IMG/VR virus record: IMGVR_UViG_3300025108_000015
Location: 114,234 to 178,233 of that record
DNA from: a virus
DNA: 64,000 bases
Direction: 5' to 3' (one strand)
In this document: positions 1-64,000 of the stretch, piece by piece
How positions within the stretch are numbered: position 1 is the stretch's first letter
Layout of the letters: the number at the start of each line of letters is the position of its first letter
Notes under the pieces: generated by a model
Told to the model about the DNA's origin: nothing
Databases searched by the model: none
The model's input: the letters and a program-made list of their open reading frames with translations, nothing else
Position numbers and translations under genes: made by a program

Positions 1-1
1 T

Positions 2-85
2 AACGCTGATACTGTTTTAAAAAGAGATGGATACTATTGGTTTTGTGAGGAAATTCCTTCAATTGACTTTGAAGAATTAACATAA
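2..85 (+). CDS. 3' end of an upstream gene, truncated by the window edge; hypothetical protein
   Basis: Open frame NADTVLKRDGYYWFCEEIPSIDFEELT* ending TAA at 83-85, followed by a terminator. Confidence 0.6.
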   Translation, partial: NADTVLKRDGYYWFCEEIPSIDFEELT

Positions 86-94
86 ATTTAACAT

Positions 95-123
95 AGGGGG
101 CTTGTATAGTCCCCTTTTTTTTT
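95..123 (+). terminator. Rho-independent terminator
   Basis: Stem AGGGGGC/GTCCCCT around TTGTATA, followed by a long T run. Confidence 0.75.
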
Positions 124-132
124 GTACATTTA
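101..132 (+). promoter_or_regulatory. Bacteroidetes-type sigma70-like promoter, overlapping the terminator
   Basis: CTTG (101-104) - 20 nt - TACATTTA (125-132); resembles TTTG-N19/21-TAnnTTTG. Confidence 0.45.
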
Positions 133-151
133 CATAGTAAATAAGAAACAT

Positions 152-1081
152 ATGACAAACCTCGGATATTGCTGTATCAACATGACCCTTCGTAAGGACA
201 AGATTACTACCAATCGTAGTATGATTAAAAAAACATTCCTTAAAGAAGGTATCAGTAGGTCATCAGACCTTGCATTACAAAATGCTAAAGACCTTGTAGA
301 GATTATCAAATGGAACGAACGTAATGGTTTCAAACTATTCCGTATGTCGTCTGACTTAGTTCCATGGGCTAGTGAGTTCAAGTTATCAGATATGCCAGAC
401 TATACTAAGTTTAGTAATGTACTCAAGGGTGCAGGTACTTTAGCTAAGTCGTATGGTCAACGTATCACTTCACATCCTGGCCCATTCAATGTATTGGTGT
501 CACCTAATGATAGAGTTGTAGATAACACGATTAGAGACCTTTCAATACACGGAGAACACTTTGACCTTATGGGGTTAGAGAGAAGTCATCAGAACCCTAT
601 TAACATCCATTGTAATGGTGTCTATGGTGATAAGATGTCTGCTATGAATCGTTTCATCACAAACTTCAAGAGATTGCCTGAGTCAGTCCAATCACGATTG
701 GTTGTTGAGAACGATGACAAAGCAAGTATGTACTCAGTCAAAGACCTTATGTACCTACACGAACATATTGGTATTCCGATTACGTTTGACTATCACCACC
801 ACAAATTCAATACCGGTGGGTTGTCTGAACAAGAAGCACTTGAGTTGGCTATGTCAACGTGGGGTGACTACAAACCCTTAGTCCATTACTCTGAATCACG
901 TCTATTGGAACAAGAAGGTGTAAAAGCACAAGCACATTCTGATTTTATCTATTCTGAAATCAATACATATGGTCATTCTTTAGACATTGAGGTCGAGGCT
1001 AAGATGAAGGAGTTGACTGTGTTAGATTATCTTTCCAATTTTGGTACACATCCAAAAGGGCATAGTATGGGGAAAGCTTGA
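152..1081 (+). CDS. uvsE: UV-damage endonuclease (UvsE/UVDE family)
   Basis: LGYCCIN, FRMSSDLVPW, HPGPFNVL, ENDDK, DYHHH, HYSES, AHSD and EVEAKMKE motifs; ATG at 152 preferred over the track start at 122. Confidence 0.9.
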   Translation: MTNLGYCCINMTLRKDKITTNRSMIKKTFLKEGISRSSDLALQNAKDLVEIIKWNERNGFKLFRMSSDLVPWASEFKLSDMPDYTKFSNVLKGAGTLAKSYGQRITSHPGPFNVLVSPNDRVVDNTIRDLSIHGEHFDLMGLERSHQNPINIHCNGVYGDKMSAMNRFITNFKRLPESVQSRLVVENDDKASMYSVKDLMYLHEHIGIPITFDYHHHKFNTGGLSEQEALELAMSTWGDYKPLVHYSESRLLEQEGVKAQAHSDFIYSEINTYGHSLDIEVEAKMKELTVLDYLSNFGTHPKGHSMGKA

Positions 1082-1108
1082 TTTAATTAATTTATTAATT
1101 ATTTTCCT

Positions 1109-1118
1109 GATATTTATA
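1109..1118 (+). promoter_or_regulatory. Putative phage late promoter motif
   Basis: GATATTTATA; one of 16 intergenic copies of TA(T/C)TTAT(A/T). Confidence 0.55.
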
Positions 1119-1218
1119 CCTATCAGGTGGTTAACTTGGCTTGAGCTGCTTAGCGAAAACGTAGTTTAATAATAAGTACAACTCCTGAAGTTAGTAAAAC
1201 CAATTTGTGGAAAAATAA

Positions 1219-2250
1219 ATGAAAAAACTTTTTAATAGGAAGAATATGTTCATACTTCTAATGACTATCAGTACATTAGGGTTAGCTATTTCAGCTGCAT
1301 ATTATTCAGTATTTGGATTGAGTTCACTGTTTGCTGGTGCTAGAACTGAGGTAATAATAATGGCGGGTTCATTAGAGTTTTCTAAACTTATAATAGCATC
1401 ATACTTACATAACAATTGGAAGACTGCTGGTTGGATGAAGTGGTATCTTACCTTAGCAGTTGGTGTATTAATGGTAATCACCTCAGCAGGTATCTATGGA
1501 TTCTTAACATCAGCATATCAAAAGACTGCTGACCAATTAGGTGTATTGGATAAGCAAGTTCAAGTAATTGATTTAAAGAAGGGAAGATTCCAAGAACAAT
1601 TGGATTACTTTAATATAGAAAAGAATCAGTTATCGGAATCAATTACGGAACTACGTAATGGGCTATCTAATAATGTAGTACAATATCGTGATAAAGAAAC
1701 TGGTCAGATTATAACAACAACGTCATCATCTCAACGTAGAGCTTTGGAACGTCAATTAGCATCAGCAGTTGAATCACGTGATGGTATATCTATAAAAATT
1801 GAGGTATTGACCGATTCAATTACATCACTTGATTTAAAAGTATTGGATTTGGAATCTAATAATGAAGTAGCTGCCGAAGTCGGACCATTGAGATATATGT
1901 CCGCAATAACCGGCCGACCTATGAATGTGATTGTGAATTGGTTTACATTACTTATAGTATTTGTATTTGACCCACTTGCTATTTCAATGGTAATAGCATT
2001 AAACAAGTTAACATCTAAACCTACTGATGTAAAACTACCAATCTCTGAAGAGGAAGAGTCAGACGAAGTTATCGATGATGTTATTGTGCCAGAACTTACC
2101 AAAGTACCAGTTGTACCAAAGACTGAACCAATTGAAAAGGAAGATGTAACATTTATCCCAACGGATGATGATGCTAGAAAATTATATGGTGAGAATCGTA
2201 AATCCAATTCAAAGACTAAACATATATACAAAAACGCATCTACTAAATAA
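1219..2250 (+). CDS. Multi-pass membrane protein with a central coiled coil, function unknown
   Basis: About 3-4 N-terminal hydrophobic segments, a heptad-rich middle, a further TM segment (WFTLLIVFVFDPLAISMVIAL) and an acidic/Pro-rich tail. Confidence 0.7.
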   Translation: MKKLFNRKNMFILLMTISTLGLAISAAYYSVFGLSSLFAGARTEVIIMAGSLEFSKLIIASYLHNNWKTAGWMKWYLTLAVGVLMVITSAGIYGFLTSAYQKTADQLGVLDKQVQVIDLKKGRFQEQLDYFNIEKNQLSESITELRNGLSNNVVQYRDKETGQIITTTSSSQRRALERQLASAVESRDGISIKIEVLTDSITSLDLKVLDLESNNEVAAEVGPLRYMSAITGRPMNVIVNWFTLLIVFVFDPLAISMVIALNKLTSKPTDVKLPISEEEESDEVIDDVIVPELTKVPVVPKTEPIEKEDVTFIPTDDDARKLYGENRKSNSKTKHIYKNASTK

Positions 2251-2251
2251 A

Positions 2252-2283
2252 TTTGTGTATGTCAATATTTTTTTGTATATTGT
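2252..2283 (+). promoter_or_regulatory. Bacteroidetes-type promoter candidate upstream of the ClpP-like gene
   Basis: TTTG (2252-2255) - 20 nt - TATATTGT (2276-2283). Confidence 0.4.
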
Positions 2284-2308
2284 ATATAAATAAACAAGTT
2301 ATAAACTA

Positions 2309-2938
2309 ATGGATGAACTATACAACACAACACCAACCTCTGCTGGAGTTAATTTAAGTTATCATGATACGGATAACTCTAAAGATGGCCATAAAAGTTT
2401 TTATCGTGAATTCGATTATGGTATAGACACCACGGACAATGTTATCTTAATACAAGATGAAATATCAAGTGGGTTAACATTTGACATTGTATCTAAGGTC
2501 AGATTACTTCTGAAGATAAATGGTGATATCAATACTATTAATATATTACTCAACTCTCCTGGTGGGGATGTAATCGAAACTTTAGCTTTGATAGATTACA
2601 TGAAGTCTCAAGAAGCTCAAGGTATTAAGTTTAATATCATCGTAAGAGGGTCAGCTATGTCAGCAGCAGCACTTCTACTTACTTGTGGTACTGGTCTACG
2701 GGCTGCATCTAAACACTCTAAGATTATGGTACATCAATTATCAACAGTCGCAGTAGGTAAGTTGAGTGATGTTAAATCAAACGCACGATTCTCTGAAGAG
2801 TTAGAGAATGATTGTAATCAACTTATGGCTGAAAATTCTAAAATGGACAAAGAGTATTGGGAAGGTATATCTTCTTCAGACTACTTTATGTCAGCAGAAA
2901 AAGCACTTGAGTGTGGTATCATCGATAAAATAATTTAA
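2309..2938 (+). CDS. clpP: ClpP-family (peptidase S14) serine protease
   Basis: LLNSPGGDV, GSAMSAAA (catalytic Ser), IMVHQ (catalytic His) and YFMSAEKALECGIIDKI. Confidence 0.85.
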   Translation: MDELYNTTPTSAGVNLSYHDTDNSKDGHKSFYREFDYGIDTTDNVILIQDEISSGLTFDIVSKVRLLLKINGDINTINILLNSPGGDVIETLALIDYMKSQEAQGIKFNIIVRGSAMSAAALLLTCGTGLRAASKHSKIMVHQLSTVAVGKLSDVKSNARFSEELENDCNQLMAENSKMDKEYWEGISSSDYFMSAEKALECGIIDKII

Positions 2939-2944
2939 AATAAT

Positions 2945-3724
2945 ATGTTAGACTTTTTCACAGCAGAAGAACTCGTAGAGAACTACGAGAAGTTCCGTAA
3001 ACTAATTAACAAAACATTTGAAGGTGACCGATTAGAGGCACTTAATAAAATGTACGACCACTTCGAAGAACGTATGATTTATACACCAGCATCTTCGGTA
3101 GAACATTACCACAATGCATTTCCAGGTGGATACATCGACCACGTTCTTAGGGTAACACGTAATGCTTTAAAAGTATACGACCTTTATTCTGAGTTAGGTG
3201 GTGTTGGTGATTATAGTAGAGAAAGTCTAATATTCACAGCACTACACCACGACCTTGGTAAGTTGGGTACGCCTGAGTTGGATTACTATGTTAAGAATGA
3301 TTCCGAATGGCACATAAAGAATCAAGGTAAGATTTACAAAACAAATTCAGACATCCATTGGATGAATCTAAACGATAGAACATTCTATCTACTAAACTAC
3401 TTTGGTATTCAATGTACCCAAGAAGAATGGATTGGTATTAAACTTACTGATGGGTTGTATGACGAGAATAACAAAGAGTATTTTATCAAGTACAATAAAG
3501 ATGACGCATTAAAAACATCGATGCCATACGTAATGCATACCGCTGACTTATTCGCTGCAAGATACGAGAATGAGAGATGGATGAAAGAAATGAATCCAAT
3601 AAAGTCTACACGGAAGTCAACTATTGGTAGACCTAAGAAGGGGAATTTAGGTGACGCTTTTACTAATAGTAATACTGATACTAAAAGTGTATTCGACGCG
3701 TTTAAAGGAATTATAGAGGAGTAA
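2945..3724 (+). CDS. HD-domain phosphohydrolase
   Basis: HNAFPGGYIDHVLRV ... ALHHDLGK ... HTAD metal-binding pattern. Confidence 0.8.
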   Translation: MLDFFTAEELVENYEKFRKLINKTFEGDRLEALNKMYDHFEERMIYTPASSVEHYHNAFPGGYIDHVLRVTRNALKVYDLYSELGGVGDYSRESLIFTALHHDLGKLGTPELDYYVKNDSEWHIKNQGKIYKTNSDIHWMNLNDRTFYLLNYFGIQCTQEEWIGIKLTDGLYDENNKEYFIKYNKDDALKTSMPYVMHTADLFAARYENERWMKEMNPIKSTRKSTIGRPKKGNLGDAFTNSNTDTKSVFDAFKGIIEE

Positions 3725-3725
3725 T

Positions 3726-4007
3726 ATGATTATAACAATTATTATATTATCAATAACAACAATCGTATTTTTATTTAGTACGATAAACCTTCTTCGTAAG
3801 AACGAAGCATACGAAGATGTTGTGGAAGAGCAGGAGATAGTAATATCAGACACCGCAAATAGAATTGATGATTCTATGGCTAAGATGAAAGAGATTGATA
3901 AGTTAGGTTCTTTTGAAGCAGATGATGAGACTGGATTTATCTTTAAGAATTTGTATGAAGTAATTGAGCAATTAGAAAAGTACTATGGGTCGAAAGAGGA
4001 AGAATAA
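3726..4007 (+). CDS. Small protein with an N-terminal membrane anchor, function unknown
   Basis: Hydrophobic first 22 aa, then an acidic coiled coil; GAGGAG SD upstream. Confidence 0.7.
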   Translation: MIITIIILSITTIVFLFSTINLLRKNEAYEDVVEEQEIVISDTANRIDDSMAKMKEIDKLGSFEADDETGFIFKNLYEVIEQLEKYYGSKEEE

Positions 4008-4701
4008 AAGATATTTTAATAAAATAAATGAGATTGCAATCAACGCATATAACAATTGTGATGACCAGCGACTAAAGAATAAAATATACAATCGGTTTAT
4101 TCATTACCCATTTGATAAACTTGCAGAGAATGTAATACATACTTACAAGACTTATTATTTTGAAGTTCCATACGAAGATGTTAAAGCAAATGTAGTAGCA
4201 TTCTTAAATGAGAAGATTCATAAGTTCAATGGAGACAATGGTAGAGCGTTCTCATACTTTACTGTAATAGCACGTAACTATTTGTTCAATGAAAACAATG
4301 CTAATTATGCTCGTATGAAAATGAGAGATGGTGTTGAAGTCATAGACTCGTCACGTGATATTGTAAATGAGGTATTCGATAAACGACAAATGGAAGCTCT
4401 AAAAGATTTCATGGATTACTATGTAATGTACATGGATAGTAATATTCTTACAATATTCAATAAAGAACGGGACCAAAAGATAGCAGATTCGCTTACTGAA
4501 TTATTTAGAACACGTGATAACCTATATTCTTACAATAAAAAGGCTCTCTATATACTTATTAGGGAGAGAACTGGAGTTCAGACTCAATACATCACACGTG
4601 TGGTAGGTAAGATGAAGGTTATATACAAAGAACTATATATCGATTTTATGAAAGGTGATATATTACCAGTAACACATCGAGTGGAGGAATTTAATGGATA
4701 A
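3985..4701 (+). CDS. Putative late-transcription sigma factor (T4 gp55-like)
   Basis: Region-2-like segment NEKIHKFNGDNGRAFSYFTVIARNYL; size and position suit a late sigma. Confidence 0.6.
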   Translation: MGRKRKNKRYFNKINEIAINAYNNCDDQRLKNKIYNRFIHYPFDKLAENVIHTYKTYYFEVPYEDVKANVVAFLNEKIHKFNGDNGRAFSYFTVIARNYLFNENNANYARMKMRDGVEVIDSSRDIVNEVFDKRQMEALKDFMDYYVMYMDSNILTIFNKERDQKIADSLTELFRTRDNLYSYNKKALYILIRERTGVQTQYITRVVGKMKVIYKELYIDFMKGDILPVTHRVEEFNG

Positions 4702-5056
4702 GGATACTGAATTATTTAAAGGTAAGTCTTTCTCGGATATTATGTCAGACATATATTCCAATCAAAAAAAGAAAGACCGCCAAATCAAACTACTGATTGC
4801 TCAACTCGAACCAATGGTTAAGAGTTTGGGTGATGCATCAGTAGTTGTACCTTTGATAAAAGAATACTTAGATATATCAGTTCGTAATGACGATGCTTTA
4901 ATTAAATTAGCAGCAATCGTCCAACGTATGATGAAGGACAACAATTCGGGCTCAGATGGTGGTATGTTATTATCACCAGAGGAGAAGAGACAATTGATGG
5001 ATGCTATTGATGAGGTTGAGAAAGACCTACCTAAAGACGATGGGGGTGATGAATGA
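4694..5056 (+). CDS. Hypothetical helical protein (terminase small subunit possible but unsupported)
   Basis: ORF with a GGAGG SD, predicted all-alpha, no recognisable motif. Confidence 0.6.
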   Translation: MDKDTELFKGKSFSDIMSDIYSNQKKKDRQIKLLIAQLEPMVKSLGDASVVVPLIKEYLDISVRNDDALIKLAAIVQRMMKDNNSGSDGGMLLSPEEKRQLMDAIDEVEKDLPKDDGGDE

Positions 5057-6051
5057 AATATGCACAAGTATTAGAAGTATATTTAGATGATGATAACCCC
5101 AACGGACCCTACTCAATACAAGCTTCTCTAAAAGAATCAAATACAAGTAAACGTATTTTAGCTAAGCCATTAAGTATACTTAGTAAAACTATTCCTGTTG
5201 TTGGTGAGTATGTATGTATACAAAAAGCACCTTCTGATTTCATATCTGCTACGGGTGGTGGTGCTACTGTATTTTATTACTCACATCCGGTTTCATTACA
5301 AGGTAATGTAAATAATAATATATTAGAAAACGCAACCAGACTTGAAGGAAGTACGATTGGTGGTGATTATAATATTACCTCAGCCGGAGTTCCGAACACA
5401 TCAGGCCCTTCTAAATCCGACCCTAAGAATAAAGAGTTCAAAATAGTATCAAACCTATCACAATTACAACCATACTCAGGTGATATTATACATGAGGGTA
5501 GGTTTGGCCAATCAATTCGATTTGGGTATACTCCACAAAATTCAGATTCTAAGATTAAACCATCTTGGACCTCAACTACACCCGAATCACCAATCACTAT
5601 TATTCGTAATGGCGCTGGTAACTCAAATGGGTATAATAAATTTGTTATAGAAGATATCAATGATGACGACTCATCTATATACTTAGCTTCTAAACAAAAG
5701 GTTGGAATTAAGTCGTCAAATAACTTTACGTTAGGAGTTACACCCACATCTCTATATACTAAACCACAAATAGTATTAAACTCGGACCGACTCGTTCTAA
5801 ATTCAAAAAAAGACTCAGTTCTAATCAGTGGTGCTAAATCGGTAAATGTATCAACGTCCAATTGGAAAGCTGATATGGATGTCATATTCAGTCAGTTGGA
5901 ATCAATCACCGATGCACTATTACAGTTAGCACCCCAACTAACTGCGGCTGCCAATACTGGTGGGCCAGTCCCATCACTAACGGCCGGTGGTCCTCAATTG
6001 TTATCTACGATTACTCAAGTAAAAACTCAGTTAACATTAATGAAACAATAA
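5053..6051 (+). CDS. Putative baseplate hub/central spike protein (gp5/VgrG-like, no lysozyme domain)
   Basis: OB-fold-like N-terminus (TIPVVGEYV), GDIIHEGRFGQSIRFG and a beta-rich repeat region (QIVLNSDRLVLNS); directly upstream of gp25/gp6-like genes. Confidence 0.5.
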   Translation: MKYAQVLEVYLDDDNPNGPYSIQASLKESNTSKRILAKPLSILSKTIPVVGEYVCIQKAPSDFISATGGGATVFYYSHPVSLQGNVNNNILENATRLEGSTIGGDYNITSAGVPNTSGPSKSDPKNKEFKIVSNLSQLQPYSGDIIHEGRFGQSIRFGYTPQNSDSKIKPSWTSTTPESPITIIRNGAGNSNGYNKFVIEDINDDDSSIYLASKQKVGIKSSNNFTLGVTPTSLYTKPQIVLNSDRLVLNSKKDSVLISGAKSVNVSTSNWKADMDVIFSQLESITDALLQLAPQLTAAANTGGPVPSLTAGGPQLLSTITQVKTQLTLMKQ

Positions 6052-6062
6052 TTATATATAAA

Positions 6063-6072
6063 CATATTTATT
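6063..6072 (+). promoter_or_regulatory. Putative late promoter motif
   Basis: CATATTTATT, only 3 nt before the ATG at 6076. Confidence 0.5.
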
Positions 6073-6075
6073 ATC

Positions 6076-6558
6076 ATGGATACAAAGAAACTAATTAAGG
6101 CAATTCAACTCATCATTAAAGAAGAGGTAAAGAAGGAAGTCTCTAAACGTGAGAAGTCTTTACGAGCTTCTATTATAAAAGAGATAAAGCAATCACAACC
6201 AAACGTTGTTGATAAAGACCCGCTTGATGTAGACCACGTATTTGAATCTAATACTAAAATAAATAAATCATTTACCGGCAACGCAACGTTAAATGATATG
6301 TTAAACGAAACCGCTGATAGTGGTGAGTGGAGAAGTATTAATTCAAATGGAGTTGGTGGTGGTATGTTTGATGCATCACAAGCACAGGCGTTCGCTGGTG
6401 GTATGGGTCAACAACCACAAGTGTTACAAAACGCAGATGGTAGAACAATACCAACTAATCAGCTACAACAAACTGACGCAGGTAAAGCGGTAGTTGACGC
6501 ACTAACACGTGACTACTCAGGTTTAATGAAACATATAAATAATAAGAAGGGTAGCTAA
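6076..6558 (+). CDS. Hypothetical protein in the baseplate cluster
   Basis: Clean ORF, coupled to the next gene by a TAATG overlap. Confidence 0.7.
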   Translation: MDTKKLIKAIQLIIKEEVKKEVSKREKSLRASIIKEIKQSQPNVVDKDPLDVDHVFESNTKINKSFTGNATLNDMLNETADSGEWRSINSNGVGGGMFDASQAQAFAGGMGQQPQVLQNADGRTIPTNQLQQTDAGKAVVDALTRDYSGLMKHINNKKGS

Positions 6559-6992
6559 TGGCATCCCGTAATGAATTTAGTATCAATCCTTTAGACTTAA
6601 AAAGGAATAAGGCAGTTGGAGTTTTGTTACCATTGGGTGGTAGTCCATTATTTAAACTATCATATACAACTGAAGAGCAGGCTATATCTAATCTTAAAAA
6701 CTTGATTTTAACAAGAAAGGGTGAACGTCATCTTCAACCAACATTTGGTTCCGATGTATACTCATTGTTATTTGAACAAATGACAGAAGACTTAGCAGAT
6801 GATTTGGAAAGTTCACTACGAGATGATATTAAATTCTGGCTTCCATATATTATTATAGATAGTATACGAGTAATTACCAACGAAGATAATAATAGAGTAA
6901 ACATAAATTTAGTAGTTAAGGTAACTGACCGTGGGGCAAACACAAAAATAACAATTCTTGTTTCAGAGCAAGGTAATATATCTATTGTTTAA
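6558..6992 (+). CDS. Baseplate wedge subunit, gp25/GPW family
   Basis: NLKNLILTRKGERHLQPTFGSDVYSLLFE ... IKFWLPYI; typical gp25-like signature. Confidence 0.85.
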   Translation: MASRNEFSINPLDLKRNKAVGVLLPLGGSPLFKLSYTTEEQAISNLKNLILTRKGERHLQPTFGSDVYSLLFEQMTEDLADDLESSLRDDIKFWLPYIIIDSIRVITNEDNNRVNINLVVKVTDRGANTKITILVSEQGNISIV

Positions 6993-7001
6993 GGATAAGA
7001 C

Positions 7002-8912
7002 ATGGCTGATAAAATAAAAAAAGATGTAAATTTAATAGGTAGAGACTTCGGTGATATCCGTAAGAATCTAATTGACTTTACTAAAACATATTTCCCAAAT
7101 ACCTATAATGATTTTAATGAATCATCTCCTGGTATGATGTTTATGGAAATGGCGGCATATGTGGGTGATGTACTTTCATATTATACCGATGTTCAATTAA
7201 GAGAATCTGTTTTAGAAGAAGCTCAAGAAAAGTCTAATGTATTTACAATAGCACAATCATTTGGGTATAAGCCAAAGTTAAATGTACCAGCAACAACCGA
7301 TATGACTGTGTATCAGATATTACCTGCGATGGGTAGTGGTGATAATGTTAAGCCAAACTTTGACTACGCATTAACCTTAAAAGAAGGTATGGTCATTGGT
7401 TCAACTGAAAGTCCCAACGTTGAATTTACTACTATAAATAAAGTAAGATTTGCACAATCATCTTCATTCGACCCCACTGACGTTTCGGTTTATCAAATTG
7501 ACGAAACAACAAACGAACCTATCTATTATTTATTAAAAAAATATGTTAAAGCAGTTAGTGGTAAAAGTGAAACATCTACATTTAACTTTGGTTCTCCAAA
7601 ACCTTACGATAAAATAAAAATAGAAGCGGATGGTTTGATTGATGTAATAAGCATCATGGATGATGATGGTGATGAGTGGACTAAGGTTGAGTATCTAGCA
7701 CAAGACACTGTGTTTGAAGAATTACCAAACACTACCGATTACTCATTAGCCATGGCTGCTTACGCAAATGAGACACCATCATTACTTAAACTAAAAAGAG
7801 TACCCAAACGTTACATTACACGTATAACTGACGATGGTACACTCGACATTCAATTTGGAGCAGGGGTATCATCAAATTCAGACGAAGAGATACTTCCAAA
7901 TCCGGATAACGTTGGCTCCGCACTATATCCCGCAAGTGGTGACCTTGACCAAGGGGTTGACCCATCAAACTTTATGTACGCTAAAACATATGGTGTAGCT
8001 CCAGCTAATACCGAATTAACTGTTACATACCGAATAGGTAATGGTGTTTCTGATAACGTTCCATCTTCTGATTTAACAACGATTGTAGAACGTGTAATTG
8101 AAACTGATGGTAGTAGGTTGGTTGGTGATGTTTTTAATGTAGTTAAAAACTCAATAGCAGTAACGAACGAAGTAGCAGCAACTGGCGCCCAATTTGAAGA
8201 AGAGATTGAGCAGGTACGTAACAACGCTCTTGCATATTTTAGAGCACAAAATAGAGCCGTAACCAGAGAAGACTACTTACTTAGAGCGTACGCATTACCA
8301 CCACAATTTGGTTCGGTAGCAAAAGCATATGCTGCACCTGACTTCCAAATCAATACTTTATTGGATGATGGTCCGGACCCAATTCCAAATCCATTAGCAA
8401 TTAACTTCTATACATTAGGATATGATTCTAAGAAAAAGCTTACTCAGTTAAACAATGCTACAAAGCAAAACTTACAAAACTATTTGTCTTACTATCGTAT
8501 ATTAACTGATGCTGTAAATATTAAAAATGCATACATCGTAAATATTGGTATCAACTTCGAAATAATAGTATTACCAAATTACAATTCAAATGAGGTTCTC
8601 TTAAAATGTATCAACACATTAAAAGAATTATTCAAAATCGAACGTATGGCTATTAACAAACCGATAAATCTAACTGACTTATATGTTAGCTTGGATGGAG
8701 TTGATGGTGTTCAATCGGTAGTCAGACCTAATAAAGAAGATGAGGGTGGGTTACAAATTATAAATAAATTTGGCGGAACTTATTCTGATAATAAATATAG
8801 TACAAAAGAAGCTACCAGAAATGGTATAGTGTATCCACCAAAAGACCCAACTTGTTTTGAAATAAAATATCCTGACGTAGACATCGTAGGTAAAGTTGTA
8901 TCATTATTTTAA
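7002..8912 (+). CDS. Baseplate wedge subunit, T4 gp6/baseplate-J-like
   Basis: RDFGDIRKNL ... NDFNESSPG ... YVGDVLSYY ... AQSFGYKP; IQFGAG; QNRAVTREDY. Confidence 0.85.
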   Translation: MADKIKKDVNLIGRDFGDIRKNLIDFTKTYFPNTYNDFNESSPGMMFMEMAAYVGDVLSYYTDVQLRESVLEEAQEKSNVFTIAQSFGYKPKLNVPATTDMTVYQILPAMGSGDNVKPNFDYALTLKEGMVIGSTESPNVEFTTINKVRFAQSSSFDPTDVSVYQIDETTNEPIYYLLKKYVKAVSGKSETSTFNFGSPKPYDKIKIEADGLIDVISIMDDDGDEWTKVEYLAQDTVFEELPNTTDYSLAMAAYANETPSLLKLKRVPKRYITRITDDGTLDIQFGAGVSSNSDEEILPNPDNVGSALYPASGDLDQGVDPSNFMYAKTYGVAPANTELTVTYRIGNGVSDNVPSSDLTTIVERVIETDGSRLVGDVFNVVKNSIAVTNEVAATGAQFEEEIEQVRNNALAYFRAQNRAVTREDYLLRAYALPPQFGSVAKAYAAPDFQINTLLDDGPDPIPNPLAINFYTLGYDSKKKLTQLNNATKQNLQNYLSYYRILTDAVNIKNAYIVNIGINFEIIVLPNYNSNEVLLKCINTLKELFKIERMAINKPINLTDLYVSLDGVDGVQSVVRPNKEDEGGLQIINKFGGTYSDNKYSTKEATRNGIVYPPKDPTCFEIKYPDVDIVGKVVSLF

Positions 8913-8922
8913 AAGGTAGAAG

Positions 8923-11013
8923 ATGATTTATAGAATATATCCAAAAAAAGACGCAACCATATACGAAGACTCCGCTCGTAAAAATCAAAACACGGGTAAG
9001 GATGAGATTCTTGAAATCGGTAAGTTTTACGATACTGATAACACCTCTTTATTGGGTAATAGTAGAGCACTCATTGAATTTGATTTAAAAGAAATATCAT
9101 CTTCAATAGCCAATGGGGACATCACATCACCACAATATAGATTGAGAGTTGAGAATATTGAAAGTCGTGAAATTCAATCTGAATACGACTTATTTGTATA
9201 TCCGTTATATGAGGGGTTTACCGAAGGACTTGGTTCTCAAGATGACAAACCACACAATGAATCAGATGTTAGTTGGGTAACACGAAGTTTATCAGAAGGG
9301 TGGGATATATTGAATTCCACAGTTGGTAAGCCAGTTGACCCATCATTAATTCCAGCACTTGAAACTTACTACAACTTTAATTCAAATGCAGGTAACTTTG
9401 AGTTAGTTGAACCAATACTTGGTACTGATGGTAGTTCACCATCATTACAAGCAATCGATGGGGCATTGGTGTTATCGGCATCCAACTATGGTGGTGGAAC
9501 TGCCGCTCTATCCTCATCATTGGATGAAGGTAAAGTCTACACAATATCATTTGACGCAAAGCAATTGTCGTTATCTGGAATTGATTTTAGAGTATATAAG
9601 CCAGATGGTTCATATTATGATGATAGTGAAGTTAGTGGTTATTTTGATTCATTATTGGGTAGTAAATCATATGAGATGTCATTCACAGGCTCGGCTGCTG
9701 TAAATGGTAATAAGATACATAAAGTCTTATTTACATTCTTTGATGATAATGGTAGTAACGGGTCGGATGGTCAGCTTGATAACTTCTTCGTATACAGTAA
9801 TGTAGAGAATGATGTAATATTTCTTGACCAATTCAATATAGATGGTGACCTACCATCTACGTATGTTGTAAATGACATTATTTTAAGTGAACACCAATCT
9901 AAACAAATCACCACTATTAAAGATGGTGTACTGATAATGTCAGCGTCAAATTTCGGTGGTGCTACATTAAATCGTAAAGCAACATTACAAGACACACTAA
10001 TATACACAGCAAGTTTTAGTATAGATCCAGGAACAATACATACAAGTTCAGCTGATGGGTCTCCATCCGGTATTGTATTTAGTATTCAAGAACCTGATGG
10101 TAGGCTTTTAGACTCGTCTGAATATTTACAAAACTCATATGTATCAAACTTAACATCGTCAAACGATGTCACGGTATTTTTTAAAGCACAACAGGATGGG
10201 AATCACAACTTTAGATTTACATTCTTTGGTAGTGGTAGTGGTGATTTTAGTGGGTCTTTAGATAATTTCTCACTCAAAACCCCAAATGTATTAACGTCTT
10301 CATATTATACTGATTTTAAATACGATGCGCACTGGATTTCTAATCAAGGTGGTGGTACATGGTTTACTTCATCATTCAACACAGGTAAACATTACTACCA
10401 ATCTTTTGATAAGTACACGTCTAATTTGGATGTCGAAGTAACTGATTATGTAAATGATTGGTTGGATGGTACACGAACCAATAATGGTTTCATTGTTAAA
10501 AAATCTAAAACGGATGAACAATCAACAACTAAGTTTGGTTCAATCAAATTCTTCTCGTCAGATACCAACACAATCTATCCACCGGTATTAGAAGTAAGAT
10601 GGGATGGTGATTCATTCGATACGGGTGCACTATCCGCGCTGAGTGGTGATGATATCATACTATATGTTAAGAATTTGTCAACTGAGTATAAAGAAAGTTC
10701 CAAAGCCAAGATTAGAGTCTATGGTAGAGAACGTTTTCCGGCACGTACATTTTCATCAACATCAAATTACAAATTGGTTAAATACCTACCAGCTACCTCA
10801 TACTACTCGGTAGTTGATGCTGAAACAGAACAGGTAATTATTCCGTTCGACACTACTTATACTAAGGTGGGTTGTGACTCCGAAGGTAACTATTTTAACT
10901 TTTGGTTTAATGGACTTCAACCGGAACGATTCTATAAGTTTATATTTAGGGTAGACCAGAATAGTACAACAAAATATTATGATGATAACTTCTATTTTAA
11001 GGTGGTTAGATAA
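8923..11013 (+). CDS. Virion protein with a DNRLRE-like domain interrupted by two beta-sandwich repeats
   Basis: KDATIYE ... NTGKDEILE ... RALIEFDL N-half and DVTDYVNDW ... NNGFIVK ... FFSSD ... PVLEV C-half; internal duplication (SASNYGGG / SASNFGGA). Confidence 0.55.
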   Translation: MIYRIYPKKDATIYEDSARKNQNTGKDEILEIGKFYDTDNTSLLGNSRALIEFDLKEISSSIANGDITSPQYRLRVENIESREIQSEYDLFVYPLYEGFTEGLGSQDDKPHNESDVSWVTRSLSEGWDILNSTVGKPVDPSLIPALETYYNFNSNAGNFELVEPILGTDGSSPSLQAIDGALVLSASNYGGGTAALSSSLDEGKVYTISFDAKQLSLSGIDFRVYKPDGSYYDDSEVSGYFDSLLGSKSYEMSFTGSAAVNGNKIHKVLFTFFDDNGSNGSDGQLDNFFVYSNVENDVIFLDQFNIDGDLPSTYVVNDIILSEHQSKQITTIKDGVLIMSASNFGGATLNRKATLQDTLIYTASFSIDPGTIHTSSADGSPSGIVFSIQEPDGRLLDSSEYLQNSYVSNLTSSNDVTVFFKAQQDGNHNFRFTFFGSGSGDFSGSLDNFSLKTPNVLTSSYYTDFKYDAHWISNQGGGTWFTSSFNTGKHYYQSFDKYTSNLDVEVTDYVNDWLDGTRTNNGFIVKKSKTDEQSTTKFGSIKFFSSDTNTIYPPVLEVRWDGDSFDTGALSALSGDDIILYVKNLSTEYKESSKAKIRVYGRERFPARTFSSTSNYKLVKYLPATSYYSVVDAETEQVIIPFDTTYTKVGCDSEGNYFNFWFNGLQPERFYKFIFRVDQNSTTKYYDDNFYFKVVR

Positions 11014-11519
11014 TGAATAAACGTGGCGTAAGACGTAATGGTAGAGGTCAGATAATCTCATACGAGATTGATGGCGCATCCGATTCTAATGTAGATTCAC
11101 AAATATATGGTGATGTTACACTTACATCGGATGATAATAATTATAGTAGTACTATAAAGCATGACTTGATACAAAGGTCAAGTCGGCCATTTTTTAATTC
11201 AGACCAGCAGCCAATATCTGTTTCGTATGAAACGTATACTGATGTTGAATTTTCTGATGAGTTTATAAATGAAGTAGATATTAAGGAACCACGTGATGTG
11301 TTTGCTGTATTTACGTTCCAATCTTTAGTAAGAAATATAAATGAAGGTGTGGTAGGCCCAACGGCAGGTCCAACCGGCCCACAAGGTACGACAGGTCCAA
11401 CAACAGGTTTTGGTTCAACAACTCCAACGACAGGTTTTGGCTCAACCGGTCCAGGCCGACCATCCCCAACACCGTCACCAAGCGGACCTTCGGGTGGTGG
11501 ATTTAAAGGCGGACTATAA
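11013..11519 (+). CDS. Hypothetical protein with a Gly/Pro/Thr-rich C-terminal tail
   Basis: Coupled to the upstream gene by TAATG; tail GPTAGPTGPQGTTGPTTGFGSTTPTTGFGS. Confidence 0.65.
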   Translation: MNKRGVRRNGRGQIISYEIDGASDSNVDSQIYGDVTLTSDDNNYSSTIKHDLIQRSSRPFFNSDQQPISVSYETYTDVEFSDEFINEVDIKEPRDVFAVFTFQSLVRNINEGVVGPTAGPTGPQGTTGPTTGFGSTTPTTGFGSTGPGRPSPTPSPSGPSGGGFKGGL

Positions 11520-11522
11520 TAT

Positions 11523-14500
11523 ATGTCATTGGATAGATTTAAAAATAAAGAAGAAGTTGTTGGGTTCGTTCCAACCTATGGAAACACATTTAACGATGGT
11601 GTCGATGGTACTCTTAGACCATTAACTGTAAATGATGTTGATGGTACACTTGCGCCCGGAGTTTTATCAAAACTCAGACCCAACATGGAACGTCATGTAT
11701 ATTCTGGTGAAAACTTATTAAAGTCAACATACAAACTACCAATACCATATTCTGAAAATGGTAACACGTATCCACTAATAACATTACAGCCTGAGAAAGA
11801 TATCCGTGATGATGGATACTTACAAGGAGTTTATAGTATAGTTTACAACTTCATGCATAAATTAAATGATGGTGTAAAAGTTAAAGCTATTGGTGGTGAT
11901 AGGACTGAAGTATTACTTACTGTAAAAGACCCATACCAAATTTCGGAAGCGTCTATCATTAATGGGAACGTGGGTTCAAGTATTAACAAGCCAGTTATCA
12001 CTTCTAATGGAAATCCGGTGGTTGCCAATGCATTGTCAGCGAAATCACTCATGACCGCGTTTCAGTTACCATCCGGACCTATTAATATCAACCCCAATCC
12101 ACTTCCTCGTGATTTTGAAACACTAAAAGACTTATACTTCCAGCGAGCAAACACTGATTCTACCTTTACACAAAATAGACCTGACTTTGTATTGAACTTA
12201 GGTGATAACAATATAATTGATATTGCAAGTGTGTATTTTGACCAAACACGTGTAGGGTTAGAGTTGACTGAGAAATCATATCCAAATCGTGGTGGTAGAT
12301 ATAACCACGATGGTGGTGGTTTGATTTCAACCACGTATGTACCATTCGATAGACTATCAGAAAAGTTAGGTGTATTTACTGAATTTTTAGAAATATACAC
12401 ACCAGCTATCGGTGAACCAACCAAGGTGACTGATGAAAACGGAAATACATTCAATGCTGCTGGGCGCATGACAGGTCGATGGAGAAGATTTTCACTATAC
12501 TATGATGACAATAACCAACTTCAATGGAATGGGGCTAGAACATTTGACATCAATCAAGGTGACTCTAATTTACCAGCAGTAACCCAAGCCCGAAGTGTAA
12601 GGGTTATTGAAACTGGCAAAAAAACTAATACTGATTTAAGTAAACTATACTTAACATACAAAAAATATAATACTGATTTTGCATTTGATGTGAAGGATAT
12701 TGTTGTTAAGTTAGCATCACCATTACCCGATAATATAGTTGTTAATAATTTAGTAGAATTAGATGCACGTATTAAAGAAAGTTGGGTAGAGAAGTTAGTT
12801 ATATTTCCAAGTATAGCTAATGTAAGTAGACCTAACTTTTCACAACCCAACTTTGAGTTAGATATGTCTGATGTTAAAAGTGCGGGTGGTACAGAATGGC
12901 AGAATTGGAACTCGTTGTTAGACGTAAACGCAACAACGTCACAACAATTAATAAATAAATATTTTAGTGGGTCGTTGGGTTCTATTGACTTAAACATAGA
13001 CTATTCTGATTTTAAAAATTATGTACATTTTTCATCCGCAACTGAACGTGTAGATAATTTCTTATACAAATTACAGCAAATCGAAGCTTACGATTCACGA
13101 ATAAACACATTACTTAACGTTAGTGGTTCTGAAGCTATAACCAATATATCTCAATCAATGGTCCGAAGAGATACGTTGATTGGTGGTTTCGATGGATTTG
13201 AAAACCACTTGTATTATTCTGAACAACAAAGTAACTATACCCACTGGTCGTCATCAATATATACTATTAAACCATACCCTAAACAATCAACATTTCCTCA
13301 TGTGTTAAAACCAACTACATCTGTTGAAGGTACAACTTGGTATCAAAACACATACGCTAGCGCATCGTTGTTTGATGAATTTAATGATGCTTCTCTTAGA
13401 AATTCGATACCAATTTACCTAAAAGCAGACCCTCGTAATACAGAGTATATCACATTCGTAGATATGATTGGCCAACACTTTGATATTCAGTGGACATATA
13501 TCAACGCATTAACGAGTATAAATGAACGAGAAGAACACTTCAATGATGGTATGCCTGATGAGGTACTAAAGTCGGTAGCAGACTCTCTTGGGTGGAAATT
13601 GTCAACAGGATATTCAGACGTATCTCTTTGGAAATATGCATTGGGTGTTAATGCGGATGGAACTAAATCACAAACCGGTACGTTGGAATCTAAGCCACGT
13701 GAGCAAATAACACATGAGATTTGGAGACGTATTGTAAATACAATTCCCATGTTGTACAAGACGAAGGGGACTGCTCGTTCAATTAAAGCACTACTATCCA
13801 CATACGGAATCCCACAGGCATTCTTGAAGATTCGTGAGTGGGGTGGTCCTACGATATCCACTCGTAAAAGTGTTTATGAGCAAGAACGATTTGTAAACAA
13901 ACTACAAGCGTCACCATCTAAATATATTTCAAATCCATGGGATGATATACAGTCTGATAGACCAAACTCAATTGAGGTTATTGGTAAAATGCCTAAAGGT
14001 AATTATCATATCTTACGATTGAGTGATACATCTGATAATGTAGATTTATTTTGGGACTACTTAAATGAAACCGCAAGGCTTAGGTTACGTGTAAATAGTA
14101 CTGATATCATATCATCATCATATGTTCCTTATAAAGAACGTAGAGAAGTTGCGATATCTTTGAATTCAAGTTCAATTGACATCAACGCTGCGTGGGTTGA
14201 TGATTGGGGTGAACTACTCGCAAACCCAACAGCAACATTAAGTGGTGGTAACTCAACATTCAATAGTGTATGGACCTCAACGGGAACAGTTCAAGTACCT
14301 GGTCCTACAACGGATACAAATGTAAACTCATATGAGACCGCAAGTATTCAAGAGATTAGATATTTCAGAGATACTATCTCAAATGAAATCATAACCGAAC
14401 ACGCTAAGAATAGAGAAGCATATTTTAGTGATGACAACACAACTGATTTAGATATTGATACTTCATTCGATAAGTTGATGTATCGAATATTTCCAGATAG

Positions 14501-15863
14501 TGGATTCAAAACCAATAGTGGTTCTATAAGCTCCATACACCCAAATCAAAGATTTACATCATCTGATACTGGATTAGTGTTGTCAGCATCATTAGTAAAT
14601 ATGAAGCCATCTGATTTAGTTGGTGAAGTTGATACTCAGTATGTTACCATACCATCAATGGGTGCATTAAATCTGATGAACAACAAAATTAGAATTGAAT
14701 CATCTTCATTAAAAGGTCCATTGAGTATAGATAAATCAAATGAGGTATCTCAGTTCGATTATGCTCCAGTTGATTCTAATTTATTAGGTACTTACTTCTC
14801 AACAACCGACACTGTAAACTCGGACATATATAATTCTGAGGGATATTTCGAAGCTGATGATTGGGTGGGTGATACTGATAAGAGATATAATGAGGATTAC
14901 CCATTACTAAAGTATAGAGCTAAGAATTATTTCCAAAAATACACTACGGGTACTTCATTGGATTTGATTATGGATATGTTATCTCGTTATGATATGTCTG
15001 TATTCGACCAAATAAAACAACTAATTCCAGCACGTGTGGATTGGCATAAGGGTATATTGATAGAACCTCATGTGTTTGAACGTAATAAGTTTCAGAGAGA
15101 ACGTGGTGTGTCTATATCTAGCCATTATTATGAAGGTACTATATCAGTAGGTGATGGTATAATTACAGCAAGTAGAAACGATTATGGTTTAAGTAGTGGG
15201 TCATCTCGTCCAGATGGGGTTGTGAGTCTATATGATTACGAACCATCTACTTATAAATTTGACATTGCTACTTTGAGTGGGGATACCTACGTAACACGAT
15301 ATAATGGTTATTGGGAGTACTCCCCAACCGGTTCCACTATTTTAGAGGCTCGACCTTCTAAAATATATTTAGAACCAAAATACTTCTTCGCTACTAATGA
15401 AGATGCTGTGACAATGACACCGAATTCAACTTCGTTTCATTATACGGATGTACAAGACACTAGACTACCACTTTCATTTCAAAACCTATTTTATAATGGT
15501 TGTAAGGTAAGTAGTGATTCGTTAACCACGGATTCACAAGACACACCCGATGGTGGGCCGGTAGTTGAAATAACAAAAGTAGACCCGAACGTTATAGTAT
15601 TCTCTGGTCAAACTGGAGATGTGTTAGCTAACGAACAAAAAACAAAACCAAAATTAGTTAGTATCATGCCGGCTGACGCATTGATTTCGGTTAAAAAAGA
15701 AAACGATAAACTAAAACGACAATTACCATCCGCTGACCTTGAAAGGCAATCGTTAAAACCACTACCATTTGTAGTGAAATTGCCAAAACCTAAGTTTAGA
15801 TTTAAAGAAAATACAGAAAATAAATTACTAAAAGGTATACTAAAAAGGTTTAATCGGAGATGA
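11523..15863 (+). CDS. Large baseplate wedge/tail protein (gp7 / P2 gpI-like segment)
   Basis: MIGQHFD ... VADSLGW ... EIWRRIVNTIPMLYKTKGTARSIKALLSTYGIP; position in the baseplate cluster. Confidence 0.6.
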   Translation: MSLDRFKNKEEVVGFVPTYGNTFNDGVDGTLRPLTVNDVDGTLAPGVLSKLRPNMERHVYSGENLLKSTYKLPIPYSENGNTYPLITLQPEKDIRDDGYLQGVYSIVYNFMHKLNDGVKVKAIGGDRTEVLLTVKDPYQISEASIINGNVGSSINKPVITSNGNPVVANALSAKSLMTAFQLPSGPININPNPLPRDFETLKDLYFQRANTDSTFTQNRPDFVLNLGDNNIIDIASVYFDQTRVGLELTEKSYPNRGGRYNHDGGGLISTTYVPFDRLSEKLGVFTEFLEIYTPAIGEPTKVTDENGNTFNAAGRMTGRWRRFSLYYDDNNQLQWNGARTFDINQGDSNLPAVTQARSVRVIETGKKTNTDLSKLYLTYKKYNTDFAFDVKDIVVKLASPLPDNIVVNNLVELDARIKESWVEKLVIFPSIANVSRPNFSQPNFELDMSDVKSAGGTEWQNWNSLLDVNATTSQQLINKYFSGSLGSIDLNIDYSDFKNYVHFSSATERVDNFLYKLQQIEAYDSRINTLLNVSGSEAITNISQSMVRRDTLIGGFDGFENHLYYSEQQSNYTHWSSSIYTIKPYPKQSTFPHVLKPTTSVEGTTWYQNTYASASLFDEFNDASLRNSIPIYLKADPRNTEYITFVDMIGQHFDIQWTYINALTSINEREEHFNDGMPDEVLKSVADSLGWKLSTGYSDVSLWKYALGVNADGTKSQTGTLESKPREQITHEIWRRIVNTIPMLYKTKGTARSIKALLSTYGIPQAFLKIREWGGPTISTRKSVYEQERFVNKLQASPSKYISNPWDDIQSDRPNSIEVIGKMPKGNYHILRLSDTSDNVDLFWDYLNETARLRLRVNSTDIISSSYVPYKERREVAISLNSSSIDINAAWVDDWGELLANPTATLSGGNSTFNSVWTSTGTVQVPGPTTDTNVNSYETASIQEIRYFRDTISNEIITEHAKNREAYFSDDNTTDLDIDTSFDKLMYRIFPDSGFKTNSGSISSIHPNQRFTSSDTGLVLSASLVNMKPSDLVGEVDTQYVTIPSMGALNLMNNKIRIESSSLKGPLSIDKSNEVSQFDYAPVDSNLLGTYFSTTDTVNSDIYNSEGYFEADDWVGDTDKRYNEDYPLLKYRAKNYFQKYTTGTSLDLIMDMLSRYDMSVFDQIKQLIPARVDWHKGILIEPHVFERNKFQRERGVSISSHYYEGTISVGDGIITASRNDYGLSSGSSRPDGVVSLYDYEPSTYKFDIATLSGDTYVTRYNGYWEYSPTGSTILEARPSKIYLEPKYFFATNEDAVTMTPNSTSFHYTDVQDTRLPLSFQNLFYNGCKVSSDSLTTDSQDTPDGGPVVEITKVDPNVIVFSGQTGDVLANEQKTKPKLVSIMPADALISVKKENDKLKRQLPSADLERQSLKPLPFVVKLPKPKFRFKENTENKLLKGILKRFNRR

Positions 15864-15886
15864 TATGGTTAAATAAAATAAAAAAC

Positions 15887-15896
15887 CATATTTATA
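15887..15896 (+). promoter_or_regulatory. Putative late promoter motif
   Basis: CATATTTATA upstream of 15919. Confidence 0.55.
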
Positions 15897-15918
15897 TACA
15901 AATAATAGGAAAGAGAAC

Positions 15919-16596
15919 ATGGGATTTTTAGACAATTCATCAGTAACAGTAGACGCTATTCTGACCAAAAAGGGTAGAGAGTTATTAGCAGAGGGACGTG
16001 ACAAGTTCCAAATCACCCAATTCGCATTAGCGGATGATGAGGTTGATTACGAACTATGGAATCCAGCACACTCGTTGGGTTCTGACTACTATGGTATCAT
16101 CATTGAGAATATGCCTGTAATAGAGGCAATCACTGATGAAAACTATGCAATGAAATACAAATTACTTTCATTACCAAAAACGACCACAAGGTTACCATTT
16201 ATATCAGTGTCACCATCAACTATCACTTTAGATGAAGGTGTAAACAATACTATCATGTCGGTGGTAACTAAAAATGGTGGTAACGAAAACTTAGGTTATA
16301 CAGCAATTCTACTTAACAAAGATGCTGGTAGTATTAGTGGTAATGCTGGTGTTCCTGGAAACATAACTCCAATCATAAATGTTGGTACATACAATACCAA
16401 TCAATCACAAACTGTTGTGGGTAAAAATCAATTTACATTCCAATCGGCGGCTAATCTACCAAACGATACCGCAATTTCAACTCGTGTAGTTATCATAGGT
16501 AATGAAACTGGTGGTAGAACTGAGATTGACATAACTGTTAATCCGGTGACTGACGCACAAACAGCAGTAGTGGTTGTAAATAATAATTTAGCTTAA
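15919..16596 (+). CDS. Putative baseplate/tail structural protein
   Basis: AILTKKGRELLA ... ITQFALADD resembles the start of P2 gpH-type fibre-attachment domains; Ig-like C-terminal half. Confidence 0.5.
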   Translation: MGFLDNSSVTVDAILTKKGRELLAEGRDKFQITQFALADDEVDYELWNPAHSLGSDYYGIIIENMPVIEAITDENYAMKYKLLSLPKTTTRLPFISVSPSTITLDEGVNNTIMSVVTKNGGNENLGYTAILLNKDAGSISGNAGVPGNITPIINVGTYNTNQSQTVVGKNQFTFQSAANLPNDTAISTRVVIIGNETGGRTEIDITVNPVTDAQTAVVVVNNNLA

Positions 16597-16612
16597 AAAA
16601 TAGGATAATAAA

Positions 16613-17851
16613 ATGGCAGTACAATCGATAGGTAATACAGGTGGTGGAGGTGGTGGCAACCGCGGAAACCAAGGACCATCTGCTGGCCCAAGCGGTACAT
16701 CAGGTGGTAATAGGGGTGGTTCTCAAAGACCTTCTATTAGTAGGGGAAATCTTCCTGGTCTTGCTCAAGCAGAAACTCTTGCTCAAATTCAAGCAATAGA
16801 TACAGTAGAAAACCAAACTCCGGTAATCCCTGCAGGTGCATATGATTATGGTAGTGGTAAAGTATATACTGCTTTTACTGTCGAAGACATTGTAGAGGGA
16901 AATACACAAAGAATCACACGTGGTTTATGGAGTGGTAAGGTCGGTGAACTAATAACATTCGCTACCTCATCGTTTCAATCGGATACTCAAAAACAATACT
17001 ACCATGAGATATATAATGGAGACCCAACGGATTCAACGAAAGAATCTCAGTTCTCAGTTGCATATGGGCACTACGCTGGTAGTGGTTCATCTAATGATGG
17101 TTCTAATGAAGATTCACCATCAAACGCAATGTACTCACAATTTCAACAAGTATTGTTACCATCTAACCAAACACGATTTACATTTAACGATGTAACTCAA
17201 GATGACGTTTACATCCTAACAATTAATAGAGCCAGAATTAAAGATAAATTAGATCCTGGAAATTGGGAACTTGTATTATCGGGTTCTAATGGTGAGACCC
17301 TTAGACTTATTGATAATAGTGGTGACACTAATCAATTAGGAAACTCAAACAAAAATAAATACAACATCGTATCGGGTTCTTTAACTGATGGTGTACTTAC
17401 CGAGGATGAGGTCTTTGGAGAAGTATATCCTCAATTTGGTGTAATTGTATTATCAGCCGCAGCATTAGACGCTTCAGCATCATTTGGTACTATCAGAACA
17501 ACTAACACTGATGCACAAAACCATAATAAATTGTTTACAGCAATTAGTGGAGCTGCATTTGAGAATCCAGCAAACGGATTCCAAGCTAGAAGTGAAGAAG
17601 AAGTTAAATCAACATTCTTCTTTGTTAGAGCTAAAAATGGTGAATATAATTACTCAAACAACCCATCGTATGTTACGGGTTCAGTTGGTAAGTTAAGACA
17701 ACAAACATTTGTAGGTGACCCTAAGTCATACATTACTTCAGTTGGGTTGTATAACAATGACAATGAACTTTTAGCAATTGCAAAGTTATCTAAACCTTTA
17801 TTGAAATCATTCTCTAATGAAATTCTGATTAAGGTTAAGCTAGACTTTTAA
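16613..17851 (+). CDS. Putative baseplate/tail structural protein with a Gly-rich N-terminal extension
   Basis: C-terminal SNNPS ... YITSVGLYNNDNELLAIAKL domain shared with 18430..19893. Confidence 0.55.
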   Translation: MAVQSIGNTGGGGGGNRGNQGPSAGPSGTSGGNRGGSQRPSISRGNLPGLAQAETLAQIQAIDTVENQTPVIPAGAYDYGSGKVYTAFTVEDIVEGNTQRITRGLWSGKVGELITFATSSFQSDTQKQYYHEIYNGDPTDSTKESQFSVAYGHYAGSGSSNDGSNEDSPSNAMYSQFQQVLLPSNQTRFTFNDVTQDDVYILTINRARIKDKLDPGNWELVLSGSNGETLRLIDNSGDTNQLGNSNKNKYNIVSGSLTDGVLTEDEVFGEVYPQFGVIVLSAAALDASASFGTIRTTNTDAQNHNKLFTAISGAAFENPANGFQARSEEEVKSTFFFVRAKNGEYNYSNNPSYVTGSVGKLRQQTFVGDPKSYITSVGLYNNDNELLAIAKLSKPLLKSFSNEILIKVKLDF

Positions 17852-17863
17852 CGATGGTCACTC

Positions 17864-18430
17864 ATGGGAATAGCATTAAAAAAAATATTCAATGGTGGTA
17901 TTCAGAGAAGACCATTTAAAGCTCATAAAAGATATGAAGTTACGAATGTAAACCACTCATCATCTTTTGAGATTTCTGTACTTAGGGGTATTTCGGATAA
18001 TGGTACATTAACCGAAGTATCAACGTCAGTGTCGGGTGAAATTGGTGTAGATACATTTTTGACATCATCTCATGGTGTAACTGATGAATTAAATTCTATA
18101 CCACAATATATTGTATGGAATTCAATAAACTCCACATTCTTTAAAAGAAGAACTGATATTAAACTATACGATACAGCTTCAATAGTATCGATTCCACAAA
18201 ATAAATTTGGTGATGGTATAAAGCCGGGTTCTATTTCTATTATTGACAACTCAAATTACCCAGCATCGGCTATACGACTTTATGACCAAAAAGTTGATGA
18301 TGAATATGGATTACTAATCGCAAGTGAACAAACTGGATCGTCATATATTAAGTCAACCGATACTTTAGTTTATTTGGATTTTGAATCAGACACAAGTGAT
18401 AAATCTAACTTTGTAAATAGAATTGTGTAA
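17864..18430 (+). CDS. Structural protein, N-terminal part of a paralog of 16613..17851
   Basis: KFGDGIKPGSISI parallels RIKDKLDPGNWEL; TAATG overlap with the next ORF. Confidence 0.55.
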   Translation: MGIALKKIFNGGIQRRPFKAHKRYEVTNVNHSSSFEISVLRGISDNGTLTEVSTSVSGEIGVDTFLTSSHGVTDELNSIPQYIVWNSINSTFFKRRTDIKLYDTASIVSIPQNKFGDGIKPGSISIIDNSNYPASAIRLYDQKVDDEYGLLIASEQTGSSYIKSTDTLVYLDFESDTSDKSNFVNRIV

Positions 18431-19893
18431 TGGGTGTATTTAAAATAAACATAACAAATGATTCAGCTAATACCAAAGTTACAAGTGGAGCAAGCCCTTT
18501 TACATCTGCGATAGTAACCAAAGAGGTATCAAATGGTATCAATGGTACTATATTATATCTGACATTTTACGTTCACCCAAATTCAGATTACTACTTTGAC
18601 AACTTCACCGACTTAACCTATACAATTGGTGGTACTGGTTATACAGCCGCAAGTAATGGTTCTGTATATAGTTCTGGCAATACATCATTGTCAGTATCTA
18701 TGGTAAATGGGTCTATACGAGTTGATGGTATTCACCAAATTGAGCCTGGAGTAACATTAAACCTAACTTTAGGTGGTGGTGCAATATCATTATCATCAGA
18801 CCCACCATCCGATGGAGATTCTATTGCAGCTGGCAGTGATTCGGCTATCTCGTCAAATCCGGTATCTGGTATTGGTAACACATATAACTTTGAACAAACA
18901 CGTAGTATTCAAATCAAACATCAAAGTCATTTTAATATATTAAATAAAAATGATGATTGGGCAGTTTCATTTGGAGCAACCATCCCACCATCACAATCAA
19001 TTGCAGGTAGACGAGAGTTTAGCTTAGTTCAAAAACGAAATACACTATCCACCATAGGTGATGATGGATTGGAGACCACAAAAGCCGATGGGTCTGGTCA
19101 GTACCCATTTGACATATCATTCTACTCAGAAAACCACCCAACAAGTCCTGGTCATATATTTGTAAAAGCCTCAGATGGTAATATTACAATGAACTTTTCC
19201 TCATCCACAGCATACGCTGATGGAACACATCACAAATATGTACTCAATAAAAAAGACGACCTCATCTACTTATACGTTGATGGTATTGTTGACACATCAG
19301 CATCTTATTCGTTTAAGACAAATGTAAACAATGATAGGGATATACTTATAGGCAGTCGTGATGTTGAAAATACTGAAGCAAACTTTAGTGGTTCTATATC
19401 ACAATTTAGAATATCAAAAACCGCATTAACTGATGATAATATAATATCGCTAGCAGATACTTCTCCAAGTGGGTCTGCTCTACAAAGAAAAGAAGTGGGT
19501 TATGTATTTTATAAACAAGGTATGATTATTACGTCAGACCCAAGGTATAGATATCAGAATATATTTTTAGGAAATAACAATGGTGATTATACAAATCGTG
19601 ATTATGAATTAAAGTATAGGTCTACTAAAACAATCGAAGAAGTTTCTGTATTATGTGAGATAAATAGAAACGAATACAATGTGTCATCAAACCCATCGCT
19701 TCGAGTTGGCGGCACCGCTGATGATAACCGATTAATAAATATGGTCACAGGTTCAGACTTTAGACCATACATTACTCAGCTTGGATTATATAACGACACT
19801 GGTGACTTATTAGCAATAGCAAAGTTAGGTTCACCATTGAAAAAGAGACAAGACGTTGACGTGACAATCAACGTTAAATTTGATATAGACTAA
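18430..19893 (+). CDS. Structural protein with a LamG/concanavalin-like domain and the shared C-terminal domain
   Basis: DWAVSF ... HHKYVLNKKDDLIYLYVDG ... ILIGS ... FSGSISQFRI (LamG-like); YITQLGLYNDTGDLLAIAKL. Confidence 0.65.
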   Translation: MGVFKINITNDSANTKVTSGASPFTSAIVTKEVSNGINGTILYLTFYVHPNSDYYFDNFTDLTYTIGGTGYTAASNGSVYSSGNTSLSVSMVNGSIRVDGIHQIEPGVTLNLTLGGGAISLSSDPPSDGDSIAAGSDSAISSNPVSGIGNTYNFEQTRSIQIKHQSHFNILNKNDDWAVSFGATIPPSQSIAGRREFSLVQKRNTLSTIGDDGLETTKADGSGQYPFDISFYSENHPTSPGHIFVKASDGNITMNFSSSTAYADGTHHKYVLNKKDDLIYLYVDGIVDTSASYSFKTNVNNDRDILIGSRDVENTEANFSGSISQFRISKTALTDDNIISLADTSPSGSALQRKEVGYVFYKQGMIITSDPRYRYQNIFLGNNNGDYTNRDYELKYRSTKTIEEVSVLCEINRNEYNVSSNPSLRVGGTADDNRLINMVTGSDFRPYITQLGLYNDTGDLLAIAKLGSPLKKRQDVDVTINVKFDID

Positions 19894-19899
19894 AAAGTT

Positions 19900-20331
19900 A
19901 TGGCAAAAGGAAATTGGTCCCACATCCAAAAGATGAAGGGTCATAAAAGTGGTTTGGAGACTCGTATAGATGAGCAACTTAAATTACAAGGTATTGATGG
20001 TGAGTACGAGAAGCATGAATTCGGATATACAATTCCAGCAACTAATCATACTTACAAACCAGACTTTAGATTACCTAATGGTATATTCATAGAGTCGAAG
20101 GGGTGGTTCTTGCCCGATGATAGGAAGAAACATCTTTTAATCAAAGAGCAAAATCCTAACGTTGATTTACGATTCGTTTTACAATCTCCCAATGGTAAAA
20201 TTTACAAAGGTTCAAAGACCACTTACGCACAATGGTGTGAGAAGAATGGATTCAAATGGGCCAAGAAAGAAATACCCCAAGAGTGGATTGATGAAAAACC
20301 TTCCGCTGATTTCTTTGATTATTCAAAATAA
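19900..20331 (+). CDS. Holliday junction resolvase, T7 endonuclease I-like
   Basis: KSGLE ... YKPDF ... IFIESKG ... DRKKHLLIKEQNP ... DLRFV ... TTYAQWCEKNGF. Confidence 0.9.
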   Translation: MAKGNWSHIQKMKGHKSGLETRIDEQLKLQGIDGEYEKHEFGYTIPATNHTYKPDFRLPNGIFIESKGWFLPDDRKKHLLIKEQNPNVDLRFVLQSPNGKIYKGSKTTYAQWCEKNGFKWAKKEIPQEWIDEKPSADFFDYSK

Positions 20332-20344
20332 TTTCGTATATTAG
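20314..20344 (+). promoter_or_regulatory. Bacteroidetes-type promoter candidate for the primase/Mre11-Rad50 operon
   Basis: TTTG (20314-20317) - 19 nt - TATATTAG (20337-20344). Confidence 0.45.
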
Positions 20345-20349
20345 TAGTT

Positions 20350-21285
20350 ATGGAAGAAAGACTACTTGAATTATTAGAGTCCGTACTTGGGTCATCCAAG
20401 AAAACGAGTGGGGATAATTATGCATTCTATTCACCATTTGTTGACCATTACAAACCAAAGTTAGAGATTAATATACGAATTAATTCTAAAGGAAACAACC
20501 CGTGGCATTGTTGGATTTCTGATGAGAAGGGTAGAAGTATCAAGACACTCTTCAAGAAACTTCGCGTATCCAAGTCAACTTGGGATGAGTACAACTCGAT
20601 ATTCAGTAAGGTAAATCGTTATAGAAGTGAATACGATAATGTAGACGTTGTAGAGCAAGTAGAGCTTCCCAAAGAATTCCAACCACTTTATAACCCATCA
20701 AACTCTTACAAACGGAAACACGCACTAAACTATTTGTTAGGTCGTGGTGTTAGGCCTGAAGACATTGTAAAGTATAATATTGGGTTTTGTGATGAGGGTG
20801 AATATAGAGATAAGATTATAATTCCATCGTATGATGAACGTGGTAAATTAAACTTCTTTGTTGGTAGGTCATTCTATCAGACTCAATACAAACATAAAAA
20901 CCCAAAGGTATCTAAGGACATTGTGGGTTTTGAATTACTTATCAATTGGGATACACCACTGGTGTTATGTGAAGGTGCATTTGATGCATTATCAATACGA
21001 AGAAACGCAATACCATTATTTGGTAAAGCTATACAATCTGAATTAGAGAAGAAAATAATTGGAAATAAAGTAAAAAAGTTGTATATTGTATTAGATTCAG
21101 ATGCTATAAAGAATGCTCTGCGTCTTACAAAGAAGTTTATGTCGTATGGAATTGAGACTCACCTTGTAGACTTAGGTGACCAAGACCCATCAGATATGGG
21201 CTATGAAAATGTTAATGAATTAATTTATAATACTCCACCAATGGACCTTAGAAAGTTGGTTGAGTATGAACTATATAGAGTATGA
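20350..21285 (+). CDS. DNA primase (DnaG/TOPRIM type)
   Basis: LLGRGV ... IIIP ... FFVGR ... KYKHKNP catalytic core; TOPRIM LCEGAFDAL and LDSDA. Confidence 0.85.
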   Translation: MEERLLELLESVLGSSKKTSGDNYAFYSPFVDHYKPKLEINIRINSKGNNPWHCWISDEKGRSIKTLFKKLRVSKSTWDEYNSIFSKVNRYRSEYDNVDVVEQVELPKEFQPLYNPSNSYKRKHALNYLLGRGVRPEDIVKYNIGFCDEGEYRDKIIIPSYDERGKLNFFVGRSFYQTQYKHKNPKVSKDIVGFELLINWDTPLVLCEGAFDALSIRRNAIPLFGKAIQSELEKKIIGNKVKKLYIVLDSDAIKNALRLTKKFMSYGIETHLVDLGDQDPSDMGYENVNELIYNTPPMDLRKLVEYELYRV

Positions 21286-24200
21286 AACGACTCAAAAAAA
21301 TTAAAGTCGGTATAGAAAAGGTAAACAAAGTTTATCATATCGCAGATGTACATATAAGAAACCTCAAGCGACACAAAGAGTATCGTGATGTATTTTCCCA
21401 ACTTTATGGATATATTCTATCCACAATGGATGAAAATGACATCATATACATTGCAGGTGATATTGTTCATGCTAAGACTGATATGTCACCCGAAGTGGTA
21501 GACTTGACTCAAGAGTTCTTTACTCGATTAGCAGACTTACTACCAACAATTGTCATTCCTGGTAATCACGATGCTAATCTAAACAACACGTCAAGGTTGG
21601 ATGCATTGTCACCAATTATTAACGCATTGAAACACCCAAACCTATTCTACCTAAAAGATACAGGTGCTTGGTCATTGGGTGACCTCACAATAGTACACCA
21701 ATCAGTTTGGGATAAGTCTCCAGGATTTCCACCATCGGTTGATTACAAAGGTGATACTAAGATTGCAGTATTTCATGGACCGGTTGATAAGATTGAGACT
21801 GAACATGGATTTGCTATCGAGAATAAGAACATCAATGTAGGAAACTTTGATGGGTATGATATGGTGATGTTGGGTGATATCCATAAACCAAATAATGCAG
21901 TTCAAGGTGTTGATACAATAAAGTACGCAGGTTCACTTATAGTTCAGAATCATGGTGAGGCAAAATATCCAGACCATGGTATTTTAGTTTGGGATGTTCT
22001 AACTCGTACAAGTGAGTTTGTAAGAATTCCAAATGACTATGGTTATGTAACCGTTGATATTGAAGAGGGTAAGATTGTATCAAGTATGCCAATTCCTCAA
22101 AAACCACGAATGAGAGTTCGTGTAAAAGATACTAAGGCATCTGAACTAAACAAGATTATAGCAGACTTAAAGAAGGGTAGGCAGGTTCAAGAATTAACGA
22201 TACAAAAAGTAATTACTCGTAAAAGTGGTAGTGATAGTGAAAAGATTGTTCTTCAGAATGTACGTGATACTGCTTTCCAAAATAAATTGATTGAAGATTT
22301 CTTAAATGAAAACGAACACCTCACCGAACAGCAACTTGAAGTTGTTAAAGGTATTAATAACGACATCAACTCAAAGTTGGGAATCCACCGAGCAATTACC
22401 AACACCACTTGGATACCAAAGAAGTTTGAATTCTCGAATATGTTCTCGTATGGTCCTAACAATGTTGTAGACTTTAGTCAAATGAAAGGAGCATATGGTA
22501 TCTTTGCTCCAAACGCAAGTGGTAAATCAACCTTATGGGATGCTCTTTCATTTTGTATATTCGATAAATGTTCTCGTACTTCTAAAGCAGAAGACGTTAT
22601 GAACTATTCTAAGATGTCATTTAATTGTTCATTTACTTTTGAATTAAATGGTGTTGATTATACAATTGAACGTACCGCAAAAAAATCACCAAAGCGTGGT
22701 ACTGTGAAGGTTAATACTGACTTTTATAGAATTATAGATGGTCAGAAAGAATCTTTAAATGGTGAACAGCGTAGAGATACAAATGTAAATATAAGAGAAT
22801 ATGTTGGAACATACGAGGATTTCATCCTTACAGCCATGTCAACCCAATCGAACAATAGTGGGTTCATCGAAAAGTCTCAGAAGGAACGAAAAGAACTCCT
22901 CGCCCAATTCTTGGACATGGATGTCTTTGAAGGGTTATACCAAATCGCAAGTGAGGAGATTAAAGAATTATCAGCTCTTTTAAAAGATTACAAAAACCAA
23001 GACCTACCAACACAACTTGCAGAGGCAGAAGATACATTGACATCAATTACTGGCTCATTGACCGACCTACAAGATAGACGTTCGGAGTTGGAGACAAAAT
23101 GTGATAACACAAACATTAAAATAGAATTTGAAATGGGCGCACTCAAGCCTGTTGAAGATTTAGGTGATGTTTCTGATTTAGAAGATAAGCTCGAACTACA
23201 ACAAGAGTACATTAACAAACAACAAATGTCATGTGATGGGGTATCGGTATCTATTAAAAAAACAAATACTGATATAAAGAATATTCAGTCTAAACTATCT
23301 AAGTTTAACGAGAGTGAATTAATTGAGTCAGATAAACAATACAAGATACTCGATAATAAATTTAATCAGATGGGTGTTGAGTTAACCAAATTAGAATCAG
23401 AAATGGTTCATTCAAAAAAACACTTAGATGGTATTGGGTCATTGACCTTTGATGAAACTTGTGAACATTGTGTAAAAAATCAAAACACTCCGTTTGCTAA
23501 ACAAGCACAAACACTTGAGGTTGGGTTAGAACGATTAGGTAAAGAATACTCAACGTTAGTTTCAAGTAGGTTAGATGTAATGACTGAACGAGATACCCAT
23601 GATGTATCAGCTAAACTAAAAGTATATAATGAGTTAGTATTAGATTCTAAAGAGTTACATAGTGAGTTAAGTAAGTATGAATCTGAGTATGATGGGTGTA
23701 TTCTTCGTGTTGATAATATGACCTTAGAGATGGAATCTTTAAAAGAAAAGGTAACTCGTGCTAAAAATCAACAAGAAGCTGTAACCCATAATGCTCAAAT
23801 ACAAGAAAAGGTAAAATCTTTTAAAATCACACGAGATAAACTTAAAGATGAGATTCGTGATATTACCACCGAGATTATGGATGTTAATTCGGATATTAAG
23901 TTAGCCGAAAAAACAATAGATATGGTAAATACGTCAATCGATAAACTTCGTGATATGGAAGTTCGTTTTGATGGTTATGAATATTATCTTAAATGTGTAA
24001 AGAGAGATGGTATACCATATAATCTTATTTCAGATGTCTTACCTAAGTTAGAGGTTGAGATTAACAACATACTACAACCAATAGTAGACTTTCAAGTACT
24101 ACTAAATACTGATGGTAAGAATATCAACTCATACATTGCATATGGTACTGAGGAATATTGGCCATTAGAACTTACAAGTGGTATGGAAAAGTTCATATCG

Positions 24201-24449
24201 TCAATTGCAATTAGAACCGCATTGATTAATGTATCGAATCTACCAAGACCAAACTTCATTGCTATTGATGAGGGATTTGGTTCATTAGACACGGATAACT
24301 TTAATTCTTTATATTTATTATTTGACTACCTAAAGACACAATTTGATTTTATCATAACAATATCACACATTGATAAGACTAGAGATATGGTTGACCAAAT
24401 AATTGATATAAATAAAGTTAGGGGATTCTCTAAGGTGTCATATTTATAA
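21282..24449 (+). CDS. Fused Mre11/SbcD nuclease - Rad50/SbcC ATPase (gp47-gp46-like)
   Basis: Phosphoesterase motifs ADVH, GDIVH, GNHD, GDIH; Walker A NASGKST, hook CEHC, signature TSGMEK, Walker B IAIDEGFGSLD, H-loop ISH; a single ORF. Confidence 0.9.
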   Translation: MKRLKKIKVGIEKVNKVYHIADVHIRNLKRHKEYRDVFSQLYGYILSTMDENDIIYIAGDIVHAKTDMSPEVVDLTQEFFTRLADLLPTIVIPGNHDANLNNTSRLDALSPIINALKHPNLFYLKDTGAWSLGDLTIVHQSVWDKSPGFPPSVDYKGDTKIAVFHGPVDKIETEHGFAIENKNINVGNFDGYDMVMLGDIHKPNNAVQGVDTIKYAGSLIVQNHGEAKYPDHGILVWDVLTRTSEFVRIPNDYGYVTVDIEEGKIVSSMPIPQKPRMRVRVKDTKASELNKIIADLKKGRQVQELTIQKVITRKSGSDSEKIVLQNVRDTAFQNKLIEDFLNENEHLTEQQLEVVKGINNDINSKLGIHRAITNTTWIPKKFEFSNMFSYGPNNVVDFSQMKGAYGIFAPNASGKSTLWDALSFCIFDKCSRTSKAEDVMNYSKMSFNCSFTFELNGVDYTIERTAKKSPKRGTVKVNTDFYRIIDGQKESLNGEQRRDTNVNIREYVGTYEDFILTAMSTQSNNSGFIEKSQKERKELLAQFLDMDVFEGLYQIASEEIKELSALLKDYKNQDLPTQLAEAEDTLTSITGSLTDLQDRRSELETKCDNTNIKIEFEMGALKPVEDLGDVSDLEDKLELQQEYINKQQMSCDGVSVSIKKTNTDIKNIQSKLSKFNESELIESDKQYKILDNKFNQMGVELTKLESEMVHSKKHLDGIGSLTFDETCEHCVKNQNTPFAKQAQTLEVGLERLGKEYSTLVSSRLDVMTERDTHDVSAKLKVYNELVLDSKELHSELSKYESEYDGCILRVDNMTLEMESLKEKVTRAKNQQEAVTHNAQIQEKVKSFKITRDKLKDEIRDITTEIMDVNSDIKLAEKTIDMVNTSIDKLRDMEVRFDGYEYYLKCVKRDGIPYNLISDVLPKLEVEINNILQPIVDFQVLLNTDGKNINSYIAYGTEEYWPLELTSGMEKFISSIAIRTALINVSNLPRPNFIAIDEGFGSLDTDNFNSLYLLFDYLKTQFDFIITISHIDKTRDMVDQIIDINKVRGFSKVSYL
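24439..24448 (+). promoter_or_regulatory. Putative late promoter motif
   Basis: CATATTTATA upstream of 24470. Confidence 0.55.
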
Positions 24450-24469
24450 GAAAGTAATGGAGTCCGTTA

Positions 24470-27400
24470 ATGGGATTAGAACTAAAACGAAGGTCTAAGC
24501 AATTTTTAAGTAAAATATCAAACGCTCTTGATTTAGATGATAAAGAGGCAGTTAGGGTATTTGGTATCAGAAACTTTCCAGAATTTTTTGGAGAGGGTAA
24601 GAACTCGTTTAGAATAAAACCACAACCACGCTCGATTGTTACTAATACTCAAATTGACGTTGAGGTATTGGATAGTAATGGCAATACGATATATTGGGAA
24701 GCTCCCAAGTATAAGGATGACGATAAATCTCAACTGATTACTGTTTGGGTTTACTCTGACGATAACGATAGGTATCATACTCCTGATGGAATATGTACGG
24801 TAACAATCGTAGCAAATACCACGGAAGGTCCTATCAGATACACTCGTGAAGTAAATGTTGTAAAAAATCAAAAATCAATATCTGATATTGTTTTCGTAGA
24901 TACTCCGAATGGAGAGGTGTCAGCCTCAGTTGATTCATTTACAGAACTACCCCAAACAAATGGTGTACTATCAAAGGTTTCAGTAAATGGTGAGTTTACT
25001 TACAAGAAGTCTATATATGGTGACGATGTTTCGTTTGAGGTATCTACACCCATAATAAATGGTGAAATGCTGGGTGGTACTCTTGAATTAGATTTATCAT
25101 CTACCACTTTATTTCCACGATTGACTGGCGGCCAACCACAACCGACACACGTTACTTCAAGTATTACTGAAGTTATAACAAACAATATATTTAGAGTTGG
25201 GTTACCAATTACATCAAGCGATAATCGTAGTGATGGTTCAATTCATACATATGAATATTCCAACGACACTATAACCGGTACAATACGATATCAGTCAACT
25301 GGTTCGTTAAATACAACTCAAAATCAAGTAGCAGTTGCAAATATTACATTATCAAATGTAAATCCGGTATCGGGTAGAATTAGCTCTGTAAATACCTTGA
25401 TTAAATCACAAGGGTTACCAAACTCTGATTTTGAGATAATATCAAATACTGACGTTCCAAACGAACCTGATATTTCATATAAAGTTGTAATACCAACCGA
25501 ACAATTAAACGACCCTAAAACTTTAAAGATTCAATTCTTAAATAAGAATGGTAATGTATCTAATACTGAAATATTAATTGAAGGTATTATATTTGAGGGT
25601 GGTAACGTTTATATAGGTGGGTCAGAATCCATAATTACTGGTTCTATATTCGTATCAAATGCTATTGGTAGTGGTTTAGAAATAGGCGGTCATTCAAGTG
25701 GTTTTCTAAAATCAGTAGGATATGATGGCCAAATTTCGGCATCGGAAGGTAAAGGACCTGGTGGATTCATACTATATAGTGGTAGTAACGCATTACAAAT
25801 GGGTAGTGATGTACTACGTGGTGTTGGTATGCAGTTTGTTGGTGACAATGACGATAGACACTTAATATTTACAACAGCCGATGGTGGGTTGTTGGATGTC
25901 AAAACTGATAAGTTTTTTATTGGTACAACCAACACTCAATTTATAAGTGGGTCTGATTCTAATATAGAAATCAGTTCTTCACTATTTCACTTAGACCCCA
26001 AGAATGACCGATTAGTAATTGGTGCTGACGCTATTATAGAAGCAGACTTATCAGCAAACAATATTCGTACTCCTGCAACAATTGGTGGTAATCAATCCAC
26101 CGACTTAAATGCAAGTTCATCTATAACACAAGATGGGTTCGCTCGATTTGTATCCGCAAGTATTGGTGGTTGGAACGTAGACACTGGTTCAATCTTTAGT
26201 GATAATTTAGAGATAAATTCAACAGGTAAGATAAAAACGAGAGATTACATATCAGATACTAAAGGGTGGTTAATTGATGAGACTGGTATAGCTGAATTCG
26301 CTAATGTTAAGATTCGTGGTACTCTTGCAACTACAACCTTTGAGAAGGAAAGTGTAAACGCAGTAGGTGGTCAACTATATGTTGCTAATTCTACTACTTT
26401 GAGTGGGTCATATAGTTCAAGTATAACGCCAGTACCTTCGAGTGGGGTAACATCGTCTACATCACTACCAACTGAGTTTGGTGATAATAGTACGGATAAG
26501 ATTGAATTTCCACAATTTACTCCATATCAATTAGTATCTGTTGAAGATTCCACAAAGTTTACTATTGATACACCAATCTTCGCAAATGGTGGTACTGCAT
26601 TTTTGTATTATAGTTCAAGTAACGCATTTGGTTCACAAGTCTCGGCAAGTGAAGAAGTTACAGTAAGTACAACAATACCATATTCAGCATCGTTCTTAAA
26701 TCGGACTGGTGTTATTAATGGTCAGAGTACCTTTGAATACACTGACTTTGTTGTACAAACGCCATTACCACCCACGGGCCAAGAAGACCATTTTGTAGAT
26801 GAAGTATGTACTATTACGGAAATGAATGGGGCAATCGTATTTAGTAATAGTAGTGATACAGCCACCGCTACGTTGACCTCTTTAGGCCCTCCAACTGAAA
26901 TTACACTTGAACCTGGAGTTACATTTAACGGAGCTTATAGTGGTCAAACTTTAGAATTCGCATTATCATTTACAAACTCTACGAGTGTAACTGAACACCA
27001 AGCAACTAATATTGTTTATAAGAAAGTTGGAATTTGGCCAGCTTCAATTGTAGATGATGGTGAGATTACATTTGACGATGGTGGTGGTAGTCATACGTTC
27101 GATATCCTCGAACGTGTTAGTGATACACAACTAAAAATAGACACATCATCACATAAACCAAATACCAGCGCGTCGTTTGTAGGCGCATCTGGTAACTATT
27201 CACAATCATTATCCGACACACGAACTATAAGCGCTGGTACAACTACAACAACACAATTTATTTACGATAACATATCACCATCTTCAAGTAGATTTATAGT
27301 AGAAAATGTAACAGGCTTCGCAGAAGGTGAAATACTAACTTTAAAAAAAGTAAATAATACTGGATTTACAACTGAGTACGTTAGAGTACATAGTTCAACA

Positions 27401-28867
27401 CGATTGGATGGTAGTAGTGATACCGACCTAACAGGTATATTAGACGTTACACGTTCATATGGTAGTGGTACGACCGGAGATACTGCCTCACTTGGGGATA
27501 TTGCATCGGTAGCACAAGAATACGATACTGGTCAGGTGGTGGTATCTACTGGTAAAATCGGAAGTGGTTACATTAGAATTAACGCGAATCCAAATGACCC
27601 ATCTACACCATATATTGATATTGTAGAAAGAACGGGTAGTGGTTTATATGATGTAGACCTTAAAGCACGTTTGGGTGACCTTAGTGGGTTAGCCGGTAGT
27701 AATATGGTATTGGGTAATAATACTCCTGGTTTTGGTTTAGCTACTGATAATGTATTCCTTCAAGGTGGTATCATTGCAACCTTTGGTGAAATCGGTGGGT
27801 TTGGTATAAACGCCACTACAATATCATCATCAAACAATAATCTTATTTTAAGAAGTAATGGTCAGATAACCGGTTCAGCTGCATTATTAAGTGGTAGTGA
27901 TGTTGTGATTGACGTAGAAGACTTTACTTTAAACTCAACAAACTTCAAAGTAAATTCTGCTGGTGATATTACTGGCTCTAATGTGTTATTCGATGGTGGC
28001 ACTATTGGTGGATTTGAATTAGGGTCTAATATTATATCATCATCAAATGGCGATTTAGTTTTAAAATCGAATGGTGAAATTACCGGCTCTAATGTATTAT
28101 TTAACAACGGAATAGTCGGTGGTTTTGAAATAGGAAGTAATCAGATATCATCATCTAATTCAGCATTAATTCTAAAGAATAATGGGCATATTACAGGATC
28201 AGCAGTACGTTTAACCACAACAGTTGGTAGTCAGTTGTACGAAGTCCTTGACACCACTAAGGGTATAATTGATGCTAAGAATGTTGGTAGACAACTATAC
28301 ATGAGTTCCGATGAGCATATACTCCAAAACTCAAATAGTAATTCAGGAAAAACAGTATCATCTGATAAAATTACAATTATATGGCAGGGGTTTAGACACG
28401 AAACGCGTGTTAATATTTCATTTCAGGGGTTATTCGAAAAACATGGCACTGGAAAAGCGATAGGTGGATTTCAAGGTTCGTTATACACTGCAATATCAGG
28501 CTCTGATAATTCTGCTGACACTTATTATGATAATTGGCAATCGTTACGTACTAATCAAGGTATGGCTGTATTTGGAACTACTGGCACAAATACACCCTAT
28601 TCTGCATCGGAATCGAATATTGGTCCTGACGCTTTTACGTTTGAAATTGATAATTACACCGATGGGTTAAGTACATATAATCACGAAAAATATCAAACAC
28701 AATTATTTAAACTTGAACTACAACCATATGTTCAGAACCTCATAACAACAACAGGAACTTCAAGAGTTAAAATAAAAAATATATCAGTTTGGACATCACG
28801 TGGATTAGCTAGTACATTTGAGGCACTTCCAGTTCAACCGAACAATGGTGGGTTTGGTCTTCCATAA
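24470..28867 (+). CDS. Large virion structural protein (tail/fibre-like)
   Basis: 1465 aa, Ser/Thr/Gly- and beta-rich, with IGGF repeats; has its own promoter motif. Confidence 0.6.
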   Translation: MGLELKRRSKQFLSKISNALDLDDKEAVRVFGIRNFPEFFGEGKNSFRIKPQPRSIVTNTQIDVEVLDSNGNTIYWEAPKYKDDDKSQLITVWVYSDDNDRYHTPDGICTVTIVANTTEGPIRYTREVNVVKNQKSISDIVFVDTPNGEVSASVDSFTELPQTNGVLSKVSVNGEFTYKKSIYGDDVSFEVSTPIINGEMLGGTLELDLSSTTLFPRLTGGQPQPTHVTSSITEVITNNIFRVGLPITSSDNRSDGSIHTYEYSNDTITGTIRYQSTGSLNTTQNQVAVANITLSNVNPVSGRISSVNTLIKSQGLPNSDFEIISNTDVPNEPDISYKVVIPTEQLNDPKTLKIQFLNKNGNVSNTEILIEGIIFEGGNVYIGGSESIITGSIFVSNAIGSGLEIGGHSSGFLKSVGYDGQISASEGKGPGGFILYSGSNALQMGSDVLRGVGMQFVGDNDDRHLIFTTADGGLLDVKTDKFFIGTTNTQFISGSDSNIEISSSLFHLDPKNDRLVIGADAIIEADLSANNIRTPATIGGNQSTDLNASSSITQDGFARFVSASIGGWNVDTGSIFSDNLEINSTGKIKTRDYISDTKGWLIDETGIAEFANVKIRGTLATTTFEKESVNAVGGQLYVANSTTLSGSYSSSITPVPSSGVTSSTSLPTEFGDNSTDKIEFPQFTPYQLVSVEDSTKFTIDTPIFANGGTAFLYYSSSNAFGSQVSASEEVTVSTTIPYSASFLNRTGVINGQSTFEYTDFVVQTPLPPTGQEDHFVDEVCTITEMNGAIVFSNSSDTATATLTSLGPPTEITLEPGVTFNGAYSGQTLEFALSFTNSTSVTEHQATNIVYKKVGIWPASIVDDGEITFDDGGGSHTFDILERVSDTQLKIDTSSHKPNTSASFVGASGNYSQSLSDTRTISAGTTTTTQFIYDNISPSSSRFIVENVTGFAEGEILTLKKVNNTGFTTEYVRVHSSTRLDGSSDTDLTGILDVTRSYGSGTTGDTASLGDIASVAQEYDTGQVVVSTGKIGSGYIRINANPNDPSTPYIDIVERTGSGLYDVDLKARLGDLSGLAGSNMVLGNNTPGFGLATDNVFLQGGIIATFGEIGGFGINATTISSSNNNLILRSNGQITGSAALLSGSDVVIDVEDFTLNSTNFKVNSAGDITGSNVLFDGGTIGGFELGSNIISSSNGDLVLKSNGEITGSNVLFNNGIVGGFEIGSNQISSSNSALILKNNGHITGSAVRLTTTVGSQLYEVLDTTKGIIDAKNVGRQLYMSSDEHILQNSNSNSGKTVSSDKITIIWQGFRHETRVNISFQGLFEKHGTGKAIGGFQGSLYTAISGSDNSADTYYDNWQSLRTNQGMAVFGTTGTNTPYSASESNIGPDAFTFEIDNYTDGLSTYNHEKYQTQLFKLELQPYVQNLITTTGTSRVKIKNISVWTSRGLASTFEALPVQPNNGGFGLP
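27791..28203 (+). repeat. Three imperfect ~30-aa repeats: [IV]GGF-x5-ISSSN-x2-L-x-L-x2-NG-x-ITGS
   Basis: Copies start near 27791, 28004 and 28115. Confidence 0.85.
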
Positions 28868-28889
28868 TTGGAATTTAAAAATAATTTAG

Positions 28890-28899
28890 GATACTTATT
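28890..28899 (+). promoter_or_regulatory. Putative late promoter motif
   Basis: GATACTTATT, 3 nt before the ATG at 28903. Confidence 0.5.
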
Positions 28900-28902
28900 A
28901 GT

Positions 28903-31191
28903 ATGGGAAAATTAATAAACGAATGGGTAACGGAATCAATCCTTACCGAAGACATTAAAAAAACAGTGGTAACTTACGTAGGTAGGTTTCATCCATTCCA
29001 TTCTGGCCATAACGCAACATACCAACACTTAGTTAAAAAGTTTGGTAAAGATAATGTGTATATAGGTACGTCTGATAAGGTACAATTACCAAAGTCACCA
29101 TTCACTTTCAAAGAGAAAGTTAAGATAATGACTACTATGTTTGGTATTCCCAAAAATAAAATAGTAAAGGTAAAAAACCCATATTCACCAAAAGAGATTC
29201 TACAATCATTTTCAGAAGAGACTACTGCATTTATCACAGTAGTTGGTGAGAAGGACAAGAGTAGATTGGGTGGTAAATACTTTGAACCATATAAGGGTAA
29301 GGTAGAAAAGGGTTATGCTGATGTCGGTTACGTTTATGTAGCACCATCACAAGGAAACGGAATATCTGGTACTCAAGTACGTAAGGGTATGTCTGATTCG
29401 GATGAGAAATCTCGTATTAAGTTTTTCAAGTCAGTATACCCAAAGTTCAACCAAAAGATTTATGATTTAGTTTCAGGTCGTTTAATAAAAGTAGAATCCG
29501 TAATGGAATCGTTCTTACAAACATTTGATATTAATGAAATGTTATCCGAAGCTTCATCATTACCACCAAGTGGTAAGGGTATAGTAGATGATGGTCCTGG
29601 CGCTTTCTATGGTAATATGAAAACTTTTAAGAAAGAGATGAATGATGTAACTTCTACATTAGGCTGGCAAATTATATCATACCTAATGGATGATGATTCC
29701 ATGGAGTCATTTGATACATCATACCCTAATGGGTCTGGTAGATATCCGGTATCATTTTTTCCAAGTGGTGATACCATGGATGGTCAGAAAATGAGATATG
29801 GAACGGATGTAACCGGCAGACCGGGATATAAAAAGTGGGCTAAACATATTAAGAAAGTTGCCCTTCGTTTGGGTATGGAATTCGTTAAGTTTGCTGAACC
29901 AAAGGATATTGAAAATCTTACTTCTAAAATTGATAATGAAAAAACTAAAGATAAAAAAAATAATCTAAAAGAAGGTATTCTTAATGAAGGTGGTGCATAT
30001 GGTCATATGAATCACCCATTTGATATTGAGTTAGGCCTTACATTTGGTGATTTAAAAATAATAATAGATAACGCTCTAAATGGTAAGTTAGAATTTACAC
30101 GAGAAAAAACCGATGGACAAGCACTTGCTATATCATATAGAAGTGACAAAGGTATCATCGCTGCAAGAAATAAATCACATCTAAAAGATAAAGGACTTAA
30201 TGCATTAGACATTAAGGGTGTTTCAGATAAATTTGCTAATAGAGGTGGTTTGACCGATGCGTATAATTTCGCTATGAGAGATTTGGAATCTGCGATTTCA
30301 AAACTATCAAAAGCACAAAAAGAAAAAGTCTTCAAGAATGGTTCAAAGTTTATGAACATCGAAGTCATCTGGCCGGAGTCAGTAAACGTAGTACCATATG
30401 GTCAACCCCTATTAGTATTTCATGGAACTATGGAATACAACGAAAAAGGTGAAGCTATTGGAGCAGACACCTCTGATGCAAGAATCTTAGCCGGTATGAT
30501 TAAACAAGTAAATGCGGATGTACAAGATGCATATACAATACAAGGCCCTCCGGTTGTAACTCTCCCAAAGAATCAAGAACTATCAAAAATGAAATCAAAG
30601 TTCTTTAGTCAATTATCTAAAGTTCAAAAAGAATTTAAACTTAAAGATAGTGATGGTGTAGCTGAATACCATCAACGTTGGTGGGAACAGTATGTTGATA
30701 AAAACTCACCATCTTCATTAGACAACAAAACCAAAATGGGTCTTGTTAAACGTTGGGCATTTTATGATAAGGGATTCCGTTTGGATAAGAAAAACATTTC
30801 TGATTCTAAAACATTAGATTGGGCAAAGAAGACTGATAAAATAGACCAAATTAAAATATCCAAACAAAACATACGTAAGTTTGAAGATATATTCTTAGGT
30901 GTAGGTGCCGAGGTATTATCCTTTATGTCATCAGCTTTAACTGTAAATCCAGACAAAGCTCTTCGTGCAATGCAAAAACGACTCGACCAAACCATCAAAG
31001 ACGTTAGGAAATCGGGCGACCCAAAAAAGATTGAAAAATTAAAATTAGAATTAGAAAGACTAAAAGCCGTAGGTGGTAGAGATAAGATTGTTCCAAATGA
31101 GGGATTGGTATTCGCATATAAAGGATACACCATGAAACTTACAGGTACATTTGCATCACTCAACCAAATCCTTGGTTTAATGTATTTTTAA
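28903..31191 (+). CDS. Fusion of a HIGH-motif nucleotidyltransferase, a middle domain and an RNA-ligase-like nucleotidyltransferase domain
   Basis: GRFHPFHSGH (HxGH), VVGEKD and SGTQVR; C-terminal EKTDG (KxDG), ARN, NIEVI, EGLVF and MKL ligase-like motifs. Confidence 0.65.
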   Translation: MGKLINEWVTESILTEDIKKTVVTYVGRFHPFHSGHNATYQHLVKKFGKDNVYIGTSDKVQLPKSPFTFKEKVKIMTTMFGIPKNKIVKVKNPYSPKEILQSFSEETTAFITVVGEKDKSRLGGKYFEPYKGKVEKGYADVGYVYVAPSQGNGISGTQVRKGMSDSDEKSRIKFFKSVYPKFNQKIYDLVSGRLIKVESVMESFLQTFDINEMLSEASSLPPSGKGIVDDGPGAFYGNMKTFKKEMNDVTSTLGWQIISYLMDDDSMESFDTSYPNGSGRYPVSFFPSGDTMDGQKMRYGTDVTGRPGYKKWAKHIKKVALRLGMEFVKFAEPKDIENLTSKIDNEKTKDKKNNLKEGILNEGGAYGHMNHPFDIELGLTFGDLKIIIDNALNGKLEFTREKTDGQALAISYRSDKGIIAARNKSHLKDKGLNALDIKGVSDKFANRGGLTDAYNFAMRDLESAISKLSKAQKEKVFKNGSKFMNIEVIWPESVNVVPYGQPLLVFHGTMEYNEKGEAIGADTSDARILAGMIKQVNADVQDAYTIQGPPVVTLPKNQELSKMKSKFFSQLSKVQKEFKLKDSDGVAEYHQRWWEQYVDKNSPSSLDNKTKMGLVKRWAFYDKGFRLDKKNISDSKTLDWAKKTDKIDQIKISKQNIRKFEDIFLGVGAEVLSFMSSALTVNPDKALRAMQKRLDQTIKDVRKSGDPKKIEKLKLELERLKAVGGRDKIVPNEGLVFAYKGYTMKLTGTFASLNQILGLMYF

Positions 31192-31201
31192 CATACTTAT
31201 A
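31192..31201 (+). promoter_or_regulatory. Putative late promoter motif
   Basis: CATACTTATA upstream of 31228. Confidence 0.55.
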
Positions 31202-31227
31202 GTAATAAAAGTTATATATAAAAAGTT

Positions 31228-31806
31228 ATGTCAAAATTAAACAACATCAAGGCAGTCAAAGAAATGATTGCTGGAAACCACCGAACACAAACAAAGAACA
31301 CGGTGGCATTTGATGCACATAAAGAGTTCGTCAAACGAGAAGTTGGTGACCAGTGGATTGATGATGATGGAAATACATGGGAGCAGAAGAAAGGATACAA
31401 AGTAAAACTTGGTAAACTTTCGGAATTGAGAAACACACTCAAGGACTTTCCTAATTGTAAAAAAGATACGTGTACATCGCATACGAATCCAACTCGTAAC
31501 GATATTAAGATGCAGGCCATTCATGGTATGTGTCTAAATTGTGTTATTAGTATGGAACATCAAATGAAAATTGATGGTACGTATAGTGAGTATGAACGTA
31601 AAAAGAAGCTAGAAAACGCAAAAGCTTGGTTAGCCCAAGCTGAGTTGGAAAAGGATACTATAAAGTTAGCTATGAAAGCTAGGTTTGTGAATGAAGATGG
31701 GTCACTTGAAGATTGGGATGGTGGTTCATGGGAAGAGATTGAAGAAAAGATAGAAACTGAGTTTCAAAATTTTAAAGAAACCTTTATCCAAAAATTGGAG
31801 AAATAA
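31228..31806 (+). CDS. Hypothetical protein with a possible Zn-binding motif
   Basis: CKKDTC ... CLNC plus a C-terminal helical region. Confidence 0.65.
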   Translation: MSKLNNIKAVKEMIAGNHRTQTKNTVAFDAHKEFVKREVGDQWIDDDGNTWEQKKGYKVKLGKLSELRNTLKDFPNCKKDTCTSHTNPTRNDIKMQAIHGMCLNCVISMEHQMKIDGTYSEYERKKKLENAKAWLAQAELEKDTIKLAMKARFVNEDGSLEDWDGGSWEEIEEKIETEFQNFKETFIQKLEK

Positions 31807-31807
31807 A

Positions 31808-32218
31808 TTGAAAACATTTATTAAAGAAACATATAAATTCTACACCGAAGATGGTATACCTCATACATTAGCTATGGAGTATACCATTTCCGATGTTTAC
31901 GAACGACTATGTACTGAAGGTGTAATGACTGAAGATTTACGTAAGTGGTTTGGTAAAGGTAAGACTGGTTCATCAGATGGTGGTGGATGGGATAGATATA
32001 GTTCTGATGGTAAGAAGTTAGGTAAATGTGGTGATGGTAAAGAGGGTGGTGCATACGCTGCATGTTTATCAAAAGAAAAGGCTGCAAAACTTGGACCAAA
32101 GGGTAGAGCAACTTTCGTGAATAGAAAGAGACGTGCTCAAAAGAAGAGTGGCGATTCAAAAAAAGGTGGAAATCGGACTAAAGGAAAAAAACCAACAAAC
32201 TCAAAGACTGGGGCATAA
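31808..32218 (+). CDS. Basic Gly/Lys-rich putative internal head protein (TTG start)
   Basis: Starts MKTFIKE; MTE|DLRKWFG site followed by a very basic domain. Confidence 0.55.
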   Translation: MKTFIKETYKFYTEDGIPHTLAMEYTISDVYERLCTEGVMTEDLRKWFGKGKTGSSDGGGWDRYSSDGKKLGKCGDGKEGGAYAACLSKEKAAKLGPKGRATFVNRKRRAQKKSGDSKKGGNRTKGKKPTNSKTGA

Positions 32219-32221
32219 GAT

Positions 32222-32521
32222 ATGATTAAGTTAAAACAATTACTAAACGAGAGTGATTACAAGATATATCACAAATCATTTACTGCAGCATCTGAAGAAG
32301 CAAGGAAGCTTGCTGAAAAACGTGGATTCGAAATCGATGAAGACGATTGGCAGTCTCAGATTGTAATGGGTGGTCGTAACAAACGCTCAAGACCAAGTGA
32401 AGGTAAAACTACTGAGTTCACAATTAGATTACTTAAAGGTGGTAAACCACAACGTAAGTCTCTTCAAATCCAAGTATATGGTATGAAGAAGGGTTATGAA
32501 CTAAACGCATACATCAACTAA
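32222..32521 (+). CDS. Putative internal head protein
   Basis: N-terminal MIKLKQLLNE|S, matching a leader motif shared with other head-cluster ORFs. Confidence 0.6.
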   Translation: MIKLKQLLNESDYKIYHKSFTAASEEARKLAEKRGFEIDEDDWQSQIVMGGRNKRSRPSEGKTTEFTIRLLKGGKPQRKSLQIQVYGMKKGYELNAYIN

Positions 32522-32529
32522 GGGGTATT

Positions 32530-34326
32530 ATGAATACTAAACTAAATAAATCGGTTAAGAAGTTTTTAGATGATTATCTAAAAGATGAAAAAAAGAATTC
32601 GCCAGAACATCAAGAATCGGTTATGCTGATTATGAGAGGCGCCTTAACTGACGCTAACTTTCATAGTGAAGCAAAACAATTAGGTAAATACTTTCCAAAA
32701 GCAGGTAAGAAATACATTGGTACACCAATGGAAGATGTGATTGAAAGTAAGGGTATTGCTATTGCTAAAGCTGCAAAGTGGGATGGTCATGATATCATTG
32801 ACGCATTTGCATTTTACCTAAGTATGTCAATTGGTGGTTCATTCGGAAATAGATTGATGTCACTAAAAGAATCAATTGAAGAGTCATTAGTTGAAGAGGG
32901 TGAAAAGTTAGACGAGAAGAATGTACCAACTAACCCATCTAAATGGGCTTACTATAAAGCACAAGCAAAGAAGAAGTTTGACGTATACCCATCAGCATAT
33001 GCAAATGGTTGGGCTTCAAAACAATACAAAAAAGCTGGTGGTGGTTGGAAGACTGAATCAGTAAACGAAGGTATGGTAAGTCCAAGTAAAGGGCATGCTT
33101 ACTATAAGTTGAGTAAAGACACCCCAATCAAATATGTATCAGGTCATTATGGAGTCGGATTAAAAGTTCCTGGTGTATTACTTCATAACGAATATGATAC
33201 AATCAAAGGTCAGAAGGGTGCTTACATTATCAATTACTTCAATCAACATTTCTATGTGGATATTAAAAACAAATTTGCATCAAGAATTGCCCATCCAGAT
33301 AATAAAGAGCAAAATAAAGATTTGAAAAAAAATATGCAGTTCTCGGCAGTTGCACCTGACCACAAAGATTGGAAGAAATATGTGAAGGAATCAGTAAACG
33401 AAGGTTATGGTAAATTCATTAAAGCTAAAAACCTTACTGATATCATTAAATTATCAAAGCAAAAGAAAAACGCAACATTCTATGTAACTGATGATAACAA
33501 TTCTCGTATTGGTGCATTTTATTTAAAGAATGGTAAGTTTGCTAAAGCAACTACTGCAAACCCTAGCTATGATTTACAAAATAACAAAACTAAGTTAAGA
33601 GATAGAAGTGATGTAATCTACAAGTATAAAGTAGACGAATCAGTAAACGAAGCTAAGGATAAAGTATTTGTAGTGATGTTTAAGGTCAAAAAAGATTTAC
33701 CCAATAGAAGTGTAAAACCATCTTCAGCTGTATATGCAAAAGAAGCTGATGCTAAGAAATTCTTAAAATCGGTTGAGAAAGATGGTGGTAAGGGAATGAT
33801 TGTAAAGTCTAATAAACCCGTTGGTGTAAAGGTAAATGAAGCTGCAACAAGAACTGCTGTGGAAATTGGTGGTTTGACCGGTGTGAATAAAGATGCTATC
33901 CAAAAGTTTGTTGATGATAACAAATTAGACATTGAGAAAGTATACCAATTCGTTAAGAAAGGTAAACTTGCTGATAGAATGAAGTTAGTATCTGCAATCG
34001 CAGGTAAACCTAATAACCCAGTTCAAAAGAAGATGGTTAAACAATTCGGTGAAGGTATCATCAAAGAAGCAAAAGTAAGATTGGGTAAAGACTCAGTAAA
34101 CTTCAAAGTGATGGGTGACTCAAAGGGATTGACCCTAATCGCTGCAAGTGGTAATGACTTAGATGGTCTTCAAGATGCAATTGAAAATAATGTTGATGTG
34201 AAAGAAGAATTGAGAAAGACACTTGAGAAACAACTTAAAGTTCCAGTTGAAGTGGATAGAGATTACGATGGTGCTGGTTTTAGATTCAACATTGACTTTT
34301 ACTCATTGGCTAAAAAGGTAAAGTAA
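32530..34326 (+). CDS. Putative internal-head polyprotein of about 7 modules separated by ESVNE / x-x-E linkers
   Basis: LDE|K, ESVNE|G (twice), ESVNE|A, VNE|A and IKE|A boundaries between unrelated Lys-rich modules. Confidence 0.65.
   Translation: MNTKLNKSVKKFLDDYLKDEKKNSPEHQESVMLIMRGALTDANFHSEAKQLGKYFPKAGKKYIGTPMEDVIESKGIAIAKAAKWDGHDIIDAFAFYLSMSIGGSFGNRLMSLKESIEESLVEEGEKLDEKNVPTNPSKWAYYKAQAKKKFDVYPSAYANGWASKQYKKAGGGWKTESVNEGMVSPSKGHAYYKLSKDTPIKYVSGHYGVGLKVPGVLLHNEYDTIKGQKGAYIINYFNQHFYVDIKNKFASRIAHPDNKEQNKDLKKNMQFSAVAPDHKDWKKYVKESVNEGYGKFIKAKNLTDIIKLSKQKKNATFYVTDDNNSRIGAFYLKNGKFAKATTANPSYDLQNNKTKLRDRSDVIYKYKVDESVNEAKDKVFVVMFKVKKDLPNRSVKPSSAVYAKEADAKKFLKSVEKDGGKGMIVKSNKPVGVKVNEAATRTAVEIGGLTGVNKDAIQKFVDDNKLDIEKVYQFVKKGKLADRMKLVSAIAGKPNNPVQKKMVKQFGEGIIKEAKVRLGKDSVNFKVMGDSKGLTLIAASGNDLDGLQDAIENNVDVKEELRKTLEKQLKVPVEVDRDYDGAGFRFNIDFYSLAKKVK
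33055..33652 (+). repeat. Three identical 16-nt direct repeats GAATCAGTAAACGAAG encoding ESVNE
   Basis: Copies at 33055-33070, 33388-33403 and 33637-33652, in frame, flanking unrelated modules. Confidence 0.9.
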
Positions 34327-34327
34327 G

Positions 34328-35197
34328 ATGACTAAAACACAACTCAAGGAATTAATCAGAGAAGAATACCATAACGTAAAAGACTTTATGGAAGATAAGT
34401 ATGGTTTTACTCCTGAGCTGGGTAAGGTCATTGACAACCCATATGTATCATCATTTAAAAATGAAGCTACATATTCAAGTGGATTATATATGATACTTGA
34501 CAAAGATGGTAAAGTCGTTGATAAGGGTCTTGAAAGTAATATGTGGTATTCCTTTGAAAAATATAGAGGTAAAGGAACACACTATATCGTATCAAAGAAA
34601 AACCTAAGTAAAGCACAATCACTTATCAAAAAATATCAGTCAGACCTTAGTAATACTAAGTTCAGAGATTCGATGTTTAAATTGTACAAGGAATCAGTAT
34701 CAACTGAAGCGTTATCAGATTATGAAAAAGATGGTGCTGACTACGAACAATTATACAAAGATTACTTATACTCTAAGAAGAGAAAAACCGAAGGTGATGA
34801 AGTAATCGATGAGTATGATGTTGATACTATTGAAGAGACGACTGATTTCATAAACTTTATGAAAGAATACTCTCAGATGTTAAATTTACATAAAGAGCAG
34901 AATAGTGATATCTACGCACTAAACCCAACACTTGATGAAGCAGAGTATCAAGGTCGTGACGTAAAACTTGGTAAACCAATGCAAGGTGATGTTAAGAAGT
35001 TTAAAGTATACGTAAAGAATCCAAAGGGAAATGTTGTAAAGGTAAACTTCGGACATGGTGGAACATCTGCAAAGGGTAAAACAATGTCTATCAAAAAGAA
35101 TGACCCTGCGAGACGTAAGGCATTTAGAGCAAGACATAATTGTGATAATCCTGGACCACGACATAAAGCTAGATATTGGTCTTGTCGTAAGTGGTAA
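34328..35197 (+). CDS. Putative internal-head polyprotein with a C-terminal basic Cys/His domain
   Basis: Leader MTKTQLKELIREE; FKNE|A, STE|A and LDE|A sites; C-terminal RRKAFRARHNC ... ARYWSC. Confidence 0.6.
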   Translation: MTKTQLKELIREEYHNVKDFMEDKYGFTPELGKVIDNPYVSSFKNEATYSSGLYMILDKDGKVVDKGLESNMWYSFEKYRGKGTHYIVSKKNLSKAQSLIKKYQSDLSNTKFRDSMFKLYKESVSTEALSDYEKDGADYEQLYKDYLYSKKRKTEGDEVIDEYDVDTIEETTDFINFMKEYSQMLNLHKEQNSDIYALNPTLDEAEYQGRDVKLGKPMQGDVKKFKVYVKNPKGNVVKVNFGHGGTSAKGKTMSIKKNDPARRKAFRARHNCDNPGPRHKARYWSCRKW

Positions 35198-35216
35198 CTT
35201 AATTAACTCCGAGTTA

Positions 35217-35226
35217 CATACTTATA
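35217..35226 (+). promoter_or_regulatory. Putative late promoter motif
   Basis: CATACTTATA upstream of 35258. Confidence 0.55.
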
Positions 35227-35257
35227 TAAACAAGTAAGTTTAACAAAAGAGAGAATT

Positions 35258-35575
35258 ATGACAAAACTTAAAAATTGGTTCATCGGTCTATGGAATAGAT
35301 TATTGAACAAAACTACCATTGATGAACAAATCATGGAAACAGTAGCAGATGCAAAGGAAAAGCTAGAATCAGTTAAAGAAGAGTTTGCTGATGTAGCAGA
35401 AGAACTTAAAGACGTAATGTCGGCCATTAAGGGAAAGGTTACTAAAAGTAAACTTCGTTCGATGACAAAAGTACAAATGCTTGAAGCTGCTAAAAAAGAC
35501 CACAATGTTGATTTGGATTCTAAACTAAACAAGACGAATCTAATTAATAAAGTTTACGAACTTTACAACAAGTAA
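35258..35575 (+). CDS. Small protein with a C-terminal HeH/Rho-N-like motif
   Basis: MTKVQMLEAAKK ... LDSKLNKTNLINKV helix-extension-helix pattern; amphipathic N-terminus. Confidence 0.5.
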   Translation: MTKLKNWFIGLWNRLLNKTTIDEQIMETVADAKEKLESVKEEFADVAEELKDVMSAIKGKVTKSKLRSMTKVQMLEAAKKDHNVDLDSKLNKTNLINKVYELYNK

Positions 35576-35578
35576 TTT

Positions 35579-36160
35579 GTGAGAAATTATTTCGGAGATA
35601 TCAAGACCCTTCTGATAGTAGTATTAGGAGTTATTATATTTTTGACACGTGGTTGTCAGAACGGGTCTGATATTACCGAACCACAAGTTATTACTGAAGT
35701 AGTCACAAAATGGGATACTGTACAAATTGAAAAAACCAAGTACATCCCAAAGGTAGTGGAGAAGGTAGTAGTTAATATTGATACATTTACTACACCAATT
35801 GATACATTATCAGTATTAAAAGATTATTACGCAAAATACTTTTATACTGACACTATTATTATAGATTCGCTAGGTTATGTTACTATTAACGATACGATAA
35901 CACGTAACCTAATTTCATTTAGAGATGTTCAATCCGAAATACTCATCCCAACAACTACAATTACTAATACTGTTTACATCAACAAACGTGAACTCTATGT
36001 GGGTACTACGTTAAATGGTGACCGAACTCAATTATATAACTTGAGCGGTAATCTTTTATACAAAACAAAAAAACGTAATGTATATAATATTGGGGTAGGT
36101 GTAGATAGTGACTTCAAGCCCGTTTACACAATTGGTATGTATTGGAAGTTTGGTAAATAA
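35579..36160 (+). CDS. Membrane-anchored or lipoprotein-like protein (GTG start)
   Basis: LLIVVLGVIIFLTRGC hydrophobic segment ending in Cys; C-terminal amphipathic beta strands ending GMYWKFGK. Confidence 0.55.
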   Translation: MRNYFGDIKTLLIVVLGVIIFLTRGCQNGSDITEPQVITEVVTKWDTVQIEKTKYIPKVVEKVVVNIDTFTTPIDTLSVLKDYYAKYFYTDTIIIDSLGYVTINDTITRNLISFRDVQSEILIPTTTITNTVYINKRELYVGTTLNGDRTQLYNLSGNLLYKTKKRNVYNIGVGVDSDFKPVYTIGMYWKFGK

Positions 36161-36168
36161 TAGGTGAT

Positions 36169-37743
36169 ATGCCAAAAGATATAAAAACACTAATCAGGGA
36201 AGAGTGGGTTAAGTGTGCTAAGGATCCAGTATATTTCTTCAAGAAGTATTGTTATATCCAACACCCCCACCGAGGTAAGATTTTATTTAATCTTTACCCA
36301 TTTCAAGAAGACTTAATGACAAGTGTAAATGAGGAACGATTCAACGTAATCCTCAAGTCACGTCAGTTGGGTATCTCAACACTATCAGCCGGGTATTCAC
36401 TATGGTTGATGTTGTTTCATGAAGATAAAAACATTCTTGTAATTGCTACCAAACAAGAGGTAGCTAAGAATCTTGTTACTAAGGTAAGATTCATGCATGA
36501 TAATTTACCAACGTGGCTAAAGGGTCAGACTGAAGAAGATAACAAACTATCCTTACGATTACGAAATGGTTCTCAAATTAAAGCAACATCTGCCGCAGGT
36601 GATGCTGGTCGTTCTGAAGCATTATCAATGTTGATTATCGATGAGGCTGCATTCATTAACAATGTAGAAGAGATTTGGACTTCGGCACAATCTACACTTT
36701 CTACCGGTGGTGGTGCTATTGTATTATCTACTCCAAATGGTGTGGGTAATTGGTTTCACAAGATTTGGGTTCAAGGTCAACAAGGAGACCAGTGGAATCC
36801 AACCGAATTACATTGGACGGTACATCCTGAGAGAAATCAATTGTGGAGAGATGAACAAGAGAAATTATTAGGAGCTAAGGGCGCAGCACAAGAGTGTGAT
36901 TGTGACTTTATCAGTTCTGGCCATACGGTAGTTGAAGGTGCTACATTACAATGGTACGAAGAAACGTATGTAAAAGACCCAATTGAAAAACGTGGGTTTG
37001 ATGGTAACTATTGGTTATGGGACTATCCAAATTATTCTCGTGATTATGTAGTAGTTGCCGATGTCGCAAGAGGTGACTCATCCGATTATTCAGCATTCCA
37101 TGTATTCGATGTAGAGACTGTTGAACAAGTAGCAGAATACAAAGGTAAGATTGATACTAAACAATATGGTGCAATGTTAACTTCGGTAGCGGCGGAATGG
37201 AACAACGCAATGTTGGTGATTGAAAACGCAAATATTGGTTGGGCAGTGATACAAGAAGTAATTGATAGAAACTATGATAATCTATATTATTCATATAGAG
37301 ATGTAGGTTACATAGATGATGATATACATCTCAGAAAAGGTTTTGACTTAAAACGTAAAGAGGATATGGTTCCTGGATTTTCTATGACAAGTAGAACTCG
37401 ACCATTAGTAATATCTAAGTTAGATATGTATATGAGAGAGAGGACCCCTATAATCCATTCTAAGAGACTTATAGACGAATTGTTTGTATTCATATGGAAT
37501 GGTAGTAGAGCTGAAGCACAACGTGGTTATAATGATGACTTGGTGATATCATTCTCCACCGGTCTTTGGGTACGTGATACGGCATTAAAATTAAGACAAC
37601 AGGGTATGGATTTAACGAGAACTACATTAGGGCATATGGGTAAGTCAAGTACCGGTGTTTATTCTAACCGTAACCTCGGCCAAGACCCATGGAAACAAAA
37701 AGACCAACATGGAAAGGACCAAGATTTAACTTGGTTACTTTAA
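36169..37743 (+). CDS. terL: Terminase large subunit (T4 gp17-like)
   Basis: Walker A KSRQLGIST, Walker B LIIDEAAF, STPNG, nuclease DVARG..DYS and DDLV. Confidence 0.95.
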   Translation: MPKDIKTLIREEWVKCAKDPVYFFKKYCYIQHPHRGKILFNLYPFQEDLMTSVNEERFNVILKSRQLGISTLSAGYSLWLMLFHEDKNILVIATKQEVAKNLVTKVRFMHDNLPTWLKGQTEEDNKLSLRLRNGSQIKATSAAGDAGRSEALSMLIIDEAAFINNVEEIWTSAQSTLSTGGGAIVLSTPNGVGNWFHKIWVQGQQGDQWNPTELHWTVHPERNQLWRDEQEKLLGAKGAAQECDCDFISSGHTVVEGATLQWYEETYVKDPIEKRGFDGNYWLWDYPNYSRDYVVVADVARGDSSDYSAFHVFDVETVEQVAEYKGKIDTKQYGAMLTSVAAEWNNAMLVIENANIGWAVIQEVIDRNYDNLYYSYRDVGYIDDDIHLRKGFDLKRKEDMVPGFSMTSRTRPLVISKLDMYMRERTPIIHSKRLIDELFVFIWNGSRAEAQRGYNDDLVISFSTGLWVRDTALKLRQQGMDLTRTTLGHMGKSSTGVYSNRNLGQDPWKQKDQHGKDQDLTWLL

Positions 37744-37744
37744 A

Positions 37745-37778
37745 TTTGGTACTTTAATTTATTTTTTGTATATTTATA
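37745..37778 (+). promoter_or_regulatory. Overlapping host-type and late-type promoter candidates upstream of the portal gene
   Basis: TTTG (37745-37748) - 20 nt - TATATTTA (37769-37776), which also forms TATATTTATA (37769-37778). Confidence 0.5.
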
Positions 37779-37816
37779 ACTTGTAGAAGTATATACTTTT
37801 AGTTAGAGACGAAATT

Positions 37817-39667
37817 ATGGCAGATAAATCACTATTTAATAGGTTAGGAAAATTATTCAACACTCAAGTTGTTGTCCGTAGGATTGGTAAGGGTCGTACC
37901 CAAACTATCGATACTCAAAGACTACAATCTCAGGGTAACCTCCGTGGTTCATCTTATTACGATAGGTTTGGTAGAATGCATACCTCTCGTAGAAATTGGG
38001 AAACGTATAACAATCAATTTAATTATCATTCAAATAAATTAGAACTATATACTGATTACGAAGCAATGGATAAAGATTCCATTCTAAACTCAGTATTAGA
38101 TATATACGCCGATGAGTGTACTCTAAAAAATGACATGGGTGATGTTCTTAGAATTAAAACTAATGACGAGAACGTAAAAAAGATTCTTCACAACCTATTT
38201 TACGATGTAATGAATATTGAGTTCAATCTTTGGGCTTGGATTCGTGGTATGAATAAATATGGTGACTACTTCCTACATCTTGATATTGAAGAAGGTGTTG
38301 GTATTGTAAACGTATCACCAATGTCAGCATACGAAGTAGAAAGAGAAGAAGGGTTTAATCCCGAAAACCCATACGAAGTAAGATTTAAATTAGGTTCAAT
38401 GGGTGCTGCTCATGGTGCAAGTGTAAACAAGAACGCTGATTACTTTGAGTTCTATCAAATCGCACATTTCCGTTTATTAGCAGATACAAACTTCCTTCCA
38501 TATGGTCGTTCGTTGCTAGAAGGTGCAAGAAAGACTTGGAAGCAGTTGACTCTTATGGAAGATGCTATGATGATTCATAGAATTATGAGAGCACCTGAAA
38601 GACGTACATTTAAAATTGATGTAGGTAACATTCCACCTGGTGAAGTTGATAACCACATGAGAGGTATCATTGACCAAATGAAGAAAGTACCATATCTTGA
38701 CCAAAATACTGGTGACTACAATCTCAAGTTTAATCTAATGAATATGTTAGATGATTACTACCTACCAGTTCGTGGTGGTCAAAGTGGTACTGAGATAGAT
38801 ACACTAAGTGGTATGGAATTCGGTGGTATTGATGATATAGAATACCTAAGAAATAGAATGATGGCTGCACTAAAAGTACCAAAAGCATTTATTGGGTACG
38901 ATGAGTCAGTTGAAGGTAAGGCAACTCTTGCACAAGAGGACATCAGATTCGCACGTTCAGTTGAGAGAATCCAAAAGATTGTTCTTTCTGAATTAACTAA
39001 GATTGCAATTGTTCACTTATATTCACAAGGTTACGAAAACGAAGACCTTGTTAACTTTGAGTTGGAACTTACAAACCCATCTATCATATACGAACAAGAG
39101 AAAGCTGCATTGTGGTCTGAGAAGGTATCATTGGTATCTGATATGAAAGACCTCAAAATGGTTTCTCAAGAATGGATGTATAAGAACATATTCAATATGA
39201 GTGATGATGAGTGGGCTCTTGAACAAGGTAAAGTTATTGGAGATTTAAAACTCGGATTTAGACAAGCTCAAATTGAAGATGAAGGTAATGATCCAGTTAA
39301 AACTGGCGAGTCATTTGGCACACCACACGATTTGGCACAAATGCATCAAACACCTAACGATGATGGTGGTTCTCCTGAAGGTGGGTTTGATGGCGCTGGT
39401 AGACCATCAACATCAGGTAACTATAAAACGGATGATAGTGCATTTGGCAGAGACCCACTTGGTCAAAAGACCGATATTAAACCAGCCGCAACATATCATA
39501 AGTATAAAAATTCACCACTTGCTTACGAGCAAACACAAGCTTTGAAATCATCTTTGAAAAACGTTAAACGCAAAACAACTAAGATTCTAAATGAATCTTT
39601 ATTAGAAGATGAAAAGGCTGAATCGGGTTTATTAGATGAGAGAAATCTTATCGATGACACGATTTGA
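37817..39667 (+). CDS. Portal protein (T4 gp20-like)
   Basis: YGRSLLEGARKTWKQLTLMEDAMMIHRIMRAPERRTFKIDVGN, DDYYLPVRGG..GTEIDTL and ALKVP. Confidence 0.95.
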   Translation: MADKSLFNRLGKLFNTQVVVRRIGKGRTQTIDTQRLQSQGNLRGSSYYDRFGRMHTSRRNWETYNNQFNYHSNKLELYTDYEAMDKDSILNSVLDIYADECTLKNDMGDVLRIKTNDENVKKILHNLFYDVMNIEFNLWAWIRGMNKYGDYFLHLDIEEGVGIVNVSPMSAYEVEREEGFNPENPYEVRFKLGSMGAAHGASVNKNADYFEFYQIAHFRLLADTNFLPYGRSLLEGARKTWKQLTLMEDAMMIHRIMRAPERRTFKIDVGNIPPGEVDNHMRGIIDQMKKVPYLDQNTGDYNLKFNLMNMLDDYYLPVRGGQSGTEIDTLSGMEFGGIDDIEYLRNRMMAALKVPKAFIGYDESVEGKATLAQEDIRFARSVERIQKIVLSELTKIAIVHLYSQGYENEDLVNFELELTNPSIIYEQEKAALWSEKVSLVSDMKDLKMVSQEWMYKNIFNMSDDEWALEQGKVIGDLKLGFRQAQIEDEGNDPVKTGESFGTPHDLAQMHQTPNDDGGSPEGGFDGAGRPSTSGNYKTDDSAFGRDPLGQKTDIKPAATYHKYKNSPLAYEQTQALKSSLKNVKRKTTKILNESLLEDEKAESGLLDERNLIDDTI

Positions 39668-39677
39668 TGAGTTTTTA

Positions 39678-39687
39678 CATATTTATA
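39678..39687 (+). promoter_or_regulatory. Putative late promoter motif
   Basis: CATATTTATA upstream of 39717. Confidence 0.55.
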
Positions 39688-39716
39688 AATTGGAATAGTA
39701 ATAGATAAGGTTTACA

Positions 39717-40562
39717 ATGGCCAAATTAAAACACAGCAAGTTTAAAAATACGGGTATTCTATTTGAATTACTCGTAAAGCAAATCGCATCCGATACACTT
39801 GCGAACAAAGATTCTCTTGCCTTGGAAATAATAAAGAAACATTTCAAAAGAGGTACTGAATTAAACAAAGAGTTAAAATTGTATCAATCTTTAACTAAAG
39901 AAAACTTCGATAACCAATATCAGGCTCAGGAGTTTTTAAATATTGTATTGGAAGAACGTGGTAGTTTAAATGAGGGTATTCTTCGTAGACAAAAGTATAA
40001 TTTGATTAAATCAATCAAAGAGTCATTTGTTATGGAGGACTTCTTTAAATATCGTGTTACTAATTATCGTGAAATGGCATCGGTTTACAAAATGTTTGAA
40101 AATACAAGTTTGACATCTCCAAAAGAGTACGTTACTTGTAAAAATACAATACTCGAAGTAATCACTAAATCAAATGTTGAGATTGTAACTGAATCTGATA
40201 ATACTGAGTATAACAACCAATCTAAAGAAGTTAGGTTGTTGGCTTATAAGTTCTTGGTTGAATCATTTAACTCAAAGTACACAACTTTATCAGAAGAACA
40301 AAAGATGATTTTAAAGAATTATATCAACAACGTTGATAATTCAACTAAATTAAAGTCATTTGTTATAACTGAAGTTAAGAAACTAAAGAAAAGTTTCAAA
40401 GCAGTAGATGTATCGGATAAAGTAGCACAAATAAAACTAAATGAAACTGTAAATCTTATTGATAACATTACAAATTCTAAAATAATCAATGAGAATCAGA
40501 TTTTATCTCTTCTAAGATATCATGAACTTTTACAAGAGTTACGGAGGGTTTCAAATGTCTAA
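39717..40562 (+). CDS. Head-cluster hypothetical protein
   Basis: Helical ORF between the portal and prohead protease genes. Confidence 0.7.
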   Translation: MAKLKHSKFKNTGILFELLVKQIASDTLANKDSLALEIIKKHFKRGTELNKELKLYQSLTKENFDNQYQAQEFLNIVLEERGSLNEGILRRQKYNLIKSIKESFVMEDFFKYRVTNYREMASVYKMFENTSLTSPKEYVTCKNTILEVITKSNVEIVTESDNTEYNNQSKEVRLLAYKFLVESFNSKYTTLSEEQKMILKNYINNVDNSTKLKSFVITEVKKLKKSFKAVDVSDKVAQIKLNETVNLIDNITNSKIINENQILSLLRYHELLQELRRVSNV

Positions 40563-41085
40563 ATTCTTACTAGAACAATTGGAAGGTAAGTTTGAAGAGC
40601 TGGAGTCAATCGAAACTCTTAAAGAGGAAGAGGTAGATGAGGCTAATGTAACATCTAATATGGATGGGGGAGCAGGCCCACCTAAAACTCCTAACGCATT
40701 TGCAAAGAGTGAAGATGAAGATGATTTGGATACTGACCACATAGAGGTACTTGGTTATAAAAAACCAAAGAAAACAAAAAAGATAAATACGGAGTCTAAA
40801 ACTATGAAGAAATTAGAAGATAAGCTAGAACGTATAATCGAAGCTACTTATAGAGATTACAAAAAAGATGACTCTATGAAGGCACATCAAAAAGTAAATA
40901 AATCTATCAAAGAGATTAATCGAATGATGTACGAAGTTGAAAAGATTGTAAATCAGAACACTAAGTTAAAAAATGAAATGGGTGTATCTAATGAACAATA
41001 TTGGAAGTCTACACAAAAAAGATTCGGTAAGATTTCAGAAAGAATGTTAAAAGTTGCTCGTAACTTAAAAGAATTGAGCGCATAG
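40555..41085 (+). CDS. Head-cluster protein (possible prohead core component)
   Basis: ATG at 40555 with GGAGG SD preferred over 40522; VDE|A site, acidic N-half and coiled-coil C-half. Confidence 0.65.
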   Translation: MSKFLLEQLEGKFEELESIETLKEEEVDEANVTSNMDGGAGPPKTPNAFAKSEDEDDLDTDHIEVLGYKKPKKTKKINTESKTMKKLEDKLERIIEATYRDYKKDDSMKAHQKVNKSIKEINRMMYEVEKIVNQNTKLKNEMGVSNEQYWKSTQKRFGKISERMLKVARNLKELSA

Positions 41086-41086
41086 T

Positions 41087-41227
41087 ATGTCGTGTGGGTG
41101 TAATAAAAATAAATTAAACGAAGACCTCGAAGTACAAGACCTCGAAGATATCAGACTATTGATACGTAGAGAACTTGCAAGAGTGTTCTTTGATTTATAT
41201 CGTAAGAAAAAGGTGTGGGAAAACTAA
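41087..41227 (+). CDS. 46-aa small protein missing from the ORF track
   Basis: MSCGCNKNKLNEDLEVQDLEDIRLLIRRELARVFFDLYRKKKVWEN*; fills the gap exactly, 1 nt from each neighbour. Confidence 0.6.
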   Translation: MSCGCNKNKLNEDLEVQDLEDIRLLIRRELARVFFDLYRKKKVWEN

Positions 41228-41228
41228 G

Positions 41229-41867
41229 ATGAAACAACTACTTGTAGATACAATGATATTTGAAGTAACACCTACTATGTTACAAGAAGCAAAGGACCAG
41301 ACTGGTCGTTTCTTAGTAAATGGTGTGTTACAACGTGCTGATGCTAAAAACCAAAATGGTAGAGTGTATCCACGTAACATCTTAGAACGTGAAGTAAAGA
41401 AATACCAAGGACGTGAAATCAAAGAGAATCGTGCTTATGGTGAATTGGACCATCCTGAAAGTGGTGTAGTCGAATTAAAGAACACATCACACATTATCCG
41501 TGAAGTATCATGGAATGGTGATGATGTTGTTGGAACAGTTGAAATACTAAATACACCAGCTGGAAAGATTTTACAAGAATTAGTAAAAGCTGGGTGTACT
41601 GTTGGTATCTCGTCAAGAGGTATGGGTTCCGTAAAACAAATTGGTGAAGACACCGTCGCAGTAGAACAAGACTTTGATTTGATATGTTGGGACTTTGTTT
41701 CTAACCCATCAACTCATGGAGCATTTCTCTCACCAACAAACGAGGGTACGATAAACGAATCGGTTACTGTTAAAAAGAATACTTATAAATACAATAAAGC
41801 TAACAATATGATGAGAGACATCATGTGTGAGGTTGGTGGATATTGTGAATGTGATTTTGGAGTATAA
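41229..41867 (+). CDS. Prohead core protein protease (T4 gp21-like)
   Basis: NQNGRVYP, GELDHP, GISSRGMGS and DFVSNPS; start at 41229 (MKQLL) preferred over 41175. Confidence 0.92.
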   Translation: MKQLLVDTMIFEVTPTMLQEAKDQTGRFLVNGVLQRADAKNQNGRVYPRNILEREVKKYQGREIKENRAYGELDHPESGVVELKNTSHIIREVSWNGDDVVGTVEILNTPAGKILQELVKAGCTVGISSRGMGSVKQIGEDTVAVEQDFDLICWDFVSNPSTHGAFLSPTNEGTINESVTVKKNTYKYNKANNMMRDIMCEVGGYCECDFGV

Positions 41868-42844
41868 TGAAAAATTTAAAAGAACTACTAAACGAATCTA
41901 CATACAAACGTATGAAGATAAACGATGAAGAAACCCAAAAGGGAATGACTAACGAAGAAAAGCGTGAATTCCTTAAAGCTGTTTCTGAATACAAGAAATT
42001 CGGTGAGTCAATCTATCGTTCAGGTAATTTGGGAGAAGTATACGAATCTATTAAAGGTATCGTAGAGACTGCACACAAGGTAACTCTTGAGGAAACTGGA
42101 GATTGGTTTGACAAGGTAACTGTTGGTAGACACATGAAGTCTATGAATGAGTCATTCAAAGTATTTACTAATACAATCAAAGAAGTAAATACCCTACAAC
42201 AAAGACTTGAGTCTTGTTACGATGAGATGGGTGAAGTTCTTGGTAAGTATTACGAAATCAAAGAAGGTAACGAATTCGGCGCTGCAAGAGCGAAAGCAAT
42301 TGCTAATGGTGATGATGAGTTCGAAGTAGATGGTAAAGAATTTCCAGTAAAAGACGTTGATAAGGACGACAAGGAAAACGCTAAAGAATTCGCTAAAGAA
42401 TCTGTAAATGAAGAATCGTCAATGAAGCTAACTGATATACTAAGTGAAAACAAATACTCAATCATAGACCCAAAGGGAAACCAAAAGGGTATTGGTACCA
42501 AAGACCAAGCAAATAAACTACAAAAGAAATTAGGTGGTTCTAAAAAAGGATACTTTGTAGTTGCTGCTAAATCGGCATTGAAAGCCAGAAGAGCAATGGA
42601 AAAGTATCAGTTTGATTTTAAAAACCCTAAACTTCAAGATAAGATGTCTGACCTTTACTTTGAATCAGTAACCGAAGATATTATTGGAGAAGGTGCTTCT
42701 AGCGAAGAAAAAAGAATTGTGATGTTGGCAGTTCGTAAAATATCAAAATATCGTCAAGTACCAATTAATATATCAGTTGTAGATGTATTAAGAGCTGCAG
42801 AAGAACTTGAAAGAGATATCAAAAAAGGTAAGGTTAAGAAATAA
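41867..42844 (+). CDS. Putative internal head/core polyprotein
   Basis: Leader MKNLKELLNE|S; internal IKE|G, ESVNE|ESSMKLTDILSE|N and ESVTE|DIIGE|G. Confidence 0.6.
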   Translation: MKNLKELLNESTYKRMKINDEETQKGMTNEEKREFLKAVSEYKKFGESIYRSGNLGEVYESIKGIVETAHKVTLEETGDWFDKVTVGRHMKSMNESFKVFTNTIKEVNTLQQRLESCYDEMGEVLGKYYEIKEGNEFGAARAKAIANGDDEFEVDGKEFPVKDVDKDDKENAKEFAKESVNEESSMKLTDILSENKYSIIDPKGNQKGIGTKDQANKLQKKLGGSKKGYFVVAAKSALKARRAMEKYQFDFKNPKLQDKMSDLYFESVTEDIIGEGASSEEKRIVMLAVRKISKYRQVPINISVVDVLRAAEELERDIKKGKVKK

Positions 42845-43002
42845 TGAATCGTGATTTAGAACGACTTCAAGAAATAAGTGTTGATTTTTCATCATTTATC
42901 AAAAAGAACCTTAAAAAGATTAAGAGGTTACCAGCCGATAAACAAAAAGAATTTGGAAATCTTATATCTGATTTTAAAGATGGTTTAGATAAAATGTCTT
43001 AA
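42844..43002 (+). CDS. 52-aa small protein missing from the ORF track
   Basis: MNRDLERLQEISVDFSSFIKKNLKKIKRLPADKQKEFGNLISDFKDGLDKMS*; TAATG coupling. Confidence 0.6.
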   Translation: MNRDLERLQEISVDFSSFIKKNLKKIKRLPADKQKEFGNLISDFKDGLDKMS

Positions 43003-43016
43003 TTAACTTTACAAAC

Positions 43017-43026
43017 ACTATTTATA
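43017..43026 (+). promoter_or_regulatory. Putative late promoter motif for bS21
   Basis: ACTATTTATA directly before a hairpin and the bS21 gene. Confidence 0.5.
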
Positions 43027-43058
43027 GACACCTATCGTTAGTTCGATGGGTGTTTTTT
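43027..43058 (+). terminator. Rho-independent terminator or attenuator-like hairpin
   Basis: GACACCTATCG-TTAGTT-CGATGGGTGTT followed by a T run. Confidence 0.7.
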
Positions 43059-43076
43059 GTTTATTAAATAAAATAT

Positions 43077-43334
43077 ATGTCATACAAACGAGAAAAAAAA
43101 GTAAGAAAAGAACGTGAGGAGTTATTCCTATATGGTCATGCTAATGGTGTAAGGGTTATTAATAATAACATTGAAGCAGCACTTAGAAAGTGGAAACGTA
43201 TTATGAAAGATAATGGTGTAATTGACCTTATCAAGCAAAATAGGGAATACACTAAACCGACTACACGTAAACGTAAACAAATGAATGATGCTAGACGAGC
43301 TGATTGGGTCCGTAGACAACAAGAAGCAAGATAA
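43077..43334 (+). CDS. rpsU: Phage-encoded 30S ribosomal protein bS21 homolog with an N-terminal extension
   Basis: VRVINNNIEAALRKWKR ... REYTKPTTRKRK fits the bS21 pattern; the position among terL/portal/core/MCP matches described bS21 phages. Confidence 0.85.
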   Translation: MSYKREKKVRKEREELFLYGHANGVRVINNNIEAALRKWKRIMKDNGVIDLIKQNREYTKPTTRKRKQMNDARRADWVRRQQEAR

Positions 43335-43367
43335 TAGTAAACACTTTATCGTTTATTGTAAAATTTA

Positions 43368-43377
43368 CATACTTATT
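43368..43377 (+). promoter_or_regulatory. Putative late promoter motif for the scaffold/MCP operon
   Basis: CATACTTATT; the downstream leader has two hairpins and an AGGAGGT SD at 43474-43480. Confidence 0.55.
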
Positions 43378-43485
43378 GTAAATTAATATCACTCCAATCT
43401 AATGAGTGATTCATATTATATTATTATATTCTATTAAGATTTAAAATAATCTTATTATCCAAAAGTTTAATTTAGGAGGTAACAA

Positions 43486-44547
43486 ATGAAATCAGATTTG
43501 TTAAAAGAAGCAATCGCCGATGCTAAAGCCGTAAAAGAAACTGCATTAGCAAACGCAAAAATGGCTCTCGAAGAGGCATTTACTCCAAAACTCCAATCTA
43601 TGCTTTCTCATAAACTAGCTGAAGAGTTAGATGAAGAAGAAATCGAAGAAGACGAAATGGAAGAAATGATGAAATCCGAAACGGATGACGAAGTTTCTGA
43701 AATGGAAGATGAAATGAAATCTGAAGAGGAAGAAATGGAAGAAGAGTTAGAATCAGATGAAGAAGAAGAGGTAGCTGATATCGCTTCTGACGAAATCGAT
43801 TCTCACGAAGAGGAAATGCATTCTGAAGAAGAAGCTGACGAAGAAGCTGACGAAGAAGCTGAAGACGAAGCTCAAGTAGAAGATGAAGTAGAAGAGATGA
43901 TGGATGAAGAGGAAGAAGATGAACTCGACCTTGAATCAGTAATCGCTGAACTTGAAGCTGCTATGGAAGGTGAAGATTTAGACGAAGAAGAAGTTGAAGA
44001 AACTGAAGAAGTTGAAGAAACTGAAAAAGTTGAAGAAGTAATGGAATCAGAAGAAGAAGTTGAAGAGTCGGAAGAACTTGACGAAGAACTTTCTTTGGAA
44101 GAAATCATTTCTACTTTGAAAGAAATGTCTGAAGAAGAAGAAGTTGAAGAAACTTACGAATCGGAAGAAGTTGAAGAAGTAGAAGAATCAACGGAATTGG
44201 AAGAAGCATACGCTACTATCGAGTCGTTGAGAGGTACTATCAATGAGGTAAACTTATTGAATGCTAAACTTCTTTACACTAACAAGTTGTTCAGAACATT
44301 CGACTTGAACGAAGGTCAGAAGATGAAAGTCATCGAAAACTTCGATAGAGCTGAATCTTTGAGAGAAGTAAAATTGGTATTCGCTACATTGGGTGAAAAC
44401 TTGAATGTTGCAAGAAAACCAAAAACAGTTGTAAAAGAATCACTAGCGTCTAAGCCTATGGCATCGACTGCACCTAAGAAAGAAATCATTTCTGAAGGTA
44501 ATGCTGTTGCTGATAGATTTAAGAAGCTTGCTGGTTTAATTAAATAA
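43486..44547 (+). CDS. Prohead core scaffolding protein (gp22-like)
   Basis: Extremely Glu/Asp-rich middle flanked by helical ends; directly upstream of the MCP. Confidence 0.8.
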   Translation: MKSDLLKEAIADAKAVKETALANAKMALEEAFTPKLQSMLSHKLAEELDEEEIEEDEMEEMMKSETDDEVSEMEDEMKSEEEEMEEELESDEEEEVADIASDEIDSHEEEMHSEEEADEEADEEAEDEAQVEDEVEEMMDEEEEDELDLESVIAELEAAMEGEDLDEEEVEETEEVEETEKVEEVMESEEEVEESEELDEELSLEEIISTLKEMSEEEEVEETYESEEVEEVEESTELEEAYATIESLRGTINEVNLLNAKLLYTNKLFRTFDLNEGQKMKVIENFDRAESLREVKLVFATLGENLNVARKPKTVVKESLASKPMASTAPKKEIISEGNAVADRFKKLAGLIK

Positions 44548-44577
44548 TTAAAAAACTAAAAGAAAAGGATTAATAAG

Positions 44578-46176
44578 ATGAACACAAATTCTCTATTAAA
44601 CGAATCTGCTGGTTTCAACAAAAAAATGAGCGAAGAGGCTAAAGGCCTTGTAGCCAAGTGGGAAAAAACTGGTCTTTTGGAAGGCGTTGACGCTGACTTC
44701 GAAAGAGCAAGTATTGCTACATTGTTGGAAAACCAAGCAAAGCAATTAGTATCTGAAGCATCAAGCACAGGTACTGCTGCAAACTCTGAAGAGTGGGCCG
44801 GTGTCGCTCTTCCATTAGTAAGACGTATCTTCAGCGAAATCGCTGCAAAAGAATTCGTCTCAGTACAACCAATGAACCTACCTTCAGGTCTTGTATTCTA
44901 TCTTGACTTCAAGTATGGTACTCCTCAGCCGGGTTTCGAAACTGGTGCTGGTAAGAATTCACAAACTGATTCAGTATTCGGTGTTACCGAAGTTGCTGGT
45001 GACGTTTCTGAAGGTCTTTATGGTGCAGGTCGTTTCGGATACTCTATCAATGAAGATGAGTCTGCTGCACAAGAGTTGGAAGCTGCTGTTGGAACAAACG
45101 ATTACGCTACTGCATCGTTGGCAATGTCTGACATCAACTACGATTCAGCATTCTCTCAATCAGTATGGGCTGTTCACGATACTGACCTCGTAACTGTTGC
45201 TATTCAAACTGCGTCTATCGCAAACTTCGATAGTGAAGGTGTACGTGCATTCTCACTCGAAGGTGTTGACGAGTACTACGCTGAGTACACTCGTTTAGCT
45301 GGTGAAAACATCGTATTCGTTGCTCGTGATACTGCATTTGGTAATGTAACTGTTAAATATCAGAAACAACCAACTGACATCACTCGTGGTGACTTCGAAG
45401 ACAAAACTGGTGCTGACATAGGTATTCCAGAATTGAACGTAGAGCTACGCTCTGTACCAATCGTTGCTAAGACTCGTAAGTTGAAAGCACAATGGACGCC
45501 GGAATTCGCTCAAGATTTGAACGCATACCACTCAATCGATGCTGAAGCTGAATTGACTTCAATGTTGTCTGAATACGTATCTCAAGAAATCGACCTCGAA
45601 ATCTTAGATATGTTGATGGAAAACGCATTGACTGAAGGTCACTGGTCTGCTAAAGTAGGTTCTTCATGGAATGGTTCAGCATTTACTGCACCTGCAGCAA
45701 ATGACGTACAACGTTACACTCAACAACAATGGTTCCAAACTCTTGGTACTGTTCTTCAGAGAGTATCTAACCAAATTCATGCTAAGACCATGAGAGGTGG
45801 AGCTAACTTTATGGTAGTTTCTCCTGACGTTGCAACTATCTTGGAATCAATCCCAGGATTTGCTGCTAATGGTACTGGTGCTGATATGCAATTCGCAATG
45901 GGTGTATCTCAAGTAGGTTCATTCGCGAATCGTTACCAAGTATACAAAAACCCATATTTGACATCTAATGTCGTATTGATGGGCTTCAAGGGTGCTCAAT
46001 TCTTGGAAACTGGCGCAGTTTACGCTCCATACATTCCATTAATCATGACTCCGTTGGTATATGACCCAACAAACTTCACTCCAAGAAAAGGTGTAATGAC
46101 ACGTTACGCTAAGCAAATGGTAAGAGGTGAGTTCTACGGTAAGGTATACGTTAATGGTTTAGAAACACTCGCATAG
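44578..46176 (+). CDS. Major capsid protein (T4 gp23-like)
   Basis: VSVQPMNLPSGLVFYL, AKTRKLKAQWTPEFAQDLNAYH..DAEAEL, YAPYIPL and PRKGVMTRYA; probable maturation site LVSE60|A61. Confidence 0.96.
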   Translation: MNTNSLLNESAGFNKKMSEEAKGLVAKWEKTGLLEGVDADFERASIATLLENQAKQLVSEASSTGTAANSEEWAGVALPLVRRIFSEIAAKEFVSVQPMNLPSGLVFYLDFKYGTPQPGFETGAGKNSQTDSVFGVTEVAGDVSEGLYGAGRFGYSINEDESAAQELEAAVGTNDYATASLAMSDINYDSAFSQSVWAVHDTDLVTVAIQTASIANFDSEGVRAFSLEGVDEYYAEYTRLAGENIVFVARDTAFGNVTVKYQKQPTDITRGDFEDKTGADIGIPELNVELRSVPIVAKTRKLKAQWTPEFAQDLNAYHSIDAEAELTSMLSEYVSQEIDLEILDMLMENALTEGHWSAKVGSSWNGSAFTAPAANDVQRYTQQQWFQTLGTVLQRVSNQIHAKTMRGGANFMVVSPDVATILESIPGFAANGTGADMQFAMGVSQVGSFANRYQVYKNPYLTSNVVLMGFKGAQFLETGAVYAPYIPLIMTPLVYDPTNFTPRKGVMTRYAKQMVRGEFYGKVYVNGLETLA

Positions 46177-46204
46177 TAGTACGTTTTTAAATTAAAACCA
46201 AATT

Positions 46205-46230
46205 AAGGGGGACTTCGGTCCCCCTTTTTT
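46205..46230 (+). terminator. Rho-independent terminator after the MCP
   Basis: AAGGGGGAC-TTCG-GTCCCCCTT followed by a T run (cUUCGg tetraloop). Confidence 0.95.
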
Positions 46231-46241
46231 ATTGCCCAAGT

Positions 46242-46251
46242 CATACTTATA
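46242..46251 (+). promoter_or_regulatory. Putative late promoter motif
   Basis: CATACTTATA just after the MCP terminator, upstream of phoH. Confidence 0.55.
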
Positions 46252-46287
46252 CTAAAGTAATTGTTATATTAGTAAAGGACATCGAGT

Positions 46288-46950
46288 ATGCCAGAGAATA
46301 CAGAAAAGAGAGTTCCGAAGGGGAATATAAAATTTTCAATAACGTTATCAGACGAGCAAAAGTTAACAAAGTCTGAGATTAGAAAACACCCATTTAGTTT
46401 TGTTTTAGGAAAGGCTGGTAGTGGTAAAACATTAGTGGCAGTCCAAATAGCTTTAGATTCGTTCTTTAAACGGGAAGTAAATAAGATAGTAATAACACGA
46501 CCAACTGTTTCCAATGAGGATAATGGATTTCTACCAGGTTCACTCGAAGAAAAGATGGAACCTTGGTTAGTACCAATTCGTTCCAATATGAGAAAGGTTT
46601 ATAACAAACCAGCCATTTTAGAAAAGATGGAAAAGGATGAGAGTATTGAGTTGGTATCACTATCACACTTTAGAGGTAGAACATTTGACAACGCAATTGT
46701 TATAGTAGATGAGTTTCAAAACTTAACCAAACAACAACTTGGTATGGTATTAGGTAGATTGGGTAAAAACTCTCGAATGATATTATGTGGAGATGGTCAG
46801 CAAATTGATTTAAAATTCAATAACGACTCTGCTATTCATGATGTACCAAAACTAAAAGAATCTACATTTGTACACACTGTTACCTTGAAAGATAATCATA
46901 GACACGAATCGTTAGATGAAGTTTTAAGATTATTATACTCTATTCAATAG
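46288..46950 (+). CDS. phoH: PhoH-family ATPase
   Basis: GKAGSGKT, ITRP, GFLPGSLEEKMEPW, FRGRTFDNAIVIVDEFQN, GDGQQID and HRH. Confidence 0.93.
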   Translation: MPENTEKRVPKGNIKFSITLSDEQKLTKSEIRKHPFSFVLGKAGSGKTLVAVQIALDSFFKREVNKIVITRPTVSNEDNGFLPGSLEEKMEPWLVPIRSNMRKVYNKPAILEKMEKDESIELVSLSHFRGRTFDNAIVIVDEFQNLTKQQLGMVLGRLGKNSRMILCGDGQQIDLKFNNDSAIHDVPKLKESTFVHTVTLKDNHRHESLDEVLRLLYSIQ

Positions 46951-46966
46951 TTCTAATCAATTTGTT

Positions 46967-46976
46967 ACTATTTATA
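46967..46976 (+). promoter_or_regulatory. Putative late promoter motif
   Basis: ACTATTTATA upstream of 47010. Confidence 0.5.
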
Positions 46977-47009
46977 TATTGAGGAAACGGATAATTATCG
47001 GAGATTTAT

Positions 47010-50000
47010 ATGTCATTTGACTACACAGGTTCATTTAGTGGTTCATTTTATGGAGTTATTTCAGCATCCAGCCAGGTTAGCTATACACAAATAACTAATA
47101 AACCTACTACTATTTCAGCATTTCAAAAAAATGCTATAACCGCTAATAATAGGTTTAGAGAAGTAACATATCCAAATGATTCGGCATCATTCGATAGCAG
47201 AATTAATACATTGGAAAATTTAACCGATGATACTGGTTCTGATTCTCAAACTCTTTCGTTTAATCAAGCAAGTAATGAGTTAACAATCACCGAAGGTAAT
47301 ACAGTTGACTTATCCTCACTTTCTGGTGGAGGTGGAGGTGGTGGTTCATCCATATGGACCACTGTGGATGGTAAATACAAAGTAAGTGCAAATTTAGATG
47401 TAACTGGCTCTATTATCGCAACTTCATTTACAGGTTCGATTGATACATCAAGTATCACAAACTTTGATACCGAAGTATCTCGTTCTGCTGCTGCAAGTGG
47501 GTTTGGTACTGGTGGTGGTACATCTGATTTTACACAACTTACTAATGTTCCAAGTGGGTTAATTAGTAGTTCAACCCAAATCACATCAGCTGATTTAGAC
47601 ATGGGTGGTAATAAAGTCCTCTTTGGGAATGTTTATTCTCAATTATCTGACTTACCAAACGCTGCAAGTTACCATGGTATGTTTGCTCACGTTCACGCAA
47701 CTGGTAAAGCATATTTTGCTCATGGTGGTAATTGGGTTGAATTAGCAAACGCAAGTGGTAATATATCATCATCTACACAAGTAGAAGCAATCATAGACAA
47801 TGTATACATTTCAGCATCTGCTGCCGCAAGTGGATTCGGTGCAGGTGGTGGTGAGACTTATGCCGAAGGTTTGGGCATAGACATTGTATCTGAAGTAATA
47901 TCAATTGATACAGCATCCGCACATTTTAGAATAGCAGTATCTCAATCAGCAGCCAGCTACGGATTTGGTTCCGGTGGAGGTGGTGGAGGTGGTTCATTCG
48001 GTGACCCTCCTGTAATTATATCTCATGGATTTACTATACCTGAATTCACAGGCAGTAACGCATTTATTGGTCAACTCATAGCAACAGATGTCACTCCTGG
48101 TGATACACAAACTTGGGCAGTTCAAGATTCGTATAGTGATAACTTCTTTGAGGTATCTACTACTGGTGTAGTTAGAGCTACGGCTTCTTCGAGTAGAGCT
48201 ATGAATACTGATAATACTCCAGGATCAGGTTCACATCCATTCTTAATTAAAGTAACCGATGGCCAAAATAATGTAGTTGAAAAAACTATATACATTCGTG
48301 TAACCCCAAACTCAGCACCATCTTTTAGAATTGATGGTGTAAGTGGAAATACAATTACGGCATTTACCGCATCTTTGGATGAATCATCATCTGCTGAAAC
48401 TAAAACTCAATATAGAGTCTATGTTACGGATGCTGATAGTGATGCACTAACAATTAGAACAGGTAGTTTAGGAACTGACCACTTCTCATTTACAATTGGT
48501 ACGACTGGAGTATCAAAATATATAGACCTTGTTCAAGTAACAAGTTCTTTAGATTACGAGAGTTTAACGTCATACTCATTTATAATCACCGCATCAGATG
48601 CAAATTATGAATTAGGTTACGATGTCGCAAATATAACACACCTACCATTCAGAGTAGAGGTAGTTGATAACTTAGGTCCAGGAATACAAAATCAATCGTT
48701 ATCAGGTTTAAACGAAAACTCATCGGATGGTACTTCTGTTGGTAGTATTACTGCTACTGATAATAGTAATCCTGCTAATACAATATTGTATAAGGACTTT
48801 ACATTGGTATCGGCCCATTCTGGAAGTGACATTTCAAATCCAAATATCACTTCATCACTTGGGGGTACTACATTAACCGACCCTACCGCAGACCCATTCC
48901 AAATGAATATTGCAGGGGCTGTTACTCGTAAGTCTTCAGTATTCTTAAACTCAGATATCGCAAATAGGTATGTGTATAGAGTAAATGTCGGAGATGCTTA
49001 TAACATAGATTCTGCAAGTGCATTGATTACAATTCCAATCGCAGACGATGCTGCTTCAAGTATTGGTGTAAATGGTGGTACTTACTATGTCCACGAAGGT
49101 GCATTGACTGGAAAAAATTTAACAACCAATTCAAATGGATACGCTTCAGGTGATATAACATTTACTTCAGCTGTATCTCAAATGTGGGAAGTTAATAGTG
49201 TACCAAGTGGATATGTTAGATTCCAACAAAATAGCGCAACAAGTTATACGGGTTCAAGTGTAACTCTTGAAGTGGATACTGCTATTAGTGGTAACTTACA
49301 CTTCGCAGATAGTGACACTGTGGCTATACAAATCACTGCATCTGAAACTTCATTTGAAACTACAAAACAATATAGAGACCATACTCTAACGATTACCGAT
49401 AATAAACCATACGCAATTGTATTTACTGATACATCTGCTAATCTAAACACAAATGGTGCTAGACCATCAAATATATTAAGTGTAATTTCATTCACGGAAC
49501 CTCAATTTGGTATTGGTGATACTATTGACCATAGTCAATTCTCATTTACTGACCCAAGTGGTCAATTAACTGCATCACGAAATAGTGATGCTTATGAAGT
49601 AAGTGCTTTAACCAATTTGAGTGGGTCTACTACTTACGAGTTTACTGCAAGTATCGCTGATAGTTATGGTAATATCTCAACATCGGGTTCTTCATTTACA
49701 ATCGTTGAAGCGGGACTTGGTACTCCTGGTGCAAATGGTGTATTTTATGTAATCGAATCGGCTGAAACTGGCGATAGTGTTGTTACTAACTCAAATGGTA
49801 GAACTGGAACTCAGGCTAAGTTGTCAGTAACATACTCACCACAATATAATTCAGCAGCAGTTGCATCATTCACATCATCGAATGCACAACTTAGTGTCGC
49901 GAGTAATGGTAATGTGAGTGTTGGGACTAACATTAGTGGTAGTGGTGATGACTATCCAGGAACAATTAGTTCAAATATTACTTATAGAGACCAATTTGAT

Positions 50001-52184
50001 AACATAGGTAGTGGTTCAGTTAGTATTACTCTAACAATCAATAACGCCCCTACAGCCGCAGAACTTACTTCTACAAATAGAAATACCAATCAGGCAACTA
50101 ATGGTAATCTATTATCCACTATAAAGTGGACTGATACTGAAGGTGATGCATTGAATGTATCTTCATTCACTTTAACAGGCACTGGCGCTTCTAACTTATC
50201 AAGTTCATATGATGGGTCTAATAACTTTGGATTATATGCAAATGGTGACCAATCAGCAGGAACTATCTCGTTTACGGCGAGCATAGAGGATGTACACGGA
50301 TTCAGAACGGGTGTTTATAAAGATGATATTACAATCGCACAAGCTGACAATGGTACTCTAACATCTCCTGGTAATTTGTTTATTATTGAATCTGCTACAA
50401 ATGGTGATGGTATTACAAATACCACAACTGGTATTGGTACTGCTAAAACTTTGAGTGTAACGTATTCACCAAGTTATGGGTCGCCGGTTGCACAAAACTT
50501 TACTTCAGACAACCCATTTATCTCAGTTGGTTCATCGACTGGTGTACTGACAGTTGGAAATAATATTAGTGGTAGTAGTAATGTAGATGGTTCCACTATT
50601 ACATCGACCATCGGATGGTCAGACCAATATGGTAATCCAAATTCACAACCAATCACAATAAGCGTTACTCCGAATAACGCACCAAGTGTAACAAGTGATA
50701 CACAAACCACTGCTAATTTAAATACAAACTTAGCGATTGATGATGCATTATTAACCACATTAACATGGGGTGATGTTGAGAGTGATTCTTTAAATATCAA
50801 CACATTTAATTTAAGTGGTACTAACGCATCGAGTCTTTCGTCATCTTATATTGGTGGTAACTCATTTGAGATTCGTGCAAACGGAGCATTAGCAGCAGGA
50901 ACATACAATTATAACGCAAATGTTAAAGATGTACATGGATTTAACCAAGGAGTATACTCTGACGCAATTACCATATCACAAGCAGGTGGTGGTAGTTTAA
51001 GTGTAAGTTCATTTAACATAATAGAATCCGCACTAAGTGGTTCTAATATCACAACTGATACTGATGGAATAGGTTCAGCCGCACAACTATCTGTAAATTA
51101 TTCTCCAGATTATGGAAGTCAATCCGAGCAAAATTTTGCAACTGTTAGTTCGCTTGTACACGTAACTTCAACTGGTATATTAACTATTGAAGATAATGTA
51201 AGTGGTTCATACGCAAATGGAGCAAACTTCACGGCACCTATAACATGGACTGACCAATATGGAAACGCAGGAGCAGAGACTATAACAATTGAAGTTAGAA
51301 ATAATGTAAACCCAAGTGTAACATTTGCTAGTAATGAAACTGTAAACGCACCTCTTTCGGCCGGTACTAAGTTGGGGTCATTTACTATAAGTGATACTGA
51401 AAACGATACACCATTTAGCGCGTCTATTAGTGGTAGAGACGCATCTAAGGTAGCATTGGACTCACAAAATGTAAACTCATCTTCATACTTTATTAACGCC
51501 GCTGACAATTCAGTTACAAGTCAAGCTGATTTACATTACATGGTCTCAGTTAACGATGCATATGGTGAGGATTTTGTCCACACCCCAAGAACATCATCAA
51601 TTGGAGCAGTTCCAGCAGCAGCCCCAATTGTTTATATTTATGATATTGGGTTGTCTTCTACAAACTACAATAATACTCTTGGATATTCAGCCGCAACAAA
51701 CGTAGTTCCTTCAACATTATCAACCGCTACTGTATATAGTGGATTCGGATTTGCTGATATAATACAATCAAGTTTGGGTGGAACAAGTCTATCTTATAGT
51801 TTTGGTAGTTCTTATACAGCAACTTTGTTGAATTCCAAATCAATGACTGACTTATATGATATTAGCGAATCCTTTGGTAGAATGAATAAGAATTCAGGAC
51901 ACCGTGTCGCTATAATTATCCCAAGTGGGTCTTCGATGAGTAATGTACCTACAATTATGGGCGATGGTTACAATTCAAATGGTTATTCTAACTTAGAGGT
52001 AGCTGTTGACAACGCAAATATAGGTAGTGGATTAGGTACTACTGAACAAAGTTATATACACAAGATAACCTTAGATTCAGCAGTAAATGGATTTGATGAT
52101 TATATTATAATATCAACAGTAAATCCAGTAGCCGGTTCATCAAATATATTATTAGACATTAGACCTGATAATTCTACACCATAA
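47010..52184 (+). CDS. Large fibre/adhesin-like virion protein with cadherin/Ig-like repeats
   Basis: Cadherin-like units (DADSDALT ... LDYE ... ITASD; NNAP..DxEGD), ~210-aa repeats at about 49730-51330 and N-terminal SAAASGFG motifs. Confidence 0.7.
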   Translation: MSFDYTGSFSGSFYGVISASSQVSYTQITNKPTTISAFQKNAITANNRFREVTYPNDSASFDSRINTLENLTDDTGSDSQTLSFNQASNELTITEGNTVDLSSLSGGGGGGGSSIWTTVDGKYKVSANLDVTGSIIATSFTGSIDTSSITNFDTEVSRSAAASGFGTGGGTSDFTQLTNVPSGLISSSTQITSADLDMGGNKVLFGNVYSQLSDLPNAASYHGMFAHVHATGKAYFAHGGNWVELANASGNISSSTQVEAIIDNVYISASAAASGFGAGGGETYAEGLGIDIVSEVISIDTASAHFRIAVSQSAASYGFGSGGGGGGGSFGDPPVIISHGFTIPEFTGSNAFIGQLIATDVTPGDTQTWAVQDSYSDNFFEVSTTGVVRATASSSRAMNTDNTPGSGSHPFLIKVTDGQNNVVEKTIYIRVTPNSAPSFRIDGVSGNTITAFTASLDESSSAETKTQYRVYVTDADSDALTIRTGSLGTDHFSFTIGTTGVSKYIDLVQVTSSLDYESLTSYSFIITASDANYELGYDVANITHLPFRVEVVDNLGPGIQNQSLSGLNENSSDGTSVGSITATDNSNPANTILYKDFTLVSAHSGSDISNPNITSSLGGTTLTDPTADPFQMNIAGAVTRKSSVFLNSDIANRYVYRVNVGDAYNIDSASALITIPIADDAASSIGVNGGTYYVHEGALTGKNLTTNSNGYASGDITFTSAVSQMWEVNSVPSGYVRFQQNSATSYTGSSVTLEVDTAISGNLHFADSDTVAIQITASETSFETTKQYRDHTLTITDNKPYAIVFTDTSANLNTNGARPSNILSVISFTEPQFGIGDTIDHSQFSFTDPSGQLTASRNSDAYEVSALTNLSGSTTYEFTASIADSYGNISTSGSSFTIVEAGLGTPGANGVFYVIESAETGDSVVTNSNGRTGTQAKLSVTYSPQYNSAAVASFTSSNAQLSVASNGNVSVGTNISGSGDDYPGTISSNITYRDQFDNIGSGSVSITLTINNAPTAAELTSTNRNTNQATNGNLLSTIKWTDTEGDALNVSSFTLTGTGASNLSSSYDGSNNFGLYANGDQSAGTISFTASIEDVHGFRTGVYKDDITIAQADNGTLTSPGNLFIIESATNGDGITNTTTGIGTAKTLSVTYSPSYGSPVAQNFTSDNPFISVGSSTGVLTVGNNISGSSNVDGSTITSTIGWSDQYGNPNSQPITISVTPNNAPSVTSDTQTTANLNTNLAIDDALLTTLTWGDVESDSLNINTFNLSGTNASSLSSSYIGGNSFEIRANGALAAGTYNYNANVKDVHGFNQGVYSDAITISQAGGGSLSVSSFNIIESALSGSNITTDTDGIGSAAQLSVNYSPDYGSQSEQNFATVSSLVHVTSTGILTIEDNVSGSYANGANFTAPITWTDQYGNAGAETITIEVRNNVNPSVTFASNETVNAPLSAGTKLGSFTISDTENDTPFSASISGRDASKVALDSQNVNSSSYFINAADNSVTSQADLHYMVSVNDAYGEDFVHTPRTSSIGAVPAAAPIVYIYDIGLSSTNYNNTLGYSAATNVVPSTLSTATVYSGFGFADIIQSSLGGTSLSYSFGSSYTATLLNSKSMTDLYDISESFGRMNKNSGHRVAIIIPSGSSMSNVPTIMGDGYNSNGYSNLEVAVDNANIGSGLGTTEQSYIHKITLDSAVNGFDDYIIISTVNPVAGSSNILLDIRPDNSTP

Positions 52185-52198
52185 TAGGAGATAATTAA

Positions 52199-52852
52199 AT
52201 GCCAGCAATTACAAGTAAATTAGTCTTATCATCAGCCGCCCAATCAGCAAATACTGTATTAGCTGATATTGGTTTAATAAAAGGTGCGTTATATGGTGTA
52301 AGTACTTTTAGCGATTTGGGAAACATTCACTCTAACTATGTTGAAGATGGGCAGTTGATGTTTGTCCAAGATGTATCAAAATTTTATTCGTTAACAATCA
52401 CTGCGGCAAATCCACCAGTTACATTTACTGATACCTTTACTTGGAATGAAGTAACACTCGGAGCAAGTGGAGCACTTACCGCAGATGATACGGGTTCGTT
52501 TATTCTAGCATCACAAACTGGCTCATTCTTAACTTCCGCAGATACGGGATCGTTTATTCTAGCATCACAAACCTCATCAATGTCGGTTGCTACATCATCA
52601 TTTATTTCAGATTCATTCATATCAGCATCTGCTGCAAGAAGTGGGTTTGGTTCTGGTGGTAGTGGTGGTAGTGGAATATTCACACAAGTAGGTTCCGATT
52701 ATACAACAACTAATAATCTTCAAATTACTGGATCTGTAACTGTAAATAATGGGTTATTTAAATTAACGGAGTTCACAACACTACCAAATGTAGAAGAAGG
52801 TGCAATGGCATATTCAGCATCTAATTTTTACTTTGGTATTGGTGATGTTTAA
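52199..52852 (+). CDS. Fibre-family virion protein
   Basis: Internal repeat (DTGSFILASQT twice); shares ISASAAxSGFG and a GS.IxT-type module with 47010..52184. Confidence 0.6.
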   Translation: MPAITSKLVLSSAAQSANTVLADIGLIKGALYGVSTFSDLGNIHSNYVEDGQLMFVQDVSKFYSLTITAANPPVTFTDTFTWNEVTLGASGALTADDTGSFILASQTGSFLTSADTGSFILASQTSSMSVATSSFISDSFISASAARSGFGSGGSGGSGIFTQVGSDYTTTNNLQITGSVTVNNGLFKLTEFTTLPNVEEGAMAYSASNFYFGIGDV

Positions 52853-52863
52853 AATAATAAAAA

Positions 52864-52873
52864 CATACTTATA
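52864..52873 (+). promoter_or_regulatory. Putative late promoter motif
   Basis: CATACTTATA upstream of 52952. Confidence 0.55.
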
Positions 52874-52951
52874 ATAAGAAAATAAATTTTAAAAAAGTTA
52901 CATCGATATATCAATTAATTGTATTAATACAAAAACAAAGGAAAATTAATT

Positions 52952-54046
52952 ATGGCAACATGGAAAAAGGTCATTGTATCCGGTAGTAATATCTCGGATT
53001 TAAAAAATGACTCAAATTATTTATCAAGCGCAGGTGATGGAATTATATCAGCATCATCTGTAAGTTCTACCGCTCAAGGTGAGTTTACCTCATCATTCAA
53101 TGGTGTACTAACTGAACTTAACTTAGGATTAACATCAACTGATGATGTTCAATTCAACTCTGTAACTGCATCAATTCAAGGTAATGTTGTTGGTGATGTA
53201 GTTGGTAATCTAACTGGTACTGCATCTTATGTAGATGGTGATGATGTTAACTTCGATGCGACTGGTAATGGTCAAACTGCAACTGAGTTCTCTGCATCTA
53301 TCTCAGGTCGTATCTTAGGTCTTGAACAAGGACAATATGACTTAGAGTTCTCTGGTTCGACTGGAGATGGTACAATTACTGATGCTGAACACCTTAGTAT
53401 CTTAGGTGGTACAAACGTAGATACAGTAGCAGCCGGTAACAGCCTTACTATTAACTTGGATGATACTATTAGTCTAAGTCAAGTAACTGCATCTATCGTA
53501 TCTGCAAGTAATGGGTTTATTGGTGACTTAACAGGTGATGTAACGGGTAATGCTGACACTGCGACTACCTCATCTTATGTAGCTGCATCTTCACCATCAC
53601 AAGGTACAGTAACAATTACTGGTAACGACATTGACTTGGGTCTTCAAGTAGCTGATTCGCCTGTATTCGCCGATTTAAGACTTACGGGTAATCTTACAGT
53701 TGAAGGTACAAGAACTGAATTGAACGTAGCAAACTTGAACGTAGAAGACGCATTCATTTTATTGAATTCTGGTTCAGCTAGTGGTGATACCGGTATCATT
53801 TTCGGTGGTGCTAACACTACTAATATCAATACTGGTTCAGCTATATTCTATGATGATAGTGATTCAGTATTTTCTTACGCTGCAGATGTTGAAGCGGGTG
53901 ACGTTACAGCAACAGCTGCATCTAAATTAGGTAACATCCAAGTAATGGCTGGTGCTGGTTCTCATAATATGGCCGCAGCAACATTCCAAGGTGTGGGTAC
54001 TATCGCTGTAGATAATGGTGAGTGTATTTGGATTCAAACAGCGTAA
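52952..54046 (+). CDS. Tail-fibre-like protein
   Basis: MATWKKVIVSGS start; trimeric-fibre-like motifs (GDLTGDVTGNADTA, LTGNLTVEGT..LNVED); paralog of 54656. Confidence 0.65.
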   Translation: MATWKKVIVSGSNISDLKNDSNYLSSAGDGIISASSVSSTAQGEFTSSFNGVLTELNLGLTSTDDVQFNSVTASIQGNVVGDVVGNLTGTASYVDGDDVNFDATGNGQTATEFSASISGRILGLEQGQYDLEFSGSTGDGTITDAEHLSILGGTNVDTVAAGNSLTINLDDTISLSQVTASIVSASNGFIGDLTGDVTGNADTATTSSYVAASSPSQGTVTITGNDIDLGLQVADSPVFADLRLTGNLTVEGTRTELNVANLNVEDAFILLNSGSASGDTGIIFGGANTTNINTGSAIFYDDSDSVFSYAADVEAGDVTATAASKLGNIQVMAGAGSHNMAAATFQGVGTIAVDNGECIWIQTA

Positions 54047-54071
54047 TTTATTAATGTTGAAAAGGTTATAT

Positions 54072-54266
54072 ATGAGTTTACATAAAAAGTTGGGATTGTC
54101 CAACAATAAAACTCAAAATGATAAAGAGGGAACCCTCAAGCTCACTAAGGGTGAGCTTGAGTCCCTTCTTATCGGATTGGGTGAAGCTTCATTTAAAGGT
54201 AAGCAAGTTGAGTCAGTATTCAAACTAGCTATGAAGATTCAAAACGAAATTAAAAAATTAAGTTAA
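54072..54266 (+). CDS. Small helical protein, possible fibre chaperone
   Basis: ATG at 54072 (MSLHKKL) preferred over 54015; similar to the next ORF. Confidence 0.55.
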   Translation: MSLHKKLGLSNNKTQNDKEGTLKLTKGELESLLIGLGEASFKGKQVESVFKLAMKIQNEIKKLS

Positions 54267-54273
54267 TTTAATT

Positions 54274-54465
54274 ATGAAAAGTTACGAAGGATTAAATGCA
54301 AGTGATTGGAAGATAGTCCAAATTGCATTAAACAAAATGGAAATTCGTGGTAAGGAAGCGCCTATAATCACAGGTATAATGGCAAAAGTTCAAATGGAAC
54401 TTGAATTATTAGAATTACCCGTAAGTGAACGCCCTAAAAAGGGTGACATCATTACAAAGGAATAA
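54274..54465 (+). CDS. Small helical protein, possible fibre chaperone
   Basis: LNASDW..IALNKMEIRGKEAPII..IMAKVQ aligns with the preceding ORF. Confidence 0.6.
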   Translation: MKSYEGLNASDWKIVQIALNKMEIRGKEAPIITGIMAKVQMELELLELPVSERPKKGDIITKE

Positions 54466-54471
54466 TTTAAG

Positions 54472-54500
54472 AATCCTCTACAAAAGTAGGGGATTTTTTT
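54472..54500 (+). terminator. Rho-independent terminator
   Basis: AATCCTCTAC-AAAA-GTAGGGGATT followed by a T run. Confidence 0.9.
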
Positions 54501-54559
54501 ATTATAAACCAATCTACTACCAAATCTGAATTATCTATGTGGTTTTTATTTTATAGTAA

Positions 54560-54569
54560 ACTATTTATA
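54560..54569 (+). promoter_or_regulatory. Putative late promoter motif
   Basis: ACTATTTATA, 86 nt upstream of 54656. Confidence 0.5.
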
Positions 54570-54589
54570 AGAGATTAATCAAACATAAA

Positions 54590-54647
54590 CCTGGTTGTTG
54601 GCTCGAAAGAGAAGTGGGCATGAAAATGTTACCAACCGCAAATTAGG
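54590..54647 (+). ncRNA. Candidate structured 5' leader RNA (three-way junction with two GAAA tetraloops)
   Basis: P1 GGTTG/CAACC, P2 CTC-GAAA-GAG, P3 GTGGGCAT-GAAA-ATGTTAC; a GC-rich island in an AT-rich spacer; family not recognised. Confidence 0.45.
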
Positions 54648-54655
54648 AAAAGGAT

Positions 54656-56563
54656 ATGCCGAATTGGAAAAAAGTCATCACTTCCGGTAGTGATGCAATT
54701 TTAAATCAAATTACATCATCAGGTGGAATAAACTCCACCGATATTACAATCAATGATTGGGGAAGTGTATCAGCTTCATTAGCATCATTGGATACATTAA
54801 CCTATGGTGATTCTGATGTCAAACTCAAATTAAATACTGAAGGTGTACTTAGTGGGTCTACATTCTCATCACCATCTCAAGGTACTGTTAGAGCTACCAT
54901 AAATGGTGTTAATTCTGATGTAGATACTGGCTTACAATCCGCAGATTCACCTACATTTGATAGTTTAACATTAACAGGTGACCTTACAGTATTAGGTAGT
55001 AAAGTAGACCTACAAGTAGCTGAACTTAATGTTCAAGATAAATTTATAAAAATAGCAAGTGGGTCAGCTAATCCTACGGCCGCTAACGGTGCAGGTATTT
55101 ATATTGATGGGGCTGATGTGTCTTTACATTGGTCTAGTACCAATAGTAGATTTCAATTTGACGATGACCTACATACAGCAGCAACTCTTAACATTGGTAA
55201 CGTAAACCACGCAACAACTGATACTGACAAGTTTTTGGTATTAGACTCTAATGGTGACGTAGACTATCGTACCGGCACTGAGGTCCTTTCAGATATTGGT
55301 GGTACTGGTGCTTCTAACCTTAGTGGTGCAGCAACTGAGATTCCATTCTTTAGTTCAACAAGTGCTATAACGAGTTCAGTTCGGTTAAAGTTAAATAAAA
55401 ATATAACTACCGGTGATGTGTTAGTACACCATGGTCAGTTTAATGTAATCAATGACCCAAGTGTTTCGGGAACATCTGCAATGCAGATTATTGTGGGTTC
55501 TGGTTCAAGTGGTGATGTTTCAAATCCACAATATGATTCGTTCCTATCAATGGAACAAGAAAGTGCTACCATAGTAGGTCTTAGAGCACATGGTACAACA
55601 CCAACATCAGCTCAAATTAAAATGAGAACTGATGTTAGTGATGCTTATTCGATTGGTAGACTAACAAACCCATATGGTGCAAATACTCTTAGAATAAAAC
55701 CAGCTATTATTGCTGAAGGTGGTCTTTCTATAACTGGATCATTAACTATATCGGGTTCTAATACATTAAAAAATATCGGACCAGCACAATTTAGTGGTTC
55801 GGTTAATATTAAAACAGATAAGCAAGTACAAGCAACAACTGATACTGACAAGTTTGTTGTATTGGATGGTGACCAACTTAAATATAGAAGTGGTACGCAA
55901 TTATATGATGATATAGGTGTTACTTCACTATCATCATCAATTGCAAGTGATATTGCTGGGCTTGATGCTGCTAGTGGTAATTACGTTATAAATGATACTG
56001 GAGCATCATCTAATAGATTAGCTATTTGGTCTAATACTGCCCGAATTAAAGGTGATTCTGCTTTTAAAATCCTCGAAAATAAATATGGTCAAGGTTTTCA
56101 ATTTGACCAATGGGGTGGTAACCAAGTTGATACACTTAAATCACCGGCCTTCAAAGGGAATGGTTTGGAACTTGGAGATAATATCCCTGGAACCCCAGCA
56201 CCATTCACAGCGTCTCTCACAATTCATACAAATCACGGAAACACTAGCAACTCAGTAGAAAAAACAGCTGAAGGTCATCAGTATGGAGTAGGCACTCATG
56301 TAATTTATCAAAAAGTGGGTTCGTCTTTCCATATACATTACAATATTTCAGAGGGTAGTGCAATGCGTTCTGGACAATTAACTATTGTTGTTAGTGGTAA
56401 CGAGGTAGCGATGACCGAATATAGTACAACTGATATTGGAACTGGAAGTTCAAGTCCAGCTCAATTCTCAGCAACAGCATCTAACGGTGTGTTAACATTA
56501 TCGATAACATCCGCCGGTGGTGGAACTATTTTGTTTAACGTAGAACGTATGTATAGTATATAA
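54656..56563 (+). CDS. Tail-fibre-like protein
   Basis: MPNWKKVITSGS start; SPSQGTV..GLQ.ADSP.F..L.LTG.LTV shared with 52952; two DTDKF.VLD modules. Confidence 0.65.
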   Translation: MPNWKKVITSGSDAILNQITSSGGINSTDITINDWGSVSASLASLDTLTYGDSDVKLKLNTEGVLSGSTFSSPSQGTVRATINGVNSDVDTGLQSADSPTFDSLTLTGDLTVLGSKVDLQVAELNVQDKFIKIASGSANPTAANGAGIYIDGADVSLHWSSTNSRFQFDDDLHTAATLNIGNVNHATTDTDKFLVLDSNGDVDYRTGTEVLSDIGGTGASNLSGAATEIPFFSSTSAITSSVRLKLNKNITTGDVLVHHGQFNVINDPSVSGTSAMQIIVGSGSSGDVSNPQYDSFLSMEQESATIVGLRAHGTTPTSAQIKMRTDVSDAYSIGRLTNPYGANTLRIKPAIIAEGGLSITGSLTISGSNTLKNIGPAQFSGSVNIKTDKQVQATTDTDKFVVLDGDQLKYRSGTQLYDDIGVTSLSSSIASDIAGLDAASGNYVINDTGASSNRLAIWSNTARIKGDSAFKILENKYGQGFQFDQWGGNQVDTLKSPAFKGNGLELGDNIPGTPAPFTASLTIHTNHGNTSNSVEKTAEGHQYGVGTHVIYQKVGSSFHIHYNISEGSAMRSGQLTIVVSGNEVAMTEYSTTDIGTGSSSPAQFSATASNGVLTLSITSAGGGTILFNVERMYSI

Positions 56564-56611
56564 AATAAATTAAATCCTAAGTTTGGAAAGTGAAAAACAC
56601 GAGGAAATAAA

Positions 56612-57391
56612 ATGTCAAATAAATTTGTAATAAAGAATGGACTTAAAGTACAATCAGGTGGTATAAACACCACTGGTGATTTATCTATTACAGGTTCATT
56701 AGTAGTAACTGGAACACTAACGGCTGAGTCTTATATAGTAAGTTCCTCTGTAACACATAAGACTACCACATTTAGTAGTGGGTCAACCCAATTTGGTGAT
56801 ACTTCTAATGATACCCATGGATTTACCGGGTCAATGGATGTAACTCAACAAATTACTACACCGGATATAAAATTAACTGGATTAAGTAATGCAGGTGTTG
56901 ATACTGATAAGTTCTTAGTATTAGACTCAAATAGTAATGTAGATTTTAGAACTGGTACTCAAGTACGTTCTGATATAGGTGCTGTAGCTATTGGTAATGA
57001 AATCCACCCAATACAATTGACAATAGATACGAAAAATTCACCTTTTGGTTATGTCGCATTTTCAGGATTATCTGATATACAATCACTCCCTAATAGAGCA
57101 TTCACTACCTTTATAGCACCATGTACTGGTTACATCGAAGATATAATTGTATCACCCGAACAAACTAATTCAGTTCAGGACGATTGTGATATTTCACTAT
57201 ATAATGGTGGTTCGCAACAATCCTCTACAAATACGGAAACGTTACAAAGTGCAGGTACTAATGTAACCTTTAACTTTGGGGCTTCAAATTACTCATTTAG
57301 TAACGGAGATAGATTGAGTCTTGAATTTGATAAAAAAACTAATACTTCTGAATTGTACAATATGATGATTGTACTTAGGTTAACAAGTTAA
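56612..57391 (+). CDS. Fibre-family virion protein
   Basis: ITGSLVVTGTLTAE..SSS..FSSGSTQFGD module plus the DTDKFLVLDSN..RTGT module shared with 54656. Confidence 0.65.
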   Translation: MSNKFVIKNGLKVQSGGINTTGDLSITGSLVVTGTLTAESYIVSSSVTHKTTTFSSGSTQFGDTSNDTHGFTGSMDVTQQITTPDIKLTGLSNAGVDTDKFLVLDSNSNVDFRTGTQVRSDIGAVAIGNEIHPIQLTIDTKNSPFGYVAFSGLSDIQSLPNRAFTTFIAPCTGYIEDIIVSPEQTNSVQDDCDISLYNGGSQQSSTNTETLQSAGTNVTFNFGASNYSFSNGDRLSLEFDKKTNTSELYNMMIVLRLTS

Positions 57392-57404
57392 GGGATAAAG
57401 TAAT

Positions 57405-60400
57405 ATGGAATTAATACACGGTTTACATAAAGATACCTTAATAGACATCAATGGGAGTCTCCAAAATATTGGTGACATACAACCGGGTGACGTAGTAAAA
57501 GGTTTTGAAATAAAAAGTGGTGTCGTAAGAGACAATAAAGTTGTTTGGGTAAAAACATCAACAATCGGCTCTTACATTGAATTCACCCTTTCAGATGGTT
57601 CTAACGTAAAATCATCAGTTGATGCTAAAATCTTAACCCTAATGGGTGAGTGGGTTTCACCAATAAATGCATTCAACAAACAAAAAGAATTACACAACGA
57701 CCTACACATTACCTCATTAAGGTATGTAGAAGAATCGTTAGATATTATAAGTATAGAGGTAGAGCCTGACCACAATTACTATGTAGGTAAATTACTATTC
57801 CACAATACGGGTCCAACTGGTCCAGCTGGTCTAAAGGGTCAAAAAGGAGAAGCTGGTAATAAAGGTGTTACTGGAGCTCAAGGACCTCAAGGTGCACAGG
57901 GTCAAAAGGGAGCTACTGGTTCACAAGGACCTGGTGGTTCTACCGGCCCAACCGGACCTCAAGGCCCAACTGGTAACAATGGTGTAACTGGTCCTAAAGG
58001 TGCAACTGGCCCAACCGGCCCCAAAGGTTCAACAGGCCCTCAAGGTGGAACAGGCCCTCAAGGTGCTAAAGGTGTAAACGGACCTACTGGTTTAACTGGC
58101 CCTCAAGGTGCTCAAGGGAATGCCGGTCCTAAAGGTCAAAAAGGAGCTACTGGCTCACAAGGTGGAACTGGTGCTACAGGTGGAAAGGGTTCCACTGGTT
58201 CAAAAGGACCACAAGGTGCTGATGGCCCTCAAGGTGCTAAAGGCCCACAAGGTGCTACTGGCCCACAAGGTGATAAAGGTCAAAAAGGTGCAACTGGCTC
58301 AACCGGTCCTCAAGGTGGAGTAGGTCCACAGGGTGGAGCAGGCCCACAAGGTGCTACTGGCCCACAAGGTGGAACTGGTCCAACAGGCCCTAAAGGTCAA
58401 AAAGGAGCTACCGGCTCACAAGGTGGAACTGGCGCAACAGGTCCTCAAGGTGCTGATGGTCCTCAAGGTGCAACTGGCCCTAAAGGTGCTACTGGCCCAC
58501 AAGGTGCTACTGGCCCACAAGGTGGAAAAGGTCAAAAAGGAGCTACCGGCTCACAAGGTGGAAAAGGTTCACAAGGTGCTAAAGGTGTAAACGGACCTAC
58601 TGGTTTAACTGGCCCTCAAGGTGCTCAAGGAAATCCCGGCCCTAAAGGTGCAACAGGAGCTACTGGCTCACAAGGTGGAACTGGTGCTCAAGGTGGAAAA
58701 GGTTCTACTGGCTCAACTGGCCCACAAGGTGCTGCTGGCCCACAAGGTGCTAAAGGCCCACAAGGTGCTACTGGCCCACAAGGTGGAAAAGGTCAAAAAG
58801 GTGCAACTGGTTCAACCGGTCCTCAAGGTGGGGTAGGTCCTCAAGGTGGAGCAGGCCCACAAGGTGCTACTGGCCCACAAGGTGATACTGGCCCAACAGG
58901 CCCTAAAGGTCAAAAAGGAGCTACCGGCTCACAAGGTGCAACTGGCCCAACAGGACCTCAAGGTGCTGATGGTCCTCAAGGTGTAACTGGCCCTCAAGGT
59001 GCTACTGGCCCTCAAGGTGCTACTGGCCCACAAGGTGGAAAGGGTCAAAAAGGAGCTACCGGCTCACAAGGTGGAAAAGGTTCACAAGGTGCTAAAGGTA
59101 TAAACGGACCTACTGGTTTAACTGGCCCTCAAGGTGCTCAAGGAAATCCTGGCCCTAAAGGTCAAAAAGGAGCTACTGGCTCACAAGGTGGAACTGGTGC
59201 TCAAGGTGGAAAAGGTTCTACTGGCTCAACTGGCCCACAAGGTGCTGCTGGCCCACAAGGTGATAAAGGTCCACAAGGTGCTACTGGCCCACAAGGTGAT
59301 AAAGGTCAAAAAGGTGGAACTGGCTCAACAGGCCCTCAAGGTGGAGTGGGTCCTCAGGGTGGAGCAGGCCCACAAGGTGCTACTGGCCCACAAGGTGATA
59401 CTGGCCCAACCGGTCCTAAAGGTCAAAAAGGAGCTACTGGCTCACAAGGTGCAACTGGTCCAACAGGACCTCAAGGTGCTGATGGTCCTCAAGGTGCAAC
59501 TGGCCCTCAAGGTGCTACTGGCCCTCAAGGTGCTACTGGCCCACAAGGTGGAAAGGGTCAAAAAGGAGCTACCGGCTCACAAGGTGGAAAAGGTTCACAA
59601 GGTGCTAAAGGTGTAAACGGACCTACTGGTTTAACTGGCCCTCAAGGTGCTCAAGGAAATCCCGGCCCTAAAGGTGCAACAGGAGCTACTGGCTCACAAG
59701 GTGGGACTGGTGCTCAAGGTGGAAAAGGTTCTACTGGCTCAACTGGCCCACAAGGTGCTGCTGGCCCACAAGGTGCTAAAGGTCCACAAGGTGCTACTGG
59801 CCCACAAGGTGATAAAGGTCAAAAAGGTGGAACTGGCTCAACAGGCCCTCAAGGTGTAGTAGGTCCTCAAGGTCAAACAGGCCCTCAAGGTGGGACAGGC
59901 CCACAAGGTGATACTGGCCCAACAGGCCCTAAAGGTCAAAAAGGAGCTACTGGCTCACAAGGTGCAACTGGCGCAACCGGTCCTCAAGGTGATACCGGCC
60001 CACAAGGTGCGGTAGGTCCAACCGGTCCAACTCAACCAAAAGGTCAAAAGGGAGCTACTGGCTCACAAGGTGCAACTGGTCCAACAGGACCTCAAGGTGC
60101 TGATGGCCCTCAAGGTGCAACTGGCCCACAAGGTGATAAAGGCCCACAAGGTGCTACTGGCCCACAAGGTGATAAAGGTCAAAAAGGTGGAACAGGCGCA
60201 GATGGTGGTAAAGGTCAACAAGGTGACCAAGGTGCTCAAGGTTTAACAGGTGGAACAGGCCCACAAGGTGACCAAGGTGCTCAAGGTGATACCGGCCCTC
60301 AAGGTGATAAAGGTCAAAAAGGTCAAACTGGCCCTCAAGGTGCTGATGGCCCTCAAGGTGCTGATGGCCCTCAAGGTGCTACTGGCCCACAAGGTGATAA

Positions 60401-61139
60401 AGGTCCTCAAGGTGTAACTGGCCCACAAGGTGATAAAGGTCAAAAAGGTCAAACCGGCCCAGATGGTGAAAAGGGTCAACAAGGTGACCAAGGTGCAACT
60501 GGTCCAACTGGTGGAACAGGCCCACAAGGTGACCAAGGTGCTCAAGGTGATACCGGCCCTCAAGGTGATAAAGGTCAAAAAGGTCAAACTGGCCCTCAAG
60601 GTGCTGATGGCCCTCAAGGTGCTGATGGCCCTCAAGGTGCTACTGGCCCACAAGGTGATAAAGGTCCTCAAGGTGTAACTGGCCCACAAGGTGATAAAGG
60701 TCAAAAAGGTCAAACCGGCTCAGATGGTGAAAAGGGTCAACAAGGTGACCAAGGTGCAACTGGTCCAACTGGTGGAACAGGCCCACAAGGTGACCAAGGT
60801 GCTCAAGGTGATACCGGCCCTCAAGGTGATAAAGGTCAAAAAGGTATAACTGGCCCTCAAGGTGTTGCTGGCCCTCAAGGTGATACTGGTTCCCAAGGTA
60901 ATGTGGGTCCTCAAGGTGATAAAGGTCAAAAAGGTCAAACTGGATTTGAAGGTGCTAAAGGTCAAAAAGGTCAAACCGGCCTACAAGGCTCTAAAGGTCA
61001 AAAAGGTATTTCTGCTCTTGGTACACTAATTAGTGGTGTATCACCTGGATTGACGTGGGATACTACAAGAGGTGTACTTAAATTTAATAATGGTGGTAGT
61101 ACTTATGTACTTCATATGTACGTAAGTGGTTCATACTAA
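57405..61139 (+). CDS. Hint-domain (intein-like, no Cys1) collagen-like fibre protein
   Basis: aa 1-134 Hint-like ([17 protein letters not shown] ... [20 protein letters not shown]|T); aa 136-1203 Gly-X-Y; 41-aa C-terminal cap. Confidence 0.85.
58050..59960 (+). repeat. Higher-order 513-nt (171-aa) tandem repeat in collagen 1, about 3.7 copies
   Basis: Marker GACCTACTGGTTTAACTGGC at 58081, 58594, 59107 and 59620. Confidence 0.9.
60080..60850 (+). repeat. Higher-order 261-nt (87-aa) tandem repeat in collagen 1, about 3 copies
   Basis: Marker GATGGTG..AA.GGTCAACAAGG at 60201, 60462 and 60723. Confidence 0.85.
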
Positions 61140-61157
61140 TATAGATAAACAAGTAAT

Positions 61158-64000
61158 ATGGCAGGATTAAATACACAACTCGTAAGATTACCAAATAGTT
61201 CATCAGTTACGATTAACACTCTACAAAGTGGGTCATCAGTAAGTGGTGTTGTATTACCAGGTTTAGGTTTAAATGAACAAGACTTTAGAAATTGGTCTTC
61301 TACTGATATATCTTCAACCTCACTTGGCGTAGCCAGTGTTGTATTTGAAGCAACCCATAGTGGTAGTGTCATCGAATTCAATAGTGGTGACCTTACAGTA
61401 TCACAACATCAAAAAATCTTAATTAAAGATTCGAGTGGTTCGTATTACTTTACACCTGCTAATACTGTTAATTTAAATTCTGATTATTTAGTAAAGTACA
61501 CCGATAGTGGTATAGTTGAAGAACTAATCACTTCAGCATACGAAATACAAAACCAATCCATACATACCATTGCTATTGAAGACATTGACGTTTACTTAGC
61601 AGATGGATACATAGTTCATAATCCACCTGGATATAATATTTTCAGTTGTGACCCAGCTACCGGCTATATGTACTATGGTGATAGATTTATGCTTGATGTA
61701 GATCCTGGCCCAAACTCTTTGCTTTGTTACGAGGCTGTATTCGATGAAGTAGGTACTATTCCAGATAGAGCTCCCGACAATTGTGTATTTACAGGCAACC
61801 CTGTCGAGGAAGCTTCCTTTGGTATCGTTCTTGCAGAACAATGTGGTGATTCTCCTTTTGGCGATACGGATACTTCACCGGGTCCTGCCGGTCTAGCAGG
61901 ACAAAAGGGTCAAAAAGGTAATGATAATAAGGGGTATAAAGGTAGTACTGGTGGTCAAGGTCCTAATGGATTAGAAGGAGCAAAAGGTTCAACTGGCGCA
62001 CAAGGTCCTACTGGTGGACAAGGTCCTACTGGTCCCCAAGGTGCATCAGGTTCAACGGGACCTCAAGGGCCAAAAGGTTCAGCCGGCCCATCTCCTGGTG
62101 GTGACCAAGGTGCAACTGGCCCCACCGGTCCTCAAGGTAATTCCGGAAACCAAGGTCCTAAAGGTGTTCAAGGCCCACAAGGTGCAGTTGGTCCATCACC
62201 TGCAGGTCAAAAAGGTGCAACTGGCCCACAAGGTGCTCAAGGACCATCTGGTGGTGTCGGAGACGTTGGTGCAGCTGGTTCTAAAGGTGTTCAAGGCCCA
62301 CAAGGTGATGAAGGTGCAGTAGGTGCATCACCAAAAGGTGCTGCTGGTCAAAAGGGAGCTACTGGTTCAACCGGCCCTAAAGGTGTTCAAGGTCCTAAAG
62401 GTGTACAAGGCCCTAAAGGTGTTCAAGGTCCTAAAGGTGTAAATGGACCATCGCCAGCAGGTCAAAAAGGAGCTACCGGGTCCAAAGGAGATACTGGCCC
62501 TCAAGGCCCTAAAGGTATTCAAGGTCCTAAAGGTGTTCAAGGCCCACAAGGTGATGAAGGTGCCGTAGGTGCATCACCTAAAGGTCAAAAAGGTGAAACT
62601 GGTGCTACTGGCTCTAAAGGAGATACTGGCCCACAAGGTAATTCAGGAAATCAAGGTCCTAAAGGTGTTCAAGGCCCACAAGGTGCAGTTGGTCCATCAC
62701 CTGCAGGCCAAAAAGGTGCAACTGGCCCACAAGGTGCTGAAGGACCATCTGGTGCCAATGGTGATAAAGGTGTTCAAGGTCCTAAAGGTGTTCAAGGTGG
62801 AGTAGGTGATGAAGGTGCCGTAGGCGCATCACCTAAAGGTGCTGCTGGTCAAAAGGGAGCTACTGGTTCAACCGGCCCTAAAGGTGTTCAAGGTCCTAAA
62901 GGCGTTCAAGGCCCTAAAGGTGTTCAAGGTCCTAAAGGTAAAAATGGAGCATCACCAGCAGGTCAAAAAGGTGCTACTGGCCCTAAAGGAGATACTGGCC
63001 CTCAAGGCCCTAAAGGTATTCAAGGTCCCAAGGGTGTTCAAGGCCCACAAGGTGATGAAGGTGCAGTAGGTGCATCACCTAAAGGTCAAAAAGGTGAAAC
63101 TGGTGCTACTGGCTCTAAAGGAGATACTGGCCCACAAGGTAATTCAGGAAATCAAGGTCCTAAAGGTGTTCAAGGCCCACAAGGTGCAGTTGGTCCATCA
63201 CCTGCAGGCCAAAAAGGTGCAACTGGCCCACAAGGTGCTGAAGGACCATCTGGTGCCAATGGTGATAAAGGTGTTCAAGGTCCTAAAGGTGTTCAAGGTG
63301 GAGTAGGTGATGAAGGTGCCGTAGGCGCATCACCTAAAGGTGCTGCTGGTCAAAAGGGAGCTACTGGCCTTCAAGGTCCTGTTGGTGGTCAAGGTGAAGA
63401 TGGTGTTCAAGGCCCTAAAGGTGTTCAAGGTCCTAAAGGTGTAAATGGTCCATCACCAGCAGGTCAAAAAGGAGCTACTGGCCCTAAAGGAGATACTGGC
63501 CCTCAAGGCCCACTTGGTGACCAAGGTCCTAAAGGTATAACTGGCCCACAAGGTTCATCTGCTCCTGGTCAAAAAGGAGCTACTGGTCCTAAAGGAGATA
63601 CTGGCCCGCAAGGCCCTAAAGGTGTTCAAGGCCCTAAAGGTGTTCAAGGTGGAGTAGGTGATGAAGGTGCAGTAGGTGAATCACCTAAAGGTCAAAAAGG
63701 TGAAACGGGTGCTCAAGGACCATCGGGTATTTCAGGTGATAGTGGAAATAAAGGTATTCAAGGTTCTAAAGGTGTTCAAGGTCCTAAAGGTATAAAAGGT
63801 ATAATTGGATTATCACCTAAAGGTCAAAAAGGTGAAACTGGCGGTCAAGGTCCTAAAGGTGTTCAAGGTCCTAAAGGCGTTCAAGGCCCTAAAGGTGTTC
63901 AAGGTGGAGTAGGTGATGAAGGTGCAGTAGGTGAATCACCTAAAGGTCAAAAAGGTGAAACGGGTGCTCAAGGACCATCAGGTATTTCAGGTGATAGTGG
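61158..64000 (+). CDS. Second Hint-domain collagen-like protein, truncated at the window end and missing from the ORF track
   Basis: ATG at 61158, open to 64000; Hint-like aa 1-155 ending IHTIAIEDIDVYLADGYIVHN|P; ~86-aa domain with 4 Cys; interrupted Gly-X-Y from 61881. Confidence 0.85.
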   Translation, partial: MAGLNTQLVRLPNSSSVTINTLQSGSSVSGVVLPGLGLNEQDFRNWSSTDISSTSLGVASVVFEATHSGSVIEFNSGDLTVSQHQKILIKDSSGSYYFTPANTVNLNSDYLVKYTDSGIVEELITSAYEIQNQSIHTIAIEDIDVYLADGYIVHNPPGYNIFSCDPATGYMYYGDRFMLDVDPGPNSLLCYEAVFDEVGTIPDRAPDNCVFTGNPVEEASFGIVLAEQCGDSPFGDTDTSPGPAGLAGQKGQKGNDNKGYKGSTGGQGPNGLEGAKGSTGAQGPTGGQGPTGPQGASGSTGPQGPKGSAGPSPGGDQGATGPTGPQGNSGNQGPKGVQGPQGAVGPSPAGQKGATGPQGAQGPSGGVGDVGAAGSKGVQGPQGDEGAVGASPKGAAGQKGATGSTGPKGVQGPKGVQGPKGVQGPKGVNGPSPAGQKGATGSKGDTGPQGPKGIQGPKGVQGPQGDEGAVGASPKGQKGETGATGSKGDTGPQGNSGNQGPKGVQGPQGAVGPSPAGQKGATGPQGAEGPSGANGDKGVQGPKGVQGGVGDEGAVGASPKGAAGQKGATGSTGPKGVQGPKGVQGPKGVQGPKGKNGASPAGQKGATGPKGDTGPQGPKGIQGPKGVQGPQGDEGAVGASPKGQKGETGATGSKGDTGPQGNSGNQGPKGVQGPQGAVGPSPAGQKGATGPQGAEGPSGANGDKGVQGPKGVQGGVGDEGAVGASPKGAAGQKGATGLQGPVGGQGEDGVQGPKGVQGPKGVNGPSPAGQKGATGPKGDTGPQGPLGDQGPKGITGPQGSSAPGQKGATGPKGDTGPQGPKGVQGPKGVQGGVGDEGAVGESPKGQKGETGAQGPSGISGDSGNKGIQGSKGVQGPKGIKGIIGLSPKGQKGETGGQGPKGVQGPKGVQGPKGVQGGVGDEGAVGESPKGQKGETGAQGPSGISGDS
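62330..63400 (+). repeat. Higher-order 501-nt (167-aa) repeat in collagen 2
   Basis: GCATCACCTAAAGGTCAAAAAGGTGAAACTGG at 62571 and 63072. Confidence 0.85.

Follow-up and report, generated by a model that had tools for sequence, protein, structure and literature searches.

A chain of exchangeable protein modules joined by a near-invariant coding repeat, and its possible role as capsid cargo, in an uncultured marine T4-like phage

In the window analysed here (the whole stretch of 64,000 nucleotides, drawn from the 178-kb genome of an uncultured marine T4-like phage), comparison with relatives supports the view that the open reading frame at 32530..34326, hereafter polyprotein A, is a chain of unrelated, independently evolving modules. 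We consider it probable, without being assured of it, that this frame encodes one of three or four head-cargo polyproteins whose joints are cut by the S77 prohead protease of the phage and whose cassettes are exchanged at the joint. According to this explanation, the protein would be made late in infection, as a chain of mostly basic domains, each small and autonomous; this beads-on-a-string build is itself observed, and the late timing is suggested by the operon being tight and co-directional. The chain would then be taken into the core of the assembling prohead and cut by the S77 protease after the last Glu of each E-S-[VIL]-[NTSD]-E joint, and the resulting 6-15 kDa products would remain associated with the DNA and reach the host cell upon infection, as the motif and the T4 and phiKZ precedents lead us to expect. 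The joint may accordingly have two functions, as a peptide that forms the cut site and as a near-invariant 15-16-mer of DNA that forms an in-frame exchange point, at which cassettes would be gained, lost, reordered, and passed between genes and lineages.

The modules of polyprotein A and their joints

Exact copies of GAATCAGTAAACGAAG start at 33055, 33388, and 33637, 333 and 249 nt apart, just as the first-pass annotation had described them. All three lie in frame; each encodes ESVNE and supplies the G that opens the following codon. Their flanks are unrelated to each other. These are the only exact copies in the whole 178-kb genome, in which the sole copy with one mismatch lies at 42662 and encodes ESVTE; when up to 3 mismatches are allowed, the window holds 10 matches against 0.62 expected, a count reached in 0 of 100 shuffles, and ESVNE is found 4 times in the proteome against 0.07 expected. 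An assembly artefact could be rejected as the origin of this pattern, because the 16-nt repeat is shorter than assembly k-mers and because independent contigs of other samples (L007, L010) carry the same seven-module ORF, with 84-97% nucleotide identity per module. The features of polyprotein A are as follows, a slash marking the end of a joint.

32530..34326, plus strand: polyprotein A, 598 aa, modules M1-M7 (ORF; boundaries from homologue match ends and relatives)
32530..32916, plus strand: M1, predicted acidic six-helix domain, aa 1-129, ending KLDE/K (AF2 pLDDT 89.9, pTM 0.85)
32917..33069, plus strand: M2, small basic module, aa 130-180, ending ESVNE (phrog_27331, E = 7.7e-7 over 23 residues; dN/dS 0.14)
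33055..33070, plus strand: linker repeat copy 1, GAATCAGTAAACGAAG, encoding ESVNE/G
33070..33402, plus strand: M3, predicted beta-rich basic domain, aa 181-291, ending ESVNE (AF2 pLDDT 81.4)
33388..33403, plus strand: linker repeat copy 2, ESVNE/G
33403..33651, plus strand: M4, basic, aa 292-374, ending ESVNE (dN/dS 0.22)
33637..33652, plus strand: linker repeat copy 3, ESVNE/A
33652..33840, plus strand: M5, basic, aa 375-437, ending KVNE/A (homologue match ends, relatives)
33841..34068, plus strand: M6, the most widespread module, aa 438-513, ending in the degenerate joint IIKE/A (homologue match ends, relatives)
34069..34323, plus strand: M7, C-terminal module, aa 514-598 (homologue match ends; dN/dS 0.34)

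The first-pass annotation had proposed about seven unrelated modules, and seven modules of 51-129 aa could be resolved, which measure 129, 51, 111, 83, 63, 76, and 85 aa from M1 to M7. Apart from the three repeats, they are separated by degenerate or other joints, namely LDE/K at aa 129, VNE/A at aa 437, and IKE/A at aa 513, and the boundaries that had been placed at these points agree with the starts and ends of homologues. The description of the modules as Lys-rich holds for five of the seven, whose pI is 9.5-10.0; the median pI of modules is 9.3, against 5.9 for the genome. With dN/dS values of 0.14-0.34 (0.24 for M1, which is also found at internal positions in other polyproteins) and within-module synonymous sites near saturation (dS about 1), the modules are, on the evidence of their substitution patterns, real proteins under purifying selection, and M1 and M3 are confidently predicted to fold.

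Indeed, when M1 and M3 were each folded alone with AF2, as had been suggested for the modules, both gave confident models, the terminal SVNE of M3 having a pLDDT of 28, as for a disordered linker; on the other hand, neither has a recognisable PDB relative. For M1, no significant PDB match was returned by profile search, Foldseek, or VIA-align wide, and the best Foldseek E-values against the PDB were 2.0 for M1 and 0.25 for M3. A Dps/ferritin-like four-helix bundle was considered for M1 and rejected, since the best VIA-align Z of 6.4 lies below the noise level for helical bundles. More generally, Pfam, PHROGs, and PDB profile searches gave almost no module with a recognisable family or fold: the Pfam scan of 98 module representatives yielded six weak single matches, none from the polyvalent-protein repertoire, M2 matches Pfam DUF5872 weakly (16.4 bits, below the cut-off of 27.5), and the ESM Atlas returned only unnamed viral clusters for M6 (score 0.80). 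A homologue of M2 is located inside the T4-GC119 protein of S-BM3.

Related genes of the head region and turnover among relatives

Modules and joints of this kind are not confined to polyprotein A. The following neighbouring genes are candidate cargo genes or head genes.

32222..32521, plus strand: single module behind a cleavable-type leader, MIKLKQLLNE/S (sequence comparison with relatives)
34328..35197, plus strand: polyprotein B, 289 aa, with a 45-aa conserved leader ending SFKNE/A, an ESVSTE joint, and a constant C-terminal module (phrog_7595)
40522..41085, plus strand: gene that hosts cassettes in a more distant clade and none here, just upstream of the protease
41229..41867, plus strand: prohead protease of the T4 gp21 family (S77; PF03420, Peptidase_S77, E = 2.9e-31; phrog_207, E = 3.2e-52)
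41867..42844, plus strand: polyprotein C, 325 aa, with leader MKNLKELLNE/S, an ESVNE joint at 42398-42413, and an ESVTE joint at 42662-42677
44578..46176, plus strand: major capsid protein, gp23-like (propeptide candidate sites; immuto annotation)

The gp21 homolog that had been named at 41229 is borne out by the Pfam match to Peptidase_S77, and 41229 (ATG) is the likely start, when the listed ORF begins at a TTG at 41175. The gene is flanked by that of the portal (37817) on one side and by those of the scaffold and capsid on the other. The related linkers reported elsewhere in the window, ESVSTE in 34328-35197 and both ESVNE and ESVTE in 41867-42844, are likewise present, the ESVNE at 42398 differing from the repeat by two synonymous changes. 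Several of these genes have counterparts with other modules in relatives. The module at 32222..32521 closes polyproteins of L071, P0009, and P0010, in which an SVNE or ESINE joint stands in place of its leader. Relatives of polyprotein B hold 3-9 cassettes between the same leader and C-terminal module, relatives of polyprotein C have inserted cassettes that are also known from polyprotein A (family 51 in L012 and L026; family 8), and the homologues of 40522..41085 in L093, L099, and L115 contain ESVNE-joined modules between their N- and C-terminal parts.

The first-pass annotation had proposed that the modules behave as cassettes, and the relatives agree with it, since module content and order vary among them and the exchange points fall at the linker, which is the opposite of an invariant order with diverged linkers. 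The 79 homologous polyprotein ORFs contain about 100 module families, arranged in about 45 architectures with 156 junction types, and relatives with 86-100% identical TerL give 106 segment families, some module segments still holding uncut or doubled linkers. Across four head-region genes, modules come and go, change their order, and pass from one gene to another; up to about 10 of them are found per chain, and 29 of 86 families have at least two different right-hand neighbours. Some modules occur singly behind a 10-aa leader ending LLNE (M-x-KLK-x-LLNE), the end of which aligns with the joint of the fused forms. For the modules of polyprotein A itself, L026 lacks M3 through a precise linker-to-linker difference, and one of its junctions combines the left flank of window joint 1 (41/45 nt) with the right flank of joint 2 (39/45 nt); M3 is the first module in L043, starting with its own Met; M4 (family 10) is found in both A-type and 34328-type polyproteins; and the C-terminal boundary of M6 is ESVNE or ESINE in relatives. 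Homology detected by blastn ends in the linker in 18-19% of cases versus 4.4% at random, with peaks at the first base and at +16.

On a larger scale, a search of 1.84 billion cluster representatives showed that at least 2,101 clusters (50% identity) share a module with polyprotein A, and the matches in these representatives stop where module boundaries are predicted. Among the best 150 of the 2,101 representatives there are 31 module combinations; 25 have a changed order, only one has all seven modules, and M6 is present in 80. Exchange also seems to reach across lineages: a distant clade, whose portal and protease are only 50-57% identical, has the same 16-mer and shares modules at 74-94% identity, against about 52% for core proteins. 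M2 and the C-terminal module of the 34328 gene are old and conserved, and S-BM3 has them fused with no linker of this kind. The close relatives of polyprotein A come from metagenomes only, and tblastn of ORF 32530-34326 against 50,697 phage records gave one partial match only, that of M2 in S-BM3; the same motif is nonetheless found in the cultured Flavobacterium phage vB_FspM_immuto, whose gp079 (841 aa, encoded at the equivalent place upstream of TerL) has an ESVNE joint, NESVNE/G, and an ESLNE joint, KESLNE/D.

The joint as DNA and as a candidate cleavage site

The linker DNA is conserved far beyond the need of the peptide. The exact 15-mer stands at 49 of 74 independent ESVNE junction types (66%), against 5.3% expected from codon usage, its Val is always GTA, conservation stops at the 16th base, and ESVTE, ESINE, and ESVSE are 1-nt derivatives of the same 15-mer. 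Linker variants were also compared with the left module, the right module, and the genome, and the conditional entropies were no different from those of shuffles. Lengths of 15-16 nt are short for efficient homologous recombination, and the linker DNA as a recombination handle is a reasonable reading of these sequence patterns. The exchange pattern and the DNA conservation are observed as such; recombination inside the repeat would be their cause.

At the level of the peptide, ESIDE and ESVDE joints keep the pattern with 4-8 of their 15 nt departing from the core, which suggests that selection acts on the joint as a peptide too. The first-pass annotation had likened ESVNE to a prohead-protease site, and this likeness is sustained by the V-N-E followed by G, A, or S, which fits the gp21 rule, in a phage that encodes an S77 protease. 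T4 gp21 cuts after L/I-x-E, and an Asp in place of the final Glu prevents processing in T4 (PMC9026906). In polyprotein A, P3-P1 reads V-N-E at the three repeats and at aa 435-437, I-K-E at aa 511-513, and L-D-E at aa 127-129, so Val at P3 represents a relaxation of the T4 L/I-x-E rule; the next residue is G, A, or S at 77% of joints. Cuts at all six joints would divide the 66-kDa chain into pieces of 14.5, 5.8, 12.7, 9.5, 6.9, 8.3, and 9.4 kDa. Conserved sites similar to the joint are found in the protease tail, as [IL]-[NK]-E/[SG] after the catalytic domain, and in the N-terminal propeptide of the capsid protein, with the candidate sites SLLNE/S and LV[SK]E/A. The E-S at P5-P4 exceeds the known gp21-type need and could reflect the DNA repeat rather than the protease. 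Polyprotein A starts with MNTKLNKSVKKFLDDYLKDE, which contains no [LIV]-x-E and no N-terminal CTS-like leader, when leaders of about 10 aa ending at a candidate protease site are present in its neighbours 32222 and 41867; the lack of such a leader leaves the prohead targeting of ORF 32530 unexplained. With regard to location, the fact that polyprotein A lies upstream of the large terminase gene says little in favour of the head, because the syntenic gp16-gp17 interval of cyanomyoviruses is a known accessory-gene hot spot (PMC3037559), and a better argument is that the same modules and linkers occur in genes between portal, protease, and scaffold.

These data bear differently on three other readings of the locus. 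The chain might never be cut, and instead act as one multi-domain protein in the virion or infected cell, ESVNE being an inter-domain spacer kept as an in-frame recombination point. Some polyvalent proteins (N4 virion RNA polymerase, ArdC) are indeed transferred unprocessed (PMC5512222), S-BM3 fuses four related modules without such linkers, and the DNA-level conservation indicates that the repeat matters as DNA. We nevertheless find this unlikely. Modules vary almost freely in order and number, as would hardly be expected of a cooperative multi-domain machine, and they are also encoded singly, behind a short leader whose last residues repeat the hydrophobic-N-E motif and align with the joint. 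The peptide pattern outlasts the divergence of its DNA, the motif and the small residue that follows it agree with the protease family that the phage encodes, and a spacer would more likely be Gly/Ser/Pro-rich and variable. That the prohead protease does cut the chain, but only to produce disposable core or scaffold filler, expelled or degraded at maturation and variable through weak constraint, strikes us as improbable. Such a fate is known for the T4 core proteins gp22, gp67, and gp68, which are cut and whose fragments leave the head (PMC5694885), and the cassettes do sit in genes at T4 core-gene positions, between portal, protease, and scaffold. Weak constraint is, however, hard to reconcile with modules that form discrete conserved families under the purifying selection described above, two of them with confidently predicted globular folds, and that are shared across lineages at higher identity than core proteins; moreover, the short peptides escaping T4 heads are far smaller than these pieces of 6-15 kDa, whose basic charge suits retention with DNA.

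The near-fixed codon choice could also mean that the 16-mer is mainly a nucleic-acid signal and the peptide incidental, whether as a nuclease or recombinase target, an RNA processing or translation signal, or a set of internal restart sites; a TAA in the +1 frame of the 16-mer and one window joint that is followed by GGT ATG, with AAGG just upstream, may be cited in the same sense. We deem this highly improbable, given that an ATG follows only one of the three window joints, that divergent DNA versions retain the peptide pattern, that the repeat is always in the same frame within long ORFs, that promoter and terminator counts at the repeat show nothing above shuffled expectation, and that no enzyme for such a site was identified. 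A head-cargo polyprotein cut at its joints is the explanation we prefer. If it is right, the high turnover of the modules together with purifying selection suggests, by analogy with T4 internal proteins and as a speculation, a payload involved in host takeover or counter-defence. A broader proposal, which we put forward tentatively and with some doubt, is that the dual-purpose joint gives rise to an integron-like cassette system for capsid-delivered takeover or anti-defence mini-proteins, traded by many marine T4-like lineages from a pool of thousands.

Comparison with known systems

The literature search returned neither a description of this ESVNE-joined polyprotein arrangement nor virion mass spectrometry for this clade. 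Several known systems share part of the arrangement. The closest are the T4 internal proteins IPI, IPII, and IPIII and Alt, whose CTS is removed by gp21: here too the S77 protease gene lies beside portal and scaffold, the putative cargo consists of small, mostly basic units that differ strongly from one related phage to another, and both 32222 and polyprotein C have a leader of roughly 10 aa ending hydrophobic-x-Glu, like the T4 CTS. The likeness is one of organization, as neither the ORF nor the 98 module representatives gave a Pfam or PHROG match indicating homology to IPI, IPII, IPIII, or Alt. Whereas T4 has one gene per cargo and one N-terminal cut, up to about 10 units are found here per ORF, with the motif repeated between them, and, unlike T4 internal proteins, ORF 32530 lacks an N-terminal leader and has a joint that is also a conserved DNA repeat. 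For T4 itself, it has been suggested that the CTS allows T4-like phages to take up a variety of proteins under the pressure of an arms race (PMC9026906, PMC3012670).

If the joints were cut in the prohead, one gene would provide a general route to load many unrelated proteins into the capsid, and the cargo could be re-sorted without breaking the reading frame or the cut site. The T4 idea of a CTS plus an internal protein, which concerns single genes, would thereby widen to combinatorial arrays of cassettes. Such cutting would also disclose a very large pool of small, conserved, unannotated proteins, as the clusters sharing a module with this one ORF illustrate, likely to be active at the very start of infection, the stage at which factors for anti-defence and host takeover are expected, and would offer a natural design rule, module-ESVNE-module, for packing foreign proteins into T4-like capsids.

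Repeated cutting of one chain has its own precedent in phiKZ, 201phi2-1, and SPN3US, whose S80 prohead proteases cleave many head-internal proteins behind the Glu of a three-residue motif, several times per substrate in phages of the phiKZ type, and also cut themselves at the C-terminus (PMC5694885, PMC10052503). The several Glu-ended three-residue sites predicted per chain here resemble those of phiKZ-type inner-body and ejection proteins. There, however, the extra cuts dice long propeptides and leave one mature protein per gene, and no cassette shuffling or DNA-level linker repeat is described, whereas here each piece is apparently a separate conserved domain. The fusion of unrelated domains recalls instead polyvalent proteins, in which 2 to 15 unrelated domains are combined in one polypeptide predicted to travel with invading DNA, some being freed by proteolysis (Iyer et al. 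2017, PMC5512222), and the seven modules of polyprotein A, or the longer chains of its relatives, are of comparable combinatorial make-up. Those proteins nonetheless use recognisable domains (MPTase, ART, ParB, ArdC-N, primases, nucleases), often with an embedded peptidase, when the present chains have almost no Pfam match, a protease presumed to act in trans, and one stereotyped linker. As in polyproteins of RNA viruses and retroviruses, there would be one product, a viral protease, and repeated short motifs, the cutting being presumed here; those polyproteins, by contrast, encode a fixed set and order of essential proteins, when variation is free in the present case and cutting would take place inside a capsid precursor.

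As for the DNA side of the joint, PeSL promoter/stem-loop cassettes mediate modular shuffling in T4-type genomes (PMC2839356, PMC4122927). The present repeat is likewise a short stretch of conserved DNA that recurs at the borders of variable cassettes, marking the end points of insertion, deletion, and replacement. PeSLs, however, are intergenic, regulatory, about 50 nt long, and flank whole genes, whereas the present repeat measures 15-16 nt and is coding and in frame, so that the single reading frame survives each exchange and the peptide joint is restored.

Module chain and genomic setting

The window covers bases 114,234-178,233 of an IMG/VR virus genome that is complete (178,233 bp, direct terminal repeats, 36% G+C). 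Its large terminase (TerL) shares 57-58% identity with the counterparts in Flavobacterium phage vB_FspM_immuto and Microcystis phage Mel-JY01, T4-like cyanophages being more distant. ORF 32530 (32530-34326, + strand; 598 aa) and the two further polyprotein ORFs, 34328-35197 and 41867-42844, sit within a tight, co-directional gene run:

28903-36160: first stretch of the run, ending at TerL (36169)
37817: portal
39717 and 40522: two unnamed genes after the portal
41229-41867: prohead protease, S77 gp21-type (T4 family; Pfam 2.9e-31)
41867-42844: polyprotein ORF, directly after the protease
43077-43334: 85-aa ORF resembling bS21, a ribosomal protein; Mel-JY01 has an RpsU annotation at the corresponding place
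43486: acidic scaffold-like protein
44578: gp23-like capsid protein

The polyprotein position upstream of TerL corresponds to the gp16-gp17 interval of cyanomyoviruses, a hot spot for accessory genes (PMC3037559). Within the same operon, the 762-aa ORF at 28903-31191 carries an HxGH motif of the nucleotidyltransferase type, and its N-terminus, MGKLINE..VTE↓S, resembles a leader (arrows mark putative cut positions); its syntenic gene in immuto is annotated as a NadR-like NMN adenylyltransferase, and its product may be another protease-processed virion protein. Further downstream lie two very long collagen-like (G-x-y repeat) ORFs, 57405-61139 and 61158-63998, the N-terminal domain of each being non-collagen.

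The exact repeat seen by the first-pass annotation was confirmed: GAATCAGTAAACGAAG, encoding ESVNE plus the following G, occurs in three exact in-frame copies (33055, 33388 and 33637) whose flanks are unrelated to one another, so that they are not remnants of a larger duplication. No further exact match exists in the 178,233-bp genome, but ORF 41867-42844 holds two near copies, an ESVTE copy differing at a single base and an ESVNE copy that carries two synonymous changes, and the 55,197-residue proteome contains four ESVNE motifs against 0.07 expected. Directly behind the ESVNE joint of that ORF, the stretch at 42413-42445 reads SMKLTDILSE↓N and resembles a leader kept from a gene that once stood alone; three relatives (L050, L052 and L078) have the corresponding part as an ORF of its own, which begins MIKLKKLINE↓S.

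With ORF 32530 as query, phmmer matched 2,101 of 1.84 billion cluster representatives at E <= 1e-3, and 1,119 of them at E <= 1e-10. The match ends on the query cluster near residues 1, 120-129, 175-181, 283-293, 374-378, 430-438, 506-514 and 598, coinciding with the module boundaries proposed earlier. Among the best 150 matches, the seven modules (M1-M7) occur in 31 combinations, all seven together only once, with module order changed in 25; these matches hold 237 ESVNE motifs (3.7 per 1,000 residues) at a median linker spacing of 80 residues. M1 is frequently internal in homologous chains, which marks it as a module rather than a leader. All seven modules are genuine proteins, with median pairwise dN/dS of 0.14-0.34; AF2 predicts a six-helix domain for M1 (pLDDT 89.9, pTM 0.85) and a beta-rich domain for M3 (pLDDT 81.4, pTM 0.75). 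The median pI is 9.3 across module families and 5.9 across the ORFs of the genome; Pfam, PDB-sequence, Foldseek and VIA searches returned no significant match for the modules.

Shuffling and exchange of modules

Using TerL as bait, we collected 80 loci with TerL 86-100% identical, split the homologous ORFs at the linker motif and clustered the segments. This sorted 422 segments into 106 families, arranged in about 45 architectures. Left and right neighbours form 156 distinct junction types, and at least two different right-hand neighbours (maximum nine) occur for 29 of 86 families. Relative to the window ORF, L012 has two additional modules, L013 lacks M3-M5 and carries three others, L026 reads M1-M2-M4-X-Y-M6-M7, and in L047 M6 precedes M3 and the chain is fused to the 34328-type gene. 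At the nucleotide level, the first junction of L026 matches window joint 1 on its left flank (41/45) and window joint 2 on its right flank (39/45), a precise linker-to-linker difference of one module. By blastn, homology ends inside the linker in 18-19% of cases versus 4.4% at random, with peaks at the first linker base and at +16. Such variation in content and order, together with the enrichment of homology ends at the linker, strongly supports the cassette reading advanced by the first-pass annotation. Compared with L007, M3 is 84% identical in DNA and its neighbouring modules 94-97%, which fits replacement of single modules.

Across relatives, the same module families are found in four host genes:

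32530 type
34328 type: constant 45-aa leader ending SF[VK]NE and constant C-terminal module (phrog_7595)
41867 type: immediately behind the protease
homologue of 40522-41085, between portal and protease: in a more distant clade

In this distant clade (L093, L099 and L115), portal and protease are just 50-57% identical to the window's, yet the identical 16-mer is used and common modules are 74-94% identical, so that cassettes appear to pass between lineages. Modules also occur singly. ORF 32222 (99 aa) starts MIKLKQLLNE↓SDYKIYHKSF, and its module is the last bead in the chains of three relatives (L071, P0009 and P0010), after ..SVNE↓AQYQVYHKSF or ..ESINE↓DYYKS; family 8 is found within three polyprotein types and, in L045, alone as MDKLINLLNE↓SSITKSVNE↓GKHD... 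Leader end and linker end are therefore equivalent positions, and a module can stand equally as a single gene or as a bead in a chain. ORF 41867 opens with the same leader, M-x-KLK-x-LLNE↓S, and the capsid protein starts with a similar SLLNE↓S.

In the Synechococcus phage S-BM3 (OQ319121.1; L203:2024-3037), a 337-aa T4-GC119 protein directly follows terS. It consists of four small related modules fused without ESVNE joints and homologous to the orf31808 module, M2, the relatives' 'PCWxGY..VPNCVP' module and the orf34328 C-terminal module; part of the module pool is hence old and common with cyanomyoviruses, and not necessarily variable cargo. Immuto gp079 (L001:6981-9506; 841 aa), in syntenic position, has ESVNE and ESLNE joints with near-identical DNA and several other [VIL]NE sites, and this cultured relative offers a ready experimental model.

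The linker as DNA and as peptide

Of 102-104 ESVNE sites, each from a different sequence context, about 65% are encoded by exactly the 15-mer GAATCAGTAAACGAA (49/74 when each junction type is counted once), against 5.3% expected from codon usage of the same ORFs. GTA is the only Val codon used (background 50%), AGT is absent among the Ser codons (18%) and Asn is AAC in 84% (40%); information content falls to background outside the 15-mer plus one base, and ESVTE, ESINE and ESVSE joints are the core with one base changed. Median dS between homologous modules is close to 1, and conserved pentapeptides at orthologous positions within modules, taken as a control, show their commonest 15-mer in a median 50% of contexts: linkers at unrelated junctions behave like one orthologous DNA site. 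Even in immuto (TerL 57% identical) the linker DNA reads GAATCAGTAAATGAAG and GAATCATTAAACGAAG. The peptide is also under selection of its own: ESIDE and ESVDE joints deviate from the core at 4-8 positions, AGT serine codons included. The linker is conserved both as DNA and as peptide. That said, 15-16 nt is short for homologous recombination, and the uniformity of the repeat may come from copying along with the cassettes and not from a role in crossing-over.

Prohead protease and known systems

T4 gp21 recognises L/I-x-E and its relatives in giant phages S/A-x-E, with the cut always directly behind the Glu (PMC9026906, PMC5694885). The joints have V-N-E at P3-P1, followed by G, A or S in 77% of 180 cases. 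This clade's protease has a conserved [IL]-[NK]-E↓[SG] site directly behind the catalytic domain, matching the C-terminal self-cutting known for such enzymes (PMC5694885), and then a conserved Cys-rich tail. In the window protease (41229-41867) and its homologues in L007-L086 this tail reads ..MRDI.CEVGGYCECDFGV; it may be removed by the protease itself, bind metal or serve in targeting. In the capsid protein, LV[SK]E↓AS is conserved at the position where T4 gp23 is cut, 35 residues ahead of the VQPMN motif. In the M3 model, the terminal SVNE has a pLDDT of 28 versus 81 for the domain. The earlier reading of the joints as prohead-protease sites finds good, if indirect, support in the V-N-E motif, the G/A/S that follows, the S77 protease and the similar sites in protease and capsid.

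We infer that the modules are cut, packaged and ejected, packaging and ejection being plausible and an anti-defence role speculative. ORF 32530 has no N-terminal leader, and one could speculate that a core-bound protease recognising the repeated joints is one possible route of its product into the prohead. The nearest functional analogue is the T4 capsid targeting sequence with its internal proteins, seen as a means of loading varied, arms-race-driven proteins (PMC9026906, PMC3012670). Head-internal proteins of phiKZ and SPN3US are cut at multiple sites (PMC10052503), 'polyvalent' proteins are combinatorial, multi-domain and delivered with DNA (PMC5512222), and PeSLs mediate repeat-based cassette shuffling in T4-type genomes (PMC2839356, PMC4122927); our literature search found no description of the combination, unrelated cargo units chained through a single stereotyped cut motif, with the DNA that encodes this motif serving as the conserved exchange point. 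Finally, L073 (IMGVR_UViG_3300020430_000092) encodes a second, diverged S77-like ORF (194 aa, GISSRGMGSVEPIGNGKVRV..) alongside the normal 210-aa protease, recalling the protease paralogue reported in SPN3US.

Follow-up and report, generated by a model that had tools for sequence, protein, structure and literature searches.

Two tandem genes in the window, the 64,000-nucleotide stretch analysed here from the 178 kb genome of an uncultured marine T4-like phage, each encode a collagen-like fibre with a Hint fold at its front end, and, judging from sequences and structure models, both of these Hint caps probably snip themselves off the fibre. The reading that best fits both caps is C-terminal self-cleavage through cyclisation of Asn, to which we give somewhat better than an even chance. 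Each gene would then encode the precursor of a collagen-like fibre subunit, with an N-terminal intein/BIL-type Hint domain reduced to the C-terminal half-reaction.

Both open reading frames lie where an earlier note on this DNA had placed them, and the codons of the two Asn residues at issue end at nucleotides 57806 (Asn134 of gene 1) and 61622 (Asn155 of gene 2). Gene 1 (57405-61139, + strand) is an ORF of 1244 aa, in which a five-residue leader is followed by residues 6-134, Thr135, a Gly-X-Y domain (136-1203) and a C-terminal knob. The leader, MELIH (57405..57419, +), precedes Hint position 1 as fixed by structural alignment, in which Gly6 corresponds to intein residue 1. The Hint domain, Gly6-Asn134 (57420..57806, +), was assigned by AF2, Foldseek, VIA-align, phmmer and family invariance, and Thr135 (57807..57809, +), the +1 residue after the putative scissile Asn134-Thr135 bond, is invariant in homologues. 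The collagen domain (57810..61013, +) was delimited by Pfam (PF01391, E 4e-133) and by triplet count, and comprises 1068 Gly-X-Y residues with a single break at residues 877-879; Pro is found mainly at X, and Gln, Thr and Lys at Y. The knob (61014..61139, +, 41 non-collagen residues plus the stop codon) is conserved in homologues and resembles the C-terminus of gene 2; a Pfam search assigned it to no family. As had been claimed, collagen starts right after the scissile bond of gene 1: Gly-X-Y runs from residue 136, with only Thr135 between.

Gene 2 starts at 61158 (+), runs past the window end and resumes at the start of the circular contig. The Hint-like domain, Met1-Asn155 (61158..61622, +), was assigned by hhalign, AF2, fold matches and family invariance. 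It is followed by a spacer of 86 residues with four Cys, beginning at Pro156, the +1 residue (61623..61880, +; family comparison and AF2). The spacer is predicted to be beta-rich (AF2, pLDDT 60-78), and a Pfam search placed it in no family; in the homologues of gene 2 (family 2) its length varies from about 40 to 110 aa, and it is Cys-rich in all of them. The collagen domain, with short breaks at regular spacing, occupies 61881..64000 (+; PF01391, E 1.5e-77), at which point window and contig both end inside the gene. The 127-bp ‘terminal repeat’ noted for the record falls within the collagen repeat. Read across the junction, gene 2 encodes about 1245 aa and ends in a knob similar to the one at the C-terminus of gene 1. 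Membership of PF01391 was judged by long uninterrupted Gly-X-Y above the Pfam cut-off, which both genes possess. The Hint-capped fibres, at about 1000 residues, are comparable to vertebrate fibrillar collagen. The proposal that neither domain has an N-extein needs adjusting for gene 1, which has five residues ahead of position 1, and stands for gene 2, which has none or one. Across 22 loci there is no in-frame extension 5' of the gene 1 Hint domain, and with no upstream reading frame there is no source for an N-extein of gene 1.

A fibre-like gene of 259 aa (56612..57391, +) lies 13 nt ahead of gene 1 and precedes the Hint-collagen pair in every related locus. The survey of related phage contigs that the earlier note had called for recovered the same fusion throughout: the order of fibre gene, Hint-collagen 1 and Hint-collagen 2 was observed in 11/11 contigs. 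The neighbouring fibre genes share an N-terminal WKKVI-SGS motif that is missing from both collagens, and the Hint-collagen genes adjoin a cassette of 2OG-oxygenase and glycosyltransferase genes. Among phages, those of Flavobacterium and Microcystis have the capsid protein nearest to that of this phage. Uncultured marine phages of one clade, about 170-180 kb in size, widely carry the Hint domain. When the N-terminal domain of gene 1 was compared by tblastn with 50,697 phage records, the only match was a weak one to an annotated intein of Phage NCTB (E 6e-3); that of gene 2 matched nothing in the same records, and no cultured phage carrying the Hint domain of either gene was found there. Homologue P0003 in family 2 carries a C-terminal S74 domain (30.6 bits against a cut-off of 22) together with the N-terminal Hint domain, and in P0038 a non-collagen sequence follows HN-Thr. 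The bacterial proteins P0050 and P0054 have similar Hint domains, lacking Cys1 and keeping His-Asn, behind signal peptides. A partner Hint domain with Cys1, to donate a thioester for trans ligation, was considered and dropped: profiles PF07591 and PF14890, the profile of an alignment of close phage homologues with distant relatives (A1), and HMMs built from both families recovered only the two known domains in six frames of the 178-kb genome. P0069, a protein of 158 aa on a 10-kb contig that stops just past His-Asn, was likewise rejected as a natural stand-alone Hint gene; its contig has off-frame collagen and X runs downstream, which indicate an assembly or frameshift break and not a natural fission.

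The assignment of both N-terminal domains to the Hint fold, with whole-domain coverage, is confirmed at the level of the predicted structures. The AF2 model of the gene 1 domain has a pLDDT of 93.4; its top Foldseek matches were all BIL domains or inteins (TM 0.81 to Npu DnaE), and VIA-align superposed it on inteins and BIL domains with Z 16-19.9 and rmsd 1.6-2.0 A over about 130 residues. Residues 6..134 of the model superpose on residue 1 to the last residue of many inteins, which places Gly6 at position 1 and makes Asn134 the terminal Asn. In a phmmer search of the PDB, blocks B and F aligned to the DnaE intein (E 0.0026). For gene 2, whose model has a pLDDT of 68, Foldseek matched only inteins, BIL and Hedgehog domains (best E 8e-4). 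In a wide VIA-align comparison the top 28 matches, Z 11.6 to 7.2, were again all inteins, BIL or Hedgehog domains, with unrelated rows at 3.5 or below; residues 4/5..155 superposed on intein residues 4 to last. Alignment of family 2 with the homologues of gene 1 (family 1) by hhalign gave 95% probability (E 2.7e-8), end to end and with HN over HN. The Hint identity that the earlier note had put forward is thus borne out by AF2, Foldseek, VIA-align and hhalign in agreement. Pfam, PHROGs and NCBIfam yielded sub-threshold intein hints for gene 1 only, and the sole Pfam match among both window domains was Intein_splicing at E 0.05, below the cut-off. The gene 2 domain had no match in Pfam, PHROGs or NCBIfam and no sequence match in the PDB. 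Neither window domain reaches the gathering cut-off of PF07591, nor does anything in the whole genome, whereas 18/30 members of alignment A1 match this family (best E 1.5e-41). A complex prediction for three copies of gene 1 residues 1-141 with alignment A1 scored 0.23 against a mark of 0.42, and is counted neither for nor against a trimer.

Alignment to DnaE identifies Ser71 as B:7, Ala74 as B:10, Ser116 as F:4 and His123 as F:13 in gene 1, with Gly6 at position 1 and His133-Asn134 at the domain end. Gene 2 has Ala/Gly at positions 2-3, Gln aligned at the block-B His site (hhalign), and Asp144, invariant in family 2, at the position of the block-F His (F:13). The alignments of both families uphold two points made from the sequence alone, namely that the N-terminal nucleophile and the block-B His are missing from both domains and that His-Asn ends exactly at the domain boundary in both genes; the further point, that both carry the block F/G signature, needs correcting for gene 2, where Asp144 stands in place of the block-F His. 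Family 1 was sampled from 22 phage loci, giving 18 distinct sequences of 43-99% identity. Invariant positions number 31/141 and include His123, His133, Asn134, Thr135, Gly136 and Pro137, as well as Ser71 and, in the leader, Ile4 and His5; position 1 is only ever Gly or Ala, and B:10 is A, I, S or V and never His. Conservation is concentrated around the C-terminal active site. The His, Asn and Thr sites of this family use every codon available to these residues (two for His, two for Asn, four for Thr), and such a mix of synonymous codons indicates selection at the amino-acid level. In family 2 (12 sequences, identity down to 20%, median 31%) only 16 positions of the Hint part are invariant, five of them being Glu141, Asp144, Val153, His154 and Asn155. 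The terminal His-Asn is thus invariant in the 18 and 12 distinct homologues of the two families, down to 20% identity. These results support the conclusion, drawn from sequence comparison, that a half-set of residues, without those for cutting at the front and with His-Asn, has been kept by selection across deep divergence, as would be expected of a domain that cleaves only at its C-terminus.

In the proposed mechanism, Gly or Ala at position 1 and the lack of a block-B His would mean that the front (thio)ester cannot form, which would exclude splicing and N-terminal cleavage. The terminal Asn (Asn134 in gene 1, Asn155 in gene 2), helped by the penultimate His and the block-F residue (His123 or Asp144), would attack its own backbone carbonyl; a succinimide would form and the Asn-(+1) bond would break, which would release the Hint domain (about 15-17 kDa) from the fibre. 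The fibre of gene 1 would then begin at Thr135, directly on the triple helix, and that of gene 2 at Pro156, on the Cys-rich spacer. Candidate purposes for a removable cap are that it aids folding or solubility, that it blocks premature end-on assembly, or that its loss exposes a defined N-terminus for docking. The roles that the earlier note put forward, as a chaperone for trimer registration or a timer of assembly, are speculative. In type A BILs, C-terminal cleavage proceeds by Asn cyclisation, with His F:13 and His G:6 as the known helpers (PMC4031507). The earlier note had suggested that Pro at +1 blocks cleavage in gene 2, leaving one processed and one capped fibre. This suggestion finds no support: family 2 keeps Val-His-Asn invariant but tolerates many residues at +1 (P, A, F, D, V, N), where variation is free. 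Cleavage at Asn needs no +1 nucleophile, and the FlhB/YscU asparagine lyases naturally cut at an Asn-Pro bond (PMC3207474).

Several observations count against cleavage. Phe exposed at the N-terminus in the bacterial cytoplasm is destabilising (an N-degron), so the Phe found at +1 in three gene 2 homologues is a point against it, provided that the new N-terminus is cytoplasmic. The plain cleavage model does not require the invariant Thr+1, Ile4 and His5 of family 1, and removal of the cap would leave the fibre without a recognisable N-terminal attachment domain. Several inteins couple C-terminal cleavage tightly to the steps before it, and in class 2 inteins this cleavage drops sharply on mutation of His B:10 or Asp F:4 (PMC4031507); B:10 and F:4 are both non-canonical in the window domains.

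Alternatively, the caps may be catalytically retired and may stay on the mature fibre as a globular N-terminal head, for example as an adaptor docking the collagen fibre to baseplate, neck or capsid, or as an adhesin, with His-Asn kept for structural reasons. The loss of the N-terminal nucleophile and block-B His fits such a head, as does the conservation of Ile4-His5 and the first strand; moreover, phage fibres normally anchor N-terminally, and the collagens have no other recognisable N-terminal attachment module and lack the motif shared by their neighbours. However, inteins with Asn mutated to Ala fold normally (many such PDB entries are among the matches), so structure alone does not demand His-Asn, which is nevertheless invariant at 20% identity, where the domain has otherwise largely diverged. 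Invariance extends to the block-F helper, and conservation clusters at the C-terminal active site. In gene 1, furthermore, the triple helix begins one residue past the Asn, which leaves no linker for three globular heads. We regard a retained head as possible but doubtful. A far more remote alternative, for gene 1, is a true but unusual intein in which Thr+1 attacks the His5-Gly6 bond directly, in a class 2-like manner, and joins the leader to the collagen. Gly/Ala at position 1 occurs in class 2 inteins as well, and the nucleophilic Thr+1, Ile4-His5 and Ser71 (B:7) are all invariant. Such splicing needs His B:10 and Asp F:4 (PMC4031507), whereas gene 1 has Ala74, at a variable position, and Ser116; gene 2, with neither a leader nor a +1 nucleophile, nonetheless carries this domain at the equivalent position; and no intein-free allele was found, the search of viral contigs with the gene 1 C-terminal knob for Hint-less alleles returning the same gene family only. 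We consider this reading very improbable.

It is also conceivable, but quite unlikely in our estimate, that cleavage is real but conditional, with the cap staying in place until a trigger strains or activates the scissile bond, and the Hint domain serving as an assembly checkpoint or timer. Possible triggers are the triple-helix zipper arriving from the C-terminal knob, docking to the particle, or altered pH, metal or redox conditions. The catalytic inventory would be identical to that of unconditional self-cleavage, and zinc, pH and redox are documented means of controlling intein reactions (PMC4031507, PMC8616854). Gly-X-Y begins at +2 in gene 1, the Cys-rich spacer of family 2 lies right past the scissile bond, and some family 1 homologues have a Cys-rich insert within the Hint domain; against this, gene 1 of the window is without the insert. 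A bolder proposal, which we hold to be unlikely, is that each cap is a natural Asn-lyase switch that turns over once and is tied to the folding of the collagen, and that the caps form, with P0050 and P0054, a new Hint class of ‘C-cleavage-only propeptide’. The triple helix would nucleate at the C-terminal knob and zip N-ward, its arrival would gather the three Hint domains, only then would the Asn-(+1) bond come under strain and break, and the fibre would be released for assembly only once fully folded. If true, this class would be distinct from inteins, BILs and Hedgehog domains.

The known roles of Hint domains are splicing (inteins), ligation or cleavage at both ends (BIL, PT-HINT) and cholesterol attachment (Hedgehog). 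If self-cleavage by Asn cyclisation is correct, a natural Hint domain performing only this step, as a removable N-terminal pro-piece, would add a functional class to the superfamily, would be a ready-made counterpart of engineered self-cleaving intein tags, and would represent a new maturation route for phage fibres and microbial collagens. The literature searched contained nothing relevant that joins Hint or intein-like domains with collagen or phage fibres; as the earlier note had supposed, the architecture of a Hint-capped collagen fibre seems not to have been described, as far as searchable papers go.

Compared with class 1 inteins, the window domains differ at the front: the Cys, Ser or Thr at position 1 is replaced by Gly6 in gene 1 (Gly or Ala in the 18 homologues) and by Met1/Ala2 in gene 2, and the Thr-x-x-His of block B by Ser71/Ala74 and by Gln at the aligned site, respectively. 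At the C-terminal end, where class 1 inteins have (His-)Asn and then Cys, Ser or Thr as +1 nucleophile, His-Asn is invariant in both families, followed by Thr in gene 1 and by Pro or a variable residue in the gene 2 family. Insertion between two exteins is not seen, with five residues at most preceding the domain and 22 loci free of an in-frame extension. The His B:10 and Asp F:4 required of class 2 inteins (PMC4031507) are both missing, as is the class 3 triplet of Trp (block B), Cys (F:4) and Thr (G:5): gene 1 has Ser116 at F:4 and Phe132 at G:5, whereas in gene 2 G:5 is Val153 and F:4 varies across the family.

Outside the phages, the closest relatives are autoprocessing domains of the PT-HINT/type A BIL kind, which carry Cys1 and end in His-Asn; of these two features the window domains have His-Asn and lack Cys1. 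Type A BILs (C. thermocellum 2lwy; Tetrahymena BUBL BIL2, 6y75) share the Hint fold, with Z 18.7-19.9 for gene 1 and 9.9-11.2 for gene 2, and like the window domains they end in His-Asn; their C-terminal cleavage needs no +1 nucleophile, and off-pathway C-terminal cleavage has been described in inteins (PMC4031507). In contrast, the first residue of BIL and PT-HINT domains is Cys, and these domains also react at their N-terminus by cutting or ligation, where the window domains have Gly/Ala and no block-B His, and they are found inside or near the end of large proteins, whereas the window domains stand at the very N-terminus with a collagen fibre as cargo. With respect to clan PD of the asparagine peptide lyases (MEROPS), the residues are present and conserved, and we infer from them a predicted self-cleavage through succinimide. 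Other Asn lyases of virus particles and secretion systems (MEROPS N1, N2, N5, N7 and N8 coat proteins; N6 FlhB/YscU) also mature a structural protein by self-cleavage through an Asn succinimide, and the gene 2 junction has the same Asn-Pro site as FlhB/YscU (PMC3207474), but lyases outside clan PD (inteins) have folds unrelated to Hint. The intramolecular chaperone peptidase S74 (PF13884; endosialidase, tail-fibre proteins) likewise sits at one end of a trimeric phage fibre and removes itself; however, it is C-terminal, acts by Ser-Lys hydrolysis and has a different fold, and Pfam found it in neither window gene. The N- and C-propeptides of procollagen are also terminal globular domains removed from a collagen precursor, but separate proteinases cut them and their sequences are unrelated, so that the likeness is one of analogy only. 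Engineered mini-inteins with Cys1 changed to Ala serve as self-removing purification tags, in which the front is disabled, His-Asn is kept and the cargo that follows is released. The window domains share this logic; whereas the engineered cleavage-only inteins are laboratory mutants, the window domains would be natural and selected, with different helpers (Ser at F:4, and Asp at F:13 in gene 2).

The two collagen-like fibre genes at the end of the window, each with a distinct N-terminal domain, are real, and the earlier note's annotation of them was precise. Gene 1 (57405–61139, plus strand, 1244 residues) is laid out as a five-residue leader, a 129-residue domain (Gly6–Asn134), Thr135, a Gly-X-Y region of 1068 residues and a 41-residue knob; the sole break in the repeat is a three-residue stretch (residues 877–879, 60033–60041) in which the repeat position lacks Gly. 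Gene 2 (61158 onward, plus strand) opens with a 155-residue domain whose last two residues are His-Asn; an 86-residue spacer containing four Cys comes next, and then collagen that continues to the window end. Read across the junction into the start of the same record (L042), gene 2 reaches about 1245 residues with a C-terminal knob resembling that of gene 1, the number of repeats being uncertain because the 127-bp ‘direct terminal repeat’ of the record (63874–64000 and L042 1–127) sits inside the collagen repeat unit. The circular closure and ‘100% complete’ call may reflect an internal gene repeat instead of genuine genome ends. Across the junction, gene 2 is followed by a 2OG-oxygenase gene, as in related contigs. 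In some gene 2 homologues (P0004, P0005 and L040 1449–2909) a β-rich non-collagen domain of about 200 residues is inserted mid-collagen; the part of gene 2 seen in the window has no such insert.

Structure prediction and profile comparison indicate that both N-terminal domains are Hint folds, as the earlier note had claimed. With phmmer against PDB sequences, blocks B and F of gene 1 were aligned to DnaE inteins (E 0.0026), and an exhaustive phmmer search gave 62 matches, the close ones being N-terminal fragments of the same architecture and the distant ones internal CF..T ... HNK domains that Pfam assigns to PT-HINT or Intein_splicing. The AF2 model of the gene 1 domain (pLDDT 93.4) had BIL2 (a bacterial intein-like, BIL, domain), Ssp DnaB and Npu DnaE (TM 0.81) as its best Foldseek matches, with Z of 16–19.9 and rmsd of 1.6–2.0 Å in VIA-align. 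Since VIA-align repeatedly superposed model residues 6 to 134 on residue 1 to the last residue of inteins, Gly6 corresponds in the model to intein position 1 and Asn134 to the terminal Asn. The gene 2 domain matched neither a family library nor a PDB sequence. In hhalign, the gene 2 and gene 1 family profiles matched end to end, HN on HN, at 95% probability (E 2.7e-8). The AF2 model of the gene 2 domain (pLDDT 68, weak in residues 1–21) matched only inteins, BIL and Hedgehog domains in Foldseek and, independently, in VIA-align, where among 48,161 chains the top 28 scored Z 11.6–7.2 and unrelated folds 3.5 or less, and residues 4/5 to 155 lay on intein residues 4 to the last. No further Hint domain, as a possible partner, was found elsewhere in the genome.

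In gene 1, alignment to DnaE places Ser71 at B:7, Ala74 at B:10, Ser116 at F:4, His123 at F:13, His133 at G:6, Asn134 at G:7 and Thr135 at +1, the residue after the terminal Asn. In gene 2, hhalign places Gln at the B:10 position and Asp144 at F:13, followed by His154, Asn155 and Pro156. The alignments thus bear out, in both domains, the proposed absence of the first-step residues (the position-1 nucleophile and His B:10) together with a terminal His-Asn. Of the residues assigned to Asn cyclisation, i.e., His F:13, His G:6 and Asn G:7 (PMC4031507), gene 1 has all three and gene 2 two, the third being Asp. Because gene 1 has neither His B:10 nor Asp F:4, it is unlikely to splice in a class-2-like manner.

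The fusion recurs in related phages: homologues of the gene 1 domain (family 1) were found in 22 viral contigs, several of 167–181 kb. All 22 copies start within five residues of position 1 and run from HN through Thr-Gly-Pro straight into collagen, and in none is there an in-frame upstream extension. The 18 distinct sequences (43–99% identity) all agree at 31 of 141 positions, including Ile4, His5, Ser71, Ser116, Asp122-His123-Asn124, His133, Asn134, Thr135, Gly136 and Pro137; Gly or Ala occupies position 1, and His is never found at the otherwise variable B:10. Codons vary synonymously at His123, His133, Asn134 and Thr135 (all four Thr codons are used), which indicates that constraint at these sites acts on the amino acid. 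In the homologues of the gene 2 domain (family 2; 12 sequences, with a median identity of 31% and a minimum of 20%), the Hint part has 16 invariant positions, including Glu141, Asp144, Val153, His154 and Asn155. Between blocks B and F, many family 1 homologues (P0008, P0009, P0013; L015, L019–L025) have an inserted Cys-rich segment some 15 residues long (type CGCGDCKCG), which may be a metal site; gene 1 of the window is without it.

With front-end chemistry lost and back-end residues invariant across deep divergence, each domain is most simply read as a C-terminal self-cleaving module. Such a mechanism is plausible; type A BIL and PT-HINT domains need no +1 nucleophile for their C-terminal cleavage by Asn cyclisation (PMC4031507). 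The earlier note's suggestion that Pro at +1 may block cleavage in gene 2 is not supported, since FlhB and YscU likewise cleave an Asn-Pro bond by this chemistry (PMC3207474) and the family 2 +1 residue differs among homologues (P, A, F, D or V at its loci, N in the further homologue P0005); by this analogy Pro is no obstacle in principle. The analysis gave no evidence for the role in trimer registration that the earlier note proposed. From residues and models, we slightly favour cleavage after the terminal Asn; a conditional version is improbable. The main rival, a retired Hint domain retained as a structural N-terminal head, we regard as rather unlikely. It would suit fibres that have no other attachment module, and in some inteins C-terminal cleavage is coupled to the earlier steps, but it fits poorly with the pattern of invariance and with a triple helix that follows Asn134 without a linker.

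The window, the final 64 kb of a 178,233-bp IMG/VR virus record, encodes T4-like baseplate wedge, large terminase and major capsid proteins, the last sharing about 56% identity with its counterparts in Microcystis phage Mel-JY01 and Flavobacterium phage immuto; Megablast found no near relative among deposited phages. The collagen genes close a plus-strand fibre gene run (52952–64000), preceded by three fibre-like genes (52952–54046, 54656–56563 and 56612–57391) that matched no Pfam or PHROG family. Two of these share an N-terminal WKKVI-SGS motif, and those at 54656 and 56612 a DTDKF-VLD...RTGT motif; in related loci the gene directly before Hint-collagen 1 has one or other of these N-termini. 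All 11 loci that extend far enough have the gene order fibre gene, Hint-collagen 1, Hint-collagen 2. The gaps before the collagen genes are very short (57392–57404, 13 nt; 61140–61157, 18 nt) and hold no Shine-Dalgarno motif, and both genes have the same A/T-rich start context, AAGTAATATGG. The short gaps, with no terminator-like site between these genes, suggest co-transcription with the upstream fibre gene.

Directly after the collagen pair, across the junction, lie a 2OG-Fe(II) oxygenase gene (PF13640; L042 1058–1654), also found downstream of gene 2 in L011 and L040, and then a glycosyltransferase (GT4/GT1) fused to an OGFOD2-like oxygenase domain (L042 1665–3356). In both collagens Pro is almost confined to X, and Y often holds Lys; together with the adjoining enzyme genes, the latter suggests Lys hydroxylation and glycosylation, both of which have been reported for mimivirus collagen.

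In one gene 2 homologue (P0003, 494 residues) the Hint-like domain at the N-terminus is joined by a Peptidase_S74 intramolecular chaperone at the C-terminus (30.6 bits, cut-off 22), so that a single short collagen fibre bears two different self-processing modules. In bacterial-looking proteins (P0050 and P0054, also P0025, P0033 and P0034) a signal peptide precedes a Hint domain in which Gly or Gln replaces Cys1, the block-B His is absent and a terminal His-Asn is present; a hydrophobic stretch containing a FEGLA motif common to these proteins comes next, and then a C-terminal domain. Phage collagens may therefore not be the only setting of the cleavage-only residue set. The earlier note knew of no description of this architecture, and no published Hint-collagen fusion was found in the literature searched. 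The closest precedent in nature, the type A BIL and PT-HINT domains, differs from the caps described here in keeping Cys1 and in sitting inside larger proteins. If they do cleave, the caps would do naturally what Cys1-to-Ala inteins do as self-removing tags.
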